Shown: piece after piece, positions 1 to 56,048 of the stretch
Layout of the letters: each line of letters begins with the position of its first letter
Numbering within the stretch: position 1 is the first letter of the stretch
NCBI GenBank assembly: GCA_045592865.1
Contig: JAZNVP010000015.1
Coordinates: forward strand, 1 to 56,048
DNA: 56,048 nt
Reading direction: 5' to 3'
Origin: Oscillospiraceae bacterium
Lineage (GTDB): Bacteria; Bacillota; Clostridia; Oscillospirales; JAGBHD01
Notes under the pieces: generated by a model
What the model saw: only the letters and a program-made list of their open reading frames with translations
Database searches by the model: none
Told to the model about the DNA's origin: nothing
Translations under genes and position numbers: made by a program

Positions 1-872
1 TTCTCCTTAACGGAAAGCCCTATTTTTTCCACGGACTTTTGGATCAGGGTTTTTACAGCGACGGAATATATCTCCCCGCAACAAACGAAGGCTTTCTGTT
101 TGATATCACGGAAATGAAAAAACTCGGATTCAATATGCTCCGTAAGCACATTAAAATCGAGCCCGAGATATTCTATTACTACTGCGACAAGCTCGGAATG
201 GTAGTGTTCCAAGACCTTGTTAACAGCGGAAAATACAGTTTTCTTATAGATACCGCCCTGCCGACCGTTTTCCTTAAAAAAGGAGTTAGCCATAAAGCAT
301 CTAAAAAGCGCCGTTACTATTTTGAAAAGACCGCAAAAGAAACGATAGAGCTTCTTTATAATCACCCCTCGGTCTGCTACTACACCCTGTTTAACGAGGG
401 TTGGGGACAGTATGACGCAGCTCGTCTTTACCGCGAAATGAAAATGCTTGAACCCACAAGGGTCTGGGATGCAACTTCGGGTTGGTTCCAGACGGGAGAG
501 AGCGACGTTTTAAGTGAGCATATCTACTTTAAGCCCATCAAACTTAAAAACGACTCCCGCCCCCTTGTTCTTTCCGAGTTCGGCGGTTTCTCTTTAAAGA
601 TAGAAGATCATTCTTTTAATCTTCAGAACACATACGGCTATCGCTTCTTTACCGACACCGAAAAGTTCTCAGAAGCCCTCGAAAAGCTCTATACCGACGA
701 GGTTATTCCTCAGATAGAAAAAGAACATTTATGCGCCTTAGTTTTAACTCAAGTGAGCGACGTTGAGGACGAAACCAACGGACTTTTAACCTACGACCGC
801 AAGGTTTTAAAGGTGTCAAAAGAAATGATGCTTTCCATAAGTGATAAACTCAAAAAAGCATTCTATAAATAA
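1..872 (+). CDS. Glycoside hydrolase family 2-like enzyme, C-terminal part (5' end lies outside the window)
   Basis: Frame 3 is open from nt 3 (LLNGKPYFFHGLLDQGFY...), so the TTG at 39 is not the true start. The TIM-barrel-type segments GFNMLRKH and LFNEGWGQ resemble a GH2 catalytic domain. A terminator follows at 873-901. Confidence 0.6.
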   Translation, partial: LLNGKPYFFHGLLDQGFYSDGIYLPATNEGFLFDITEMKKLGFNMLRKHIKIEPEIFYYYCDKLGMVVFQDLVNSGKYSFLIDTALPTVFLKKGVSHKASKKRRYYFEKTAKETIELLYNHPSVCYYTLFNEGWGQYDAARLYREMKMLEPTRVWDATSGWFQTGESDVLSEHIYFKPIKLKNDSRPLVLSEFGGFSLKIEDHSFNLQNTYGYRFFTDTEKFSEALEKLYTDEVIPQIEKEHLCALVLTQVSDVEDETNGLLTYDRKVLKVSKEMMLSISDKLKKAFYK

Positions 873-901
873 AAAAAGCACCCTCTCGGGTGCTTTTTTT
901 A
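873..901. terminator. Bidirectional rho-independent terminator between the convergent GH2 gene and fucO
   Basis: Stem AGCACCC (877-883), loop TCTC, stem GGGTGCT (888-894). An A-run lies upstream and a T-run downstream. Confidence 0.8.
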
Positions 902-906
902 TTTAA

Positions 907-2055
907 TTACATAAGCGATTTATAAAGCTCGGTGATCTCTTCAACGCTTGTTTCTCTCGGGTTGCCGGGACGACAAGCATCATCGTAAGCCGACTGAGCA
1001 AGGAAAGGAATATCCTCAGTTTTAACGATCTCTTTAAGATCTGCAGGAATTCCAACGTCTGAAGAAAGCTTCTTAACTGCATCGATAGCAGCCTTTCTGT
1101 ATTCTTCGGTCGTCATATCCTCGGTTCCCTTAACGCCCATAGCTGCGGCAATATATTTATATTTATCACCTGTTGCGGGAGCGTTATATTCCATAACTGT
1201 GGGGAGAATTATAGCGTTTGCAACACCGTGAGGGGTATCGTAAAGAGCGCCGAGAGGATGAGCCATAGAGTGAACTATACCAAGTCCTACGTTAGAAAAG
1301 CCCATACCTGCAACATACTGACCGAGAGCCATTCCCTCTCTTCCCTCTGCCTCGCCGTTAACGGCTGCGCGGAGCGAACGGGCAATGATCTCAATTGCTT
1401 TTAGGTGGAACATATCACTCATTTCCCAAGCACCCTTGGTTATATAACCCTCGATAGCGTGGGTAAGCGCGTCCATACCGGTTGCAGCAGTTAAACCTTT
1501 AGGCATAGTTGACATCATATCGGGGTCAACAACTGCGCAAACAGGAATATCGTGAACGTCAACGCAAACCATCTTTCTGTTCTTCTCTACGTCGGTTATA
1601 ACGTAGTTAATGGTTACCTCTGCTGCGGTTCCTGCAGTTGTGGGAACTGCGATTATCGGAACGCAGGGGTTCTTTGTGGGAGCAACGCCCTCAAGACTTC
1701 TGACGTCAGAAAATTCGGGGTTGGTGATAATGATACCAACTGCTTTAGCGGTATCCATAGAAGAGCCGCCGCCTATTGCAACGATGCAATCTGCTTCACT
1801 TTTCTTAAAGCATTCAACACCTGCTTTTACGTTTTCAATGGTGGGATTGGGTTTTATTTCAGAAAACATTTCATAATCTACTCCTGCTTTATCTAAAACA
1901 GCAGCAACCTTGCCCGAAACGCCGAACTTTATAAGATCGGGGTCCGACATAACAAGAACCTTCTTAAAGCCTCTTGCCTTAATTTCATCGGGGATAACAT
2001 TAATTGCTCCTGCGCCGTGGTAGGAAGTTTCGTTAAGCACAAAACGGTTGCTCAT
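907..2055 (-). CDS. fucO: Lactaldehyde reductase / 1,2-propanediol oxidoreductase (iron-containing alcohol dehydrogenase)
   Basis: Near full-length resemblance to E. coli FucO (NETSYHGAGA, AIGGGSSMDTAKA, PTTAGTAAEVTINYVITD, GMDALTHAIEGYIT, TPHGVANAI). The ATG at 2055 is preceded by AAAGGAGA. The ORF-track start at 2091 is an in-frame upstream extension. Confidence 0.9.
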   Translation of the reverse strand: MSNRFVLNETSYHGAGAINVIPDEIKARGFKKVLVMSDPDLIKFGVSGKVAAVLDKAGVDYEMFSEIKPNPTIENVKAGVECFKKSEADCIVAIGGGSSMDTAKAVGIIITNPEFSDVRSLEGVAPTKNPCVPIIAVPTTAGTAAEVTINYVITDVEKNRKMVCVDVHDIPVCAVVDPDMMSTMPKGLTAATGMDALTHAIEGYITKGAWEMSDMFHLKAIEIIARSLRAAVNGEAEGREGMALGQYVAGMGFSNVGLGIVHSMAHPLGALYDTPHGVANAIILPTVMEYNAPATGDKYKYIAAAMGVKGTEDMTTEEYRKAAIDAVKKLSSDVGIPADLKEIVKTEDIPFLAQSAYDDACRPGNPRETSVEEITELYKSLM

Positions 2056-2133
2056 TTTAATTTCTCCTTTGATTAAAAAATTTTTCGGCAAACACCTGCC
2101 TTATTTTCAACATAACACAAGATTGTTAAAAAA

Positions 2134-3390
2134 TCAACAATTATTTTTTTGCATACCGAAAACCGTCCCCGGAAGTGTTCTAACATTATTTACGCTCATC
2201 GGCACCCCGATATCCCCCATAATCGAGGCGGCAAACACCGCTTTTCCCCCAAATCTGCGGCGAAGACCGTCCACCGCCGCCATTACCCTCTCGTTTGCTT
2301 CTATCTTTTTATAGCTAAAAAAAAGATCAGTCTGAAGAGGTCTGTTTCCATCCATTAAATTTATCGCGCGGACCGTTATAGCCCTCACAGGCAGAGGGAA
2401 ACTGAAGTTTTTTCTGAATATCTCCCCCGCCGCATCGGCGATAAGCTTTTCGGAATTGGTTGAAAACCCGATGGGGCTTTGAAACTCTCTTACTAAAAGG
2501 TCTTTTGTTTTAACCGCTATCTGCAAGGAAGAAGCCTTAAGCGAATGATCAATAAGCCGCTTCGATACGTCCTGCGAAAGATAAAGCATAACCTTATACA
2601 CCTCTTCCCAGTTATACAGGTCGCGGGTGCAGGTAATTCCGTGGCCGATAGATTTTATGGGCGGCAGATAATTTTCCTCGGTAACCGCCGAATTTTCAAG
2701 ACCGTTAGCAAACGCCCAGAGCGTTCGTCCGTTTTTCCCAAACTCACGCGCCATTATTTCAGGTGGAGTTTTCGCTAATTCCCCGATAGTCTTTATTCCC
2801 ATTTTCAAAAGTCTTCTTTCGGTTGCCCTGCCTATACCTAAAAGGTCTGATGCAGGTTTCGGCCACACCTTCGCTTTGAAATTTTCTTCCGATATCACCG
2901 TTACGGCATCCGGCTTTTTCATATCGGAACCGAGCTTTGCAAATATCTTGTTAAAGCTTACCCCCACCGAAACGGTGAGTCCGAGTTCTCTCTTCATCCT
3001 TTCCCTTATCTTTTCTGCTATCTCCTCGCCCGAACCGAAAAGAAGCCTGCTCCCCGTAACGTCGAGCCAACATTCGTCGAGCCCAAATGGCTCTATCCTG
3101 TCGGTATAATCAGAATAAATTCTTCGCGCCAGTTCGGAATAACGCGCATACCTCTCGTAATGCGGAGGAACGATTATCAGGTCTTTGCACTTCTGCTTTG
3201 CGAGATAGACCGTGTCGCCCGTTTTAATATCGAACCGCTTCGCCTCTTCCGATTTCGCAAGAACTATCCCGTGACGGTCCTCAGTTCTTCCGCATACCGC
3301 AACAGGCTTCCCCCGAAGAGACGGATCGTATATCGCCTCAACCGAAGCGAAACAGTTGTTCATATCGCAGTGCAAAATAACCCTTCCCAC
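2134..3390 (-). CDS. dinB: DNA polymerase IV (Y-family translesion polymerase)
   Basis: N-terminus RVILHCDMNNCFASVE, then DECWLDVTG, and little-finger-type C-terminal length. GTG start with AAAGGGG upstream. Confidence 0.9.
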   Translation of the reverse strand: MGRVILHCDMNNCFASVEAIYDPSLRGKPVAVCGRTEDRHGIVLAKSEEAKRFDIKTGDTVYLAKQKCKDLIIVPPHYERYARYSELARRIYSDYTDRIEPFGLDECWLDVTGSRLLFGSGEEIAEKIRERMKRELGLTVSVGVSFNKIFAKLGSDMKKPDAVTVISEENFKAKVWPKPASDLLGIGRATERRLLKMGIKTIGELAKTPPEIMAREFGKNGRTLWAFANGLENSAVTEENYLPPIKSIGHGITCTRDLYNWEEVYKVMLYLSQDVSKRLIDHSLKASSLQIAVKTKDLLVREFQSPIGFSTNSEKLIADAAGEIFRKNFSFPLPVRAITVRAINLMDGNRPLQTDLFFSYKKIEANERVMAAVDGLRRRFGGKAVFAASIMGDIGVPMSVNNVRTLPGTVFGMQKNNC

Positions 3391-3409
3391 TCCGCGATTC
3401 CCCTTTCTA

Positions 3410-3438
3410 TTGACATATCGGAATTTCCGTTATATAAT
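3410..3438 (+). promoter_or_regulatory. Consensus sigma-A promoter for xre-immA (TTGACA-17-TATAAT)
   Basis: TTGACA at 3410-3415, exactly 17 nt spacer, TATAAT at 3433-3438. Confidence 0.7.
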
Positions 3439-3463
3439 AAATGTGCAACTTACTTGCGCATTT
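3439..3463. promoter_or_regulatory. Dyad-symmetric operator candidate between the two -10 boxes
   Basis: AAATGtGCAAcTtAcTTGCgCATTT has 20 of 24 symmetric positions, centred on 3451. The half-site ACTTGCG recurs at 3478-3484 (AGTTGCG) and, inverted, at 3501-3507 (CGCAAGT). Confidence 0.55.
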
Positions 3464-3492
3464 ATTATAGGAAATTAAGTTGCGCTTGTCAA
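3464..3492 (-). promoter_or_regulatory. Consensus sigma-A promoter for dinB (TTGACA-17-TATAAT on the minus strand)
   Basis: The minus strand reads TTGACA (3492-3487), 17 nt spacer, TATAAT (3469-3464). It faces the xre promoter. Confidence 0.7.
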
Positions 3493-3526
3493 GAGTTTTA
3501 CGCAAGTTATTTTCGGAGGAAATTTT

Positions 3527-3928
3527 ATGAAATTTTGCGAAAAGGTTAAAATGCTCAGAGAAAAAGCAGGGCTCACTCAAAAACAGTTAGCCGAAGAGAT
3601 AGGTGTTTCTCTGCGAACCGTTACCAATTACGAGAACGGCTCAAGATATCCGAAGCAAAGAGGAATATACGGGCGCCTTTCTTCTCTTTTAGGGGTGGAG
3701 ATAAACTATCTTTTAACCGAGGACGAGGAGTTTCTCCTTTCTGTCAGCGAAAACTTCGGTGAGAAAAGTGCCGATAAGGCAAATAAGATACTTCTTGAAA
3801 CAAAGGCACTCTTTGCAGGGGGCGAACTTTCTGAAGAGGATGCGAGAGCATTTATCGATGAAATTCAGCGCTGCTATCTCGATTCAAAGGAGCGCGCCCG
3901 CAAATACTCTAATAAAAAAAGCAAATAA
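3527..3928 (+). CDS. XRE-family helix-turn-helix transcriptional repressor
   Basis: N-terminal Cro/C1-type HTH (LREKAGLTQKQLAEEIGVSLRTVTNYENG). RBS GGAGGA lies 7 nt upstream. The gene is paired with a downstream ImmA/IrrE protease gene. Confidence 0.85.
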   Translation: MKFCEKVKMLREKAGLTQKQLAEEIGVSLRTVTNYENGSRYPKQRGIYGRLSSLLGVEINYLLTEDEEFLLSVSENFGEKSADKANKILLETKALFAGGELSEEDARAFIDEIQRCYLDSKERARKYSNKKSK

Positions 3929-4017
3929 TGATTAAGGGAAGTTGAAACGCCTTAACGCGTTTCGACTAACAACAATCATTATAATAAAGGCATAAACAAA
4001 AAAGAGGTGTTTATTCG

Positions 4018-4536
4018 GTGTCGGCAAGATATATCTTTGATACCGCCTGTAAGGTCATAAAAAAATATAACACCCGCGATCCTTATGAACTTCTTGTTCG
4101 TATGGGCGCCGTGGTGAATGAATCTTCTTCCTTTGACAAACTCAAGGGGTGTTGTTTTTATGCCAATCGAACGAGTTACGTTATTTATAACGGAAAACTC
4201 GGCGAGTATGAAAAACGGGTAGTTCTTGCCCACGAAGCCGCCCACCTCATTCTTCACAAAGCATCTCTTAAAGCAAGTCCCATAAAGGAAATCTCACTCT
4301 ACGGCGCAGAAAATCTTCTGGAATACGAAGCCAATATGTTTGCCGCCGATTTTCTTATCCCCGATGAAGCGATAACAGAGATTTCTGACCGTTACGATAT
4401 TTTTGAAATGAGCCGAAAGCTTTATATTTCTCATGAACTTCTTCTCTTCAAACTCACGTCAATGAACAAGCGCGGTTACGGGTTTACCCTCTCGGACGAA
4501 ATAAACAGCAGTTTCTTAAAGAAAGGTGATATATAA
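4018..4536 (+). CDS. ImmA/IrrE-family (COG2856) zinc metalloprotease
   Basis: HEXXH motif (LAHEAAHLILH) followed by EYEANMFAADFLIP, the typical third-ligand/helix motif of this family. GTG start with AAGAGGTG upstream. Confidence 0.8.
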   Translation: MSARYIFDTACKVIKKYNTRDPYELLVRMGAVVNESSSFDKLKGCCFYANRTSYVIYNGKLGEYEKRVVLAHEAAHLILHKASLKASPIKEISLYGAENLLEYEANMFAADFLIPDEAITEISDRYDIFEMSRKLYISHELLLFKLTSMNKRGYGFTLSDEINSSFLKKGDI

Positions 4537-4548
4537 GGGGAATTTTAT

Positions 4549-5514
4549 ATGATAAAAAGTGAACTCATAAATAAACTTCGCAAAATCACCCCCGAAGAAA
4601 AATCAATTCTGGAGGGAAAAGGCATTGATAAAAGCATCTATATGAGCACCTCTTCTAAAGGCGCGATAGACGTTGTTGATTTTTCATACCTCACAGAAAA
4701 GGGTAAACTTATCGATATCCGTCCTCACACAAGGTTCGTCCATTTCCCGAAGCATAGGCATAATTTTGCTGAACTCGTTTATATGTGCGAGGGCAAGACC
4801 ACCCATATAATCGGAGATAAAAGGATAGAACTCTGCGAGGGTGAACTTTTATTCTTAAGCCAGAACTCCATTCAGGAAATTCTCCCCGCAGGTGAAAACG
4901 ATATCGCGGTCAACCTCATTATAAGACCGCAGTTTTTCGAAAAGGTTCTGAAGCTTTTGGGCAGCACGAATAACCTTATCAGCGAATTTCTGATAGGCTG
5001 TCTCGGCGGTAACACCTCTGCCGATTTTCTGCATTTTAAGGTCTCGGGCATTCTCCCCGTTCAGAACCTTATGGAAAATATGATCTGGTCGCTAACAAAC
5101 AACCAGCCCAATAAAAGAAGCATAAACGAAACCACCATGAGTCTTCTGTTTATGCAGCTTCTTAACCTCACCGATAAAATCGATATCGGCAAAGACTCTC
5201 CCGAAGAAAAGATTTTCATTAAGGTTCTCGACTACATAGAGAAAAACTACCGTGACGGGTCTCTCTCGGCTCTTTCGGAGGAACTTGGCATCGAAATATC
5301 GGCTCTTAGCCGTGTTATAAAGAAAATATCGGGGTTGACCTTCACCGAACTTATGAAGAAAAAACGTCTTAATCAAGCCTGTTGGCTTCTTAAGAATACT
5401 AAGTTCTCAATAGACGAGATCGCCTTAAACGTAGGATATGAAAACAAAAGTTATTTCTATCGGATTTTCGAAGAGATTTACGGTAAAACGCCCTCCGCTT
5501 ATAGAAAAGATTAA
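4549..5514 (+). CDS. AraC-family transcriptional regulator (cupin sensor plus HTH); probable rhamnose regulator
   Basis: N-terminal cupin-like segment (HRHNFAELVYMCEG) and C-terminal AraC HTH (VGYENKSYFYRIFEEIYGKTPSAYR). It lies immediately upstream of rhaBAD. Confidence 0.8.
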   Translation: MIKSELINKLRKITPEEKSILEGKGIDKSIYMSTSSKGAIDVVDFSYLTEKGKLIDIRPHTRFVHFPKHRHNFAELVYMCEGKTTHIIGDKRIELCEGELLFLSQNSIQEILPAGENDIAVNLIIRPQFFEKVLKLLGSTNNLISEFLIGCLGGNTSADFLHFKVSGILPVQNLMENMIWSLTNNQPNKRSINETTMSLLFMQLLNLTDKIDIGKDSPEEKIFIKVLDYIEKNYRDGSLSALSEELGIEISALSRVIKKISGLTFTELMKKKRLNQACWLLKNTKFSIDEIALNVGYENKSYFYRIFEEIYGKTPSAYRKD

Positions 5515-5528
5515 AATATTTTCGCAAG

Positions 5529-5569
5529 AAAGGACACTTTTTAAATCAAAAAGGGTCCTTTTATTTTTT
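5529..5569 (+). terminator. Rho-independent terminator after the AraC regulator
   Basis: Long hairpin AAAGGAC...CTTTTT / AAAAAG...GTCCTTT followed by TTATTTTTT. Confidence 0.65.
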
Positions 5570-5606
5570 ATTTGGATATTATATAATCGTTATGAGGTGA
5601 AAGATA

Positions 5607-7004
5607 ATGAAAAGATATTGGTTGGCAGTTGATATCGGCGCTTCAAGCGGACGCCATATCCTTTCTCATATTGAAAACGGAAAACTCGTTACCGAAGAGA
5701 TGCACCGTTTCACTAACGGTATTTCTAAAAATAACGGTCATTTCTATTGGAACACCGATTACCTTTTCTCAGAAATTCTTACAGGTATGAAAAAATGCAC
5801 CGATGCAGGAAAAATCCCCCTCAGCGTTGGTATTGATACCTGGGGAGTTGACTATCTTCTCCTTGACGAAAATGATAACAAGCTCGACGAAGCAGTCGCC
5901 TACCGCGATAGCAGAACCGAAACCATTCCCGAAAAGGTTTTCGAGATCATTCCCGAAAAAGAGCTTTACAATGAAACGGGAATTCAGAAACAAAACTTTA
6001 ACACCATATATCAGTTAATGGCAGATAAACTTTTCCGCCCCGAACTTTTAGAAAAGGCAAAAACAATGCTCTTTATGCCCGACTATCTCCATTTCAGGCT
6101 CTGTGGTGTTAAATGCGCGGAATACACTATTGCGAGCACCTCTCAGCTTTTAAAACCCGATAAGTTCGATTGGCATAAAGACTTAATTAAAAAACTCGGA
6201 CTACCCGAGGATATTTTCCCGCAAATTAAAACACCGGGAACCGTTCTCGGAAGTCTTCTCCCCGAAATAGAAAAAGAGGTCGGATTTAACTGCAAGGTTA
6301 TTATTCCTCCATCTCACGATACTGCCTCTGCCGTTTTGGGAACACCTTTTGCAGACGGGAATATCTATATAAGCTCGGGCACCTGGTCGCTTATGGGTAT
6401 AGAATCCCGAGACGCTATCTGCAGTGAGGAAAGCAGAAACTGCAATCTCACTAACGAGGGCGGATACGAGCACCGCTTCAGATACCTCAAAAACATAATG
6501 GGGCTTTGGATGATTCAGAACGTTAAGCGGGAGCTTTCAGACAAATATTCTTTCTCAGAACTTTGCGAAATGGCAGAAAAGGAAAGTATTTCCTCGGTTG
6601 TTGACTGCAACTCCAATAAATTCTTGGCCCCTGAAAGCATGATAAACGCCGTAAAAGATTTCTGCTTAGAAACAAAGCAAGAGGTTCCCGAAACTCCCGG
6701 CGAAATAGCAAGAGTAATCTATCGAAGCCTTGCTATTTGCTACAAAGACGCGGCTGAACAGATAGAGGAAATAACAGGCAAAACCTTCGGCGGTATAAAC
6801 ATCGTTGGCGGCGGTTCCAACGCCGATTACCTTAACCGCCTTACCGCTCTCTATACGGGTAAGACCGTTTACGCAGGTCCTTCCGAAGCCACCGCGATCG
6901 GCAACATTGCTTGTCAGATAATTGCATCGGGGGATAAAAAAGGCATTGAGGACGTTAGAAAACTTATTGCCGATTCGACTGATATAAAAATTTACAATCC
7001 ATAA
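5607..7004 (+). CDS. rhaB: Rhamnulokinase
   Basis: FGGY-kinase N-terminus (AVDIGASSGRHIL), WGVDY, and matching length. First gene of the rhaB-rhaA-rhaD order. RBS GAGGTGA. Confidence 0.9.
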   Translation: MKRYWLAVDIGASSGRHILSHIENGKLVTEEMHRFTNGISKNNGHFYWNTDYLFSEILTGMKKCTDAGKIPLSVGIDTWGVDYLLLDENDNKLDEAVAYRDSRTETIPEKVFEIIPEKELYNETGIQKQNFNTIYQLMADKLFRPELLEKAKTMLFMPDYLHFRLCGVKCAEYTIASTSQLLKPDKFDWHKDLIKKLGLPEDIFPQIKTPGTVLGSLLPEIEKEVGFNCKVIIPPSHDTASAVLGTPFADGNIYISSGTWSLMGIESRDAICSEESRNCNLTNEGGYEHRFRYLKNIMGLWMIQNVKRELSDKYSFSELCEMAEKESISSVVDCNSNKFLAPESMINAVKDFCLETKQEVPETPGEIARVIYRSLAICYKDAAEQIEEITGKTFGGINIVGGGSNADYLNRLTALYTGKTVYAGPSEATAIGNIACQIIASGDKKGIEDVRKLIADSTDIKIYNP

Positions 7005-7014
7005 AGGAGGCATT

Positions 7015-8265
7015 ATGAATACATATTATAACTACGCAAAAGAGTGTTACGCTAAGATCGGCGTCGATACCGATCTTGCCATCAAAAAGTTAGAAGGCCT
7101 TAAGATCGCCATCCACTGTTGGCAGGGCGACGACGTTACGGGCTTTGACCACGACGGTCCTTTAACCGGCGGAATTCAAACAACCGGTAACTATCCGGGC
7201 AAGGCTTCGACTCCCGAAGAGCTTATGGCGGATATCGACAAGGTTCTCTCCTTGGTTCCCGGTAAGCACAAGATAAATCTCCACGCTTCTTACGCAATCT
7301 TTGAAGAGGGCGAATACGTTGACAGAGACGCTATCGGCCCCCGCCACTTTGAAAGATGGGTTGCGTTTGCTAAAGAGCGCGGGCTCGGTCTTGACTTTAA
7401 CCCCACATTTTTCGCTCATCCCAAGGTTAAGGACGGGCTCACCCTTTCTTCACCCGACGATGAAACACGACGTTTCTGGATAGAACACGGAAAAAGATGC
7501 TTGGAGATTGCAGAGTATTTCGCAACCGAACTTTCTGAGCCCTGCGTTGTTAACTTCTGGATCCCCGACGGATATAAGGATATTCCCTCTGACCGTCTTG
7601 CACCCCGCCGCCGTTTTGCCGAGTCTCTTGACGAGATCTTATCGATAAACTATGACAAAGAAAAGGTTTACGTTGCGCTCGAGTCTAAGGTGTTCGGAAT
7701 CGGCCTTGAGTCGTATACCGTTGGTTCTAATGAGTTCTGCCTCAACTACGCAGCAACAAGAGGGGTTCTCTCCCTTATGGATAACGGCCACTACCATCCC
7801 ACCGAAGTGGTTTCGGATAAGATTCCCTCGCTTCTTCTCTTCAGCGACAAGATAGCGCTTCACATCACCCGTTCGGTCAGATGGGATAGCGACCACGTTG
7901 TTATCTTTGACGACGAAACGAAGGAGATCGCAAAAGAGATTGTCAGAAATGACGCGCTCGACAGAGTCTTTGTTGCGACCGACTATTTTGATGCAAGTAT
8001 TAACCGAATTGCCGCTTGGGTAATCGGACTCAGAAGCGTTCAGAAGGCATTTTTATATGCACTTCTCTGCCCCAATAAAAAACTCCAAGAGCTTCAGGAA
8101 AAAGGAAACTTCACCGAGCTTCTTATGATGCAGGAGGAACTCAAAACCTATCCCTTTGATGCAGTTTGGAAGATGTTCTGCGAAAAGAACGGTGTTGCAG
8201 GAGATGAATCCTGGTTTAAAGAGGTTGAAAAATACGAGAGAGAGGTATTAAGTAATCGTGAATAA
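7015..8265 (+). CDS. rhaA: L-rhamnose isomerase
   Basis: 416 aa with IHCWQGDDV and the HYHPTE metal-site region. RBS AAAGGAGG. Sits between rhaB and rhaD. Confidence 0.9.
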   Translation: MNTYYNYAKECYAKIGVDTDLAIKKLEGLKIAIHCWQGDDVTGFDHDGPLTGGIQTTGNYPGKASTPEELMADIDKVLSLVPGKHKINLHASYAIFEEGEYVDRDAIGPRHFERWVAFAKERGLGLDFNPTFFAHPKVKDGLTLSSPDDETRRFWIEHGKRCLEIAEYFATELSEPCVVNFWIPDGYKDIPSDRLAPRRRFAESLDEILSINYDKEKVYVALESKVFGIGLESYTVGSNEFCLNYAATRGVLSLMDNGHYHPTEVVSDKIPSLLLFSDKIALHITRSVRWDSDHVVIFDDETKEIAKEIVRNDALDRVFVATDYFDASINRIAAWVIGLRSVQKAFLYALLCPNKKLQELQEKGNFTELLMMQEELKTYPFDAVWKMFCEKNGVAGDESWFKEVEKYEREVLSNRE

Positions 8266-9088
8266 TATTAAAACCGCAGCATTTGTTAAAGGCTTTTGCA
8301 AAATGGCTAACGACGGTTGGCTCCTCGGTTTTCACGAGAGAAACGGCGGAAACCTTTCATACAGAATTAAGGACGACGAAATAAAATCGGTTTGGGCCGG
8401 TCTCGATTTCTCGGGCGAATGGAAGCCCATCGGCGCCGACGTTCCAACCCTTAAAAATGAGTTTTTCCTCGTAACAGGAAGCGGAAAGTATTTCCAGAAC
8501 GTTTTAGACGACCCCGAGAACAACATCGCAATCGTTGAGGTTGACGATAGCGGCAAGAACTACCGCATATGTTGGGGACTTAAAAGCGGCGGCAGACCCA
8601 CAAGTGAACTTCCGAGCCACCTTATGAACCACGCCGTTAAAAAGGAACTGACAGGCGGCAAACACCGCGTTATCTACCACGCTCACCCCGTTAATATAAT
8701 CGCACTCACCTTTATTCTCCCTCTTGAAGACAAGGTGTTCACAAGAGAGATATGGGAAATGATGACCGAGTGCCCCGTTATATTCCCCGACGGTATGGGA
8801 GTTATTCCCTGGATGGTTCCCGGTGGAATGGACATTGCTATTGAAACAAGCAACCTTATGAAGAAATACGACGTTGCCGTCTGGGCTCACCACGGAATGT
8901 TCTGTTCGGGCGAGGACTTTGATTCCACCTTCGGACTTATGCACACCGTTGAGAAAGCGGCAGATATTCTTATCAAGGTGCTGTCAGTTACCCCTAATAA
9001 ACTCCAGACCATCACTCCCCAAAATTTCAGAGATTTAGCAAAAGCGTTTGGCTTTACAGTCTCCGAAGAATTCCTTTACGATAAATAA
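8258..9088 (+). CDS. rhaD: Rhamnulose-1-phosphate aldolase (class II aldolase)
   Basis: Aligns with E. coli RhaD from residue 1 (NIxxxxFVxGxxKxxxDxWLxGxxERNGGNLSxR). The GTG start overlaps the rhaA stop by 8 nt. Confidence 0.9.
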   Translation: MNNIKTAAFVKGFCKMANDGWLLGFHERNGGNLSYRIKDDEIKSVWAGLDFSGEWKPIGADVPTLKNEFFLVTGSGKYFQNVLDDPENNIAIVEVDDSGKNYRICWGLKSGGRPTSELPSHLMNHAVKKELTGGKHRVIYHAHPVNIIALTFILPLEDKVFTREIWEMMTECPVIFPDGMGVIPWMVPGGMDIAIETSNLMKKYDVAVWAHHGMFCSGEDFDSTFGLMHTVEKAADILIKVLSVTPNKLQTITPQNFRDLAKAFGFTVSEEFLYDK

Positions 9089-9095
9089 AAAATTA

Positions 9096-9131
9096 AGGCA
9101 GAACAGTTCAAACTGTTCTGCCTGTTTTTTT
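9096..9131. terminator. Bidirectional rho-independent terminator (rhaD on plus, lipoprotein operon on minus)
   Basis: 13-bp stem AGGCAGAACAGTT / AACTGTTCTGCCT followed by GTTTTTTT, with an A-run upstream. Confidence 0.85.
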
Positions 9132-9134
9132 ATA

Positions 9135-10961
9135 TCAGTTTGCCTTAAACTCTCCCGAAACCGAGCCGACCGTTATAGTGTAGCTATCCCCCGACTTAAT
9201 ATCGGGGCTACTCAGAATAACCACCTGGAACGAAAGCTCAGGCGCATAAGAAATGATCTCTTTACCCTTACTGTCGGTGAGAGTAATAGTCGTTTTTGCG
9301 GTTTGACTTCCAACGCTTACCGCAATAACACCCTGCTCTGAGCCACTAAAGGACTGCGCCATACCCGAAGCCCCCGTTCCGATAAAGGTTCCGCCCGTAA
9401 TAATTCCGCTCTTATCGTAATCGAGGGTTGCGGTGTCGCCCTGTGTAGGACCGACAACAGTGGTGTGTCCACCCGATATCTCGAGCGTTCCGTTGGCGTC
9501 GAGTCCGTCTCCCGAAGAATTTATATATAGCGTTCCGCCCGAAATCACGATGCTTCCGTTCGAGGATAAAGACATTCCTCCCATTCCGCCCATTCCACCG
9601 GGGCCTTTTCCCATCCCATCAAACATACCATCTCTTCCACCCGTAGTTCCGCTTGAATCGGTTCCACCTGCGGCATTGAGTCCGTCGTCACTTGCAACTA
9701 GTTTTATGTCTCCGCCCGACACATTAATATGAAGCGCCTCAAGCCCTTCATAACTCTCGGTTATATCAATATCTCCGTCGGTTACCGTGAGGGTGTCTTC
9801 CGCGTGACAGGCATCGTCTCCCGAAGATATATTAAAACTTCCACCGCTTATTTTAAGGGAACTGTCCGAGTGAACACTGTCATCTGCAGAATCTATCGTT
9901 ATTTTCCCACCCGATATAGAGATATCGCTCACAGCCTTTAAACCTTTCATGCTCGTGCTCGAGTCATCAGTATCAGTAGTTTCTGCAGTAAGCGCGGTTC
10001 TTCCGGGTCTCATTCCCATTCCGCCTGGGCCGCCGCCCATTCCGCCGAAATCTCCCCAATTATCAGAAGACGCCTTACTGCCGTTCTCACTTCCGCCACC
10101 CGCAGTTACGTTTACTGTCCCGTCAAGAATTTGCATATATGAACCTGCTGAAACACCGTCTCCCTCGGCTTCAATATTAATTTCTCCACCCGAAAAATAA
10201 ATAAATCCGAGAGCCGCTTCATCGGTGTTTTCTGCGTGAATACCGTCTTTTCCCGCTTCAATTTTTATTTTAGTTTCCCCCGTAACGCGAACACTGTCGT
10301 TAACGTCTAACCCGTGAGACGCCGAGGTCACGGTTAAATCTCCACCCGTGAAAACAAGGTCGTCTTTCGCAACAATTCCGTGACCCGCGGGAGAAGAAAC
10401 TGAAAGACTTCCCTTTCCGTTAATTGTTATATCCTGCTTCGAATAGAGCGCTCCGTCGATATTATTTTCGTCGATAGCACTAAAGACACCGCCGTTTGAA
10501 AGATGGTTTTCGCTGCCCTCCGGTAAGGTTATAAACACCTTATCTGCCGAAAGAATATATAAAGGCGCAGAACTCTCACTGTTTATATTAACTCCATCGA
10601 GCACAAGCTGAAGCTTTGCCGTATCCTCAGCATTAACAATTATCATTCCGTCGTTAAGCGAACCCGAAATAATATGCATTTTGTTTTCGGTTATGGTGAT
10701 CCTGCTTCCTTCGATTTTGACGCTGTCCGAACTCGCCGACGCAGAGTTTCCCGTAAGTTTTATGGTTATTGCATCATTTTCGCTGTATTCAGTCCTCTGA
10801 TCGCGTTCGGTAAACATATCCTCGTCTGTTGCCGAGAGCTCTACCGAACCGGAGGAAACAGAACCTTCCGAACTGACGTTTTCCTCTTCTTTAGATTTGC
10901 AACCCGAAAGAACCCCGCAGAGCAAAACTAAAACAAGAATAAAAGGCATTGCCCTTTTCAA
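9135..10961 (-). CDS. Surface lipoprotein with parallel beta-helix repeats (Cthe_2159-like carbohydrate-binding family) and two Gly/Met-rich inserts
   Basis: Lipobox VLSGC follows a K/R-rich hydrophobic signal. Repeated ...I.I.GG.L.V.S..DGI/DGL... turns are present. The likely start is the TTG at 10961, 9 nt after AAGGAGG. The ORF-track GTG at 10970 abuts the SD. Confidence 0.7.
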   Translation of the reverse strand: MKRAMPFILVLVLLCGVLSGCKSKEEENVSSEGSVSSGSVELSATDEDMFTERDQRTEYSENDAITIKLTGNSASASSDSVKIEGSRITITENKMHIISGSLNDGMIIVNAEDTAKLQLVLDGVNINSESSAPLYILSADKVFITLPEGSENHLSNGGVFSAIDENNIDGALYSKQDITINGKGSLSVSSPAGHGIVAKDDLVFTGGDLTVTSASHGLDVNDSVRVTGETKIKIEAGKDGIHAENTDEAALGFIYFSGGEINIEAEGDGVSAGSYMQILDGTVNVTAGGGSENGSKASSDNWGDFGGMGGGPGGMGMRPGRTALTAETTDTDDSSTSMKGLKAVSDISISGGKITIDSADDSVHSDSSLKISGGSFNISSGDDACHAEDTLTVTDGDIDITESYEGLEALHINVSGGDIKLVASDDGLNAAGGTDSSGTTGGRDGMFDGMGKGPGGMGGMGGMSLSSNGSIVISGGTLYINSSGDGLDANGTLEISGGHTTVVGPTQGDTATLDYDKSGIITGGTFIGTGASGMAQSFSGSEQGVIAVSVGSQTAKTTITLTDSKGKEIISYAPELSFQVVILSSPDIKSGDSYTITVGSVSGEFKAN

Positions 10962-10976
10962 AAAAAGCACCTCCTT

Positions 10977-11672
10977 TTAAAGCTCCGACACGGCAGTATC
11001 CTGTCTTGAAACGGTTATTTCAAGATTTCCGTTTCGGCATCTGAATTTGTCTATCATTTCCTTTTCCTTCGATGCGTCTTTCAACGTTACGTTGTAGGTT
11101 AATTTAAAAAGGCTTCCCATATTGGTATTCTTAACGCGCACAAGATCGTGGGAATGAGTGTATTCGTCGAAAATATCGTCAAAAATACCCGAATAATCAA
11201 GGTCCTCAGGAATAACAATAGTGAACACCTTATATACCGCGCCGTTCTTTTTTGCGCCGAAATCAAGTCGGTTATAAAGCATAAATATAAGACTCATAAC
11301 AGCCGTGAAGAGAAATGCAAATCCGAGATAACCCATACCCACAATAAGCCCTGCACCCATCGCTAAAAACAGAGTGCATATCTCTTTCGCGGTTCCGGGA
11401 ACCGAGCGAAAACGAACGAGGCTGAACGCTCCTGCAACCGCAACACCTGTTCCGACATTACCGTTAACGAGCATAATAACAACGCAAACCACCGCAGGTA
11501 AGAGTGCCAACGTTATAACGAAGCTTTTGGTATATCTTGTGCGATACATATATGCAAGCGCCATAACAATACCAAGCAGAAGTGAAAATCCAAGGCAAAG
11601 CAAAAAATCACCTGCGCTTATAACCGACGTTAGTTCCGAATCAAATAAACCTTTAAATAAATTACTGAGCAT
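10977..11672 (-). CDS. DUF4956-family polytopic membrane protein
   Basis: About four TM helices, the signature FSLVRFRSVPGTAKEI, and a soluble C-terminal domain. The ATG at 11672 follows GAGGAGGAAGAG and overlaps the VTC stop (ATGCTCAGTAA). Confidence 0.7.
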   Translation of the reverse strand: MLSNLFKGLFDSELTSVISAGDFLLCLGFSLLLGIVMALAYMYRTRYTKSFVITLALLPAVVCVVIMLVNGNVGTGVAVAGAFSLVRFRSVPGTAKEICTLFLAMGAGLIVGMGYLGFAFLFTAVMSLIFMLYNRLDFGAKKNGAVYKVFTIVIPEDLDYSGIFDDIFDEYTHSHDLVRVKNTNMGSLFKLTYNVTLKDASKEKEMIDKFRCRNGNLEITVSRQDTAVSEL

Positions 11673-12408
11673 AAATCTCTTCCTCCTCATAATCATTTGT
11701 ATCCACGCTTTGCAGCTGCGGAAAAATAAATTTTCTATACGCAGTTCCGTATTTAGAAAAGGACGTTTTATATATCCTTTCGGACGACAGTATCTCTGTC
11801 ATCCACAACGGAATACCTCCCGAGCATTTTATCTCCATCAAGACCTTTCCTTTGGGAAGAACCTCGGTTCCGTCCGCAGAAGAATTGAGCGTCAGATCCT
11901 CCTGTCTGCAAAGAATATTATCGTCAAAGGTAATGCGAAAGTCTGACCCGTCGGACGCGTAATACGCCTCTCTTTCATAGGAAAGAAACAACGTCGGGCG
12001 CAAACCCTTATAGTAATCAAGAAAATAATCTATCTCTTTGGATATCTGGCTTTGCTTCGGGCACTCGCGTTTTCCCGAAAGCCATTCTGCCGCTTCCTTT
12101 GCGGTAAGCGAAACACGCCGCTTGTAAACCACCTTTTTATATTTTTTCTTGAGTTCCACAAATACCGGACTGTTTTCATCCGCTCTTCCGTAACTTCTGA
12201 CACGAAGTTTTTCCTTGTAGATCGGCTTCTCGATAGAACGCCTTATCAAAATATAACTGTCGGTATCGTAATATATATTCCGAATGGTCGTTCTGCCGTA
12301 TTTATCGGGAATCATATATGGTGTGATAGCCGCAAGAATCTTTTGTTTTTGATCGGCATCAAGCATAAACTTCAGTTCATAACGCTTAAATACGGTCTGA
12401 AAAGCCAT
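11662..12408 (-). CDS. Bacterial VTC-domain protein (polyphosphate-polymerase-like triphosphate tunnel fold)
   Basis: FKRYELKFML N-terminus, IRNIYYDTD, KLRVRSY, VFVELKKK, RITFDDN, LMEIK, SFSKYG. This is the pattern of the VTC/CYTH-like family (Pfam VTC, PF09359, from memory). Confidence 0.75.
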   Translation of the reverse strand: MAFQTVFKRYELKFMLDADQKQKILAAITPYMIPDKYGRTTIRNIYYDTDSYILIRRSIEKPIYKEKLRVRSYGRADENSPVFVELKKKYKKVVYKRRVSLTAKEAAEWLSGKRECPKQSQISKEIDYFLDYYKGLRPTLFLSYEREAYYASDGSDFRITFDDNILCRQEDLTLNSSADGTEVLPKGKVLMEIKCSGGIPLWMTEILSSERIYKTSFSKYGTAYRKFIFPQLQSVDTNDYEEEEIYAQ

Positions 12409-12474
12409 AAAAAATCCTCCTGCAGTTTGATGTTATCATTCTACAGAAGGATTATTGAAATTTGATTGAATTTT

Positions 12475-13737
12475 TTAAACTTTAGGCAAGATAACTCTGA
12501 ATTCAACAAGCCCGTTATAGCACCTGACCTCGATCTTTCCCTTATGAGAAGTAACTATAGCCTTTGCTATCGCAAGACCGAGTCCATAACTGTTTCCATC
12601 GTCTTCCCTCGCCTCGTCAACGCGATAAAACCTCTCAAAAAGATGCGGTAGTTTTTCAGGCGGTATCGTCTCTCCCGAGTTAACAACCGATAAAACTGCG
12701 CTGACGCGGTTTTCGGACAAATTTACCGAAACCTCTCTTTTTTCATCGCAATGCCTTATCGCATTATCTATTAGAATAGAAACAAGCTGACCGAGTTTTG
12801 TTTTGTCACCCATAACCGAAATACCGCTTTGGACATCGGTTGAGAGAACTATTCCTTTTTCAAAAGCAACACTCTCAAACGGCAGAATATCTCCCGAAAC
12901 AATTCGGCTTAAATCTAACCTCTCGTTCTCTGTTTTAACGTTTTCGGTTCGCGCAAGTTCTAAAAGTTCTCTAACCAGGTTGCCCATTTTTTCATTTTCA
13001 TACTGAATGTTATCAAGCCACTTGTTATCGCCTATCTCACGCGCCAGAAGTTCCGCATTGGCACTGACAACAGAAACGGGGGTCTTGAGTTCGTGCCCCG
13101 CATCAGAAATAAACTGCTTTTGCTTTAAATAACTCTCTTCAAGGGGATCAACTATCCTTTTTGCCAGATATTTAGCAAGGAAAAACAGAGCTATAAGCAC
13201 GACGCTCCCGAACACCAAGGTGTAACGAAACAAGGTTGTCATACTCTCCTTCATAACGGTGTTGTCCATAAATGCAACGAGGGTGTAGCCCTTCTTCTTT
13301 GCAACCAAATAAAGAAGATTTCCCTTGGTTCCGCGAACGGTTCCCTTCCTTAGAATTTCGGTAGCATATCCTTCGAGAAGTTCTTCTTCAAAGCTTTCGC
13401 GGTCGCCTGAATCGGTTGCAACAACCTCTCCGTTATCCAGAACCGCAACCGAATAAAAGGTGGATAACTTAAAGGAAGGTGAGTTTTCGAAATGCTTCCC
13501 GCCTCGGTCGTTATTCGGAATCGGCTCCATCGCATCGGGCGATATTTCTTCCAAAGGCTCACCCGCAGGAAATTCAGAAAGCTTATGCATTTCTGCGTGT
13601 CTTTCAAGCATTTCAAAGTTTCGGTTAGAAACCTCATAATAACTCGAAGCATATATAACCGCAAGTGTTCCCATAAACAAAAGAACGAGTATCGACATGA
13701 TCGCATAAACGATCTTTCTTCTTGAGCTTTTAAACAT
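12475..13737 (-). CDS. Sensor histidine kinase (two TM helices, extracytoplasmic loop of about 135 aa)
   Basis: H-box SDAGHELKTP, N-box LIDNAIRH, G-boxes GLGLAIAK. The start overlaps the response-regulator stop by 8 nt. Confidence 0.9.
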   Translation of the reverse strand: MFKSSRRKIVYAIMSILVLLFMGTLAVIYASSYYEVSNRNFEMLERHAEMHKLSEFPAGEPLEEISPDAMEPIPNNDRGGKHFENSPSFKLSTFYSVAVLDNGEVVATDSGDRESFEEELLEGYATEILRKGTVRGTKGNLLYLVAKKKGYTLVAFMDNTVMKESMTTLFRYTLVFGSVVLIALFFLAKYLAKRIVDPLEESYLKQKQFISDAGHELKTPVSVVSANAELLAREIGDNKWLDNIQYENEKMGNLVRELLELARTENVKTENERLDLSRIVSGDILPFESVAFEKGIVLSTDVQSGISVMGDKTKLGQLVSILIDNAIRHCDEKREVSVNLSENRVSAVLSVVNSGETIPPEKLPHLFERFYRVDEAREDDGNSYGLGLAIAKAIVTSHKGKIEVRCYNGLVEFRVILPKV

Positions 13738-14413
13738 TTTCGCACCTCAGTTCATATCCAATTCCTCTGACCGCCTTTATCTCGGTCTTTGCGCCAACAA
13801 AACCGAGTTTCTTTCGAGTGAAAGACATATAAACCTCAACGTTATTATATTCGGCTTCATTATCATAGCCCCATATCTTCACCGCAAGTTGCTCACGGGT
13901 CAGTATCTGCCCGTTATTAGAAATGAGATATTCGAGAATTCTATATTCCTTTTCGCTCAGTCTGACACTCTGAGAATTATCCGTGCAGTAAAGGGTTAGC
14001 GTGTTACTGTCAACCGATATATCCCCATAGCAAAGCTTCCCTTGGGTAACACCGAGAGTTCTTCTCGAAAGCGCACGAATACGCGCAAGAAGTTCCTTTG
14101 TCATAAAAGGCTTGGTTAGATAATCGTCTGCCCCGCTATCAAGCCCCTCAACCTTATCGTCAAGTTCCGACTTTGCCGTCAGCATTAATATCGGGGTGCG
14201 AATACCGCTTATTCTTGCCTTTTTTGCAACCTCTAACCCATTCATTCCGGGAAGCATAACGTCGAGAATAGCAACATCATAGATCCCGCTTCTGATAGCA
14301 AACAGCCCGTCAACACCGTTGTCAAAATGATCGACCTCATATTTTTCAAGCCGCAGTATCTCGCAAAGAGCCTCTGCCATTCGCTTTTCATCCTCTATAA
14401 GCAAAAGCTTCAT
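13730..14413 (-). CDS. OmpR-family response regulator
   Basis: Receiver domain (MKLLLIEDE, ILDVMLPGMNG, LTAK) plus a winged-helix C-terminus (RGIGYEL). The ATG at 14413 lies 5 nt after GGAGGTG. The ORF-track start at 14476 is an extension. Confidence 0.9.
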   Translation of the reverse strand: MKLLLIEDEKRMAEALCEILRLEKYEVDHFDNGVDGLFAIRSGIYDVAILDVMLPGMNGLEVAKKARISGIRTPILMLTAKSELDDKVEGLDSGADDYLTKPFMTKELLARIRALSRRTLGVTQGKLCYGDISVDSNTLTLYCTDNSQSVRLSEKEYRILEYLISNNGQILTREQLAVKIWGYDNEAEYNNVEVYMSFTRKKLGFVGAKTEIKAVRGIGYELRCENV

Positions 14414-14436
14414 TACCGCACCTCCGTTCCGTTTTA

Positions 14437-14445
14437 AGTATACCA
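14437..14445 (-). promoter_or_regulatory. Extended -10 element (TGgTATACT) upstream of the two-component/VTC operon
   Basis: The minus strand reads TGGTATACT about 24 nt upstream of the response-regulator ATG. No good -35 is present. Confidence 0.35.
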
Positions 14446-14485
14446 TAAAATATTGAAAATTCATTGAACTTTTCAAGTAAAAAGC

Positions 14486-14513
14486 AAAACGCCCGAAATT
14501 TCGGGCGTTTTTT
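14486..14513. terminator. Bidirectional rho-independent terminator (perfect palindrome)
   Basis: AAAACGCCCGAAA|TTTCGGGCGTTTT, immediately after the stop of the BNR gene at 14516. Confidence 0.85.
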
Positions 14514-14515
14514 AA

Positions 14516-15604
14516 TTAAAGTTCCCAGATTGTATAAAGAAGTGAGGGTTTGCAGTCGTCCTCATATCTCTGGTAATAAACGGTTAAAATCTTTCCGTCG
14601 GGAAGCTCAACCGAACAGGGATATCCAAGATCAGGGTCGCCGGTTTCAGGGAATATAGATAACTGTTCCGACCAGGTCTCTCCGTTATCATAGCTAATAA
14701 CCGCTCTCTCTCCGAAAGGAACGAGTCTTCTGCCGTATGCACAGATTACTGCGCCCGAAGAGTGCTGCATTAAGTGCGGAGGCGCTCCGTCAACACCTAA
14801 AGGCTTCATTTCAGACCAGGTCTTTCCGCCGTCAGACGAGAATGTAATGAAAACGTCCTTATGGGTAGGCTTCGAAGAATAGTCTGAATATCTGATAGCA
14901 CCTAAAAGTCTGCCGTCCGAAAGTTCCATAACATAGGGTTCGCAGAAACATTTAGGATTATAACCCTCAGGGGTGCAGAGCTTAGTTAAATACTCCCAGG
15001 TGTATCCGCCGTCAGTGCTTCTCATTGCGAAGATCCGACCTTCCTCGGGAAGCTCGTCGATAAATTTAGTTCCGAGATAGATAAGTGTTCCGTCCTTGCA
15101 AACGTTAGGACCGTGAGGTGCCGTTATCGGAATTCTCTTAGGCTCGGTCCAGGTAACGCCATAGTCCTCAGAAATAATGTAGAAGGAGCCGCCCTTGCCC
15201 TCTTCCTCACTGAGATGAGTGTAGGTCGCGAGCATACCCATAGTGGGCATAAGCTCTCTGCGGTCGTTTCTACCCTTTATGTTATCATAAAGCCCGTGCA
15301 TATAGCTTTCTTTAGGATGACAGAACCATGTAACAAGCATTCTGCCGTTCCCCATATAAACGATACCTGCATCTCTGTCGTCAAGATATGTATCATTTAT
15401 AACGATCGGAGGGGTCCAGGTTTCTCCGTTATCGCGGCTGATATACATACAGGTCTTACCCCAAGGGCAGATGTGGTGCATTCTCATTCCTGAGTCAACC
15501 GCATATAAAACTCCGTTTTCGTCCTTACAAACGCTACCCCAGGCGTGATAGCGGAACAAGGTTCCGGTGTTTCTGTTAACTATTCCGTGCTTAACTATTT
15601 TCAT
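14516..15604 (-). CDS. BNR/Asp-box repeat beta-propeller protein, sialidase-like fold, no signal peptide (paralogue 1)
   Basis: Five SxDxGxTW boxes (SRDNGETW, SEDYGVTW, STDGGYTW, SSDGGKTW, SYDNGETW). The ATG at 15604 follows AGAAGGA. Confidence 0.75.
   Translation of the reverse strand: MKIVKHGIVNRNTGTLFRYHAWGSVCKDENGVLYAVDSGMRMHHICPWGKTCMYISRDNGETWTPPIVINDTYLDDRDAGIVYMGNGRMLVTWFCHPKESYMHGLYDNIKGRNDRRELMPTMGMLATYTHLSEEEGKGGSFYIISEDYGVTWTEPKRIPITAPHGPNVCKDGTLIYLGTKFIDELPEEGRIFAMRSTDGGYTWEYLTKLCTPEGYNPKCFCEPYVMELSDGRLLGAIRYSDYSSKPTHKDVFITFSSDGGKTWSEMKPLGVDGAPPHLMQHSSGAVICAYGRRLVPFGERAVISYDNGETWSEQLSIFPETGDPDLGYPCSVELPDGKILTVYYQRYEDDCKPSLLYTIWEL
14553..14639. repeat. 87-nt tract that is 86/87 identical to 15762-15848 (copy 1)
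   Basis: Direct comparison of the two 3' coding ends. The single mismatch is at 14588. Flanks on both sides diverge sharply. Confidence 0.9.
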
Positions 15605-15721
15605 GATTAATCCTTCTTTCAAAGCCTTAGGCTTTATTTTACGAAATTATACTATATTTATCCTGTCTTTTAAACTAACTGACAGGACACAAATCAGCAT
15701 ATACGTGTCCGTTTACAAAAT

Positions 15722-16816
15722 TTAGTCAAGGCTCCATATAGTATATAAAATCGAAGGCTTCCAGTCGTCCTCATATCTCTGGTAATAAACGGTTAAGATC
15801 TTTCCGTCGGGAAGCTCAACCGAACAGGGATATCCAAGATCAGGGTCGGAAGCATTATCAAAAATGCTTATTTCTTTATCCCAGGTCTCGCCGCCGTCAT
15901 AGCTTACTATCGCCCTCTCTCCGCACGGCTCCGACCTTTTTCCGAAGGAACAAACAAGCGCACCCGAGGAGTGAAGCATAAAGTGGGGCGGTGTTCCGTC
16001 CGCGCCCGAATAAACGGGATCCGACCAGGTCTTTCCGCCGTCATCCGAATAGGTAAAATAGAAGGAATACACCATCGGACGAACCGAATAGTTAGAAAAT
16101 CTGACCGCGCCGAACAGTCTTCCGCTTGGAAGCTCAATAACGTGAGGTTCGCAAAGTTGACGCGGTTCTACCCCATCAGGCGTCTTAACGCTTCCCGTGT
16201 AGTTCCAGGTGTAGCCACCGTCGGTGCTCTTATATGCGGCTATCTCAAACTGAGAAAGTTCATTACCCTCGGAGTGAAACTCTCTTCCGAGATAAAGAAG
16301 GCTTCCATCCTTAAGATAAGCAGGACCGTGGGGCGAGGTTACAGGAATTCTGACGGGTTCCGACCAGGTAACACCATAGTCATCACTCATCATAACGAAA
16401 GAGCCGCCCTTTCCCTCTTCTTCATTGAGATGAACGAAGGAAGAAACCATTCCCATTGTGGGCATGATCTCTCTGCGGTCGCAACGCCTTTTCATATCGT
16501 CAAAGTCATTATGTAAAGAAACCTTAGCAGGATCGGTAAACCAGGTAACAAGCATCTTGCCGTTTCCCATATAAACGATACCTGCATCACGGTCATCGAG
16601 AAAACTGTCGTGAATAACCATCGGAGGAGTCCAGGTCTCGCCGCCGTTATAACTCTTATACATGACGGTCTTTCCCCAAGGGCAAACGTGTTGCATTCTG
16701 AAGCCCGAGCAAACTGCATATAGAACGCCGTTTTCATCGATGCAAACGCTCGGCCAAGCCTGATAACAGAAAAGTTTGTTTTTCGCTCTGTTAACTATTC
16801 CGTGTTTGTGTATCAT
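15722..16816 (-). CDS. BNR/Asp-box repeat beta-propeller protein, sialidase-like fold, no signal peptide (paralogue 2)
   Basis: Collinear with paralogue 1 (SYNGGETW, SDDYGVTW, STDGGYTW, SDDGGKTW, SYDGGETW). The ATG at 16816 follows GGGAG. The ORF-track start at 16909 is an extension. Confidence 0.75.
   Translation of the reverse strand: MIHKHGIVNRAKNKLFCYQAWPSVCIDENGVLYAVCSGFRMQHVCPWGKTVMYKSYNGGETWTPPMVIHDSFLDDRDAGIVYMGNGKMLVTWFTDPAKVSLHNDFDDMKRRCDRREIMPTMGMVSSFVHLNEEEGKGGSFVMMSDDYGVTWSEPVRIPVTSPHGPAYLKDGSLLYLGREFHSEGNELSQFEIAAYKSTDGGYTWNYTGSVKTPDGVEPRQLCEPHVIELPSGRLFGAVRFSNYSVRPMVYSFYFTYSDDGGKTWSDPVYSGADGTPPHFMLHSSGALVCSFGKRSEPCGERAIVSYDGGETWDKEISIFDNASDPDLGYPCSVELPDGKILTVYYQRYEDDWKPSILYTIWSLD
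15762..15848. repeat. 87-nt tract that is 86/87 identical to 14553-14639 (copy 2)
   Basis: See copy 1. Confidence 0.9.
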
Positions 16817-16859
16817 AAAAAACACTCCCTTCAGAACTATTATAATATAATTTTTATTA

Positions 16860-16904
16860 GAATAAAAGGGACGGAATATGCCACTTTTTTTGGTTTTCCG
16901 TCCC
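16860..16904 (-). terminator. Hairpin terminator candidate after the AraC gene
   Basis: On the minus strand, GGGACGGAA, a 19-nt loop, TTCCGTCCC, then TTTTATTCT. Confidence 0.5.
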
Positions 16905-16909
16905 ACCAT

Positions 16910-17782
16910 TCACTTTTTATAGGCCCTTCTGTAGTCAGCAGGGGTCATCCCGTATTTTTTCTTAAAGGCGATGGAGAAGCCCGACGGAGATAAATATCCC
17001 ACCTCGTAGCTTATCTGTTCCACCGACGTCTTGGTGGAAAGAAGTTTGCTTTCCGCCTTATGAAGCCTTAAATCAATCAGTTTTTCTCTGAAACTCATCT
17101 GATAGGTCTTGTTAAGAATTCTATTCAGCTGCCGCACCGAAAGGCCGAGCGCTTCCGCAAGATCTGCAGCGGTAACGTCATTCATATAATTCTTATCAAA
17201 ATACAGTTCGAGTTTTCTCGATCTTGCGCTTTCGGTATCGGTCTTGCCAAGTGCGAGATTACCCTTTATTTCGCTCTGCGGTTCCATATCAGCGCAAACA
17301 ATTCTTATTAAGGTTATGTAAAACTCCTTAATAAGCGCTTCAAGCATATCATCGCAGGCTATTCTTTGCGAGTTCATCTCTTCATCAAGTTTTCTGATAA
17401 TGCTCACAAACTCGCCCGAATTTCCAACAACAACAGGCTCCGTCAGTCTGTTAAAATGCTCCTCAACGAGAGAATCCTTCTTTCCCTTAAACATAAACTT
17501 AAAGGCATACTTCTCAGCATCATGAGTAAAATAAGCAGTCTTATGGTAGCACATCGGGGGAATAACGCAAACCTCACCCGTTTTCAGAACAAGTTCCTTT
17601 TTCTTGCCCGTCTCAACGATATATTCTCCCGAGCAACATATCTGCACCTCAAAACTCGGATGCTCGTGAATATCCGTGCTGCTTCTGTTGGGAGCAAACA
17701 AATTGGCATCAATAACTGCATTTATCTCGGTATCTGCAACCTTAATAACAACACCGGTATATTTAAAAACTGAATAATCCAC
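16910..17782 (-). CDS. AraC-family transcriptional regulator (cupin plus HTH)
   Basis: C-terminal AraC HTH (VGYLSPSGFSIAFKKKYGMTPADYRR) and an N-terminal cupin-like domain. It lies upstream of, and co-oriented with, the two BNR genes. Confidence 0.8.
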   Translation of the reverse strand: MDYSVFKYTGVVIKVADTEINAVIDANLFAPNRSSTDIHEHPSFEVQICCSGEYIVETGKKKELVLKTGEVCVIPPMCYHKTAYFTHDAEKYAFKFMFKGKKDSLVEEHFNRLTEPVVVGNSGEFVSIIRKLDEEMNSQRIACDDMLEALIKEFYITLIRIVCADMEPQSEIKGNLALGKTDTESARSRKLELYFDKNYMNDVTAADLAEALGLSVRQLNRILNKTYQMSFREKLIDLRLHKAESKLLSTKTSVEQISYEVGYLSPSGFSIAFKKKYGMTPADYRRAYKK

Positions 17783-17835
17783 TTTTCTTCACCCTCTTTA
17801 AAATAACATAACAGTGCTCTGCCTTCAAGTCAAAT

Positions 17836-20800
17836 TCAAATGATTATCGCCTTTTCAAGTTGAAAAGAATAAATGATAATGTCTTTTGGTAATAATCCTA
17901 ACTTTTCACTCAGTGCCTCTTTATAGAGTTCAAGCTGGGTTCTGTAACGACTTATAAGTTCCTCTTCGGTCTTTACCCTATCTGTCTTATAGTCAATAAC
18001 CGTAAAACTGTCTCCCTCTATAATAATGCAGTCGGCAATACCCTGAACCAAAACCTTCTCCTCAGAGAATTTCTCTTCCAGTTCCATTATCCTGTTTGCC
18101 GAAATGCCATACATAAAGGCATACTCTCGTTTTATCTCATCTGCCGAAGCAATTCTCTTATAAAGCTCCGACTCGAAAAACTTCGAAAGCTTCTCTTTAT
18201 CGCAAAGCTTGATCTCGGCTTCGCTCAAAAACTCGTCAGTAATTAACCTTTCGGTCTCTTTCTCTATGTCTTCTTCGGCGTTCTTATAGTTAACGTATTG
18301 CATAAACTTATGCATTGCCGTTCCCTTTTCACTTGCAGTTGCCCCGTCGCCAAAACTGAAAGCCGGTCGGATATCAAACGACGGTGTGCTCTTCTTTTTA
18401 GCAATATCCGAAACCGAAAGTCTTATCGGTATTTTTTCGGCGCCCTTATTTTTATAGGTAAAACTGTGTGCCGAAATAAGCCTTTCCAGTATATCACAAG
18501 AAGGCACCGCTGTATTCTCTGCTTTTTTGTCTTCGGGTTCCTCTGAAACGTAATCGGGAGTATTAAGAACGACCCCATCTTCAGCTAAAACTGCAGGGAG
18601 CACCCACTCGATAAACGACCCTGCGTTCTTAACGGTATACTCGTCGTTTCCTGCATCTTTAGCAGTTTTTATAAGTTTATCCCTGTTTTTCACCGCACCC
18701 GTAACAATAAGCTTGTCCTTCGCCCTTGTTAAAGCAACGTAAAGAATTCTCATTTCCTCTGCGGTAAATTCGGTGTTTTTAAGTGCCTTAGCCGCCTCAT
18801 AAGGAGCCGTGGTATATGTAGTAAACCTTTCGGTGTCCTTAATTTTAAAGCAGGGCCCAAGATTTCTGTGAACCTGTATAGTCTTCGCGGTGGTTTCCTT
18901 TGAAAATTTTCTTCCCGTATCACTAACAAAGCATATCGGGAACTCAAGCCCCTTGGAAGCGTGGACCGTTATGATCTTAACGGTATTTCCACCGGGAACT
19001 CCGCCCGACGAACCGAATTTTCCACCGTGAGCAATGGTCTTGTCGCAGTATCTTATAAAGGTCGAGAGCATCGCCGCTCCGCCCGACTCAAACTTCTTCG
19101 CAAGACTGATAAATCTTCTAAGGCCCATGCTTCTTTCTTCTCCGCCCGAAAGCGAGGTGAAAATATTAATAAAATTGGTATCAAAAAGAATACGCTTTAT
19201 AAGTTCACTCGCCGTCATCGTAAACGAAAGTGATTTATAACGCCTCAAAAACTCTAAAATGTCTATAGCCTTATCCTCATCCGACTCCTTTAAGCATTCG
19301 TATAAAGTCTTTCGTTTTTTCAGTTTCAACTTTATAAGGTCGTCGGGCGTAAAGGAAAATAACGGCGACATCATAACCGACGCCATCTCAACGTCAAGCA
19401 TCGGGTTATCAATAACCTTTAAAAGCGAGAGTAAAACACTGCACTCTCTCGAAGCGAAAAAACCTTCCGAGGTCTGCACAGAGCAAGGTATACCAAACCT
19501 CTGGAACACCTTTGAAAAGGCAGAGAAACTCTTTCTTGTCCTCATTATAACAGCAATATCACTATACTCGGGGAAACGCCTCTCCCCGCCGATAATATAT
19601 CCTTCTTTAATAAGTTCTTCTATCCTGTTTGCAACGTATTCTGCCTCTGTGAATTCGTCTTCCTTTTCGACAATAGCCGCCTCAACAGCGCATTCATCAC
19701 TTCTAAACGGAACGAGCCTTTGCTCATCGGAATAATCTATCTCGCCCGTATTCTCGGTCATAATTCTTCCGAAAACCGCATTAACGAAGGAGCAGACCGA
19801 AGAAGAACTTCTGAAATTCTCCGCCAGTGCAATACGCGCGGGAAACACTCCCTCATCCGCGCTATGTGAGTTCTCTAATTTATTAAGGAAGATGGTAGGA
19901 TCAGCAAGTCTGAATCGGTATATGCTCTGCTTAACGTCGCCAACCATAAACAGATTGTTTTCTTCTTTTGAAATCTCCTTAAAAATGGTATACTGACACT
20001 CATTGGTGTCCTGAAACTCGTCGATCATTATCTCGTCGAAATCCTTTTCGAGTTCTAAAGCAAGATCGGTTCTGACGCGTTTGCCGTCCTCTTTCTTAAC
20101 AAGAAGCGAAAGAGCAAGATGCTCAACGTCAGAAAAATCAACAATGCCTTTCCCTGCCTTTAAATCGCTATACATCTTCATATAGTGTTTAAGACCCGAT
20201 AAAAACACCTTCGAAGCAGGAAAGAGAAAATCTAAATCTTCACGGTATTCCGCTTCATCACAAACGAATACCGATTCATCTATCTTCTTTATAAGCTTTT
20301 TAATTTCGTCCCTTGTTCCCTTAACCCTGTCTTTGAGTTCTCCTTCGTGGCCCGACAGTCTGCCAATGGATCCAAAAGACTTTGCAAGAAGCGCCTTTAA
20401 ATCCGAAACAGTTCCGTTTTTTAAAGCCTCGGATATATTTTTTACGTGTGCCTGATCATCAAGTATTGCCTTGCTATACGCCGCATAAATATCGGTGTCG
20501 GACTGCATAAGAACCAGAAGTTTCTCCAGAGTTTTCTCCGCGTGGCGAAGAATTACCTCGGTTTCATTCTTCAGGATTTCAAAATAAACTGTTTCTCTGA
20601 AGTCCTTGTCGGATAAATAGTTTTCCGCCTCACTGAACCAATCTTCAGGAAACGCGGAAACAGAAATCTCCTCACAGGTTCTAATAATGCTCTCTATGAG
20701 GCCCTTTTCATCTCGGTCGGGACTTATAATATCCATTATCCTGTCGTCAGTATTCTCCGCCATAAAGGCTATTGCCGAAACAGCCGCAGTCTCTTTTAAA

Positions 20801-21189
20801 GACTTAAGCTCGGTCTCATCGCCGATCTTAAAGTCAAACGGAACGTTTGCCGAGGAAAAATTCTCCCTTAAAAGATTTGTGCAGAAAGAGTCGACCGTGC
20901 AGATATGCGCAGAGGAAACAAGAATGGACTGTTTTATAAGATGAGGATCGGGGTTTTCAGAAATAAGCGCACCTAAAGAAGCCTTTATCCTTGCCTTCAT
21001 TTCCGCCGCTGCGGCATTCGTGAAGGTAACGATAAGGAGCCTGTCTATATCGGTGCCGTCTTTAATTTTACTAATAACCCTCTCGGTTAAAACAGAAGTC
21101 TTTCCGCTTCCTGCCGCCGCCGAAACAAGAAGGCTTCCGCCCGAAAGCGAGATCGCTTTTCTTTGGGCATCAGTCCAATTTCTCGCCAT
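17836..21189 (-). CDS. addA: ATP-dependent helicase/nuclease AddA
   Basis: UvrD-type N-terminus (WTDAQRKAI, AAAGSGKTS), 1117 aa, C-terminal RecB-type nuclease region (GIADCII...DYKTD). It overlaps addB by 20 nt. Confidence 0.9.
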   Translation of the reverse strand: MARNWTDAQRKAISLSGGSLLVSAAAGSGKTSVLTERVISKIKDGTDIDRLLIVTFTNAAAAEMKARIKASLGALISENPDPHLIKQSILVSSAHICTVDSFCTNLLRENFSSANVPFDFKIGDETELKSLKETAAVSAIAFMAENTDDRIMDIISPDRDEKGLIESIIRTCEEISVSAFPEDWFSEAENYLSDKDFRETVYFEILKNETEVILRHAEKTLEKLLVLMQSDTDIYAAYSKAILDDQAHVKNISEALKNGTVSDLKALLAKSFGSIGRLSGHEGELKDRVKGTRDEIKKLIKKIDESVFVCDEAEYREDLDFLFPASKVFLSGLKHYMKMYSDLKAGKGIVDFSDVEHLALSLLVKKEDGKRVRTDLALELEKDFDEIMIDEFQDTNECQYTIFKEISKEENNLFMVGDVKQSIYRFRLADPTIFLNKLENSHSADEGVFPARIALAENFRSSSSVCSFVNAVFGRIMTENTGEIDYSDEQRLVPFRSDECAVEAAIVEKEDEFTEAEYVANRIEELIKEGYIIGGERRFPEYSDIAVIMRTRKSFSAFSKVFQRFGIPCSVQTSEGFFASRECSVLLSLLKVIDNPMLDVEMASVMMSPLFSFTPDDLIKLKLKKRKTLYECLKESDEDKAIDILEFLRRYKSLSFTMTASELIKRILFDTNFINIFTSLSGGEERSMGLRRFISLAKKFESGGAAMLSTFIRYCDKTIAHGGKFGSSGGVPGGNTVKIITVHASKGLEFPICFVSDTGRKFSKETTAKTIQVHRNLGPCFKIKDTERFTTYTTAPYEAAKALKNTEFTAEEMRILYVALTRAKDKLIVTGAVKNRDKLIKTAKDAGNDEYTVKNAGSFIEWVLPAVLAEDGVVLNTPDYVSEEPEDKKAENTAVPSCDILERLISAHSFTYKNKGAEKIPIRLSVSDIAKKKSTPSFDIRPAFSFGDGATASEKGTAMHKFMQYVNYKNAEEDIEKETERLITDEFLSEAEIKLCDKEKLSKFFESELYKRIASADEIKREYAFMYGISANRIMELEEKFSEEKVLVQGIADCIIIEGDSFTVIDYKTDRVKTEEELISRYRTQLELYKEALSEKLGLLPKDIIIYSFQLEKAIII

Positions 21190-24100
21190 ATCTCTCTCCT
21201 AAAATTTCAAAAATCTCCGTGCTTGTGAGTTTTTCAATAACCTTAACCTCGCAGTTTTCCTGAACCCCGCAAACCTCTTTGTAGTCGCAGTAATCGCAAG
21301 GTCTCCTTCCGCCCGAAAACTCGACAGGTAGTATCTTCGGGTCGTCACTTATCAGTGACGCCGCCATAGTCTTAAGGGTGCTGAAAATATGCTTTTTAAG
21401 ATAACCGAATTCTTCAAGATCAGAAAGCGACTTTGATTTGATACTGTCGCCACTCTTTTGGACGGGAATAAATCTTCCCTCAAGCCCCTTTTCCATAGCG
21501 GTAAGCACCTCTTCGTTGTTAAGAAGAAGTCCGTTCATTCTGTATCCCTTATAGAAGGTCTTTTCCTGTTCCTCTTTAGAGGGGTTTCTCCCTTTCGTAA
21601 CCTCCATCACCTCGGATGGCATATATAGAATACCCGCAGGATAAGCCTTCTCATATCTGTTCTTGCCGTTTTCGGTTATGGTTGATAGGTAAATGAGCAT
21701 CTGCATATTGATGCCTTCCATAACCTCATTAAGATTAAAGTCCTTTCCTCTCGACTTATAGTCGACCACCCTGACGAATTTTTTACCGTTTTTCTCATAG
21801 GTGTCAACGCGGTCGATAGAGCCTTCAACTATAACCCTCTTTCCGCCAACGGAAGTTATCTCCAAAGGCTTAATATCCTCACTATCTGCTATCGGAAGTT
21901 CAAAATCGGTCGGCACGAATTCACTTTCTCCCGCTTCCTCGATCATTCTTAAAATAAGCCTTCTGAGAAGTTTCTGCAGTCTTTTGTAAGCCCTTATAAA
22001 TCTTATATCCTTGCCTTCGGTTCCGCCGAAAAATTTATCGGCGCACTCCTCTAACAGTGAGCCTAAAACCTCGTCGAGATTTTCTTTAGTCAGTTTATTA
22101 TCATAAATAAGCCCAACCGTTTTTTCGAGAATATAATGGGTCAGAGTTCCCGTTATATTCGCCGAAAGCTCGGCCTTTTCTCTCGGCTTTATGTGAAGCG
22201 CATATCTCTGGAAATAAGCAAATCTGCAACGATGGAACGTCTCTGTCTTGGTTGCCGAAATGTGAATGGTATCGGGATAAAGCTTCTCAAGAAGAGACTT
22301 GTCCTTTACCGTATCGGAAGCGGTAAGGGTCGATTTTTCCATCGCCTCAACCTGCTCTTTTCTACTTCCCGATTTAAAGTAGTTTTTAAGTGAAGCGCTG
22401 TAAACAGTGTCCTCTCTGAACACCCTCGCCATCTCTAAAAATGCGCCCTCTTCACTGAGAATAAACATCTCCCTCGGAAGATCATTATAAGAAACAACAA
22501 CCTCGTCGCCGAAAACCGTCTTCATATCGTTAACAAGCTCACTCTCAGACTGCTCCTCGCCCATAAATGACGCCGTGCTATAGGAAATGAAGAGATTTTC
22601 TTCGGGGAGCATAACCGTCTTGTAAACCGTGAAAAGTTCCTCTAAATATGCCTCTTCCTCAGTCTTAATAAAATCGAGTTTGCTTCCCTTAAGATAAAGC
22701 TTTTCCTTTTTGTTAAAAACGCCTATATCGTCGCTCTTTTTTGGAATTGCTCCCTCGTTAGCGCCAATAATAAACGCCGTTTTTATGCTTTCAGCCCTTA
22801 TTCTTCCGGGTTCTGAAACCTTAACCGCATCCTTGTTCTGCGGAACCGAACCAACCTCGCAAAGCGAAGCATAAAGTCTTATGAGCGAAAGAAATTCCTG
22901 CAGGTCTCCATAGGTCTCTTTAAGGCAGTTATTCATAGAATTAAGCATAGAGGCAAAGACGCCGAGAATCTGCTCCGCCTTATTTTTAATAAGTATTCCC
23001 TCGGGAGTGGCAAACGTGTCCGCAGAGAATATCTCTTCGTATCTTTCGGTAAATCTGTATCCGTTCCAGAGCGCCTCGTAAAGAAGCCTCGTCATATCGG
23101 AAAATGATTCTCCCTTTGCCTTTTTTCTAAAGACTTTAACGGGTGAAACTATCTTTTTTCTGGTTTCATTAAGTCTCTTAAGACGCTCGGCAGTCTTCTC
23201 TTCATCGGTTTCTCTGAAGTTAAACCCGTCAGGACTTAAAACAAATTCCTTCTCCCAGTCAGACCCCTTAAGGTCCCACATAAACGCATAGTCTTCAACT
23301 TCGGAGATCTCCTTTTCCGAAAGCGCTATAAAGCCCGACTTTGCCATACCGAGATAAAGGTCCCCATCAGGAGAAACGGCGGCACTCAAGAACATGACCG
23401 CAAAAGAAAGCGGCATGGTGGTAATAAGCGGACTTTTTTCGTCCTTGAAAAACGGAATATTGTATTTAGAAAAAGCGTCCTCAATAGCCTCGGAATAGGC
23501 GTTTTTGTCTGCAACAACAACCGCAAAGTCGCCGTAACTGCAGTCCTTCTCCATAACCATCTCATTAATTTTTGCCGCGACAAACAAGGCCTCGCTGTAA
23601 CCGTCGGGGCATTCCAAAACCACAATATTTTCTTTGTTTTCGCTCTTTTCTCTATCGGTGTAGTATCTCGCAAGAGCCGTCATAGACGGTGTCTTGTGTT
23701 TACTGTCGGAAACTAAAACCTTTTCGGTTTTATATTCCGCACCAATCTCTTTGCAAAGCGAAATCAGAGAGTTTTTGGTCTTATCCGCAAGACTGAAAAC
23801 ACCGTATCTGTCGGAGTTTTCGGAAGAAGGAGCCTCTATAGAAACGTAAACCGAAGCACCTTTCTCTATAAAATATTTTATAACCTCTCTCTGCTCACCC
23901 GTAAAATACCAAAACTCGTCGAAAATAACGATATTGGGAAATTCCTTGCCGTGTCCTTTCTCTCTTAAAAGAGATACCGCCTCGTAAAGACTTCCCGTTT
24001 CGTCCATAAAGTCTTTTCCTTTAATGGCTTCATAACTGTCGAGAATATAGGATAACTCTTTCGCCTTTTTGGATATAAGGCTTTTGTCATCGGGAACGGC

Positions 24101-24505
24101 AGAAATAATATCGTAAGGCGAAGCCCCGAAGCTTTTTATCATATCGGAAAACTCGGTTAAGAGGGACACCGATTCGGGATTTTTAAAACCGCCCTTAAAA
24201 ACGTCTAAAATATCCTCGCATTCCTTTATCGCCTTCCACATAAAAAGGTTCTTATCTGCAGTTGTAACCGCAGAAACGGCAGTCTTTCCGTATAGAGTGA
24301 AAACCGATCTCTTAAATCTTTCAAAGGAAGAAACCGTAACGGAAGCAGACTTTTCCTTTTCATAGAAAAACTTTTCGGTCAAGAATGAGCACTGTTCGGG
24401 AACAATAAACAAAACCTCTTTGCCCGATCTCGCGTTTTCAAGCGCAAAATCACGCAAAGAGGCCGATTTTCCTGTTCCGTCGCATCCGAATATAAAACGA
24501 AGCAT
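21170..24505 (-). CDS. addB: ATP-dependent helicase/nuclease AddB
   Basis: Walker A CDGTGKS, about 1110 aa, C-terminal Cys cluster (CRFAYF ... CDYCDYKEVC) typical of the AddB Fe-S nuclease domain. The ATG at 24505 follows GGGGTG. A GTG at 24514 is the alternative start. Confidence 0.85.
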   Translation of the reverse strand: MLRFIFGCDGTGKSASLRDFALENARSGKEVLFIVPEQCSFLTEKFFYEKEKSASVTVSSFERFKRSVFTLYGKTAVSAVTTADKNLFMWKAIKECEDILDVFKGGFKNPESVSLLTEFSDMIKSFGASPYDIISAVPDDKSLISKKAKELSYILDSYEAIKGKDFMDETGSLYEAVSLLREKGHGKEFPNIVIFDEFWYFTGEQREVIKYFIEKGASVYVSIEAPSSENSDRYGVFSLADKTKNSLISLCKEIGAEYKTEKVLVSDSKHKTPSMTALARYYTDREKSENKENIVVLECPDGYSEALFVAAKINEMVMEKDCSYGDFAVVVADKNAYSEAIEDAFSKYNIPFFKDEKSPLITTMPLSFAVMFLSAAVSPDGDLYLGMAKSGFIALSEKEISEVEDYAFMWDLKGSDWEKEFVLSPDGFNFRETDEEKTAERLKRLNETRKKIVSPVKVFRKKAKGESFSDMTRLLYEALWNGYRFTERYEEIFSADTFATPEGILIKNKAEQILGVFASMLNSMNNCLKETYGDLQEFLSLIRLYASLCEVGSVPQNKDAVKVSEPGRIRAESIKTAFIIGANEGAIPKKSDDIGVFNKKEKLYLKGSKLDFIKTEEEAYLEELFTVYKTVMLPEENLFISYSTASFMGEEQSESELVNDMKTVFGDEVVVSYNDLPREMFILSEEGAFLEMARVFREDTVYSASLKNYFKSGSRKEQVEAMEKSTLTASDTVKDKSLLEKLYPDTIHISATKTETFHRCRFAYFQRYALHIKPREKAELSANITGTLTHYILEKTVGLIYDNKLTKENLDEVLGSLLEECADKFFGGTEGKDIRFIRAYKRLQKLLRRLILRMIEEAGESEFVPTDFELPIADSEDIKPLEITSVGGKRVIVEGSIDRVDTYEKNGKKFVRVVDYKSRGKDFNLNEVMEGINMQMLIYLSTITENGKNRYEKAYPAGILYMPSEVMEVTKGRNPSKEEQEKTFYKGYRMNGLLLNNEEVLTAMEKGLEGRFIPVQKSGDSIKSKSLSDLEEFGYLKKHIFSTLKTMAASLISDDPKILPVEFSGGRRPCDYCDYKEVCGVQENCEVKVIEKLTSTEIFEILGERYGEKLD

Positions 24506-24563
24506 ATCATTCACCCCTAACCTTATATACCTCTATTTTATATTATTTAGGTCTCTAAGTCAA

Positions 24564-25160
24564 TCATTTCCACCATTCTTTAATCCGTTCTAAAACCTCA
24601 ACAAAATAAAATTTCACCTTAAAGTTTGCGTTTTCTCGGCTAACGGGCTCAAGCAGTGCTAAAGCCTCATCATCCGCGGTGCAGGAAGGAAGGCAAAGCG
24701 GCGGAAAAAGAACGCACCACCAGTTCTTCCCCTTACTTTCTCCAATCTTGACCCTGAGCGCATTGTATCTTCCCGCAGGCATCGTAACGTCACCGTAAAC
24801 CCTCGTTTCAAAAAACATCTCACATATCTCGGCGGTTACCTCTTGGTCCTTCCCCGCTTTTAATATTTCGTCTTTTGCAGCGCTTATTATGAGTTCCATA
24901 TTTTCCTTTGCCAGACTTATCGATTCATCCTTGTCTTGAGAATTTAAAAACAAATCTCCCGTTTCCTTTAAAATGCGGTCGCGCACCAAAAGTTTTAGTG
25001 CCTGATCCTCTTCTGAGTCGGAATTTGCTATAACGTGAAGCCTTAGCGTGTTTTTTCTTATCTCTCTGCAATCTCTTGCAAAAGCGGTGAAATTGAAAAC
25101 AACCACCGAGATTATTAGCCCTAACGCCACCGAAATTCTGAATATGTTTTTTCTTTTCAT
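24564..25160 (-). CDS. spoIIR: Stage II sporulation protein R
   Basis: Signal/TM N-terminus, then LRLHVIANSDSEEDQALKLLVRDRIL and NWWCVLFPPLC, both characteristic of SpoIIR. Confidence 0.85.
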   Translation of the reverse strand: MKRKNIFRISVALGLIISVVVFNFTAFARDCREIRKNTLRLHVIANSDSEEDQALKLLVRDRILKETGDLFLNSQDKDESISLAKENMELIISAAKDEILKAGKDQEVTAEICEMFFETRVYGDVTMPAGRYNALRVKIGESKGKNWWCVLFPPLCLPSCTADDEALALLEPVSRENANFKVKFYFVEVLERIKEWWK

Positions 25161-25237
25161 AACCTTCTCCGTTTCAAGTATAAAAAAATTACCCCAAGCC
25201 TTACATTTGAAAGTTTGGGATAATTTTCTTATTTTAT

Positions 25238-26077
25238 TCAGTTTCTAACGGGTTTTGTTATTTCTGCAAAACAGTGAAGTCTCTTTTTTATCGCCTTTTT
25301 GGCCTTCCGCGCCGCAGACACTTTCTCAAAAACTCCGAACACCGCCGAGCCCGAGCCCGTCATTAATGCAGTCTTCGCTCCGTTTTCCATAAGAATTTCT
25401 TTCAGTAAATCTGTGTTTTCGGTCTTTCCGTAAGGCTCTAAATCATTTACCATAAAAGAACATAACGCATCAAGATCTTTTTTTATAAGCGCCGCTTTAA
25501 ACTCTTCAGCGGGTCCCTCATTAAAGTGTGCCGCCTCATCGAACTTTTTAAAAATCTGTGGCGTGGGGTTGCTTTCATCAGGCTTGGCAACAACTAAATA
25601 ACAGTCTGGAAAATCGGGAAGCGTCGTTAATCTTTCCCCTATTCCTTCGGCTAAAACCGTGCCACCTCTGACGCAAAACGGAACGTCGGCTCCAACCGAA
25701 GCCCCGAGCCCTTCGAGTTCTTCGTCCGAAACCGAAAGGGAGTAAAGCTTTCTAAGTCCTATAAGCACCGCCGCCGCATCGGCAGAACCTCCGCCGAGAC
25801 CTGCGCCCGAAGGAGTGCGCTTTTTTATGGTTATCTCAACCGGAAGACTTTTCCCGGTATGCTTTTCCAAAGCACTAACCGCCTTAAGCGCTATATTATC
25901 TCCCGTAACGCCCTCGCACAAAACGGCCGTCTTATCCTTCTTTTTAAGAGTAACGCCGTCGTGAATACCAATGCTCTGAAAACAGGACGAAAGCAGATGA
26001 TACCCGTCCTCTCTTACACCTGTAACCGAGAGAAAAAAATTTATCTTGGCATAAGCTTTTAGTTTAATTGAGTTCAC
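25238..26077 (-). CDS. ispE: 4-diphosphocytidyl-2-C-methyl-D-erythritol kinase
   Basis: KAYAKINFFLSVTG N-terminus and GHMP motif PSGAGLGGGSADAAA. The GTG start overlaps the upstream aminotransferase stop. Confidence 0.9.
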   Translation of the reverse strand: MNSIKLKAYAKINFFLSVTGVREDGYHLLSSCFQSIGIHDGVTLKKKDKTAVLCEGVTGDNIALKAVSALEKHTGKSLPVEITIKKRTPSGAGLGGGSADAAAVLIGLRKLYSLSVSDEELEGLGASVGADVPFCVRGGTVLAEGIGERLTTLPDFPDCYLVVAKPDESNPTPQIFKKFDEAAHFNEGPAEEFKAALIKKDLDALCSFMVNDLEPYGKTENTDLLKEILMENGAKTALMTGSGSAVFGVFEKVSAARKAKKAIKKRLHCFAEITKPVRN

Positions 26078-27233
26078 TCAAAAACTCTCCAATCCTCTGA
26101 ACTGCCTCTTTAAGATGCGCAAGGGAATAGGAATAGGATATTCTGACAAAGCCCTCGCCGCTATCCCCGAACGCCGTTCCGGGAACGACTGCAACCTTCT
26201 TGCTGTAAAGAAGCTTGGTGCAGAATTCCTCGCTCGTAAGTCCCGTTGATTTTATTGAAGGGAAGAGATAGAACGCCCCCTTTGCCTCATAGCAGTCAAG
26301 GCCTATACCTCTGAGCGCCGAGAGAAGATATCTTCTCCTCATATTGTATTCATCGCGCATCTTTTCAACGCTGTCAAGACTGTTCTTGAGCGCCTCAATA
26401 GATGCATATTGGCTTGTTGTCGGAGCGCTCATAATCCCATACTGGTGAATTTTCAGTATCTCCTTGACAATAGGCTCAGGACCTAAAACGTAGCCCATTC
26501 TCCAACCCGTCATAGCGAAAGCCTTGGAAAAGCCGCCGATGAGAATAGTCCTCTCATAAAGGCTCGGAACCGAAGCCGCCGAAGCGTGTTTTCCCTCGTA
26601 GGTAAGCTCACCGTAGATCTCGTCCGAAAGAACTAATATATTAGTGTCCTTCAAAACCTCACCGATAGCCTCCATATCCTTCCTCGTCATAATAGCGCCC
26701 GTCGGGTTATTAGGATAAGGAAGAATTAACAGTTTCGTCTTATCGGTAATATGCGCGGAAAGTTCTTCCGCAGTCAGTTTAAAATTATTTTCTGCTTTGG
26801 TGTTAATGATAACAGGAACGCCGCCCTGCAAAAGCACCATAGGAGCATAAGCCACGTAGCTCGGTTCGGGAATAATAACCTCGTCTCCTGCCTCGACCGT
26901 CGTTCTCATGGTAAGATCTATACCCTCAGATCCGCCAACCGTAACAAGACATTCGTGCAAGGGGTCATATTCTCCGCCGAAGCGGTTTTTCTGATATTTG
27001 CATATCTCTTCTCTTAGCGCTGAAAGACCCGAGTTAGAGGTATACCAGGTCTTTCCTGCCTTTAGGCTCTCAACACCTGCTTCTCTGATGTTCCAAGGAG
27101 TCTTGAAATCAGGCTCTCCAACGCTTAAAGAGATAACGTCGTCCATCTCTGCAGCAATATCAAAAAACTTTCTTATACCCGAAGGCTTCAGCGACTTTAC
27201 CCTGTTAACAAGCAATTCTTCGTAATTGATCAC
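26064..27233 (-). CDS. Class I/II PLP-dependent aminotransferase (aspartate/aromatic type)
   Basis: GEPDF, NPTG, and the PLP-lysine motif SKAFAMTGWRMGY. GTGA overlap with the Lrp gene. Confidence 0.85.
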   Translation of the reverse strand: MINYEELLVNRVKSLKPSGIRKFFDIAAEMDDVISLSVGEPDFKTPWNIREAGVESLKAGKTWYTSNSGLSALREEICKYQKNRFGGEYDPLHECLVTVGGSEGIDLTMRTTVEAGDEVIIPEPSYVAYAPMVLLQGGVPVIINTKAENNFKLTAEELSAHITDKTKLLILPYPNNPTGAIMTRKDMEAIGEVLKDTNILVLSDEIYGELTYEGKHASAASVPSLYERTILIGGFSKAFAMTGWRMGYVLGPEPIVKEILKIHQYGIMSAPTTSQYASIEALKNSLDSVEKMRDEYNMRRRYLLSALRGIGLDCYEAKGAFYLFPSIKSTGLTSEEFCTKLLYSKKVAVVPGTAFGDSGEGFVRISYSYSLAHLKEAVQRIGEFLSELN

Positions 27234-27712
27234 AGAGCAAACTCCCTTCTGTCGTCCTTAGTCTCGTCGAAGAAATCAATATCGCGCTCCTTGTATTTTT
27301 TAAGCACGAAATGGGTTCCCGTGGAAACCACCGAATCAAGCACCGATATCTTTCCTGCAACGAAGTAAGCGATCTCCTGAAAACTCTTTCCGACAACGGT
27401 TATCTTAAGGTCAAACCCGCCGCTCATAAGATAAACGTTGGTAACCTCAGGAAATTCCATTATTTTCTTGGCAATGTCGTCAAAGCCAAAATCGGGCTTC
27501 GGAACGACCTTAAGTTCAATAAGAGCCTCAACAACGACCCTGTCGGTCTTATCCCAGTTAACAACGGCTTTATATCCGCCGATAGTGTTATCCTTTTCCA
27601 TGGCTTTTATGGCGGCCGCGACCGCAGTTTCCTCTTCACCAATCATAACCGCTATCTCTTTCGCAGAGAGAAGCGCATCGTTTTCGAGAAGTTTTAAGAT
27701 TTTTTCTTTCAT
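27230..27712 (-). CDS. Lrp/AsnC-family transcriptional regulator
   Basis: 160 aa. N-terminal HTH (ILKLLENDALLSAKEIAVMIG) and a C-terminal RAM-like domain. Confidence 0.8.
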   Translation of the reverse strand: MKEKILKLLENDALLSAKEIAVMIGEEETAVAAAIKAMEKDNTIGGYKAVVNWDKTDRVVVEALIELKVVPKPDFGFDDIAKKIMEFPEVTNVYLMSGGFDLKITVVGKSFQEIAYFVAGKISVLDSVVSTGTHFVLKKYKERDIDFFDETKDDRREFAL

Positions 27713-27834
27713 AAAAAAGCCACCTTTACATTAGAATTACTTTAATTCTACTATATTTTCTTCAAAATTTCAACTATTTTGCATAATATGTTAAAAGAGC
27801 GCAAACTTATTCCCTATTTATTTACAGGAAACCT

Positions 27835-27862
27835 TTGAATTCTGCAAAATTTGTGTTATACT
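27835..27862 (+). promoter_or_regulatory. Promoter candidate for the binding-protein gene (TTGAAT-16-TGtTATACT)
   Basis: TTGAAT at 27835-27840 and the extended -10 TGTTATACT at 27854-27862. Confidence 0.5.
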
Positions 27863-27884
27863 CTTTCTTATAAGGAGGGGTTGT

Positions 27885-28724
27885 ATGAAAAAACTTATCC
27901 CTATTTTGCTCATAACTGCTTTCCTTCTGTCTTCCTGCAGAAACAGTTTCAACGAAGAACTATCCTCTTCGCCCGATTTTCCCGCAGTCGTTGCTTCGCT
28001 TAAGATCGAAAAGGCTCCCGAAAAGGTCGCCGTTTTATCGGACGGAATAAGTAACGTTATCGATAGCCTCGGTCTTTCAGATAAAATAGTCGCCGCAGAA
28101 ACATCCAAAGAGGGCGAAGAACTTATAAAAATCGGTGATGAATACCACCCCGATGCCGATAAAATAATAGAGAGCGGCGCCGAATTTCTTCTCACATTTA
28201 CCGAGGTTGAATATTCGGTTATGAACAAACTCTCGGACGCAGGTGTTAGGGTCATAGTCTTAAAAAAACCTGCCACGGCAGAAGAGATCAGCAGTATATA
28301 CACCGAGATGGCAACCCTTTTCTTCGGCGAAAACGAAGGTAAAGCAAAAGGAGAAAGCGTGTTTTCCGGGTATAGAACGGTCCTTGATAACCTTAAGAAA
28401 AATTTTGTAGGAAAAAGTTTTATTTATCTTAAAAACCGAGACCTCTCCCCCTCAACCGATAATGCCGCCGAGGGAATTTTAGAATACGTTTTCGGTTCAG
28501 AAAACCTAACCGAAGCAGTAAACGAAGACGCGCTTGAGACCCTTAACCCCGATTATATCTTTTTAGATAGCGGAGTGGATAAAAACTTTATCTCTTCCCT
28601 TTCGATTGCAGAAAAACTCACCGCCGTTACCGAAAACAATATCGTCTCTTTGCCTTCGGAAAGCTTTTTAGAGCTGACCCCTGATAGTTTAAATACTCTT
28701 TCAGAACTTATCAAAACCGAATAA
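27885..28724 (+). CDS. Lipoprotein, ABC-type periplasmic binding protein candidate (siderophore/cobalamin-like class)
   Basis: Lipobox LLSSC. VAVLSDGISNVIDSLGLSDKIVA and NPDYIFL resemble cluster-A binding proteins. No permease or ATPase gene is adjacent. Confidence 0.5.
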   Translation: MKKLIPILLITAFLLSSCRNSFNEELSSSPDFPAVVASLKIEKAPEKVAVLSDGISNVIDSLGLSDKIVAAETSKEGEELIKIGDEYHPDADKIIESGAEFLLTFTEVEYSVMNKLSDAGVRVIVLKKPATAEEISSIYTEMATLFFGENEGKAKGESVFSGYRTVLDNLKKNFVGKSFIYLKNRDLSPSTDNAAEGILEYVFGSENLTEAVNEDALETLNPDYIFLDSGVDKNFISSLSIAEKLTAVTENNIVSLPSESFLELTPDSLNTLSELIKTE

Positions 28725-28732
28725 AAAAACAA

Positions 28733-28762
28733 AAAAGCTGCAAAAATTTGCAGCTTTTTATT
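28733..28762. terminator. Bidirectional rho-independent terminator
   Basis: AAAAGCTGCAAA / TTTGCAGCTTTT stem followed by TTTTATT. It sits between convergent genes. Confidence 0.8.
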
Positions 28763-29495
28763 ATTCTTCGTTATATTCTTCGCTTCCCCAACCGCTGATG
28801 TTCCCTCTTTTCATGGCACCGATGATCTTAACCTTAAAAAACTCGTCCTCTTTCATTCTTTGCTTAACGAAATTTTTGGTGGTCTCTCGGTTGGTAACCC
28901 CATCGGCAGGGCAACGACTTTTAACTATTGGCAGGTTATTCTTGGCTGATGCCCTTAAAATATCGCTTTCCTCGGTAAAAATAAGCGGTCTTATAAGATA
29001 AAGGTCCTTTCTCGAAAGATAACTTTTAGGAGAAAAACACCCAACCCGACCCTCGTTGAAAAGGTTCATAAAAAAGGTCTCAACCGCGTCGTCAAGATGA
29101 TGCCCCAAAGCAACCTTGTTGCAACCGTATTCCTTGGCGGTGTCGTGAAGAAGTCCTCTTCTCATTCTCGCACAAAGACTGCAAGGGTTCTTTTCACGTC
29201 GAACCTCGAAGATTATCTCCCAAAGGTCAGTTCTTTTTATAACGTGCTCTACCGAATATTTTTCGCAAAGCTTTGTTATTTCGCCAAAGTCGCCCTCTTG
29301 TTTGTTAAAGCACGGGTCAAGCGTTACGGCAACGATACCGAAATCAATTCCGATAAATTTTCTCAAAAGGCAAAGCGCTTCCAATAAAACGACCGAATCC
29401 TTGCCGCCCGAAACACCGACAGCAATTTTGTCCCCATCCGATATCATATTATAATCGGTTATTGCCTTGCGCATCTGCCCTAAAATTTTTTGCAT
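28761..29495 (-). CDS. ttcA: PP-loop ATPase of the TtcA family (tRNA 2-thiocytidine biosynthesis-like)
   Basis: PP-loop VSGGKDS, cysteine motifs CSLCARMRRG and a C-terminal C..P, and GHHLDD. Confidence 0.65.
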   Translation of the reverse strand: MQKILGQMRKAITDYNMISDGDKIAVGVSGGKDSVVLLEALCLLRKFIGIDFGIVAVTLDPCFNKQEGDFGEITKLCEKYSVEHVIKRTDLWEIIFEVRREKNPCSLCARMRRGLLHDTAKEYGCNKVALGHHLDDAVETFFMNLFNEGRVGCFSPKSYLSRKDLYLIRPLIFTEESDILRASAKNNLPIVKSRCPADGVTNRETTKNFVKQRMKEDEFFKVKIIGAMKRGNISGWGSEEYNEE

Positions 29496-29625
29496 AAATT
29501 CCCATCCCGAAAACTTAATAAATTAACCCGTTTTGTTAATAATAAATTCAACATCTGAAAACTTAAAACCGCGTTTGCTATAGGTTTTTTGATGTTTTTG
29601 AGCCGACGTTAAGTCGGCTCATTTT

Positions 29626-31857
29626 TTATAGCGTTATTTGCTCTCCGAACTCTTCCTCTTTCATTGCCTTTGCGGCTGCAGGAAGATTTTTAGAACGATA
29701 TCTGTGAGCCGAAACGAGCATTCCCTCTTTAAAGGGGTCTACCTTAAAGAGTTTATTCTTACCCCTTAGCGTCAGAACCGCAACACCCTGAGTGTTTCTC
29801 GTTGTTTTAACGGGAATAGCACCCGAATGAACAAGCAGGACCTTGCCCTCGGTCGTGGTTAGCATAAACTCCCTGTCCTCAGTAACTCTGAATAAAGCGA
29901 TAAGCTTCGACTTGTCCGAATAGGCATTCGAGAGTTTTCTTCGGTTGGTCTTGGTCTCATATGCAGAAAGCGGAACCTTTGCCGCCTTACCGTTTTCAAA
30001 GAACATAACAATATGTCCCTTGTAGTCGTCGATAGGAACCATAACCTTAGCCGATTCTCCGTTATCGAAGCCGAGCTTCGCCGCAACGTAGTCACCCATC
30101 ACACTCGCCTTGGTGTCGTCAAAGTCACTTGCCTTTGATTTATAGCACTGGCTCATATCCGTAAAGAAGAGAAGCTCGGTGCGGTTGGTTGCCTCTTGCT
30201 CGAGTATTATCTCGTCGCCCTCTTTGAGTTTCTGATCGGAACTCATTCTGAGCGAACTGGGAATGATCTTCTTAAAGTAACCCTCTTTGGTAAAGAAGAG
30301 GTGAACAGGATAATCGGGAACCTCTTCCACTATCTTTATCTCGGGAGCCTCCGCTTTAAAGATAATTTCAGATTTTCTCTCCTGTCCGTAGGTCTCGATA
30401 ACCTCTTTTAATTCCTTTATGATAACGCCCTTAACCTTTGTTCTGCTGGAAAGAATATCTTCCATTTCCTTGATTGCCGCCTGAAGCTCTTCGATCTCTG
30501 CAGTTCGGTTAAGAATATATGCCTTGTTGAGATTTCGAAGTTTGATATCCGCAACGTATTCCGCCTGGATCTCATCGATCATAAAGCCGATCATAAGGTT
30601 AGGAACTACCTCTGCTTCTTCCTTGGTCTCCCTTATGATCTTGATAGCCTTATCAATGTCAAGAAGGATTTTTTCAAGTCCCTTCATTAAATGAAGCTTC
30701 TTCTTTTTCTTTTCGAGTTCATTGAAAAGACGGCGCTTTACGCATTCTGTTCTGAACGCGATCCACTCAAGAAGGATATCCTTAACACCAAGACAGTAAG
30801 GATTTCCGTTGATAAGCACGTTAAAATTGCAGGAGAAGGAATCTTCAAGCTGAGTCATCTTAAAGAGCTTCTGCATAAACTTATCGGGATCGGTGCCTCT
30901 TTTAAGGTCTATCGCAAGTTTCTTGTTCGAGGTAAACTCAATGGCATCTCGGATATTCGATATCTCGCGGATCTTACCCTCTTTCGCAAGAGCGCAAACC
31001 TTTTCGATTATATCCTGAACCTTGACCTGCGGAGGAATTTCGGTAACGTTTATGCGGTTTTCCGCCTTATCATACTCATATTTTGAGCGCATTTTAAAGC
31101 TTCCGCGTCCCGTTTCAAATATGCCCTTCATCTCGGCTTCATCGTAGATTATCTGCGCTCCACCGGGGAAATCGGGTGCTTTCAAGGTCTCGTAGATATC
31201 AAAATCTTCATCTCTGAGAAGTCCGATAGTGGTTTCGCAAACCTCTTTTAAGTTGAAAGAACAGATTCGGCTGGTCATACCAACCGCAATACCGTCGTTA
31301 AAGTTTACAAGTATGCTCGGGAACCTGACGGGGAAAAGCACGGGTTCTTTCATCGTTGAATCGTAGTTATCAACGAAGTCGACCGTATCTTTTTCTATAT
31401 CCTCAAAAAGTTCTTTTGCTATTTTATCAAGCTTTGCCTCGGTATACCTCGAAGCCGCGTAAGACTCGCTCGAATAAGCCCTGCCGAAGTTACCCTTCGA
31501 ATCTATATAAGGGTGCAAAAGGGTCTCGTTTCCTCGAGCCATACGAACCATAGTTTCATAGATAGCCGCATCGCCGTGGGGGTTGAGTTTCATGGTCTGA
31601 CCCACAATGTTTGCCGATTTCATTCTGTTTCCCGTCAGAAGCCCCATCTTATACATCGTATAGAGAAGTTTTCTGTGGGAAGGCTTGAAACCGTCGATCT
31701 CGGGGATAGCACGGGAAACTATAACGCTCATAGCATATGGCATATAGTTTTCGGTCAGCGTGTCGGTTATCTTCTGGTCAAGCACAAGTCCTGCCGACTC
31801 GATATAAGCATCGCTCGTCTGCGGTCTTTTAGGTGCCGCCGCTTTTTTCCTTGCCAT
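29626..31857 (-). CDS. parC: Type IIA topoisomerase subunit A, ParC-like (topoisomerase IV)
   Basis: Catalytic-Tyr region AASRYTEAKL. 743 aa with a short C-terminal domain. I could not find a GyrA-box (QRRGGKG-like) in the first blade region. Confidence 0.7.
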   Translation of the reverse strand: MARKKAAAPKRPQTSDAYIESAGLVLDQKITDTLTENYMPYAMSVIVSRAIPEIDGFKPSHRKLLYTMYKMGLLTGNRMKSANIVGQTMKLNPHGDAAIYETMVRMARGNETLLHPYIDSKGNFGRAYSSESYAASRYTEAKLDKIAKELFEDIEKDTVDFVDNYDSTMKEPVLFPVRFPSILVNFNDGIAVGMTSRICSFNLKEVCETTIGLLRDEDFDIYETLKAPDFPGGAQIIYDEAEMKGIFETGRGSFKMRSKYEYDKAENRINVTEIPPQVKVQDIIEKVCALAKEGKIREISNIRDAIEFTSNKKLAIDLKRGTDPDKFMQKLFKMTQLEDSFSCNFNVLINGNPYCLGVKDILLEWIAFRTECVKRRLFNELEKKKKKLHLMKGLEKILLDIDKAIKIIRETKEEAEVVPNLMIGFMIDEIQAEYVADIKLRNLNKAYILNRTAEIEELQAAIKEMEDILSSRTKVKGVIIKELKEVIETYGQERKSEIIFKAEAPEIKIVEEVPDYPVHLFFTKEGYFKKIIPSSLRMSSDQKLKEGDEIILEQEATNRTELLFFTDMSQCYKSKASDFDDTKASVMGDYVAAKLGFDNGESAKVMVPIDDYKGHIVMFFENGKAAKVPLSAYETKTNRRKLSNAYSDKSKLIALFRVTEDREFMLTTTEGKVLLVHSGAIPVKTTRNTQGVAVLTLRGKNKLFKVDPFKEGMLVSAHRYRSKNLPAAAKAMKEEEFGEQITL

Positions 31858-31874
31858 TTTTCTATCCCCTTTCT

Positions 31875-33863
31875 TTAAGATATATCCGAAAGATCAATAT
31901 ATTTGTATCCTTCATTCGCAATTAAGTCTTTTCTTCCCTGGAGATTGTCGCCTAAAAGAAGATCAAACATCTCTGCCGTTCTCTTAGCTTCAGTGGGTGT
32001 TACCCTTATAAGCCTTCTGGTTTCAGGGTTCATCGTAGTAAGCCACATCATATCGGGCTCGTTCTCACCAAGTCCCTTTGAACGCTGAATAGTGCATTTA
32101 TCTTCGCCGATCATACCCATTATCTTAGTCTTTTCCGCCTCGGTATATGCAAAATAGGTCTTGCCCTTAGAGGTTATCTCATATAAGGGCGACTCTGCAA
32201 TATAAACGTATCCCTTTTCAATAAGGGTAGGCGTGAGACAGTAAAGCATAGTTAAAATTAACGTTCTTATCTGGAAGCCGTCAACGTCGGCATCGGTGCA
32301 GATAACGATCTTATTCCATCTGAGCGACTCCAAAGAGAACAGAGAAAGTCCCTTGTTCTGCTTCGAGTTTATCTCAACTCCGCAGCCCATAACCTTAATA
32401 ATATCGGTTATAATGTCGTTTTTAAATATCTGCGCATTGTCCGCCTTCAAGCAGTTAAGAATTTTACCTCTGACGGGGATTATCGCCTGAAATGAAGCAT
32501 CTCTTCCCTGTTTGCAGGAACCGAGTGCCGAATCACCCTCAACGATATAGAGTTCTCTCTTAGACACATCCTTCGTGGTGCAGTCAACAAACTTCTGCAC
32601 CCTGTTTGCCATATCAAGATTTCCCGAAAGCTTCTTCTTAACGTCTATTCTCGTTTTCTCCGATTCCTCGCGGCTTCTCTTGTTAACAAGAAGCTGTTCC
32701 GCAACCTTGGAGGCCTCTTCGGGCCTCTCGAGGAAATAAACCTCTAACTGTCTCTTGAGGAAATCGGTCATTGCTTCATAGATAAACTTATTCGTTATAG
32801 CCTTTTTGGTCTGGTTCTCATATGAAGTCTGAGTCGAAAAAGAAGAGGACACCAAGATAAGACAATCGTCAATATCCTGGTATGTTATCTTGCTTTCGTT
32901 CGTTTTATATTTGTTATTCTGCTTTAAAAAACCGTCGAACATCGAGGTAAACGCAAGGCGAACTGCCTTTTCAGGACTTCCCCCGTGTTCAAGAAAACTC
33001 GAATTGTGGTAGTATTCGGTCATATTAAGCTTGTTGCAAAAGCCGAAAGCAACCGAAAACTTAACCTTATACATAGGAAGGTCGGCTCTGTCGCGGCCCT
33101 TGTCCTCACCCTGCCAGAACTGAATTTCGGAGATAGTCTCTTCCTCACCGATAAGTTCTTTAAGGTAGTCGGTTATTCCGTTTTCATAGATAAACTCTTT
33201 AGTCTCAAAGCTTTTTCCAACCTGATTTTTGAAAACAAACTTAACGTTCGGGTTAACAACTGCCTGACGGCGCAATACCCCCTCGATAAAATCGGGAGAA
33301 ATCGCAATGTCGGTAAAAACATCGAGATCGGGGCGCCAACGCACGATAGTTCCCGTGTTTCTCTTCTCGTAAGGTTCGGTTTTAAGTCCGCCTATGTTCT
33401 CACCCTTTTCAAAATGCAGGGTGTATTTATTTCCGTCTCTTATGGAGGTTACGTCCATATACTCCGAAGCATACTGCGTCGCACATGCACCGAGTCCGTT
33501 AAGGCCTAAAGAATACTCGTAGTTTTCACCGTCTAAATTATTATACTTTCCACCCGCATAGAGTTCGCAATAGATAAGTTCCCAGTTATACCTCTCTTCC
33601 TTTTGGTTATAACCGACCGGAACACCTCGTCCCTGGTCCTCAACCTCAATAGAGTGATCCTCAAATTTCGTTACGGTGATCTTGTTTCCGTAACCCTCAC
33701 GTGCCTCGTCGATAGAGTTGGAGAGTATTTCAAAAAACGAGTGCTGACAACCCTCAATACCGTCCGAACCAAAGATAACCGCAGGTCTTTTTCTGACTCT
33801 GTCGGCTCCTTTGAGCGAACTTATGCTATCATCGCCATACGCCTTTTTAACCGTTTTTGCCAT
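31875..33863 (-). CDS. parE: Type IIA topoisomerase subunit B, ParE-like
   Basis: GHKL ATPase N-terminus (GLNGLGA), Toprim EGDSA, and PLRGKILN-like VRGKILN. It lies directly upstream of parC. Confidence 0.7.
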   Translation of the reverse strand: MAKTVKKAYGDDSISSLKGADRVRKRPAVIFGSDGIEGCQHSFFEILSNSIDEAREGYGNKITVTKFEDHSIEVEDQGRGVPVGYNQKEERYNWELIYCELYAGGKYNNLDGENYEYSLGLNGLGACATQYASEYMDVTSIRDGNKYTLHFEKGENIGGLKTEPYEKRNTGTIVRWRPDLDVFTDIAISPDFIEGVLRRQAVVNPNVKFVFKNQVGKSFETKEFIYENGITDYLKELIGEEETISEIQFWQGEDKGRDRADLPMYKVKFSVAFGFCNKLNMTEYYHNSSFLEHGGSPEKAVRLAFTSMFDGFLKQNNKYKTNESKITYQDIDDCLILVSSSFSTQTSYENQTKKAITNKFIYEAMTDFLKRQLEVYFLERPEEASKVAEQLLVNKRSREESEKTRIDVKKKLSGNLDMANRVQKFVDCTTKDVSKRELYIVEGDSALGSCKQGRDASFQAIIPVRGKILNCLKADNAQIFKNDIITDIIKVMGCGVEINSKQNKGLSLFSLESLRWNKIVICTDADVDGFQIRTLILTMLYCLTPTLIEKGYVYIAESPLYEITSKGKTYFAYTEAEKTKIMGMIGEDKCTIQRSKGLGENEPDMMWLTTMNPETRRLIRVTPTEAKRTAEMFDLLLGDNLQGRKDLIANEGYKYIDLSDIS

Positions 33864-33934
33864 TCGTTCCTTTTTCCTTTCATTCGTTCTTTAAAGCACC
33901 AATAGGCTCGCCGGGTAAGGCAAGCCTATATTTT

Positions 33935-35761
33935 TTATTCTTCCATCAAGGCCTTGAACTCTGCCTCATCAAGTTTCTCTTTTTCAAGAAGCGTTGAGGT
34001 TATGAGTTCTAATTTATCCTTGTGAGTCGTGAGAATTTCGATAGCTTTATTGTAGCCATCTTCAACAATTCTCTTTATTTCTTTATCAATAAGCGCCACA
34101 GTTTCAGGAGAGAATGCATTCGAGTGACCGAGTTCTCTTCCGAGGAACACCTGCTGGTTTTCCTGAGCATAAAGCACAGGACCCAAAACTTCACTGAAGC
34201 CGTAACGGGTAACCATCTCTCTCGCAGTCTGGGTCGCAACCTCAATATCGTGAGAAGCCCCCGTGGTAATATCGTCAAGCACCAGTTTCTCTGCCGCTCT
34301 TCCGCCGAGAAGAACAACGATTCTCTCTTCGAGCTGTTTCTTTCTGACGTGGGTGTTATCGTCTTTGGGAAGACTTATCGTGTATCCCGCCGCCATACCT
34401 CTCGGTATAACCGAAATCTGACGAACGTCCTCCTGGGTGGGAAGATAATAGGTGCAGATAGCGTGACCTGCTTCGTGGTAAGCAGTCACCTTCTTTTCTT
34501 CCTCTATTACCTTTCTCGATTTTTTCTCAGGACCTGCAATAACCTTGATGGTCGCCTCTTCAATATCTTCCATAGTTATCGCCTTGCGGTCACGTCTTGC
34601 CGCAAGTAAAGCCGCCTCATTTGCAACGTTTTCAAGGTCTGCGCCCGTGAATCCGGGAGTAGACTGAGCAATGACCTTAAGGTCAACGTCAACCGACAAA
34701 GGCTTGTTCTTTGTGTGAACCTTCAGGATATCCTCTCTGCCCTTAAGATCAGGCGGATAAACCGCGATCTGACGGTCAAATCTGCCGGGTCTGAGAAGTG
34801 CAGGATCAAGAATGTCCTTTCGGTTGGTTGCCGCAATTATAATAACGCCCTGATTGGTTGCAAAACCGTCCATCTCAACGAGGAGCTGGTTTAGAGTCTG
34901 CTCCCTCTCATCGTGTCCGCCGCCGAGACCTGCGCCTCTGTGACGTCCGACTGCGTCAATCTCGTCTATAAATATAATGCTGGGCGCCGCTTTTTTTGCC
35001 TTATCGAAAAGGTCGCGGACCCTCGAAGCACCAACACCGACAAACATCTCAACGAAATCAGAACCCGAAATGGAAAAGAAAGGAACACCCGCTTCACCCG
35101 CAACCGCTTTTGCAATAAGGGTCTTACCCGTTCCGGGAGGTCCCATAAGAAGAACTCCTTTCGGGATCCTTGCTCCGAGATCGTTAAACTTCTGAGGATT
35201 TTTAAGGAACTCAACAATTTCCTGAAGTTCTCCCTTTTCCTCTTCTGCACCCGCAACGTCTGCAAAGGTGGTAGTGCATCTCTCGGGAGGAAGTTCCTTA
35301 ACGTGCGACTTGCCGAACGACGAAATCTTTCCGCCGTCACCCGCGTGGCGCATCATAAATATCCAGAAAACAACCATGATAACAAGAAGCAGTATAGTAG
35401 GACCGTAGGTCATTAGGATCGAACTGCCCGCAGATGCCGAATAATCATAGATTATCTTGTTATCAGGATGCTCTGCATTATATTCTCTGACAATGTCTCT
35501 CACGTCATCAATGAAAAGAGAAACGTAAGGAACCTTGTAACTCTCTGTTTTATCTTCTCCGCGAAGCTTGAATTTCAAGGTGCCTTTGTTTATATCGAGC
35601 TTATACTCGCTCACCTTGCCCTCTTCAAAAAGCTCTATTACCTCACTGTATTTATATCCTGTTTTGCTCATGATGTTACTGTAGAGCGAAAAGCCCATAA
35701 CCATAAGCGCAATAAAAACAGCGACGTAAAGAAGAATACCTTTTATCTTGTTTTTCTGCAT
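33935..35761 (-). CDS. ftsH: ATP-dependent zinc metalloprotease FtsH
   Basis: Two N-terminal TM helices, Walker [12 protein letters not shown] region, and zinc motif HEAGH. Confidence 0.95.
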
Positions 35762-35806
35762 TAAAGTCTCCGTTCTGCCGCACCTGCGGCTAAAAATAAG
35801 TTTTAA

Positions 35807-36346
35807 CTATTCGGAATAAACCTCAGGCTTTAAAACACCAACGAAAGGAATGTTTCTGTATTCCTCGTTGAAGTCAAGTCCGTATCCGACAACGAACTCA
35901 TTCGGAACACTGAATCCCGAATAATCGGCAGAGATATCCGCCTCTCTTCTTTCAGGTTTATCAAGAAGGGTGCATATTTTAAAGCTCTTGGGATTTCTTG
36001 AAGACAAAAGCTCTCTCAGATGATGAAGGGTTTTTCCGCTATCGAGAATATCTTCAACAATAAGAATATCCTTTCCCTCAAGGTTTATGTCAAGATCCTT
36101 AACTATTTTAACCACACCGCTTGATTTTACACCGTTTCCGTAACTCGAAACACTCATAAAATCAATTTCGCAAGGAATGGTGATCTCTCTTAAAAGATCC
36201 GCCATAAAAATAACCGAGCCCTTTAATATTCCAACGACAAGAAGGTTCTTTCCCTCATAATCTTTGGAAATCTGCGCACCAAGTTCAGAAACCTTAGCCT
36301 TTAAGGTCTCCTCATCAATCAAAACCTTTTCGATATCTGAAAGCAT
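35807..36346 (-). CDS. hpt: Hypoxanthine phosphoribosyltransferase
   Basis: PRPP motif [14 protein letters not shown], 179 aa, in the conserved tilS-hpt-ftsH order. Confidence 0.9.
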
Positions 36347-36361
36347 TTTCCTTTTCCCCTT

Positions 36362-37705
36362 TTATTTTATCTCTGTCTCAATTATCAAAACTTCCCCGGT
36401 GTTTTCATCGGGCGAGACCCTTTCGTCTGCCCCGAACGAAAACACGCCAATGATCCCTTTTTCATCTGCAAAAACAGGAAGCGATCCCCTTTTTTCTTTA
36501 GGAATCTTTTCCTCAATGAAGAGCTTTTTAAGACTTTTTCCAACCCCTCTTCCGACGGCCTTGAAATAATCTCCCTCTTCTCTCGAGCGAACGAATATAT
36601 CGCCCACCGCTTTTGCGCGGTCGATAACTATCCTCTTTTTATCAAAACCACAACCCTTATTATAACCTTTTTTTGCCTTTAAGTCAACCGAAGAGATCGT
36701 GATTTTCATACCCGAAAGGTCATTTTCACCGAATGTTAAGAGAGTTTTCATTATTTTTTCACCCGATGCGGTCTCGAAAGCAGAAATTCCTTCCCCTCTC
36801 AGTTCAAAAAACAGATTTCCCGAAAGATTAACCTTTCTCTTATCCTCAGAAAGTGAGCAAATTTCCTCTACGTTTAATCTGCTTTTCTCACACCCGTTTT
36901 CTTCCAGAAATCTCATAACAACTCTGTTTTTAAGAGCCGCGGGTAACTCCAGCGCTTCTCTATCCAAAACACCCTTTTGGCAAAGTTTTTTATAAACCTT
37001 TTCTGCCTCTTCATCCAAAAAAAGATCATCTTCTGCAGCACTCATTGAAAGAGAGTAAATATGTTCGAGCGCCTTAGCGTTTATCTCCTTAAGTTTTGGC
37101 ACTACCCCATGCCTTATCTTGTTTCTTGTGTAATCATCCGAAAGATTGGTGGAATCGGTAACAAATCCTTCTCCCTTTTCAGAAAGATATCTTTCGATAT
37201 CCTCTCTTTTAGAAGAAAGAAGCGGCCTGATAATATTATCCCTCTTAGGCTTTAGAGAGCAAATCCCCGAAAGAGCGCTTCCCCTCACCATATTAAAAAC
37301 AACCGTTTCCGCAAGATCGTCCATATTATGCGCAACCGCAATCAGAGCCCCCGTCTGAGAAGCGATCTCTGAAAAAATTCTGTATCTCTCTTCCCTTCCC
37401 GCGAGTTCTTCCGATATTCCCTTTTCTCTTGCAATATCGGCTACTGAAATACGGCGAACCGAAAGCTTGACCGAAAGCCTTTCGCATAATTCCACGCAGA
37501 ATTTTTCGTCCCTATATGCCTCTTCACCGCGCAATCCGTGGTTGATATGACAGGCAGAAACCTCAATCGGAACCGTTTCGGAATACTCTTTTAAAAACAA
37601 GAGCAGGGCGACAGAATCTGCTCCGCCGGAAAGTCCGACAAGCACCCTATCACCCTTTTTCAAAATATTATATTCACTAACAAGCCTTAAAGCCTTAGTT
37701 TTCAT
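36362..37705 (-). CDS. tilS: tRNA(Ile)-lysidine synthase
   Basis: PP-loop LSGGADS, HINHGLRG, and synteny with hpt and ftsH. Confidence 0.9.
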   Translation of the reverse strand: MKTKALRLVSEYNILKKGDRVLVGLSGGADSVALLLFLKEYSETVPIEVSACHINHGLRGEEAYRDEKFCVELCERLSVKLSVRRISVADIAREKGISEELAGREERYRIFSEIASQTGALIAVAHNMDDLAETVVFNMVRGSALSGICSLKPKRDNIIRPLLSSKREDIERYLSEKGEGFVTDSTNLSDDYTRNKIRHGVVPKLKEINAKALEHIYSLSMSAAEDDLFLDEEAEKVYKKLCQKGVLDREALELPAALKNRVVMRFLEENGCEKSRLNVEEICSLSEDKRKVNLSGNLFFELRGEGISAFETASGEKIMKTLLTFGENDLSGMKITISSVDLKAKKGYNKGCGFDKKRIVIDRAKAVGDIFVRSREEGDYFKAVGRGVGKSLKKLFIEEKIPKEKRGSLPVFADEKGIIGVFSFGADERVSPDENTGEVLIIETEIK

Positions 37706-39056
37706 TTCTGTAAATCTCCAGATTGGTAAACCTTGTAAACCTGCTATCCCAGCCCATCTCTACCGTTCCGACCTCACCGTGACGGTTCTTAAGAACGATA
37801 CACTCTGCAACGTTTACCTTTTCTGATTCCTTGTTATAATAAGCGTCTCTGTATAGCGCGAGAACTATGTCGGCATCCTGCTCAATCGAACCCGATTCAC
37901 GAAGGTCGGCAAGCATAGGACGGTGATCGGTTCTTCCCTCAGGTCCACGCGAAAGCTGAGAAAGGGTTATAACCGGAACGTCGAGTTCTTTAGCCATGAT
38001 CTTAAGCGACCTTGTTATCTCGGAAACCTCTTGAACCCTGTTTCCGTCACTTCTTCTGCCCGAAGTCATAAGCTGAAGATAGTCGATAACAACAAGTCCC
38101 AAATCGGGAAGTCTTCTGAGTTTTGCCTTCATTTCGTTAACGGTAAGACCCGAAGTATCGTCAACGTAGATAGGAAGACGCGAAATATCCGCAGAAGCGG
38201 CGCAGATCCTCTTCCACTCCTCTTCATCAAGTTCACCCGTTCTCATCTTGGTGCTCTCAACGCTCGATTCGGAAGCGAGAATTCTGTTAACAAGCTGCTC
38301 GTTAGACATCTCGAGAGAAAACATCGCAACCTTTTTCCCGCTTCTTTTTGCAGCGTTAACCGCAATATTAAGCGCAAAACTCGTCTTACCCATCGCAGGA
38401 CGTGCCGCAATGAGAATTAAGTCTGATTTATTAAGTCCCGTCAGAGTCTTATCAAGAAGCGAATAACCCGTGGGAATTCCGCGGTATTTGTCCTTATCGG
38501 CACCGCTTAACTTCTGAAGCGTATCGAACGCCTCAACCATAACCTCGTCTATCTTAACAAGACCGTTATTCTGTTTTCCCTGCCTTATCTCGTAGATCTT
38601 TCTCTCCGCCATCTCCAAAAGAAGATCGGCATCGGCGTGTCCGCCCTTGGCTTCCTCAATTATCTCGCCCGATATATTAACAAGCATTCTGAGATAATGC
38701 TTCTCGCGAACGATCTTCGCATAAGCCTCAACGTTCACAACCGCAGGAACAAGTTCAACGAGCTGACTGAGATACATCTTCGCGTCCTCAGTCGTCTCAA
38801 AAACCTTTTCCTTACAAGCCTCTTCCAGAACGGTAACAAAGTCTATAGGCTTGTATCCCGCGAACATCAAGGTCATGATCGAGAAAAGCTTTTTATGAAC
38901 TTCCTTATAGAAACATTCGGGGGAACTTATGTATTGAAGCACAGTATCAATGCATTTTGAGTCAACGAGAATAGAGCCGAGCAGCGACTGTTCAGCCTCA
39001 AGATTATAAGGAAGATATTCCTTTAAATTTCCGTCGAACAATATTTCGTCAGCCAT
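37695..39056 (-). CDS. dnaB: Replicative DNA helicase
   Basis: PYNLEAEQSLLGSIL N-terminus and Walker A ARPAMGKTSF. The ATG at 39056 is preferred. The ORF-track start at 39113 would overlap rplI. Confidence 0.9.
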   Translation of the reverse strand: MADEILFDGNLKEYLPYNLEAEQSLLGSILVDSKCIDTVLQYISSPECFYKEVHKKLFSIMTLMFAGYKPIDFVTVLEEACKEKVFETTEDAKMYLSQLVELVPAVVNVEAYAKIVREKHYLRMLVNISGEIIEEAKGGHADADLLLEMAERKIYEIRQGKQNNGLVKIDEVMVEAFDTLQKLSGADKDKYRGIPTGYSLLDKTLTGLNKSDLILIAARPAMGKTSFALNIAVNAAKRSGKKVAMFSLEMSNEQLVNRILASESSVESTKMRTGELDEEEWKRICAASADISRLPIYVDDTSGLTVNEMKAKLRRLPDLGLVVIDYLQLMTSGRRSDGNRVQEVSEITRSLKIMAKELDVPVITLSQLSRGPEGRTDHRPMLADLRESGSIEQDADIVLALYRDAYYNKESEKVNVAECIVLKNRHGEVGTVEMGWDSRFTRFTNLEIYRNEN

Positions 39057-39075
39057 TTCACCCTTACCCCTTTTT

Positions 39076-39525
39076 TTACTGCATTTCCACCGAGACGGTA
39101 ACCGAAGCGGCAATACCCGTCATAAACTTGACCTCGGCGGTGTATCTTCCGAAATTCTTTATATCTCCCGAAAGACTGATCTTTTTCTTATCAACCTCAA
39201 TGCCGAATTCCTTCTTTATCGCATCGGCAATATCCTTTGAGGTTACAGAGCCGAAAAGCCTTGCTCCGTCGGCTCCTGCTTTTGCACGTATAACAACCGT
39301 CTTGCCCGAAATAGCAGCCTTGTTTTTCTCTGCCTCAGCAACCGCAACGTCGTGCTTGTGCTGTTCCGAACTGTGCTTCTGTTTAAGCTCATTAAGTGCG
39401 CTGGGTGTTGCTTCCACAGCGAGATTTTTCTTCAAAAGGCAGTTTTTTGCGTATCCGTCGGAAACGTTAACGATGTCTCCCTTTTTTCCGCTGCCTTTAA
39501 CGTCTGCAGTTAAAATAACCTTCAT
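39076..39525 (-). CDS. rplI: 50S ribosomal protein L9
   Basis: [28 protein letters not shown]. The ATG at 39525 follows AAGGAGG. Confidence 0.9.
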
Positions 39526-39541
39526 TTTTTCAGCCTCCTTC

Positions 39542-41389
39542 TTAAACCTCAAGAACAATGGGAAGAATCATGGGTCTTCTCTTTGTTTTCATATAAACGT
39601 AGTTTCCTGCCGCATCCTTGACCTTGGTCTTTATAACGCTCCAGTCTTTAACGTTTCTGTCCTCTAAAGACCTTAGCATACTATCTATCGCGTTTTTCAT
39701 GCCTTCCATTAACTCTTCAGACTCTCTGACGTAAACAAATCCTCTCGAAATAATCTCAGGTCCCGAAACCACAGCCTTGCTTCCGGGCATCATACCCATA
39801 ACGATTATGATTATTCCGTCCTCAGCAAGATGCTTCCTGTCTCGAAGAACGATGCTTCCAACGTCGCCAACCCCAAGTCCGTCAACCATCACCTGACCCG
39901 ACGGCACCGTCTCACCGACAGATACCTTGTCGCTTTTCAGTTCAATCGTCTTGCCTATATCCCCGAGAATAATGTTTTCCTTCTTCATTCCGAGTGAAAG
40001 GGCAAGTTTTTCCTGCTTTTTAAGGTGCTTGTATTCACCGTGAACGGGAATAAAAAACTTAGGTCTTGTAAGCCCCAGAATAAGCTTTAACTCTTCTTGA
40101 CAGGCGTGGCCCGAAACGTGAACGTCATACATTCTCTCGTATATAACCTCGGCACCGAGCCTCATAAGATCGTTAACGACCCTGCTTACGAACTTTTCAT
40201 TTCCGGGAATGGGGGTCGCCGAAATTATGATAAAATCTTCGGGTCCAACGCTAACCTGACGGTGTTCACCCGAAGCCATTCTCGAAAGAGCGCTCATCGG
40301 TTCACCCTGGCTTCCCGTTGTTATAACAACAAGCTCCTGAGGAGTGAATTTTTTTATGCTCTCGATAGGAGTAAGCACTCCATCGGGAACCGAAAGATAC
40401 CCGAGTTCAATTGCCTTTTCGGCAACGTTACTCATGCTTCTTCCCGAAATAGCAACCTTTCTCTTGTGTTTCACCGCAAGATCAACGATCTGCTGAATTC
40501 TGTGAATATTAGAACTGAAGGTCGCAATAATTATTCTCTTGTTTCCCGCAGCCGCAAAAAGCTTCTCGAAGGACTCACCAACAGTTCTCTCACTCATAGT
40601 GCTTCCGGGGCGCTCTGCGTTAGTGGAATCCGCCATCAAGGCAAGAACCCCTGATGAGCCGAGTTCTCCGAAACGCGCAAGGTCGATAACCTCGCCGCCG
40701 ATCGGGTTACTGTCTATCTTAAAATCTCCCGTGTGAACTATCGTTCCCTGCGGAGTCTTTATAGCAAAACCGACCGCATCGGGAATAGAGTGGTTGACTC
40801 TTATAAATTCAACCTCGAATATTCCCGAGCGTATTTTATCGCGCGGAGAAACGTTAACAAGCTTCGCCGTCGAAAGATTTCCCTTCTCGCGAAGTTTTCC
40901 CTCTATAAGACCTATCGTGAGCCTGGTTGCATAAACGGGACAGTTTATAACGTCGCATAAATAAGGAAGTGCTCCGATATGGTCCTCATGTCCGTGGGTT
41001 ATAAATACGGCTTTAACCTTGTCCTTTATTTTCTCGATATATGAAAAATCGGGGATAACAAGGTCAACTCCGAGCATGTCCTCATCGGGAAAAGCAAGTC
41101 CGCAGTCAACGATTATCGCGTCGTTTCCGTATTCAAATACGGTCATATTCTTGCCGATCTCGTTAAGTCCGCCAAGCGAAACTATCTTAACAGGCTCCAA
41201 AACCTTTTCCTTTTTAACCGTTTTTTTGTTATTATACGCAGGTTTGCGAACCGACGGTTTGCGGTTCTTCTGCGCGGAATAACCCTTGTTTGCAGGTTTT
41301 TCCTTTTTTGCTGACTCTCCACCTTTTTTTGTTTTCTGACGATTATAAGACGGGGTCGGTTTTTTCAAATCTTCTGTTTTTTTGTTCAC
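39542..41389 (-). CDS. rnj: Ribonuclease J with a Lys-rich N-terminal extension of about 65 aa
   Basis: Metallo-beta-lactamase/beta-CASP motifs ([20 protein letters not shown]). GTG start 9 nt after GAAGGAG. No internal Met occurs before the catalytic core. Confidence 0.85.
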
Positions 41390-41593
41390 TAATAATTCTC
41401 CTTCAAAACTACCTTCCGTTCCCTCATTAACTATATGTAAGACAAGACTTCACCCAAAGATGAAGCCTTCATTAAAAGCAGTGGTCACGAACAATTCGGG
41501 ACTCTCTCCCTATTCGGCGAAAGCCGAAAACACCGCAGATAAGCTCTGCAAAAAATTGCAGAAAGAACGAACACTTTTGTTAAATAAATATTA

Positions 41594-43900
41594 CTATTTT
41601 TTCGGCCCTATGTCAAGTTTTGTTTTTCCCGTTACTATATTTTCCATTCTCTCCGAAAGTTCCCTCGAAAATTCGGTGGAAACCGCCTCGCAAAACATTT
41701 TCGCCGCCTTCCCTGAGCGAAGCAGGCTCAGATAAACCGAGCCGAGTTCATCCTCGTAGTAGACTCCCTCTTCCAAGGGCTCTCCCGAACGGGCAGAAAT
41801 CTCGGAAATAATATCCCTTCCCGAAGGGCCCAGTTCAACAACACTCTCAGAAATTTCAAACGGCGGCAGGAGCTTCAGCGCCGAATCAATATCAAGCCGC
41901 GCCTCTTTTAAAAAAGCATAGACCGAAATAACAAGATTTATTCCGTCCCGCAAAAAGTCCTGCTTTTTGGCAAGGGCTAACGCCTCGGTTTCCGAAGCAC
42001 TTATCGGAACACTGCTGAACCTTAAGACCCTTCGCCCGTAAAACTGTGCAATTTTTTCTATAACCCGAGGTGCCGAAAAAGGAAGCGCTATGTCCTCTCC
42101 TTTGATAAAAACACCGATAGCCATAAGGCATAAAAGCTTGTGATACGAAACAAATCCCGACTTTTTTGAAAACCCGCTCACCCGAGTGCCGTCGGCATTA
42201 AGGCAAAACACCATCTCCCCCGGCAAAACACCGAGCCTTTTTAATATCCTGTCGGCAACTGCCTTAAGCCTTCCCGAAGAGCAAACGAACGAAAACCTAT
42301 CCTTTATTCCCTTTGGGCAAAGAGCCACCGCGCTATCAATGTATTCCTCATCCGAAACACCTGCCGTTTCTATTTTCCCCACCGCTTTTTCGGGGGTGAA
42401 ATAATGTTCTCCTCTGAAATAATTTCCCTCTATCTTCCGTTCGGCTTCGCGGGATAAAGATAGGTTACCCGACCCGAAAAACCTAACCGAGCAAACCTTA
42501 TCAGAACGAATGAAAACCGCAGTATCAAACCCTTCCTCTCTTGCATAAAACAGGAATTCCGATAACGGTAGAAACGGCAAAAACAAAGCGTCCTTCTGAG
42601 AAAAGGCTATCCCCGACAAAAAAGACAAGGAAAGGGTGTAAGCCGTCTTTGAATCGGCACAGCCAACAACCGTCTTTCCCTCAAGAGCGCCAACGCTTCG
42701 CCCGAGTCTTAAAAGCTTTTCGGGGGTTATCTCAATACCCGCCTCTCCCGAAATTCCGTCATCCGAGAAAATTTCGGGCGCCTCTGTATGAAACTGAACG
42801 TTTTCAAGCGCCACCGAACACCTCGCCACCTCTTTTAACGGCCACACCTTAACAAACGGAAGCACCACCGCATTCTCTCCTACAGTGGAGCCAAAGCCGA
42901 TAACCGCCTGTTCGTAAACCGAAGCCGACCTTTTTACGTGGGCGCCTCGGTCTATAACCGCGCCCGTAACACTCGCACAAGAACCTATAGCGGCACCCCG
43001 AAGCACCACTCCGCCCTTTATCCGCGCGCCTTTCTCTATTATCGCGCCCCTTTCAATAACACTCCCCCTGTCTATCACCGCCGACCTTTCCACCGTTACC
43101 CCTTCGTCAATAAAAACAGGTGGGGTCAGTTTCACGTTCTCGGGAACAGAGCTTTTAATTATATTTCCGTCACAGTCAAACGGGAGAGAACATTTAACCC
43201 TTTTAAAAAGAAGGTCCTCCTGGCAGGAAATATAAGACTTAACGCTCCCGATATCGCACCAATAACCTTTTTCTTCATAAACGAAAATCGGCATCTTTCT
43301 GTCTATAAGCATTGGAAAAATATCTTTTGCAAAATCCGAAGGCTTCCCCTCTTCAATAAGGTCGAGAATATCCCGCGAAATAATATAAATTCCCGTATTC
43401 GCAAGACCGCCCGTAACCTTCGAGAAATCGGGCTTTTCCAAAAAACTTGTCACCCGAAGGTCGCTGTCGAAATTAATAAGCCCGTATTCTCTGGGGTCGG
43501 AAACCTTTTTGGCAATAATCGTAACGGGAGACCTTCGCCTTTTGTGAAACTCTATCGCCCCTTTTAAATCAAAATCGCATAGCGCGTCACCGCTTATTAT
43601 GAGAATATCCTCATCTTCACCTTTAGCCGAAAACTTAACGCATCCCGCCGTCCCGAGCGGCATTTCTTCCTCAGAAAACCGAAGCCTTATACCGAAATCT
43701 CGGTCTTTGAGATGCTCCTTTAATTTATGCCCTTGGTAACCTAACGTGACGGTCGCACTGTCAATTCCGTTTTTTGTTAGAAGTTCAAGAATATACTCAA
43801 TAACAGGCTTTCCAAGTATCTGAAGCAACGGCTTAGGCTTGTCGCAAGTAAGAGGACGAAGTCTTTCTCCCTTTCCTCCCGCCAAAATAATCGTTTCCAT
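41594..43900 (-). CDS. Sugar-1-phosphate nucleotidyltransferase fused to a left-handed beta-helix and a degenerate PGM/PMM-like domain
   Basis: N-terminus ILAGGKGERLRPLTCDKPKPLL and hexapeptide-repeat middle (IIEKGARIKGGVVLRGAAIGS...). The C-terminal half has the length of a phosphohexomutase but lacks the TASHNP and DGDxDR motifs. Confidence 0.65.
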   Translation of the reverse strand: METIILAGGKGERLRPLTCDKPKPLLQILGKPVIEYILELLTKNGIDSATVTLGYQGHKLKEHLKDRDFGIRLRFSEEEMPLGTAGCVKFSAKGEDEDILIISGDALCDFDLKGAIEFHKRRRSPVTIIAKKVSDPREYGLINFDSDLRVTSFLEKPDFSKVTGGLANTGIYIISRDILDLIEEGKPSDFAKDIFPMLIDRKMPIFVYEEKGYWCDIGSVKSYISCQEDLLFKRVKCSLPFDCDGNIIKSSVPENVKLTPPVFIDEGVTVERSAVIDRGSVIERGAIIEKGARIKGGVVLRGAAIGSCASVTGAVIDRGAHVKRSASVYEQAVIGFGSTVGENAVVLPFVKVWPLKEVARCSVALENVQFHTEAPEIFSDDGISGEAGIEITPEKLLRLGRSVGALEGKTVVGCADSKTAYTLSLSFLSGIAFSQKDALFLPFLPLSEFLFYAREEGFDTAVFIRSDKVCSVRFFGSGNLSLSREAERKIEGNYFRGEHYFTPEKAVGKIETAGVSDEEYIDSAVALCPKGIKDRFSFVCSSGRLKAVADRILKRLGVLPGEMVFCLNADGTRVSGFSKKSGFVSYHKLLCLMAIGVFIKGEDIALPFSAPRVIEKIAQFYGRRVLRFSSVPISASETEALALAKKQDFLRDGINLVISVYAFLKEARLDIDSALKLLPPFEISESVVELGPSGRDIISEISARSGEPLEEGVYYEDELGSVYLSLLRSGKAAKMFCEAVSTEFSRELSERMENIVTGKTKLDIGPKK

Positions 43901-44027
43901 TTTTTAACCCCTTGTTATTTTTTTATATTCTTTACGGGAAATTTAAAAAAATTCTATTAAATAAGCCTATTGTTAAAATGAGAAAATAGTTGTATAATCG
44001 GTATAATAAAACAAATCGGAGAAAAAT

Positions 44028-44465
44028 ATGAAAGAAGTTATTATATACACAGACGGCGCCTGCAGCGGAAACCCCGGACCGGGAGGATACTGTGCAATAC
44101 TTACCTACGAAGAATATGAAAAGGTAGTCTCGGGCGGCGAAGCGAATACCACCAATAACAGAATGGAGCTCTCGGCAGTAGTCTTCGGACTTCGGGCTTT
44201 AAAAGAGCCCTGCGAAGTAAGGGTCGTAACCGATAGTAAATACTTTTCCGATGCTCTCGAGAAGGGTTGGCTTTCCGGCTGGGTCAAAAAAGGTTGGCGA
44301 AAAGCCAACAACAGTCCCGTTCTTAACACGGATCTCTGGGAAGAAATCCTCTCTCTTCTTAAGGTTCACAAAGTAACGGTCGATTGGATAAAGGGCCACG
44401 CAGGTCACCCGATGAACGAACGGTGTGATAAAATTGCGGTCGAAGAGAGCAAAAAGTTCAAATAA
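44028..44465 (+). CDS. rnhA: Ribonuclease HI
   Basis: IYTDGACSGNPGPGGY, TNNRMEL, DSKY, and WIKGHAGHPMNERCD. Confidence 0.9.
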   Translation: MKEVIIYTDGACSGNPGPGGYCAILTYEEYEKVVSGGEANTTNNRMELSAVVFGLRALKEPCEVRVVTDSKYFSDALEKGWLSGWVKKGWRKANNSPVLNTDLWEEILSLLKVHKVTVDWIKGHAGHPMNERCDKIAVEESKKFK

Positions 44466-44469
44466 GGCA

Positions 44470-44498
44470 TTGAAAATCAAGAAATAAAGGTATATAAT
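44470..44498 (+). promoter_or_regulatory. Sigma-A promoter candidate for nifS-nifU-mnmA (TTGAAA-17-TATAAT)
   Basis: TTGAAA at 44470-44475, 17 nt spacer, TATAAT at 44493-44498. Confidence 0.6.
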
Positions 44499-44534
44499 GT
44501 AGTGTGGACCGTTTTTATGCAAAAGGAGTTAAAA

Positions 44535-45713
44535 ATGAATAGATTTATATATGTTGATAACGCTGCAACAACGAAGCTTTCGCCGAAAGTTTTAGAAGCA
44601 ATGCAGCCTTATTTCTTGGAGGAATACGGAAACCCGAGCAGTATCTATGCTCTTGGCAGACGTTCCAAAAAAGCAATTGAAGACGCAAGAAGCGAGGTTG
44701 CCCGTCTTATCGGTGCCGAGCCTAAAGAGATCTTCTTCACCTCTTCGGGAACCGAAAGCGATAACTGGGCAATATTCGGAACCGCAAGAAGACTTCTTTC
44801 TAAAGGAAAGAACCACATTATCACTTCCGCTATAGAGCACCACGCAGTTCTTCACGCAGTTGCCGCTCTCGAAAAAGAGGGCTTCGAGGTAACCATTCTT
44901 CCCGTTAGTTCGGAAGGCTTTGTAGATCCCGAGGACGTTAAAAACGCAATAACCGATAAAACCGCCCTCGTAACAATAATGTATGCCAATAACGAGATAG
45001 GAACCGTTCAGCCTATCAAGGAAATTGCAGATATATGCCGCGAGAAAAAGGTCTATTTCCATACCGATGCCGTTCAGGCGGCAACCCATATTCCGATAGA
45101 CGTTAAAGAACTCGGCGTTGATATGCTTTCGATGTCGGCTCATAAGTTCCACGGACCTAAGGGAATAGGCATTTTCTATAAGAGAAAAGGCGCCGTTATA
45201 AATCAGCTTATGTATGGCGGAGGTCAGGAAAACGGCAAACGCCCCGCAACCGAAAACACCGCGTTTATCGTTGGTGCGGCTGAAGCCTTAAAAGAAGGCT
45301 GCGAAGGCTTAGAGAAAAGAGAAGAAAAACTCGGAGTCTTAAGAGACAGGCTCTGGGAAGGACTTAAATCGATCCCCAAGTGCCGCCTCAACGGTTCATT
45401 AGATAACCGTCTCAAAGGCAATCTCAACGTTTCCTTCGAGGGTGTTGAGGGCGAAGCGATCCTTCTTATGCTTGATAACAAAGGAATTGCCGCTTCCTCA
45501 GGCTCTGCCTGCACCTCGGGCGATCTTGACCCGAGCCACGTGCTTCTCGCTATCGGTTTAAAACATGAGGTAGCCCACGGAAGCGTCAGATATTCTCTCT
45601 CAGAAGATATAACAGAAGAGGATATCGATTATATAATCGAAGCCACCAAAGAGGTGATCGCGCGTCTTCGCGAAATGTCGCCCGTTTGGGAAAAGATAAA
45701 GAACGAAATCTAA
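44535..45713 (+). CDS. nifS: Cysteine desulfurase (NifS/IscS type)
   Basis: PLP-lysine SAHKFHGPKG and catalytic loop SSGSACTS. The ATG at 44535 follows AAAGGAG. The ORF-track start at 44502 is an extension. Confidence 0.9.
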   Translation: MNRFIYVDNAATTKLSPKVLEAMQPYFLEEYGNPSSIYALGRRSKKAIEDARSEVARLIGAEPKEIFFTSSGTESDNWAIFGTARRLLSKGKNHIITSAIEHHAVLHAVAALEKEGFEVTILPVSSEGFVDPEDVKNAITDKTALVTIMYANNEIGTVQPIKEIADICREKKVYFHTDAVQAATHIPIDVKELGVDMLSMSAHKFHGPKGIGIFYKRKGAVINQLMYGGGQENGKRPATENTAFIVGAAEALKEGCEGLEKREEKLGVLRDRLWEGLKSIPKCRLNGSLDNRLKGNLNVSFEGVEGEAILLMLDNKGIAASSGSACTSGDLDPSHVLLAIGLKHEVAHGSVRYSLSEDITEEDIDYIIEATKEVIARLREMSPVWEKIKNEI

Positions 45714-45732
45714 CAGTTAAAAGGAGAAAGCT

Positions 45733-46167
45733 ATGTTATACAGTGATAAGGTTCTCGACCATTTCACCAACCCGAGAAACGTTGGCGAGATCGAAAATGC
45801 CGACGGTGTCGGCGAGGTTGGTAACGCAAAGTGCGGAGATATCATGAAAATGTATCTCAAGGTTGATGACGGCGTTATAACCGATATTAAATTCAAAACC
45901 TTCGGATGCGGTGCCGCTATTGCAACAAGCTCCATCGCAACCGAGCTTATAATCGGAAAGACCGTTGCAGAAGCATTAAAGGTAACCAATAAAGCAGTTA
46001 TCGAAGCGCTCGACGGTCTGCCCCCCGCTAAAATTCATTGCTCGGTTCTTGCAGAACAGGCTTTGAAAGCGGCCATCAGCGATTATTATAAGAGGCAGGG
46101 CATCGATCCTCTCCCGATAGTCGGAGAGATCGGAGACTGTGAAGCCTGCCACGCTCACCATGAGTAA
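45733..46167 (+). CDS. nifU: Fe-S cluster scaffold protein (NifU/IscU N-terminal type)
   Basis: NPRNVGE, GNAKCGD, FGCGAAIA and IHCSVLAE, which carry the three scaffold cysteines. Confidence 0.9.
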   Translation: MLYSDKVLDHFTNPRNVGEIENADGVGEVGNAKCGDIMKMYLKVDDGVITDIKFKTFGCGAAIATSSIATELIIGKTVAEALKVTNKAVIEALDGLPPAKIHCSVLAEQALKAAISDYYKRQGIDPLPIVGEIGDCEACHAHHE

Positions 46168-47188
46168 AATACTGATTGCATTAAGCGGCGGAGTTGACTC
46201 TGCCGTCGTTGCAGAAAAACTTAAAAATGACGGGCATAAAGTCGAGGGTCTGTTTTTAAAGATGTCTCCTCTCCACGAAAACGGTGAAGAGGCCGCTAAA
46301 AGCACGGCGGACGCGCTCGGAATTCCCCTTCATATAGAAAACGCCACCGACCTTTTCAGTTCGGTGGTTATTTCCGATTTTCTGAATGAATATCTGAGCG
46401 GCAGGACCCCAAACCCCTGCATAATCTGTAACCCGCTTGTTAAATTCAAGCTTTTATACGATTTTGCCGTCAAAAACGGATTTGAAAAGATTGCAACGGG
46501 TCATTGGGCAAACCTAAAAGAAGAAAACGGCAAAAATTACGTCTCGGTAGCCCAAAACCGCAAAAAAGACCAGTCTTATATGCTCTACAGACTGCCCAAA
46601 GAAATTCTCGATATGCTAATCTTCCCGCTCGGCAATATTTCGGACAAAGCAGAGGTCAGAGAGATAGCGAAAAACGCCTCTCTCCCCAATTTCGCTTCTC
46701 CCGACAGTCAGGAGATATGTTTTATCGAGGGAGATTACAGTGAATATATCAAAGACCGATGCAAAAACATTAAATCGGGCTTTTTCATAGGCCCCGAAGG
46801 TGAAAACCTCGGTAGGCATAAGGGAATTATAAACTACACCGTCGGTCAGAGAAAAGGCCTCGGGGTTTCCTATAATTCTCCGCTCTACGTTAAAAGCATA
46901 AATGCAGAAAACGGAAACGTTTACCTCTGCCGTTCGGGCGAAGAATACTTCACCCACCTCTATCTCAGTAAGGTTTTCTTTCCTTACGCGGAAGAAAACA
47001 CCTTTAACGCTTCAGTCAAGGTGCGTTACAGTGCCTCGGGCGAGGAAGCAAAGGTAACAGTTCTTGAAAACGGAGACGCCGAAGTTATATTTGGGTGCCC
47101 CGTCAGAGCCGCCTGTCCGGGACAGTCCGCGGTATTCTATCGGGGAGACACCGTCATCGGCGGCGGTATAATTCTAAGCAGTAAATAA
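46160..47188 (+). CDS. mnmA: tRNA-specific 2-thiouridylase
   Basis: PP-loop ALSGGVDS, NPCIICN, DQSY. The ATG at 46160 overlaps the nifU stop (ATGAGTAA). Confidence 0.9.
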   Translation: MSKILIALSGGVDSAVVAEKLKNDGHKVEGLFLKMSPLHENGEEAAKSTADALGIPLHIENATDLFSSVVISDFLNEYLSGRTPNPCIICNPLVKFKLLYDFAVKNGFEKIATGHWANLKEENGKNYVSVAQNRKKDQSYMLYRLPKEILDMLIFPLGNISDKAEVREIAKNASLPNFASPDSQEICFIEGDYSEYIKDRCKNIKSGFFIGPEGENLGRHKGIINYTVGQRKGLGVSYNSPLYVKSINAENGNVYLCRSGEEYFTHLYLSKVFFPYAEENTFNASVKVRYSASGEEAKVTVLENGDAEVIFGCPVRAACPGQSAVFYRGDTVIGGGIILSSK

Positions 47189-47192
47189 AAAA

Positions 47193-47231
47193 TGTCAGTC
47201 GATGAAACCTGACAAAAAACAAAACAAGGAG
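47193..47231 (+). promoter_or_regulatory. preQ1-I riboswitch (translational; SD embedded in the 3' tail)
   Basis: UGUCAG-UCGAUGAAAC-CUGACA-AAAAACAAAACAAGGAG. The P1 helix is 47193-47198 / 47209-47214. The A-rich tail AACAAAACAAGG is identical to the tail of the Thermoanaerobacter tengcongensis preQ1-I aptamer as I remember it. The downstream gene is queT. Confidence 0.8.
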
Positions 47232-47239
47232 TGTTTAAA

Positions 47240-47743
47240 TTGAATAAGGTTAAAAAGTTGGTGTTTTCGTCTCTTTTGGCCGCGATATACACGGTTCTCA
47301 CCGTCGCCACCCCCTTTATGAGTTACGGCGCAGTCCAGTTCAGAATAAGCGAGGCTATGTGTTTTCTCCCCGCCGTGATGCCTCATAGCACCGTCGGCGT
47401 GGTGCTCGGTTGTTTTATAACCAACCTGCTCGGCGCTTTCTCGGGTGCTAACCCGATAGGTATTATAGATAGCGTTGTAGGAAGCACGGCGACCCTTCTA
47501 TCCTGTCTTGCGGTGAGATACCTTTTCAAAAAGATCAAAAACAGAAAACTTTTAGGACTTATTCTCCCCACTCCCGTTATCCTTTTCAACAGCGTGATTA
47601 TCGGACTCGAACTTGTCCTTATATACCCCCCTGCAACCCTTTTAAAATTTCTGTCTTTTGCAGGATCGGTAGGACTCGGCGAAGCCGCCGTTTTATACAC
47701 GTTAGGAAATATTCTTTTATATTATCTGTTAAAAAAGAAATGA
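47240..47743 (+). CDS. queT: Queuosine-precursor transporter QueT (ECF S-component type membrane protein)
   Basis: Small polytopic membrane protein with ...VQFRISEAMCFLP.... The TTG at 47240 lies 8 nt after AAGGAG. The ORF-track GTG at 47231 overlaps the SD itself. Confidence 0.75.
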   Translation: MNKVKKLVFSSLLAAIYTVLTVATPFMSYGAVQFRISEAMCFLPAVMPHSTVGVVLGCFITNLLGAFSGANPIGIIDSVVGSTATLLSCLAVRYLFKKIKNRKLLGLILPTPVILFNSVIIGLELVLIYPPATLLKFLSFAGSVGLGEAAVLYTLGNILLYYLLKKK

Positions 47744-47754
47744 GGTGAAGACCC

Positions 47755-48348
47755 GTGTGGGAAAAAATATTCATATTTCCGGAAGAACCCGATTTTAACG
47801 TGGTTCCCCCGTTAAAGTTATGTCATTTCCCCTTTGCAAACGGGTCGTGGCGTCCTTTTTGCCACCTTTCAATCTCTTTTGTTAAAAACAAGGGAATAAG
47901 CTGCCGCTTTAAGCCCTTTGAAGCAGAACCCAAAATAAATAAAGATGATATCCTCGGCGGAAACGCATTCACCGTATCCTTTAAAAACCCCGAGAATAAT
48001 CGATATCTAAAACTCACCTTCAGTCCCGATGGGGCCCTTTTAAATGCGCCCGAAAGCAAATTTACCCCCACGGTATCAGCGGCCAAAAAGGGTGAGGACC
48101 AACAGGGCGACTATTTTTTAACGGGCATTTTCCTTTCCCTCTCATTATTGAAGGAACAACTCGGGATAGAGGATATAAAAGAGGGTTCAAAACTCCTTTT
48201 CAACGCCTTTTACAGTATTATGGAGAACGATAAGGGATACACGCCTCACTTTGCTTCCCTATTCGATAATTCCGATAAAAATACCCCTCTCGAAAGGCTA
48301 TCTGACCCCCAGAATAACAGCATTATAACCGCAGTAGAATTTTATTAA
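47755..48348 (+). CDS. Hypothetical cytoplasmic protein (possible CBM9/DOMON-like fold; weak)
   Basis: The GTG at 47755 lies 6 nt after GAGGTGA, which overlaps the queT stop. No terminator lies between queT and this ORF. Only a loose pattern resemblance to CBM9-like proteins is visible. Confidence 0.5.
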   Translation: MWEKIFIFPEEPDFNVVPPLKLCHFPFANGSWRPFCHLSISFVKNKGISCRFKPFEAEPKINKDDILGGNAFTVSFKNPENNRYLKLTFSPDGALLNAPESKFTPTVSAAKKGEDQQGDYFLTGIFLSLSLLKEQLGIEDIKEGSKLLFNAFYSIMENDKGYTPHFASLFDNSDKNTPLERLSDPQNNSIITAVEFY

Positions 48349-48377
48349 AAAACGGCTTAAAAAAGCCGTTTTTTTTG
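48348..48377 (+). terminator. Rho-independent terminator
   Basis: AACGGCTT / AAGCCGTT stem followed by TTTTTTTT. Confidence 0.85.
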
Positions 48378-48387
48378 CATTTTTTAC

Positions 48388-48416
48388 TTGACTTTCAGAG
48401 CGTTTTGTATTATAAT
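48388..48416 (+). promoter_or_regulatory. Sigma-A promoter candidate for ylxM-ffh (TTGACT-17-TATAAT)
   Basis: TTGACT at 48388-48393, 17 nt spacer, TATAAT at 48411-48416. Confidence 0.65.
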
Positions 48417-48469
48417 AAAACCGTAAAGTGTTTCCACTTTACATCTATCGACGGAAGAGGTGTAAAAAG

Positions 48470-48841
48470 GTGGCAAAAGATCTTAAAATTTCGGTTTTGC
48501 TCGACTTTTACGGTAATATGTTGACCGATAAACAGAGAGACGTTCTTGAACTCTATTATAACGAAGATCTTTCCCTTGGTGAGATCGGAAATTATGAGGG
48601 AATAAGCCGTCAGGGAGTCAGAGATTCCATAAAACGCGGCGAAGCAGTTCTCTTGGAACTCGAAGAAAAACTCGGTCTTTATGAAAAAACCAAAAATCTT
48701 GATGATAACCTCAAAGAAATTTTTGAACTCGCTTTAAAAATCGAAGCAGTTAACGATAAATTCTTTTATTCCGCCGATATAACTGCGGCAGCAAAAGAAA
48801 TTCAGAAAAAAGCAGAAAAATCTCTTGAGGCAACAGTTTAG
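48470..48841 (+). CDS. ylxM: UPF0122 / YlxM putative DNA-binding protein
   Basis: LLDFYGNMLTDKQRDVLELYYNEDLSLGEIG (sigma-70 region-4-like HTH). It lies directly upstream of ffh. GTG at 48470 after GAAGAGGTG. Confidence 0.8.
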   Translation: MAKDLKISVLLDFYGNMLTDKQRDVLELYYNEDLSLGEIGNYEGISRQGVRDSIKRGEAVLLELEEKLGLYEKTKNLDDNLKEIFELALKIEAVNDKFFYSADITAAAKEIQKKAEKSLEATV

Positions 48842-48852
48842 GAGGAAACGCA

Positions 48853-50184
48853 TTGGCATTTGAAAGCCTATCCGAAAAACTTTCCGCGGCCTTTAAAAAA
48901 CTCAAGTCGAAAGGAAGGCTCACCGAGGCAGATATCAAAGCCTCAATGCGTGAGATAAAACTTTCTCTCCTTGAAGCCGACGTTAACTATAAGGTTGCAA
49001 AGGATTTCGTTGCAGCAGTCAGCGAGAAATGCTTGGGAGCCGATGTCCTCGAAAGTTTAACACCTGCCCAGCAGGTTATAAAAATAGTTAACTCCGAGCT
49101 TATCTCCTTAATGGGCGGAGATAAGGCTCATAAAATAAATTTTGCATCCAAAGGCCCGTCGGTTATAATGATGTGCGGTCTTCAGGGTGCAGGTAAAACG
49201 ACCCATGCGGCTAAACTCGCAAAATATTTTAAGGATAACGAAAAACGCCCCTTGCTCGTCGGATGCGACGTTTATAGACCTGCCGCTATCGATCAGCTCA
49301 AGATCGTCGGTGAAAAAGCAGGTGTCCCCGTTTACGAGGAAGGTCAGGGCAACCCCGTAGAAATAGCGCGTCACGCTGTTTCTCACGCTAAGGACCACGG
49401 AAACGATATCGTTATTCTCGACACCGCGGGCCGCCTTCATATCGACACCGAGCTTATGAATGAGCTTAAAGATATAAAAGCAAAAACCGAGCCGAGCGAG
49501 ATAATCTTAGTGCTCGACGCTATGACCGGTCAGGACGCGGTTAACGTGGCTTCCACCTTCAACGAAGCATTGGGGTTCGATTCCGTTATCCTCACCAAGC
49601 TCGACGGTGATACCCGAGGCGGTGCCGCCCTTTCGATCTTAAGCGTAACGAGTAAGCCGGTAAAATTCGCAGGTATTGGTGAAAAAATAACCGACCTCGA
49701 GCCTTTCCATCCCGAAAGAATGGCTTCAAGAATTTTAGGAATGGGCGATATGCTCACCCTTATCGAAAAAGCCGAAAAGGAATTTGATGAAAAGGAAGCC
49801 TTAAAACTTACCAAAAAGATCAAGGAAAATAAATTCGATCTCAACGATCTTTTAGACCAGATGCAGCAGATAAGAAAAATGGGCTCTATCCAGGATATCC
49901 TCGGAATGATCCCCGGTGCATCTAAAATAAACCCTAACGATATCGATGAGAAAAAGCTTTTCGTTACCGAAGCCGTCATTCAGTCGATGACCAAAAAGGA
50001 AAGAGAAAAGCCCTCTATAATAAATCCTTCAAGGAAAAGAAGAATTGCCGCAGGCAGCGGAACCGAGGTTCAGGACGTTAACAGGGTTTTAAAGCAGTAT
50101 GAACAGATGAATAAAATGTTCAAGCAGATGGGAAAAATGAAGGGCAAAAAAGGAAGATTTAACCCATCAATGTTCGGTATGTAA
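48853..50184 (+). CDS. ffh: Signal recognition particle protein
   Basis: GLQGAGKTT, DTAGR, TKLDGD, and a Met-rich M-domain. TTG start 7 nt after AGGAGG. Confidence 0.95.
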   Translation: MAFESLSEKLSAAFKKLKSKGRLTEADIKASMREIKLSLLEADVNYKVAKDFVAAVSEKCLGADVLESLTPAQQVIKIVNSELISLMGGDKAHKINFASKGPSVIMMCGLQGAGKTTHAAKLAKYFKDNEKRPLLVGCDVYRPAAIDQLKIVGEKAGVPVYEEGQGNPVEIARHAVSHAKDHGNDIVILDTAGRLHIDTELMNELKDIKAKTEPSEIILVLDAMTGQDAVNVASTFNEALGFDSVILTKLDGDTRGGAALSILSVTSKPVKFAGIGEKITDLEPFHPERMASRILGMGDMLTLIEKAEKEFDEKEALKLTKKIKENKFDLNDLLDQMQQIRKMGSIQDILGMIPGASKINPNDIDEKKLFVTEAVIQSMTKKEREKPSIINPSRKRRIAAGSGTEVQDVNRVLKQYEQMNKMFKQMGKMKGKKGRFNPSMFGM

Positions 50185-50238
50185 TCCAAATTGGATTCAG
50201 ATATAAAAATTTTTAATCACTTTTGGGGGTGAATTATT

Positions 50239-50481
50239 ATGGCAGTTAAAATCAGACTTCGCAGAATGGGTGCTAAGAAGAATCCTTTCTACAGAATCGT
50301 AGTAGCAGACTCCAGATACCCGAGAGACGGTAGATTTATCGAGGAAATCGGTTATTATGATCCGATGCCCAATCCGTCTGTAGTAAAGGTTGATGCAGAG
50401 AAGGCTAAAAACTGGATCTCAAACGGTGCTCAGCCTACTGATACCGTTAAAGTGCTTCTGAAAAAAGAAGGTATTCTTTAA
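50239..50481 (+). CDS. rpsP: 30S ribosomal protein S16
   Basis: [26 protein letters not shown]. Confidence 0.95.
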
Positions 50482-50520
50482 TCGGTAAGATCGCCGATTA
50501 AGTTCGGCATCCGCAATTTA

Positions 50521-50547
50521 AAAGCCCCTGTTTCTCGGGGCTTTTTA
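50521..50547 (+). terminator. Rho-independent terminator/attenuator after rpsP
   Basis: AAGCCCC / GGGGCTT stem followed by TTTT. Confidence 0.7.
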
Positions 50548-50592
50548 GGACGCCTTTTTATAAAGGCTCATATAGGAAAGGAAACTCTTAAA

Positions 50593-50832
50593 ATGGATAT
50601 GACTAATCTCATTAAAACCATCGCAGAGGGCCTTGTTGACGATAAGAGCGCGGTTAAAGTCACCGCCGACGAACCTAACGAAAACGGTGTCGTTGTTTAC
50701 CATCTTAACGTAGCACCCGATGATATGGGAAGAGTAATCGGAAAGAAAGGCAGAATTGCAAAAGCAATGCGCTCCATTGTTAAAAGCGCCGCTATAAAAA
50801 ATAACGTGTCTGTCTTGGTCGAGATTGACTAA
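50593..50832 (+). CDS. khpA: KH-domain RNA-binding protein (YlqC/KhpA)
   Basis: LNVAPDDMGRVIGKKGRIAKAMRSIVKSAA (GxxG KH motif), 79 aa, located downstream of rpsP. Confidence 0.85.
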   Translation: MDMTNLIKTIAEGLVDDKSAVKVTADEPNENGVVVYHLNVAPDDMGRVIGKKGRIAKAMRSIVKSAAIKNNVSVLVEID

Positions 50833-50836
50833 TCTT

Positions 50837-50862
50837 AAACGGTCGCTCCGGCGGCCGTTTTT
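50837..50862 (+). terminator. Rho-independent terminator after khpA
   Basis: AAACGGTCGC / GCGGCCGTTT stem followed by TT(C)ATT. Confidence 0.7.
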
Positions 50863-50874
50863 CATTAGAAAGGA

Positions 50875-51492
50875 ATGGAGTTTATGTCTTCTAAGGAAGA
50901 ATTGAAAGTTGAAGCCGAAGCCTTTTTCGGAGAATTCAAAAAGGTTCAGAAAGAATATAATCGCCTTATGGCTCTCCGCGAGGAGAAATTAGGGGTCCTC
51001 GGATATATAAGCTATGCCACGCTTTTCGTAGGCGTTATGGCACTTGTAGCGCTAAGAATAAACAGCTTCAAGGGAGCGTATCTCTATATCCTTATAGGTG
51101 CCCTCGTCGCCGCTTCTGCTATTTATATCCTCGTAAGCCAGATATTTATCGGTATATACGAGAAAAAAGGCAAGAAGAAAAGGGATAAGGAATTTTCCGA
51201 AATAAAGACGCAGTATAATAAACTCCTCAGTAAAAGAGACTTCTACCTCGCCCTCAAAGAATGCGATTTCGACGAAGAAAAAGCGGCTAAACTTATAAAG
51301 GACAGAGCCGCCGCCGAAAAACAGAGAAAGGCAGAAGAAAAACAAAAAAGAACCGTCGTTAAAAATAGGTTCGACGATAGCGTATGTGTTTACTGTAAAA
51401 AAGGCATCTGTAACTTTGAGGCAGACGAAACGGTTTACTCCTTCAGATGTAACCCCGAAAACTGCCAGTGGAAAAGCAATAAAAAACTGTAA
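50875..51492 (+). CDS. Hypothetical membrane protein: two TM helices, a Lys/Glu-rich coiled segment and a C-terminal Cys-rich (zinc-ribbon-like) tail
   Basis: TM segments VLGYISYATLFVGVMALVAL and AYLYILIGALVAASAIYILVSQIFIGI. C-terminal CVYCKKGIC-x13-C-x5-C. No family recognised. The start could be either 50875 or 50884. Confidence 0.5.
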   Translation: MEFMSSKEELKVEAEAFFGEFKKVQKEYNRLMALREEKLGVLGYISYATLFVGVMALVALRINSFKGAYLYILIGALVAASAIYILVSQIFIGIYEKKGKKKRDKEFSEIKTQYNKLLSKRDFYLALKECDFDEEKAAKLIKDRAAAEKQRKAEEKQKRTVVKNRFDDSVCVYCKKGICNFEADETVYSFRCNPENCQWKSNKKL

Positions 51493-51497
51493 GCGCG

Positions 51498-51710
51498 GTG
51501 TCCGATATGATAAAATTAAATGCTTTAGAATTGCTCCGTAAAAACGGCAAAACAAAATACTGGCTTTATAAACAGCTCGGTATGAGTTATCAGAATTTCA
51601 GCAGAATGGTAAACAACCAGACAAAATCCATAAGATACGAAAACATCGAAACAATGTGTCTGCTTTTCGGTTGCACACCTAACGAGCTTTTCACAATAAC
51701 AGAAGACTAA
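51498..51710 (+). CDS. Small XRE/Cro-type helix-turn-helix protein
   Basis: KYWLYKQLGMSYQNFSRMVNNQTKSIRYENIETMCLLFGCTPNELF. It begins 5 nt after the preceding ORF. The RBS is weak. An ATG at 51507 is an alternative start. Confidence 0.6.
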   Translation: MSDMIKLNALELLRKNGKTKYWLYKQLGMSYQNFSRMVNNQTKSIRYENIETMCLLFGCTPNELFTITED

Positions 51711-51748
51711 AAAACTCCCGAAAGGTTAAAAACTTTCGGGAGTTTTTT
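51711..51748. terminator. Bidirectional rho-independent terminator
   Basis: AAAACTCCCGAAAG / CTTTCGGGAGTTTT, between convergent genes. Confidence 0.85.
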
Positions 51749-51751
51749 AAA

Positions 51752-51949
51752 TTATTTACCTAAAAATTCGTTAAGCTTTGCAACGAAATCGTCAGCGTCA
51801 ACGCCGTGAACCGCACAAGCGTCCTCTATTGATTCTCCTCTTGCGGAAGGACAACCCAAGCAGTGCATTCCCATCTCAAAGAAAAGGGGTGCAGTTTCGG
51901 GCGCCATATCAAGAACCGAGCCAACGACCATATCCTTTGTTATCTCCAT
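51752..51949 (-). CDS. DUF1858-type small redox-disulfide domain protein
   Basis: 65 aa with MHCLGCP, as in the hybrid-cluster-protein-associated redox disulfide domain. Confidence 0.6.
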   Translation of the reverse strand: MEITKDMVVGSVLDMAPETAPLFFEMGMHCLGCPSARGESIEDACAVHGVDADDFVAKLNEFLGK

Positions 51950-52725
51950 TTTTCATTTCTCCTTTCCTTCATTTTATTTTCAGCTGCGTTTCTACCCTTT
52001 AATGCGGCAGTTCGCAAAGCAATGATCTCTTCTTTTTTGAGCATTCTGTAGTTACCCGGAGAAAGCATTCCGAGTTTAACAGGTCCCTCAGCAAACCTTT
52101 TAAGACGGACAACCGTTAAATTCTGGCTTTCGCACATCTTTCTTATCTCTCGGTTTCTTCCCTCGGTTAAAATAAATTCCATAACCGTTCTGTTTTCAGA
52201 CGTATCGTCAATAACGTGAATGGTTGCAGGGGCGGTTTTTCTACCGTCTATTTCAACGCCAACCGAAAGATTAACAATCTGCTCTTCGGTAACCTTCTCT
52301 CTGACTGTAACCCTGTAATGCTTCTTAATATTGCTTTTCGGATGCATTATAAGGTTTGCAAACTCGCCGTCGTTAGTCATAAGAAGAAGTCCCTCGGAGT
52401 CCTTGTCAAGCCTTCCGATAGGATAAACCCTCTCACCGAGATCGCTAACAAGCTCTGCAACGCATTTCCTGTCCATCTCGTCCTTAAGGGTGGTAACGTA
52501 TCCCCTCGGCTTGTAAAGCATTAAATAAATAAACTGCTTTTTCTTTTCAAAATATATTCTTTCCCCCGATACCGCTATAATATCACGATTGGGGTCTGCC
52601 TTATCGCCTAATTGGGTAGGTCTTCCGTTAACCGTAACCTTCCCTGCCGAAATAAGTTCTTCCGCCTTTCTTCTCGAGCAGTATCCCGATAAAGAAAGAA
52701 GCTTCTGAAGCCTTTCTGCTGCCAT
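51940..52725 (-). CDS. rluB: Pseudouridine synthase, RsuA/RluB family
   Basis: S4 domain (RLQKLLSLSGYCSRRKAEELI) and catalytic motif GRLDKDSEGLLLMTNDG. Confidence 0.8.
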   Translation of the reverse strand: MAAERLQKLLSLSGYCSRRKAEELISAGKVTVNGRPTQLGDKADPNRDIIAVSGERIYFEKKKQFIYLMLYKPRGYVTTLKDEMDRKCVAELVSDLGERVYPIGRLDKDSEGLLLMTNDGEFANLIMHPKSNIKKHYRVTVREKVTEEQIVNLSVGVEIDGRKTAPATIHVIDDTSENRTVMEFILTEGRNREIRKMCESQNLTVVRLKRFAEGPVKLGMLSPGNYRMLKKEEIIALRTAALKGRNAAENKMKERRNEKWR

Positions 52726-53384
52726 TATTCCCCCTCCTTCTTCATAACCGCGATCATACCGTCTCCAATAGGTATGAGCGAGGAATAGAGCGTCTTATCA
52801 TTCGTAAGCTCCTCTAAAAATGAGCGAAGCCTTTTAACTATCGTCATATCCCGCCTTGTGCTCCTCGAACTTTCTGCAACGAGCCCGTCGAACAAAACGT
52901 CATCCGCCAGAAAAATTCCGCCGGGGGCTAAAAGCCTTAAGCATTCAGGCAAAAACGCAGGATACTGTCCCTTCGCGGCATCAAGGAAAATAAGATCGTA
53001 TTCCCCCTTTAAAGAAGGCAGTATCTCAGATGCCTGACCCTCTAAAAGAGTAATGTTCCCCTCTTTATCAAACCGCTCGAAATTCTCCTTTGCCCTGCGG
53101 ATCATATAATCATATCGGTCGATTGTTTCAATCTTCGCGTCAGGACAAACGTTCTTCATAAGTATCGCCGAAAAACCAACGCAGGTTCCGATTTCCAAAA
53201 TGCGCTTCGGTTTCTTCAATGCGCATAAAAACTGCAAAAATCTTGCCGCCGACGGCCTTATAATAGGCAGATGCTCATTCTCTCGGAGTTCTTTTTCGAG
53301 CACCTCGGTGTCTCCGTCAAGAGAAGAAAGGTTACTGTTCAAAAACTCTGTTATAAAAGGATAATTTATCATTTCCTCATACAT
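52725..53384 (-). CDS. Class I SAM-dependent O-methyltransferase (family 3, YrrM/TrmR-like)
   Basis: [15 protein letters not shown] (motif I), FLDAAKGQY, and 219 aa. TAATG overlap with rluB. Confidence 0.7.
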
Positions 53385-54045
53385 TTTCTTTCACCTTTCT
53401 CGCAATAAGCATCTTTATCGGCACACCCACCTCTGAAAACATCCTCTCGTGCTCGGTCAAAACGTTTCCTTCGGGCCTTTCTTTGTGTAGATCCCGCGTT
53501 AAGTAGGTTACCTCAAACCCGCTCTCCTTAAAATAATCAAGGCTTTCATTAAAAAGCTCGGAAGAATCGGTCTTAAAATATATCTCACCGTCATCAGAAA
53601 GAAACTCGCGGTATTTGAGAAGCTGACGGGTATGAGTAAGCCTTCGTTTTTTATGCCTGTCCTTCGGCCAAGGGTTCGGGAAATTTATGTAAATTCTGTC
53701 CACCCTGTCGCTCTCCGACATCATAAGGTCGATCCTCTCAATATCGTGCGACATTATGAAAACGTTATCAATTTCCCTCTGTTTTTCCTTAAAACGAGCC
53801 TCAATATTCCGCTTAGCAAGAACAAGAACCTCGCTTTTTATATCGATCCCAAGGTAATTAGTGTCGGGATTGTCCGCCGAAAGCGAGGCTATAAACCCGC
53901 CTTTTCCGCACCCGAGTTCAATATGCAACGGCGCCTTTCTTTTGAAAAGACCGTGCCATTTTCCATAAAAATCCAAGGGATTTGGGGTATTAAAAAAACA
54001 TTCCGCAAGTTCAGGCCGCGCATACGGCTTTCTTCTCATTCGCAT
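53377..54045 (-). CDS. trmB: tRNA (guanine-N7)-methyltransferase
   Basis: [22 protein letters not shown] and related motifs. 222 aa. Confidence 0.85.
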
Positions 54046-54065
54046 AGTTTGTTTTCTCCAAAAAG

Positions 54066-54096
54066 TTTTTTACCGCTCTTCTGAGAGCGGTAAAAA
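54066..54096 (-). terminator. Hairpin terminator candidate after clpX
   Basis: ACCGCTC / GAGCGGT stem flanked by A and T runs. On the minus strand the tail is A-rich before CTTTTT, so function is uncertain. Confidence 0.45.
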
Positions 54097-54097
54097 T

Positions 54098-55405
54098 TTA
54101 ACCTGCATAATCTTTTTTCCTGATGGGCGCCGTGGTCGTCAACTTCACGGGTTCACGGTTTTTATTGTGAATAACCTTAGGAAGTCCGCCGCGGACACTC
54201 TCGGGAGTTATAACTTTCTTTTCAATAGTGTAATCACTGGGCGCCGCAAACATAACGGGGGTCAGAAGCTCCTCAATAATGGAACGAAGTCCCCTCGCAC
54301 CCGTTTTTCTCTCTATCGCCTTCTCAGCGATAAGACGAAGCGCCTCTTCTTCGAACTCTATCTCAACGTTATCCATCTTCAAAAGCTTGGTATACTGTTT
54401 AACAAGCGAGTTCTTAGGCTCCAAGAGTATCTTGGTAAGATGCTCCGCCGTCAAAGGCTCAAGCGCCGCTATAACGGGAAGACGGCCTATAAGCTCAGGG
54501 ATAATTCCAAACTTAACGAGGTCGTGAGGAATAACCTTAGCGAGAACCTCTTTTCCCTCAGCTTCGCGTTTAGCAACAACCGTGCCGCCGAAACCGAGAA
54601 CCGATTTCTTATCCCTTTCCATAATAATCTTTTCAAGACCGTCGAAAGCACCGCCGCAGATAAAAAGAATGTTTGTGGTGTCGATCTTAAGCATCTCCTG
54701 TTGAGGATGCTTTCTTCCGCCCTGAGGCGGAACCGAAGCCACAGTGCCCTCTAAAATCTTAAGAAGCGCCTGCTGAACACCCTCACCGCTAACGTCTCTC
54801 GTAATAGAGGTGTTCTCGGATTTTCGGGATATCTTATCTATCTCGTCAATATAAATAATTCCTCTCTCTGCAAGAGAAATATCGTAATCTGCATTCTGAA
54901 TAAGACGAAGCAGAATGTTCTCAACGTCATCGCCAACGTAACCCGCTTCGGTAAGCGTGGTCGCATCGGCAATAGCGAAAGGAACACTCAGAAGCTTTGC
55001 AAGGGTCGAAGCGAGAAGCGTCTTACCAACGCCCGTAGGACCCAAAAGCAAAACGTTGCTCTTCTGAATTTCAACGTCATCATCGGCGCCGTTTTCCGCA
55101 AAGAATATCCTCTTATAATGGTTGTAAACCGCAACCGAAAGAGAAACCTTCGCTTCGTCCTGCCCGATAACGTATTGGTCGAGAAACTCCTTCATCTCGG
55201 AAGGATTAGGCAAAACCGTTTCAGAACCTTTTCTATTCTTTTTCTTTTTGGGTTCTTCCTCAGTATCGTTAAGGAGCGAATAACAAAGCGAAATACATTC
55301 CTCGCAAATAACTCCACCGGGTCCCTGAATAAACCTCGTTTCATCGCTTTCTGTCTTACCGCAGAAAATACAATGAAGCGGCGGCTTCTGATTATTGTTT
55401 GCCAT
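54098..55405 (-). CDS. clpX: ATP-dependent Clp protease ATP-binding subunit ClpX
   Basis: N-terminal zinc finger CIFCGK...CEEC, Walker A GPTGVGKT, and IDEIDK. Confidence 0.95.
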
Positions 55406-55417
55406 CAGAAATCTCCT

Positions 55418-56002
55418 TTAATCTCTTTTGTAAAGAACCTTGTCGATAAGTCCGTATTCCAAAGCGGCATCCGCTTCCATAAAATTATCTCTCTCGGTAT
55501 CTCTTGCGATCTCCTCAACCGATCTTCCGGTATTGGAAGCAAGAATCTCGTTGAGCTTTTCTTTCATTCTGATAATTCTGTCAGCGTGAATCTTAATGTC
55601 GGTCGCCTGACCCTTCATACCGCCCAAAGGCTGATGAATCATTATCTCACTGTTAGGAAGAGCAAATCTCTTGCCCTTAGCACCGCTCGAGAGTAAAAAC
55701 GCACCCATCGAAGCCGCCATACCGATGCAGATGGTGGAAACGTCGCACTTAACGTATTGCATGGTGTCGTATATCGCCATACCTGCAGTAATGGAACCGC
55801 CGGGGCTGTTAATATAAAGGCAGATATCCTTCTCGGGATCCTGACCCTCAAGATATAAAAGTTGAGCCACAACTAAACTTGCGGTGGTATCGTTAACCTC
55901 ATCCGAAAGCATAATAATTCTGTCGTTAAGAAGTCTCGAAAAAATATCGTAGCTTCTCTCTCCTCTGTTTGTCTGTTCAACGACCATAGGAACTAAACTC
56001 AT
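55418..56002 (-). CDS. clpP: ATP-dependent Clp protease proteolytic subunit
   Basis: [11 protein letters not shown], active-site GMAASMG, IHQP. The ATG at 56002 lies 7 nt after GGAGG. The ORF-track TTG at 56017 overlaps the SD. Confidence 0.95.
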
Positions 56003-56048
56003 ATCTTTGTCCTCCAAACTTAAATAATTTGTGATATTAGAACGAATG

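Follow-up and report, generated by a model that had tools for sequence, protein, structure and literature searches.

Expression of error-prone DNA polymerases is normally blocked by LexA or a self-cleaving repressor of a similar kind. The locus described here raises the question of how a DinB-type polymerase gene is controlled when it diverges from a phage-type repressor gene and shares one short intergenic region with it. The window, meaning the whole stretch of DNA that was analysed, is 56,048 bases long, and the following three genes flank or follow this region:

2134 to 3390, minus strand: a dinB-like gene for a Y-family DNA polymerase IV of 418 amino acids, with a GTG start (Pfam IMS, IMS_C and IMS_HHH_1).
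3527 to 3928, plus strand: xre, encoding a 133-aa XRE-family protein, a putative repressor (Pfam HTH_3, E 6e-13).
4018 to 4536, plus strand: immA, encoding a 172-aa M78/COG2856 zinc metallopeptidase, a putative anti-repressor protease (Pfam Peptidase_M78, E 1.6e-13).

Our main reading, to which we assign a probability of about 0.68, is that positions 3410 to 3516 are the control region of a self-contained dinB <> xre-immA cassette and work as a phage/ICE immunity switch of the ImmR/ImmA type. Such a switch would probably prevent expression of an error-prone DNA polymerase in unstressed cells.

The three gene names had been proposed in a first-pass annotation and agree with the Pfam and NCBIfam matches. 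The best NCBIfam matches of the dinB product were DNA polymerase IV models, with one equivalog model above its cutoff, and the translation contains the catalytic motifs HCDMNN and GLDE. Xre, for which 525 full-length homologues were found, is modelled as an N-terminal HTH followed by a three-helix C-terminal domain (AlphaFold, pLDDT 88.8), and no S24 domain was found in it with Pfam. The motif LFAGGE (residues 94-100), which is invariant in alignment A1, lies in a loop of the C-terminal domain. The DNA-binding domain of ImmR (7t8i) was matched both by a PDB sequence search (E 9e-6) and by Foldseek (TM 0.88, rmsd 1.1 Å, N-terminal domain). The N-terminal domain also superposes on the DNA-binding domains of CapH and DdrO, and DdrO was a weak match among the full-length structural matches to the Xre model.

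ImmA has HEAAH at residues 72-76 and E102, all invariant in alignment A2. A PDB sequence search gave one weak match, and a fold search was needed. The best structural matches of the ImmA model (pLDDT 86) were PprI/IrrE and CapP, including PprI bound to single-stranded DNA (ssDNA). The model consists of the protease domain only, with a disordered tail from residue 160, and aligns to just part of the 240-280-residue IrrE and CapP chains. The 89-nt spacer between xre and immA contains an inverted repeat and a TATAAT and, therefore, the two genes may not simply share one transcript.

The region between dinB and xre contains the following promoter and leader features:

3410 to 3438, plus strand: Pxre, TTGACA at 3410-3415, 17 nt, TATAAT at 3433-3438 (promoter scan 12/12).
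3464 to 3492, minus strand: PdinB, the cargo promoter, TTGACA at 3492-3487, 17 nt, TATAAT at 3469-3464 (promoter scan 12/12); on the plus strand it reads ATTATA at 3464-3469, 17 nt, TGTCAA at 3487-3492.
About 3445, plus strand: predicted start of Pxre, with a leader of ~82 nt to the xre ATG.
About 3457, minus strand: predicted start of PdinB, with a leader of ~67 nt to the dinB GTG.
3399 to 3405, minus strand: predicted dinB ribosome-binding site, AAGGGGA on the minus strand, ~9 nt before the GTG (read from the sequence).
3515 to 3519, plus strand: xre ribosome-binding site, GGAGG (read from the sequence; kept in alignment A3 of relatives).

At the level of sequence, Pxre and PdinB are predicted face-to-face promoters of divergent genes. 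Their coordinates, their 17-nt spacers and the gap of 25 nt between their -10 hexamers are exactly those of the first-pass annotation. A scan of the window found no perfect TTGACA-17-TATAAT besides these two; with one mismatch allowed, five promoter matches were found versus 0.23 expected from shuffles. From base composition, ~0.016 perfect promoters and ~4e-8 face-to-face pairs would be expected per window. The hexamer positions place the predicted starts ~12 nt apart, with a 5' transcript overlap of ~13 nt. In the earlier assignment, the rightward promoter serves xre-immA and the leftward promoter serves dinB. This is supported by the retention of the promoter pair ahead of Xre homologues (in 76 of the 81 sequences described below) and by the position of the xre -35: since it is just 19 nt from the dinB start codon, there is no other room for a dinB promoter.

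A central inverted repeat spans the two -10 hexamers. Its arms, 3433-3448 and 3454-3469, are 16 nt each, 94% complementary and 5 nt apart, so the central dyad noted earlier, with its axis at 3451, is real. Position 3451 is the best symmetry axis, with 29 of 51 positions pairing compared to roughly 25-30% at other axes. GGAAATT/AATTTCC repeats were also seen; they are 2 nt off the symmetry axis, and one copy is within the ribosome-binding-site region. Three predicted operators were placed in the region:

3443 to 3459, no strand: O2, GTGCAA-cttac-TTGCGC, a 17-bp 6-N5-6 dyad centred at 3451, over both predicted starts.
3469 to 3485, no strand: O3, AGGAAA-ttaag-TTGCGC, within the PdinB spacer, with a degenerate left half.
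3500 to 3516, no strand: O4, ACGCAA-gttat-TTTCGG, upstream of the PdinB -35, with one mismatch to the operator pattern.

O2 lies between the two -10 hexamers and is the sole perfect YGCAA-N5-TTGCR match in 56 kb. O4 sits in the xre leader, abutting the xre ribosome-binding site, and one of its halves is degenerate. A second inverted pair, AGTTGCG (3478-3484) and CGCAAGT (3501-3507), had been described as bracketing the dinB -35. Both sequences are present, but they do not form a single dyad around the -35: the arms are the right half of O3 and the left half of O4, which are two separate family-conserved 17-bp operators. CGGAA-T-TTCCG at 3419-3429 was considered as a fourth operator, in the xre spacer. 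It is shifted, differs from the half-site and is not kept in the 70% relatives; thus, a fourth operator is absent or this repeat is due to chance. No wider regulon was detected in the window, as one-mismatch operator matches elsewhere in the 56 kb were at chance level. In the window by itself, the half-site repetition (three copies, p = 0.19) is not significant and O3 and O4 are each half-degenerate and, therefore, the case for the operators rests on comparison with the family.

The family compared has 46-56% Xre identity to the window, and its spacers are otherwise unalignable. The arrangement TTGACA-17-TAnnAT, gap, ATTATA-17-TGTCAA was found upstream of the Xre homologues in 76 of the 81 sequences. 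A distance of 25-28 nt separates the -10 hexamers in 55 of the 68 unique modules. The cargo-side promoter scores 12/12 in 61 of the 68, and most family members have an xre promoter that departs from consensus by a single base; the module search pattern required near-consensus hexamers, so this apparent perfection is somewhat inflated. An independent scoring scan also recovers the promoter pair in most loci.

Operators of the 6-N5-6 type are found at fixed positions in the family. Within each locus the half-site recurs at about +11, +34/+44, +62/+72 and +93 from the xre -35, and this repetition was above that of shuffles in 41 of the 68 modules (p<=0.05). The O2 dyad keeps a constant distance to the xre -10 (+4) throughout the family and is also present in the ~70% relatives. 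The dyad at the O3 position starts at the last base of ATTATA; it is family-wide and often perfect, e.g. ACGCAAttaagTTGCGT in loci L002/L003, and O3 of the window differs by one base from that of the 70% relatives L081/L082. Many family members have a half-site corresponding to O4, about +91 to +93 from the xre -35, and O4 is identical in the 70% relatives. The O1 site, which most family members have in the xre spacer, is missing from the window lineage. Autoregulation would, therefore, rest on O2 in this lineage, possibly with roadblocks at O3 and O4. The mirror-symmetric arrangement as a whole, whose conservation in relatives had been named as a check, is partly retained: the face-to-face pair and the dyad are kept, but exact mirror symmetry is not, owing to an 11-bp core insertion that gives a gap of 36 nt in the ~70% relatives.

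The operator half-site varies between lineages in step with helix 3 of Xre, a correlation that is confounded by shared ancestry:

Helix 3 VSLRT[VI][TS]NYE: half-site ACGCAA.
Helix 3 VRGWE: half-site AGGCAA.
Helix 3 [VI]ISYE: half-site ATGAAG or ATGCAG.
Helix 3 VNYYE: half-site ATGCAA.
Helix 3 SAR/SGR-SVA-YE: half-site of the GAAG/CTTC type, with GTGAAG-ttgaa-CTTCAC in locus L025.
Helix 3 K/IRTIINYE: half-site GTGAAA in most loci of the group.

A half-site that changes with helix 3 is the expected signature of a predicted Xre operator. At the level of sequence alone, the window has three dyads at family-conserved positions, with a half-site that covaries with the recognition helix. The suggestion that the central dyad is a repressor site was strengthened by its fixed offset after the xre -10, by the change of its half-site with the Xre recognition helix and by its spanning of both predicted starts.

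A chance palindrome, a site for LexA or another host regulator, or an RNA element in place of an Xre operator seems very improbable to us. The AT-richness of the region would favor this explanation, and nothing else in its favor was found. The expectation is just ~4e-8 such promoter pairs per window, and the dyad changes in step with the Xre helix. No LexA box (CGAAC-N4-GTTCG, <=2 mismatches) was found in 3391-3526. The predicted folding of the two leaders is no better than that of shuffles (z = -0.13, -1.51), and there is no Rfam match in the dinB-xre intergenic region.

An M78 protease homologue follows xre in nearly all of the 80 loci examined. On the leftward side, 30 loci encode a DinB-type polymerase as cargo and 31 encode a phage-like activator together with a sigma-like protein; these cargo types are interleaved in the Xre tree. 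Sporotomaculum syntrophicum, which can be cultivated, is one carrier of a DinB cassette (L094). Operators in the spacer of the cargo promoter are conserved across the family whatever the cargo. When members of the DinB subfamily were sampled, a divergent HTH_3 and M78 pair was found in six of six. Some single MAGs hold several copies with the same operator type, such as L009 and L022 of MAG UMGS108, both of which have ACGCAA-N5-TTGCGT.

The trio is also found on a phage. Evtepia phage NatCom_42594 (PV036445.1), a Ca. Heliusvirales gut phage, carries dinB/xre/immA with 46% Xre identity to the window and the scaffold TTGACA-18-TAAGAT-28-ATTATA-17-TGTCAA with CGCAA-type dyads. In contrast to the window, the leftward operon of the phage runs from the DinB-like gene into early replication genes. 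The phage annotation gives only a 'transcriptional repressor' and a 'DNA polymerase', and the immA gene is unannotated. We found no functional description of the Heliusvirales immunity region, and there is no mention of one in PMC11283538. An ICE-like tet(40) region also bears the trio and the module. Judging from these copies, the predicted switch module is recurrent in Clostridia of the gut and in the phages and mobile elements associated with them.

One other explanation is that the xre-immA pair is a toxin-antitoxin-like COG2856/Xre pair, in which Xre is an autoregulating antitoxin only, ImmA is a toxin or a stress protease with other targets, and the adjacency of dinB is incidental. A toxin-antitoxin-like nature has been predicted for COG2856-Xre pairs (PMC2701414), and one pair has been studied in this light in Brucella (PMC10538038). 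However, a consensus cargo promoter with operators in its spacer is conserved regardless of the cargo, all six sampled DinB-subfamily members keep the Xre/M78 pair and the phage leftward promoter heads an early replication operon. We consider this explanation improbable.

The trio of the window is chromosomal and not on a mobile element. Its neighbours are fucO on one side and rhaR/rhaB/rhaA on the other, no integrase or phage genes adjoin it, and its synteny with fucO and rhaR/rhaB is kept in relatives at ~70% protein identity. In these syntenic relatives the flanks are as diverged as the trio (identity to the window: dinB 71%, xre 67%, rhaB 70%). The trio is under purifying selection, with a dN/dS of 0.09-0.13 and saturated dS; for dinB, the value is 0.087 versus a 71%-identical syntenic relative. 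O2, O3, O4 and both promoters are conserved in the syntenic relatives despite saturated synonymous sites. Both promoters score 12/12 in three sub-lineages, and Pxre scores 12/12 in the syntenic relatives L081-83 and L095/96.

This setting bears on whether the trio could be a prophage or ICE fossil, a leftover immunity region without host function whose promoters and dyads have not yet decayed. The module and trio in a complete temperate phage and in the ICE-like tet(40) region are in line with such an origin, as are the 31 loci whose phage-like activator and sigma genes are placed under this same switch and the interleaving of cargo types in the Xre tree. A fossil is nevertheless quite unlikely given three intact ORFs with catalytic motifs, a position between fucO and rhaR/rhaB away from integrase or phage genes, synteny in relatives with equally diverged flanks, a dN/dS of ~0.1 and the two 12/12 promoters of the three sub-lineages.

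For promoter use, Xre binding, ImmA cleavage, the nature of the signal and promoter competition in the proposed immunity switch, we infer the following course of events. In the resting state, Xre dimers would occupy the 17-bp operators O2 (over both starts), O3 (in the PdinB spacer) and O4 (just upstream of the PdinB -35), silencing the consensus-strength PdinB and autoregulating xre. A stress signal, most likely DNA damage or ssDNA, would cause ImmA to cleave Xre in its C-terminal domain, where the invariant loop LFAGGE is a candidate cleavage site. Cleaved Xre would leave the DNA, and both promoters would open. RNA polymerase on either promoter would cover the -10 and start of the other, so the promoters should compete and not fire together. 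The locus had been likened to convergent phage switch regions with mutually interfering promoters. The likeness to a phage switch holds, since the Heliusvirales phage bears the same module, but interference of the collision type would not be expected. Because the starts are only ~12 nt apart, mutual exclusion of RNA polymerase binding is expected instead.

The switch could also be real and respond to something other than DNA damage, such as a peptide, redox conditions or zinc, an infecting phage or a signal from a mobile element in the same cell, with DinB being induced for another reason. The response of ICEBs1 ImmA is reportedly linked to RapI. ICEBs1 ImmA also responds to potential recipient cells without the element (PMC8960796), and IrrE is reported to be activated via zinc and redox signalling (PMC7907104). 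The ImmA of the window is without the extra domain of IrrE and CapP: since it has 172 aa and no GAF-like domain, the signal is not transferable from these proteins. The several copies of one operator type in some single MAGs would also be in keeping with another signal. In opposition to this, the cargo is a translesion polymerase, and the nearest structural matches include ssDNA-bound PprI and ssDNA-activated CapP (bioRxiv 10.1101/2022.04.27.489752). A different signal is unlikely in our view, and it would alter the input alone and leave the architecture unchanged.

No description of a dinB-xre-immA cassette was found in the full-text literature searched, although absence there is not proof. 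A large DinB subfamily of Clostridia, which includes abundant human-gut Oscillospiraceae and Lachnospiraceae, appears from its sequences to be governed not by LexA-type control but by a two-protein phage-type module consisting of an XRE repressor and an M78 protease. Going further, we tentatively raise the possibility, which is doubtful as a whole, that a phage immunity switch has been domesticated in gut/anaerobic Clostridia as a LexA-independent inducible-mutagenesis cassette travelling with the whole DinB subfamily, that prophage/ICE induction and host error-prone synthesis are cross-wired via shared repressors or proteases, and that the family offers eight or more orthogonal repressor/operator pairs, a natural library built on one consensus-promoter scaffold. 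The cross-wiring is suggested because the copies share the scaffold and often the same operator type per genome. If the switch is DNA-damage-responsive, it would bear on the mutation of gut commensals under genotoxic drugs and antibiotics, and it would tie host mutagenesis to the regulatory logic of phages and conjugative elements. Its head-on consensus promoters, fixed operators and swappable specificity make it testable with reporters and could turn it into a scaffold for orthogonal, tightly repressed expression in anaerobes. It would also be a simple case for studying the competition of overlapping face-to-face promoters.

Several known systems resemble the proposed switch in part. In the DdrO/IrrE (PprI) system of Deinococcus, the IrrE gene is not known to lie next to ddrO, and the palindromic site of DdrO is 17 bp long. 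As is proposed for the window, an XRE repressor and an M78 protease govern DNA-repair genes there in a LexA-independent way, through a palindromic site (PMC8072749). IrrE cleaves DdrO and has an additional GAF-like domain that is missing from most ImmA-like proteins (PMC8072749). The IrrE architecture, M78 with a C-terminal GAF-like domain, was not found in the 172-aa ImmA, and the operator sequence of the window differs from the RDRM palindrome of the DdrO regulon. DdrO/IrrE controls a many-gene regulon, whereas the window has a 172-aa adjacent protease and a sole perfect operator in 56 kb, which is local.

CapH/CapP of CBASS and other defence systems is similar to the window in that the genes for an HTH repressor and a metallopeptidase diverge from the cargo operon and have a promoter region in common with it. 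CapP cleaves CapH in its C-terminal domain upon ssDNA or DNA damage, and a sigma factor is part of some of these systems (bioRxiv 10.1101/2022.04.27.489752). Besides its peptidase domain, CapP contains a GAF domain and a cysteine switch; ImmA consists of the peptidase domain only. CapH has one conserved site upstream of the -35, and its cargo is a defence system and not DinB.

HdiR-umuC of streptococci and UmuDAb of Acinetobacter share with the switch proposed here a phage-type repressor whose dedicated task is to hold down an error-prone polymerase, and its own gene, in the absence of DNA damage. They are regarded as convergent solutions (PMC8565304). HdiR and UmuDAb are RecA-triggered S24 self-cleaving peptidases, whereas the window has a separate M78 protease and no S24 domain.

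Facing promoters with regulator sites between and over them are known from P2/186-type phages and from E. coli bioA/bioBFCD (PMC7498355, PMC5640590). A single inverted-repeat operator acts on both promoters of the bio operon. The promoters of P2-like/186-type phages are 40-60 bp apart, so elongating polymerases interfere (collision, 'sitting duck'), as opposed to the ~12 nt of the window, for which exclusive binding is expected. The regulators of P2/186 and bio are proteins unrelated to those of the window. Pc/Pr of pLS20 was rejected as a comparator, as these promoters coincide back-to-back and do not face each other.

ImmR/ImmA of ICEBs1 from Bacillus subtilis, together with the cI-like pairs of Firmicute phages and ICEs, has the gene order of the window, an XRE repressor followed by a co-oriented M78/COG2856 metalloprotease of ~170 aa. 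As in the window, where the operators are predicted, ICEBs1 has a divergent cargo promoter, the repressor's own promoter and several operators within a single intergenic region, with six sites bound by ImmR (PMC8960796). The sequence identity between Xre and ImmR is low and confined to the HTH. The cargo of the window is a single translesion polymerase and not excision and transfer genes, and the locus belongs to the chromosome rather than to a mobile element. The comparison covers genes and operators; in the window, the two promoters are face-to-face and both consensus. Taken with these likenesses and differences, the cassette appears to be best read as a repressor and protease switch of the ImmR/ImmA type that would have been domesticated for LexA-independent control of Pol IV.

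The intergenic region between dinB and xre was found to contain two face-to-face promoters, and the hexamers, spacers and 25-nt gap between the -10 hexamers read exactly as the first-pass annotation had described them. Both promoters scored 12/12 in a consensus scan. They and the flanking genes are as follows:

3410-3415 (TTGACA), 17 nt, 3433-3438 (TATAAT), + strand: xre promoter
3464-3469 (ATTATA), 17 nt, 3487-3492 (TGTCAA), - strand (TTGACA-17-TATAAT): dinB promoter
3390..2134, - strand: dinB, Y-family DNA polymerase IV homologue
3527..3928, + strand: xre, XRE/HTH_3 protein
4018..4536, + strand: immA, Peptidase_M78 ImmA/IrrE-type protein

These two are the only perfect TTGACA-17-TATAAT matches in the 56,048-base window; at up to one mismatch the count is 5 (0.23 expected). 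Base composition predicts 0.016 perfect promoters and about 4e-8 such face-to-face pairs per window; a chance origin is excluded as far as sequence can show, as are LexA control and an RNA element. The central dyad annotated at 3451 was also recovered, as an inverted repeat with 94% complementary arms (3433-3448 and 3454-3469) whose axis clearly stands out in the intergenic region.

Hundreds of full-length Xre homologues were found at about 50% identity. One genome per species was scanned, which gave 80 loci (81 sequences with the window), mostly from Clostridia, including Oscillospiraceae, Lachnospiraceae, Ruminiclostridium, Sedimentibacter, Tissierella and others. An M78 protease gene lies directly 3' of xre in nearly all 80, and TTGACA-17-TAnnAT, a gap, and ATTATA-17-TGTCAA were found upstream of xre in 76 of the 81 sequences. 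The gap was 25-28 nt in 55 of 68 non-identical modules. The leftward promoter, which serves the cargo gene (dinB in the window), scored 12/12 in 61/68 and the xre promoter in only 3/68, its -10 typically being one base off; the detection pattern required near-consensus hexamers and is biased toward near-perfect promoters, and an independent scoring scan gave the same picture. Six dinB loci (L008, L009, L012, L015, L016 and L072) have an extra ORF (start MIERYDVNEEWAHSG...) between module and xre; there, another gene heads the xre operon, and dinB and xre lie about 530 bp apart.

Beyond the hexamers, spacer sequence could not be aligned between lineages. Each locus repeats one short half-site, on either strand, at constant distances from the xre -35 (about +11, +34 and +44, +62 and +72, and about +93), above shuffled controls (p<=0.05) in 41 of the 68 modules. 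The recurring half-sites define four putative 17-bp operators, the 6-N5-6 dyads O1-O4. By family position, O1 lies within the spacer of the xre promoter, O2 begins 4 nt past the xre -10, O3 fills the spacer of the cargo promoter, and O4 is in the xre leader, upstream of the cargo -35. Half-site sequence varied by lineage, tracking helix 3 of Xre.

Half-sites and the corresponding Xre helix 3
ACGCAA: VSLRT[VI][TS]NYE
AGGCAA: VSLRTVRGWE
ATGAAG or ATGCAG: VSLRT[VI]ISYE
ATGCAA: ISLRTVNYYE
GAAG/CTTC-type (L025: GTGAAG-ttgaa-CTTCAC): VSAR/VSGR-SVA-YE
GTGAAA: VS[KI]RTIINYE (most loci of that group)

This covariation, to which shared ancestry may contribute, is the pattern expected if Xre reads these sites. 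Xre/COG2856 pairs have also been predicted to be toxin-antitoxin-like (PMC2701414), a reading that does not account for why the cargo promoter is conserved and has operators within its spacer. The putative operators in the window are:

3443-3459: O2, GTGCAA-cttac-TTGCGC
3469-3485: O3, AGGAAA-ttaag-TTGCGC
3500-3516: O4, ACGCAA-gttat-TTTCGG

O2 is the sole perfect YGCAA-N5-TTGCR site in 56 kb. A second inverted pair, previously noted as bracketing the dinB -35, is not a separate dyad: one arm belongs to O3 as its right half and the other to O4 as its left half.

Metagenomic contigs with a 70%-identical Xre keep the window's order of dinB, xre, immA, AraC-type regulator and rhamnulokinase, and in those with a 67%-identical DinB the Fe-alcohol dehydrogenase (fucO-like) and AraC genes likewise remain as neighbours. 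In alignment with the 70% relatives, both promoters were again 12/12 and O2, O3 and O4 were conserved (O4 identical, O3 one base different from L081/L082). The xre promoter spacer was not conserved, and thus O1 is absent in the window lineage. An 11-bp insertion between O2 and the dinB -10 widens the gap to 36 nt in these relatives. In two other syntenic loci (L095, L096), both promoters score 12/12, the gap is 27 and O3 is perfect. Therefore, the face-to-face layout and O2-O4 are kept, while the exact mirror symmetry is peculiar to the window.

Protein identity between the window and L081 was 0.71 for dinB, 0.67 for xre, 0.55 for immA, 0.67 for AraC and 0.70 for rhaB, and dN/dS (at dS >2) was 0.087 (dinB), 0.129 (xre) and 0.060 (rhaB). 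The trio has kept pace with the divergence of the chromosome and is under purifying selection, with cis elements nearly unchanged meanwhile. A decaying prophage remnant is unlikely because the genes are intact, synteny is kept, and dN/dS speaks against it. The trio sits within an apparent rhamnose-utilisation locus (907-8265), a placement shared by relatives of about 70% protein identity (L081, L095), and the intergenic distance from immA to the AraC gene is only 12 nt:

907-2091, - strand: fucO, lactaldehyde reductase, on one side of the trio
4549-5514: AraC-type regulator, on the other side
5607-7004: rhamnulokinase, on that same side
7015-8265: 416-aa ORF downstream of rhamnulokinase, presumed rhaA by position

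In the window an 89-nt spacer (3929-4017) lies between xre and immA, whereas the two genes have a 4-nt overlap in the 70% relatives. This spacer contains a 7-bp inverted repeat (GAAACGC-cttaa-GCGTTTC, 3944-3963) and a TATAAT (3981-3986), and may hold an immA promoter or attenuator.

The Xre structure model (pLDDT 88.8) has an HTH domain and three C-terminal helices, with an invariant LFAGGE (residues 94-100) in the loop joining the last two. Structural superposition matched the N-terminal domain to the DNA-binding domains of ImmR, P22 c2, CapH and DdrO; at full length, Stl, the phage phi106 repressor and DdrO matched weakly. ImmA has HEAAH and an invariant Glu, and its model (pLDDT 86) best matched Deinococcus PprI/IrrE, including the ssDNA complex 8sln, and CapP. 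At 172 aa it is a protease domain only, similar in size to ImmA, unlike IrrE or CapP.

The analysis shows the sequence elements with their conservation and covariation, the families of the genes, and that the trio is chromosomal and under selection; a mechanism can be proposed from the published behaviour of ImmR/ImmA, DdrO/IrrE and CapH/CapP (PMC8960796, PMC8072749, bioRxiv 10.1101/2022.04.27.489752). Xre dimers at O2, O3 and O4 would silence the consensus-strength dinB promoter and limit xre. A stress signal would activate ImmA, Xre would be cut in its C-terminal domain, and both promoters would open. Because 12 nt separate the predicted starts (about 3445 and about 3457), polymerase at one promoter would cover the other's -10 and start. 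Competition for polymerase binding would be expected, not the collision-type interference of P2/186 promoters 40-60 bp apart (PMC7498355). The family-wide combination of a perfect cargo promoter and a slightly weaker xre promoter would favour the cargo after derepression. We speculate that the window lineage, with both promoters perfect, may be suited to a reversible response.

The first gene left of the module encodes a DinB homologue in 30 sequences and, in 31, a conserved protein (about 189 aa), with a sigma-70 region-4 protein encoded next (L013, L017-L020, L022-L024, L026-L028, L030, L031, L035-L037, L041, L045, L049, L050, L053, L057, L060-L062, L064, L069, L073, L074, L076, L078; for example, L018 2150-3787). 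Both proteins match phage families, including phrog_1558 and the 'transcriptional activator' phrog_248 for the former, and 'RNA polymerase sigma factor'; they are probably the master activator pair of a phage or ICE family that occurs in gut Clostridia and is uncharacterised. Some of these loci have a MazF toxin or YhcG nuclease close by. In the Xre tree the two cargo types are intermixed and, therefore, the switch is portable. Single genomes or MAGs can carry two modules of equal or nearly equal operator type (L009+L022, L010+L014, L041+L049, L074+L076, L044+L047). The dinB and activator/sigma copies of the first pair (MAG UMGS108) both have ACGCAA-N5-TTGCGT, and their Xre proteins are 66% identical. 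Cross-repression is possible, with MAG binning errors an alternative.

At E<=1e-30, at least 8000 clusters fall into this very large DinB subfamily. All 6 sampled members (about 55-67% identity), including the isolate Sporotomaculum syntrophicum, have a divergent HTH_3 and M78 pair, with face-to-face promoters wherever DNA was read. Directly after dinB, six loci (L014, L021, L042, L043, L056 and L089) encode a conserved protein of about 83-95 aa that lacks a Pfam match and is absent from the window; it may serve the polymerase as an accessory factor. In two of them, L021 and L089, there is a second M78-like protein with a HEGSH motif, which scores weakly and under the Pfam cutoff. In the metagenomic loci L091, L097 and L098, the genes downstream of dinB encode a second HTH protein (123-136 aa), an M78-like protein of larger size (about 260 aa) and a protein of 345 aa without Pfam match; thus, the polymerase there is flanked by two repressor/protease pairs.

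Evtepia phage NatCom_42594 (Ca. Heliusvirales; PV036445.1, 49682-52000; L088/L090), a complete temperate phage from the gut, shares the dinB-xre-immA arrangement, with a module of TTGACA-18-TAAGAT-28-ATTATA-17-TGTCAA and CGCAA-type dyads. A DinB-like Y-family polymerase gene heads its leftward early operon, followed by replicative polymerase and helicase genes, and xre and immA lie to the right. Its M78 gene (L088 4444-4983, + strand, HELGH motif) is unannotated; the record calls a 'hypothetical protein' on the opposite strand and a 41-aa ORF over the promoter region. Monoglobus pectinilyticus carries the module as well, in an ICE-like tet(40) region.

Immunity modules that pair a repressor with a protease and have divergent promoters are an already known kind. 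Face-to-face promoters with shared operators are known from the bio operon (PMC5640590), and P2-like phages have them as well. No description of a dinB-xre-immA cassette was found in the literature, which is not proof that none exists. Dedicated phage-type repressors of error-prone polymerases are represented by HdiR and UmuDAb (PMC8565304), but these are S24 self-cleaving proteins rather than an XRE and M78 pair. Compared with these systems, an XRE and M78 module dedicated to Pol IV, its presence across the whole DinB subfamily, and a rigid consensus-promoter scaffold common to chromosomes, phages and ICEs appear to be new.

Follow-up and report, generated by a model that had tools for sequence, protein, structure and literature searches.

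What might a soluble triphosphate-tunnel protein be doing in a bacterium when it is encoded next to a polytopic membrane protein and a surface lipoprotein, and behind a sensor kinase? The question is raised by a minus-strand locus at positions 9135-14445 of contig JAZNVP010000015.1 (GCA_045592865.1) from an Oscillospiraceae bacterium, the whole of which (56,048 nt) was analyzed and is called the window here. The host contig belongs to gut Clostridia. A literature search found no published function for the VTC/DUF4956 pair, in agreement with the preliminary description of this DNA, which had held that none was demonstrated for bacterial pairs. Our reading, which is tentative, is that the locus is a self-contained, signal-controlled envelope module with a bacterial Vtc4-type polyphosphate (polyP) polymerase as its enzymatic core, and the module could be a second bacterial route to polyP.

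Gene Content and Boundaries of the Locus

Reading of the minus strand identified five ORFs, and the set and Pfam assignments proposed for it earlier were confirmed, with domain HMMs for VTC, DUF4956 and Cthe_2159 all recovered with significant scores. The genes encode an OmpR-family response regulator (RR; 227 aa, 13730-14413; Response_reg 1.2e-26, Trans_reg_C 1.4e-21) that reaches no named NCBIfam equivalog cut-off, a sensor histidine kinase (HK; 420 aa, 12475-13737; HisKA 1.9e-12, HATPase_c 4e-21), a VTC-domain protein (248 aa, pI 8.9, 11662-12408; PF09359), a DUF4956 polytopic membrane protein (231 aa, 10977-11672; PF16316 1.4e-13) and an acidic beta-helix lipoprotein of the Cthe_2159 type (608 aa, mature pI 4.2, 9135-10961; PF14262, scored at 1.4e-86 and at 1.4e-90). 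The ORFs given earlier are real, but the likely starts of three of them, ATG 14413 (RR), ATG 11672 (DUF4956) and TTG 10961 (lipoprotein), make these genes shorter than the longest ORFs.

Both terminators described as flanking the set exist and fold strongly. The downstream limit of the module is a bidirectional intrinsic terminator at 9096-9123 (12-bp stem, -22.1 kcal/mol, z -7.1) common to the module and a convergent rhamnulose-1-phosphate aldolase gene. The upstream limit is the minus-strand intrinsic terminator at 14486-14511 (11-bp stem, -17.6 kcal/mol, z -4.9) with a T-run behind it, but this one belongs to the end of the upstream BNR-repeat gene. Direct reading of the sequence bore out the gene junctions noted before: the RR and HK genes share 8 nt (ATGTTTAA), the end of VTC and the beginning of DUF4956 fall within a common 11 nt (ATGCTCAGTAA, preceded by GAGGAGGAAGAG), and the TTG start of the lipoprotein lies 15 nt past the DUF4956 stop, with AAGGAGG before it and a lipobox, L-S-G-C, after it. 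The view of a single tightly coupled five-gene operon had to be given up, since HK and VTC are loosely joined, by a 66-nt spacer in which a hairpin and a conserved element resembling a promoter lie. The predicted layout is that of an autoregulated RR-HK unit and an RR-box-controlled three-gene unit, split by a covarying hairpin.

Conservation of the Module Across Genomes

Conservation was assessed in the 80 closest VTC relatives only, with counts restricted to loci with enough flanking sequence. The genes proved to be co-conserved: VTC was followed by DUF4956 in 79/79 loci, DUF4956 in turn by a Cthe_2159 homolog, essentially always a lipoprotein, in 63 of 65, and a cognate two-component system adjoined the module, in three different arrangements, in 33 of the 39 loci that were fully visible. 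The VTC/DUF4956 overlap was kept in 64/67 loci, and the gap between DUF4956 and the lipoprotein gene was 30 nt or less in 61/64. Among the sampled loci no further neighbor was conserved, and the flanks were otherwise unrelated; the arrangement is far beyond chance and recurs in dozens of species.

The pair is not new to the literature: VTC/DUF4956 has already been described, together with CotH and DUF4832, as accessory genes of unassigned function beside Gram-positive Pel loci (CotH/‘polyphosphate polymerase’/DUF4956/DUF4832 in Streptococcus, Clostridia and Bifidobacterium). Like the module, these loci combine VTC and DUF4956 with an extracytoplasmic third protein. They differ from it in that the third partner in the module is a Cthe_2159 beta-helix lipoprotein rather than a CotH kinase, in that no pel genes or DUF4832 lie near the module, and in that the module has a dedicated two-component system and its own operator. 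The regulated lipoprotein version of the VTC/DUF4956 module appears to be undescribed.

Two RR Boxes and a Conserved Hairpin Control the Locus in the Predicted Scheme

Two TM segments of the kinase (residues 9-27 and 174-192) enclose an acidic extracytoplasmic loop of ~145 aa, in keeping with the large loop ascribed to it earlier; a domain search gave no known domain in this loop. Kinases from the other module arrangements align with it across the sensor region too, and the RR is 76-82% identical among co-directional loci. A predicted RR box (TTCAATGAATTTTCAAT), a direct repeat with an 11-bp period, was located in the RR promoter at 14452-14468 on the minus strand, with a -10-like TATACT 9 nt downstream (14442-14437). 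A second predicted box (TTCAATCAAATTTCAAT; 12454-12470, minus strand) takes the -35 position of an internal promoter with a -10-like TAGAAT at 12443-12438. The conserved box at both module promoters reads TTCAAT-N5-TTCAAT, and exact matches to the box in the 56 kb number two, both at these promoters, against a chance expectation of 0.01. In orthologous loci the RR-promoter box was exact in 24 of 31, with TATAAT 9 nt on in 19 of the 24, while the internal box was kept in 35/38 co-directional loci, with TACAAT 10 nt on in 29/35; elsewhere across 568 kb of related loci the TTCAAT box was near-absent.

The spacer between HK and VTC contains a conserved RNA hairpin (12416-12450, minus strand), identified by folding energy and covariation, with its 5′ arm at 12450-12441 (CCUUCUGUAG) and its 3′ arm at 12425-12416 (CUGCAGGAGG). 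The VTC Shine-Dalgarno sits inside the 3′ arm, and a U-run (12414-12409) comes after the hairpin. The folding energy is -20 kcal/mol (z -3.98), which none of 200 shuffles equaled. An alignment of 29 distinct sequences had 97.9% of cells paired and compensatory double changes in 4 of the 10 pairs, values reached by 0/500 shuffles, and RNAalifold recovered the identical stem. We infer that the hairpin hides the VTC ribosome-binding site or ends read-through transcription: because read-through from HK would form the hairpin, with its Shine-Dalgarno arm and U-run, such transcripts would be terminated or untranslatable.

In the scheme suggested by the DNA, the HK loop would sense an extracytoplasmic signal, and the phosphorylated RR would bind TTCAAT-N5-TTCAAT, substituting for a -35 box, at its own promoter and at the internal promoter ahead of the VTC gene; transcripts from the latter would begin within the hairpin loop and leave the VTC ribosome-binding site free. 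This resembles PhoB/OmpR-type activation of -35-less promoters (pho-box logic), in which, at autoregulated and target promoters alike, the -35 region is filled by an 11-bp-period direct repeat and a good -10 box follows after 9-10 nt. It differs in that the target promoter of the module lies within a hairpin, which masks the ribosome-binding site further downstream. We know of no described regulon in which the TTCAAT repeat can be recognized.

The VTC Protein Resembles Yeast Vtc4

The preliminary description of a soluble, VTC-only protein was upheld by a Pfam VTC match of 7.6e-44, with no CYTH match in the same search, and by a TM prediction that gave no TM segment. When the protein was aligned to yeast Vtc4 with hhalign (95% probability, E 3.5e-8, residues 9-230 of the window protein), K13 corresponded to K200, R69 to R264, R71 to R266, K87 to K281, Y144 to Y359, R146 to R361, E192 to E426, S218 to S457 and K219 to K458. 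All nine are invariant across the bacterial family, including the tunnel Lys, Arg and Glu residues whose presence had been in question. Yeast mutagenesis found all nine Vtc4 residues to be required, and K458 marks the active subunit of the yeast complex. The best nine PDB matches in a fold search were Vtc4, Vtc3 and Vtc2, ahead of CYTH enzymes. Judged by its sequence, the protein is a Vtc4-type triphosphate-tunnel enzyme, and polyP synthesis by it is likely; it would lengthen a polyP chain through the tunnel with the help of a divalent metal and a nucleoside triphosphate. The literature search found no biochemistry on any bacterial VTC protein.

Beyond the Pfam tunnel domain and the nine triphosphate-/Mn-binding residues with their K458 equivalent, the module shares with the yeast polymerase-translocase (Vtc4/Vtc3/Vtc1) an obligatory pairing of the catalytic protein with a membrane protein. 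In contrast to the yeast protein, the bacterial one has no SPX and no fused or Vtc1-type (DUF202) TM domain, is missing a ~35-residue eukaryotic insertion (residues 387-420), and carries E11 in place of T198. The yeast complex is controlled by inositol pyrophosphates and delivers its product to the vacuole; in the module, control would lie with a two-component system, and the destination of the product would be the cell surface.

E11 is invariant in the bacterial family and stands where hydrolases too have a Glu, the second of their ExExK motif, in favor of a reading in which the VTC protein is a hydrolytic or other tunnel enzyme (tri-/polyphosphatase, NTPase or cyclase) and the module degrades or senses a phosphoanhydride at the membrane. 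Most characterized bacterial tunnel enzymes are indeed hydrolases or cyclases, and AtTTM3 shares its tunnel center with Vtc4, yet it is a tripolyphosphatase that only hydrolyzes, so conserved ligand residues are no proof of polymerase activity. We nevertheless consider such an enzyme improbable, given the VTC rather than CYTH assignment and the nearest structures. Moreover, tunnel enzymes that hydrolyze are acidic over a patch of positions that are basic in Vtc4, and the VTC protein is basic at no fewer than two of the four, at least at the clearly mapped R9 and K194 and probably also at further ones (K96/R98), so that a complete second metal site is unlikely.

DUF4956 and the Location of the Product

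DUF4956 has a family signature, AGAFSLVRFRS, with P59, G81, F88, R89, S90 and G108 invariant, and a C-terminal cytoplasmic domain of beta-alpha-beta-beta-alpha-beta order that resembles PII-like and ACT ligand sensors. Its most recurrent secondary Pfam match is MgtC (22/39 and 31/85 members), with all matches sub-threshold (best E 0.008), and it looks like an MgtC-like membrane domain joined to an ACT/PII-like cytoplasmic domain. The likeness to MgtC/SapB (Salmonella MgtC) extends to a small polytopic N-terminal membrane domain, a C-terminal ACT-like domain and a thematic link with phosphate/ATP/Mg2+ homeostasis. DUF4956 differs from MgtC/SapB in never reaching the Pfam MgtC threshold, in owning the invariant RFRS signature, and in its partner, no MgtC pairing with a tunnel enzyme being known. 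The membrane partner is unrelated to that of yeast; between DUF4956 and the eukaryotic VTC membrane domain or channel no similarity could be detected. No result supported the suggestion of a channel, and the best remote lead is a regulatory one, since MgtC is a regulatory type of protein and not a transporter. The AlphaFold models used for the module were both poor (pLDDT 62 and 51).

These features agree with a reading, somewhat unlikely in our estimate, in which the polyP made by VTC is retained inside the cell, in the cytoplasm or on the inner side of the membrane. DUF4956 would then form no conduit but act as an MgtC/ACT-like tether or regulator responsive to a small ligand, for instance a nucleotide, and the lipoprotein would be a surface protein that binds carbohydrate (pectin/cellulose), as the characterized Cthe_2159 does, and that is only co-regulated, by the same signal. 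A Pel preprint reads likewise, that polyP ‘may remain in the cytoplasm’. However, linkage of the lipoprotein across three regulator arrangements and unrelated flanks, at 63/65 loci and in 61/64 with gaps of 30 nt or less, is tighter than mere co-regulation needs; the third partner elsewhere, CotH, is also extracytoplasmic; and the MgtC matches are all below threshold.

In the polymerase reading that we prefer, VTC would act in complex with the translationally coupled DUF4956, whose invariant Arg-Phe-Arg-Ser loop and ACT/PII-like domain would be oriented to the cytoplasm, and which would keep the polymerase at the membrane and either conduct the chain outward or gate synthesis. Export of polyP to the surface is something we infer solely from the strict linkage with a surface lipoprotein. 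Counting against a polymerase that exports its product are the dissimilarity of DUF4956 to the VTC channel, E11, the AtTTM3 precedent and the acidity of the lipoprotein, as well as the almost complete lack of phenotype when the members of a related pair were singly deleted in S. intermedius.

The Acidic Lipoprotein and a Possible Role at the Envelope

Residues 77-290 of the lipoprotein match PDB 4PEU/4PHB (E 4.3e-36), the PL9-like beta-helix of Cthe_2159 from Clostridium thermocellum, which binds cellulose and pectin, including the polyanion polygalacturonate. The homology is clear, but the module protein is twice as long, lipid-anchored, very acidic, interspersed with Gly/Met-rich insertions, and genetically locked to VTC-DUF4956. 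A lipobox was found in 64 of 67 homologs. At the outer face, this pectate-lyase-like beta-helix may receive or organize the polyanion; being strongly acidic, it could bind polyP only by way of cation bridges, and contact would probably be made via bridging divalent cations.

The pI of ~4.2 in all homologs and the Gly/Met-rich segments in 60/62 also fit a divalent-cation or envelope-stress buffer, in which polyP and the acidic Gly/Met/His-rich lipoprotein are the envelope's chelators of cations (a transition metal, Mg2+ or Ca2+) and the kinase senses metal or envelope state. The acidic kinase loop points the same way, as do the reported functions of MgtC-family proteins in Mg2+/phosphate homeostasis and the best NCBIfam RR/HK matches, which include RppA/RppB and heavy-metal CopR/CopS-type systems. 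Yet every one of these NCBIfam scores is under cut-off, with PhoB/PhoR and CtrA scoring similarly; no conserved metal transporter or metallochaperone adjoins the module in the sampled loci; and the low-complexity segments are not conserved in their Met content. We regard such a buffer as distinctly unlikely; it concerns the role of the module and is compatible with the mechanism that we favor.

Gene Content and Junctions of the Module

The module at 9135-14445 comprises five minus-strand ORFs, encoding in order a response regulator (RR), a histidine kinase (HK), VTC (248 aa), DUF4956 (231 aa) and a Cthe_2159-family lipoprotein (608 aa), and the domains claimed for them in the preliminary description were borne out by ORF calls and significant Pfam matches. 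The RR, of the OmpR/PhoB type with a receiver and a winged-helix domain, matched Response_reg (1.2e-26) and Trans_reg_C (1.4e-21), and the HK, whose gene is coupled to that of the RR, carries HisKA and HATPase_c domains. An HMM check of the other three assignments recovered all of them with Pfam: VTC matched PF09359 (E 7.6e-44, residues 8-226 against model positions 1-233 of 235), DUF4956 matched PF16316 (E 1.4e-13, 51.4 bits against a gathering cut-off of 30.6), a model also matched by 85 of 85 diverse DUF4956 relatives, and the lipoprotein matched Cthe_2159 (PF14262) with E-values of 1.4e-86 and 1.4e-90 in Pfam searches. NCBIfam lacks a model for these three proteins. Because neither the RR nor the HK reached any NCBIfam equivalog cut-off, the pair is not assignable to a named two-component system; RppA/B, CopR/S-type and PhoB/R identities were considered and rejected, since all NCBIfam scores were sub-cut-off, and these scores do not identify the signal.

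The tight junctions described earlier were also seen in the minus-strand sequence. An 8-nt overlap (ATGTTTAA) joins the RR gene to the HK gene, 11 nt are shared between the stop of VTC and the start of DUF4956 (ATGCTCAGTAA, preceded by GAGGAGGAAGAG), and the lipoprotein gene starts with a TTG codon 15 nt past the DUF4956 stop, after AAGGAGG. From these junction readings the likely starts are 14413 (RR), 11672 (DUF4956) and 10961 (lipoprotein), rather than those of the longest ORFs. The lipoprotein signal, MKRAMPFILVLVLLCGVLSGC, fits the lipobox pattern [LVI][ASTVI][GAS]C, and the protein has one hydrophobic segment, which is N-terminal. The kinase has two transmembrane segments around a loop of ~145 residues, in keeping with the large extracytoplasmic loop ascribed to it, and no transmembrane segment was found in VTC or the RR. 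The terminators placed at both flanks each fold strongly; the upstream one belongs to the neighboring BNR gene.

Conservation of the Module

A word-indexed search returned at least 8000 VTC relatives, the named ones being called ‘polyphosphate polymerase domain-containing protein,’ and the close VTC subfamily had at least 591 confirmed matches in species-representative genomes of gut and rumen Clostridia. Precomputed Pfam annotation of contigs placed the whole RR-HK-VTC-DUF4956-Cthe_2159 block between three mutually unrelated sets of flanks. The locus set consisted of the 80 closest of the at least 591 VTC matches, counts being made on loci with enough flank; the frequencies therefore describe this VTC subfamily. 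These 80 loci came from Oscillospiraceae, Acutalibacteraceae, Ruminococcus, Faecousia, Lachnospiraceae, Blautia, Butyrivibrio and the cultured Bianquea renquensis NSJ-32. Within this set, the proposed co-conservation of VTC, DUF4956 and lipoprotein held, as DUF4956 directly followed VTC in 79/79 loci and a Cthe_2159 homolog followed DUF4956 in 63/65; these counts rule out chance adjacency of the module genes. The spacing was likewise kept among these closest relatives, with the VTC/DUF4956 overlap present in 64 of 67 loci (8 nt in 56), a DUF4956-lipoprotein gap of at most 30 nt in 61 of 64, and a lipobox on 64 of 67 homologs of the third protein. In the same 80, a two-component system lay directly upstream in 46 of 60 loci, 31 co-directional with VTC and 15 divergent from it, and a cognate kinase was present in 33 of the 39 loci with a full view. 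Divergent and downstream-placed kinases align to the window HK including its sensor region (E about 1e-50), whereas unrelated kinases align from residue 209 onward only. No fourth conserved gene was found on either side of the module in 82 loci.

Several database proteins appeared to fuse VTC with DUF4956, DUF4956 with Cthe_2159, or DUF4956 with Trans_reg_C (P0389, P0395, P0463, P0465, P0488, P0400). They were rejected as Rosetta-stone evidence because every domain in them is truncated; most likely, frameshifts in adjacent genes or errors in assembling them produced these proteins. Separately, two MAGs each contained two module copies on separate contigs (L021 with L039, and L073 with L074), which suggests paralogous modules in one organism if the binning is correct.

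The VTC Protein Retains the Ligands of Yeast Vtc4

In the cryo-EM study of the yeast VTC complex, the triphosphate ligands of Vtc4 were K200, R264, R266, K281, R361, K458, S457 and Y359, with E426 as the Mn2+ ligand; all of these were required in vivo, and K458 is the sole listed residue absent from inactive Vtc2/Vtc3, which have Ile/Leu there. The bacterial family profile matches the Vtc4 crystal-structure chain, and the chain offset gives R69=R264, R71=R266, K87=K281, K96=K294, Y144=Y359 and R146=R361 (window residue first). Counting through the retrieved fungal Vtc4 fragments, which were used for the chain ends, gives the published numbering. A profile-profile alignment to Vtc4 (95% probability, E 3.5e-8, window residues 9-230) added R9=R196, K13=K200, R158=R373, E192=E426, K194=K428, S218=S457 and K219=K458. 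All mapped residues are invariant in an alignment of 21 bacterial family members, including K219, the K458 equivalent, where SFSKYG aligns with Vtc4 KFSKF. The expectation of conserved tunnel residues was thus confirmed for every Vtc4 ligand, the C-terminal mapping being its weakest part: pairwise support against the Vtc4 fragments is modest (z about 3.2-3.6 over shuffles), so that the placement of E426, S457 and K458 rests on the greedy profile-profile alignment. Neither N- nor C-terminal fragments of VTC matched anything when searched against PDB sequences.

Conserved ligands alone do not prove a polymerase, since AtTTM3 has the same tunnel center as Vtc4 yet is a tripolyphosphatase, and this is what a hydrolase reading of the window VTC would build on. 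In AtTTM3 an acidic patch (E2, E4, E90, E171) forms a second metal site, while in Vtc4 the patch is basic and guides the growing chain. At these positions the window protein has R9 and K194, basic as in Vtc4 (R196, K428), but also an invariant E11, acidic as in hydrolases where Vtc4 has T198; a third position is probably basic too (K96/R98), the E90 equivalent being mapped without certainty. With R9 and K194 Vtc4-like and E11 hydrolase-like, we consider the protein likely to be a polyphosphate (polyP) polymerase, judging from its residues, and keep hydrolysis as an improbable alternative.

The AlphaFold2 models of VTC (pLDDT 51.4) and DUF4956 (pLDDT 61.6) were poor because their alignments are shallow (70-84% identity); they were used for secondary structure only, and the Foldseek results obtained from them are weak. 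In such a search with the VTC model, which bears on the closed eight-stranded beta-tunnel fold of Vtc4-type enzymes, the top nine PDB matches were Vtc4, Vtc3 and Vtc2 (E 3e-5 to 2e-3, TM-scores ~0.29), their tunnel domains ranking ahead of CYTH enzymes. We found no published biochemical study or assay of a bacterial VTC protein. The 56,048-nt contig lacks ppk, ppx, pst and phoU.

The DUF4956 Membrane Partner and the Surface Lipoprotein

No other protein of the module is as conserved as DUF4956, which shows identities of 70-83% where VTC shows 63-74%; clustering at 50% leaves 3,337 representatives of the family. In 85 diverse members (identities of 35-58%), P59, G81, F88, R89, S90 and G108 are invariant, and R87 and a C-terminal R-x-R-N-G-N-L turn are nearly so. 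Hydropathy analysis indicates three strong membrane segments and two weaker ones; two K/R-rich loops, residues 43-50 and 87-97 (the latter being the RFRS loop), are predicted to be cytoplasmic, and the C-terminal domain is predicted to be beta-alpha-beta-beta-alpha-beta. The preliminary description drew a parallel with the attached membrane channel of yeast VTC; we detected no relation of DUF4956 to that channel, and the protein may either conduct polyP or only anchor and regulate the enzyme. Searched against PDB, both as a single sequence and as two profiles, DUF4956 had no relative. Among the secondary Pfam matches of the family, MgtC (PF02308) recurred most often, in 22/39 and 31/85 members, but it was always sub-threshold; the best member reached E 0.008, and the window protein scored 8.9 bits (E 2.6) against a cut-off of 31.4, so it does not reach the Pfam gathering score that would place it in the MgtC/SapB family. 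In Foldseek, from the poor model, the C-terminal domain weakly resembles PII-like and ACT sensors, and a 2024 preprint on the homologous S. intermedius protein agrees with an MgtC/ACT-like reading. DUF4956 is mentioned in expression tables for B. thetaiotaomicron and S. mutans, which gave no functional information. One such table lists a B. thetaiotaomicron DUF4956 gene beside a DUF2490 gene (BT3498-BT3499), DUF2490 being listed as a putative outer-membrane porin family; should a VTC gene lie close by, the module of Gram-negative bacteria may come together with a protein of the outer membrane.

The lipoprotein shows homology to the beta-helix protein Cthe_2159, whose structure is solved (4PEU/4PHB, E 4.3e-36). 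Resemblance to PL9 pectate lyases, and binding to cellulose as well as polygalacturonate, have been reported for that protein. All homologs are strongly acidic, with a pI of about 4.2 and ~82 Asp+Glu to 29 Lys+Arg, so that binding of a polyanion would need bridging cations. A role as a cation buffer, which could coexist with the others, appears improbable to us. Gly/Met-rich segments occur in 60 of 62 homologs. In the window protein such low-complexity segments, GGMGGGPGGMGM and GGRDGMFDGMGKGPGGMGGMGGM (mature residues ~286-297 and ~416-443), interrupt the beta-helix; their positions are similar in most homologs inspected, and their Met content varies.

The best explanation, which we hold tentatively and at a little short of even confidence, is that the sensor controls a Vtc4-type polyP polymerase which works together with DUF4956, its obligate partner in the membrane, and with a beta-helix lipoprotein at the surface. 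Its main rival, possible but on the unlikely side, would have polyP stay inside the cell; DUF4956 would then have a regulatory part, and the lipoprotein would bind carbohydrate under common regulation.

Two Predicted Promoters and a Conserved Hairpin

The HK-VTC spacer is 66 nt long and conserved across species. TTCAAT-N5-TTCAA(T/G), the predicted RR operator, is present there in 35 of 38 loci and is followed 10 nt on by TACAAT in 29 of these 35, and by TAGAAT in the window. Next in order is an inverted repeat (CCTCCTGTAC...GTACAGGAGG) with the Shine-Dalgarno sequence of VTC as its 3′ arm, and a T-run and the VTC ATG follow. The box also precedes the RR gene in 24 of 31 loci, then with TATAAT at 9 nt. 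The exact box occurs twice in the 56-kb window, both times at module promoters, where 0.01 occurrences are expected, and it is nearly confined to RR and VTC promoters in 568 kb of related loci. The hairpin has a folding energy of -20 kcal/mol (z -3.98) and is supported by covariation: over 29 distinct sequences 97.9% of cells pair, and 4/10 pairs have compensatory double changes, values reached by 0/500 shuffles, while slid controls pair at 36-55%. RNAalifold predicts the same stem. One-sided changes are mostly C-to-U in the 5′ arm, keeping G-U pairs only in the sense RNA, and the -10 box positions A31, A32 and T33 in the loop are conserved though unpaired.

Read in this light, the hairpin would terminate read-through transcripts from HK or hide the VTC ribosome-binding site in them, and transcripts from the internal RR-dependent promoter would begin in the hairpin loop and hence be translatable; with a start ~7 nt past the -10 box, the three-gene transcript is predicted to begin at about 12431-12435. 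Because read-through would be blocked and the internal promoter productive, we infer that the supposed ‘five-gene operon’ consists of a regulatory unit and a three-gene structural unit: the gene set and overlaps stand, and the single operon gives way to an RR-HK part split from VTC-DUF4956-lipoprotein by the internal box promoter and hairpin. More broadly, the domains, co-conservation and tunnel residues of the earlier interpretation stand, and its single tight operon does not.

Fourteen divergent loci (L005, L029, L030, L036, L038, L048, L050, L055, L060, L063, L066, L070, L082, L086) are without the TTCAAT box, and their RR-VTC regions share an AT-rich motif (…TTAAATGNAATTAAAA…, …TTTAAGGTT…) upstream of a -10 box, pointing to a second kind of operator that serves a related family of sensors. 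The module of B. renquensis NSJ-32 (L050) is of this divergent-regulator kind, without TTCAAT operator or hairpin. In two of 37 co-directional loci (L016:5278-7658 and L031:672-3057), the RR gene is immediately preceded by a two-gene ABC unit that has a third exact box ~65-70 nt ahead of it; the unit, absent from the window, encodes a 547-aa FtsX/MacB-like permease and an ATPase, and an extracellular ‘GGGRGDKGMF’ of the permease resembles ‘GGRDGMF’ of the lipoprotein.

Relation to Known Systems and Possible Role

The eukaryotic VTC complex combines SPX with a Vtc1-type DUF202 transmembrane channel. The window module is without both: no SPX or DUF202 match was found in any of the five proteins, with DUF4956 checked to E 10, and VTC itself, having neither SPX nor a membrane segment, is not of the eukaryotic architecture. 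The VTC/DUF4956 pair has been described, with CotH and DUF4832, as accessory to the Pel loci of Gram-positive bacteria; deleting such genes singly in S. intermedius barely altered aggregation or Pel production. C. perfringens NELoc-2, too, has VTC-domain genes alongside CotH. The earlier statement that no function has been shown for VTC/DUF4956 therefore stands in that we found none, although the pair itself was already described at Pel loci. Unlike the Pel accessory cluster, with its adjacent CotH kinase and pel genes, the module has no CotH or pel gene adjoining it in the window or in six homologous loci (L001-L006). We found no description in the literature of a version with a two-component system, operator, hairpin switch and Cthe_2159 lipoprotein. 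Recent reviews assign polyP polymerization to PPKs in prokaryotes and to VTC in eukaryotes; the module keeps a Vtc4-type catalytic core in a bacterial, envelope-spanning and differently regulated setting.

A more specific proposal, which we regard as unlikely, is that the module is a dedicated bacterial polyP synthase-exporter for surface polyP of gut Clostridia. The Vtc4-like polymerase would dock on a DUF4956 oligomer, whose invariant cytoplasmic Arg-Phe-Arg-Ser loop would take the nascent chain and pass it across the membrane; the cation-loaded acidic beta-helix lipoprotein would hold polyP at the surface, and the dedicated sensor would switch the system on. If true, the system would have converged on the design of the yeast VTC complex with an unrelated membrane component, and it would be the first dedicated bacterial route to surface or extracellular polyP; by extension it would suggest that CotH-linked versions supply polyP to an extracytoplasmic kinase.

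Export aside, what matters is a Vtc4-like enzyme with a complete catalytic residue set in a conserved, regulated bacterial module. If the enzyme is active, abundant gut anaerobes would gain a second, membrane-linked polyP route, possibly reaching the surface, where polyP could affect cation binding, biofilm matrix, host barrier signaling and gut/rumen phosphate cycling. This would give a first functional handle on DUF4956, Cthe_2159 and CotH-linked clusters (Pel loci, C. perfringens NELoc-2). The parts yielded are a predicted operator, TTCAAT-N5-TTCAAT, a proposed promoter-in-hairpin switch, and B. renquensis NSJ-32 as a cultured host.

Genomic Surroundings in the Window

The neighbors of the module are unrelated to it: a rhamnose operon, two BNR-repeat paralogs, AraC regulators, AddAB, SpoIIR and housekeeping genes. 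Just upstream, at 14516-17782, lie a tandem pair of BNR_2/sialidase-like paralogs (of 368 and 395 aa) and a gene for an AraC-family regulator; these are not conserved beside the module in other genomes. On the plus strand at 4549-9088, an L-rhamnose catabolic operon, with genes for an AraC regulator, an FGGY kinase, RhaA isomerase and a class II aldolase, runs convergently toward the module, and a bidirectional terminator at 9096-9123 is common to both. The contig is chromosomal and comes from a spore-former (SpoIIR at 24564-25160) whose nearest relatives are Acutalibacteraceae and Oscillospiraceae MAGs.
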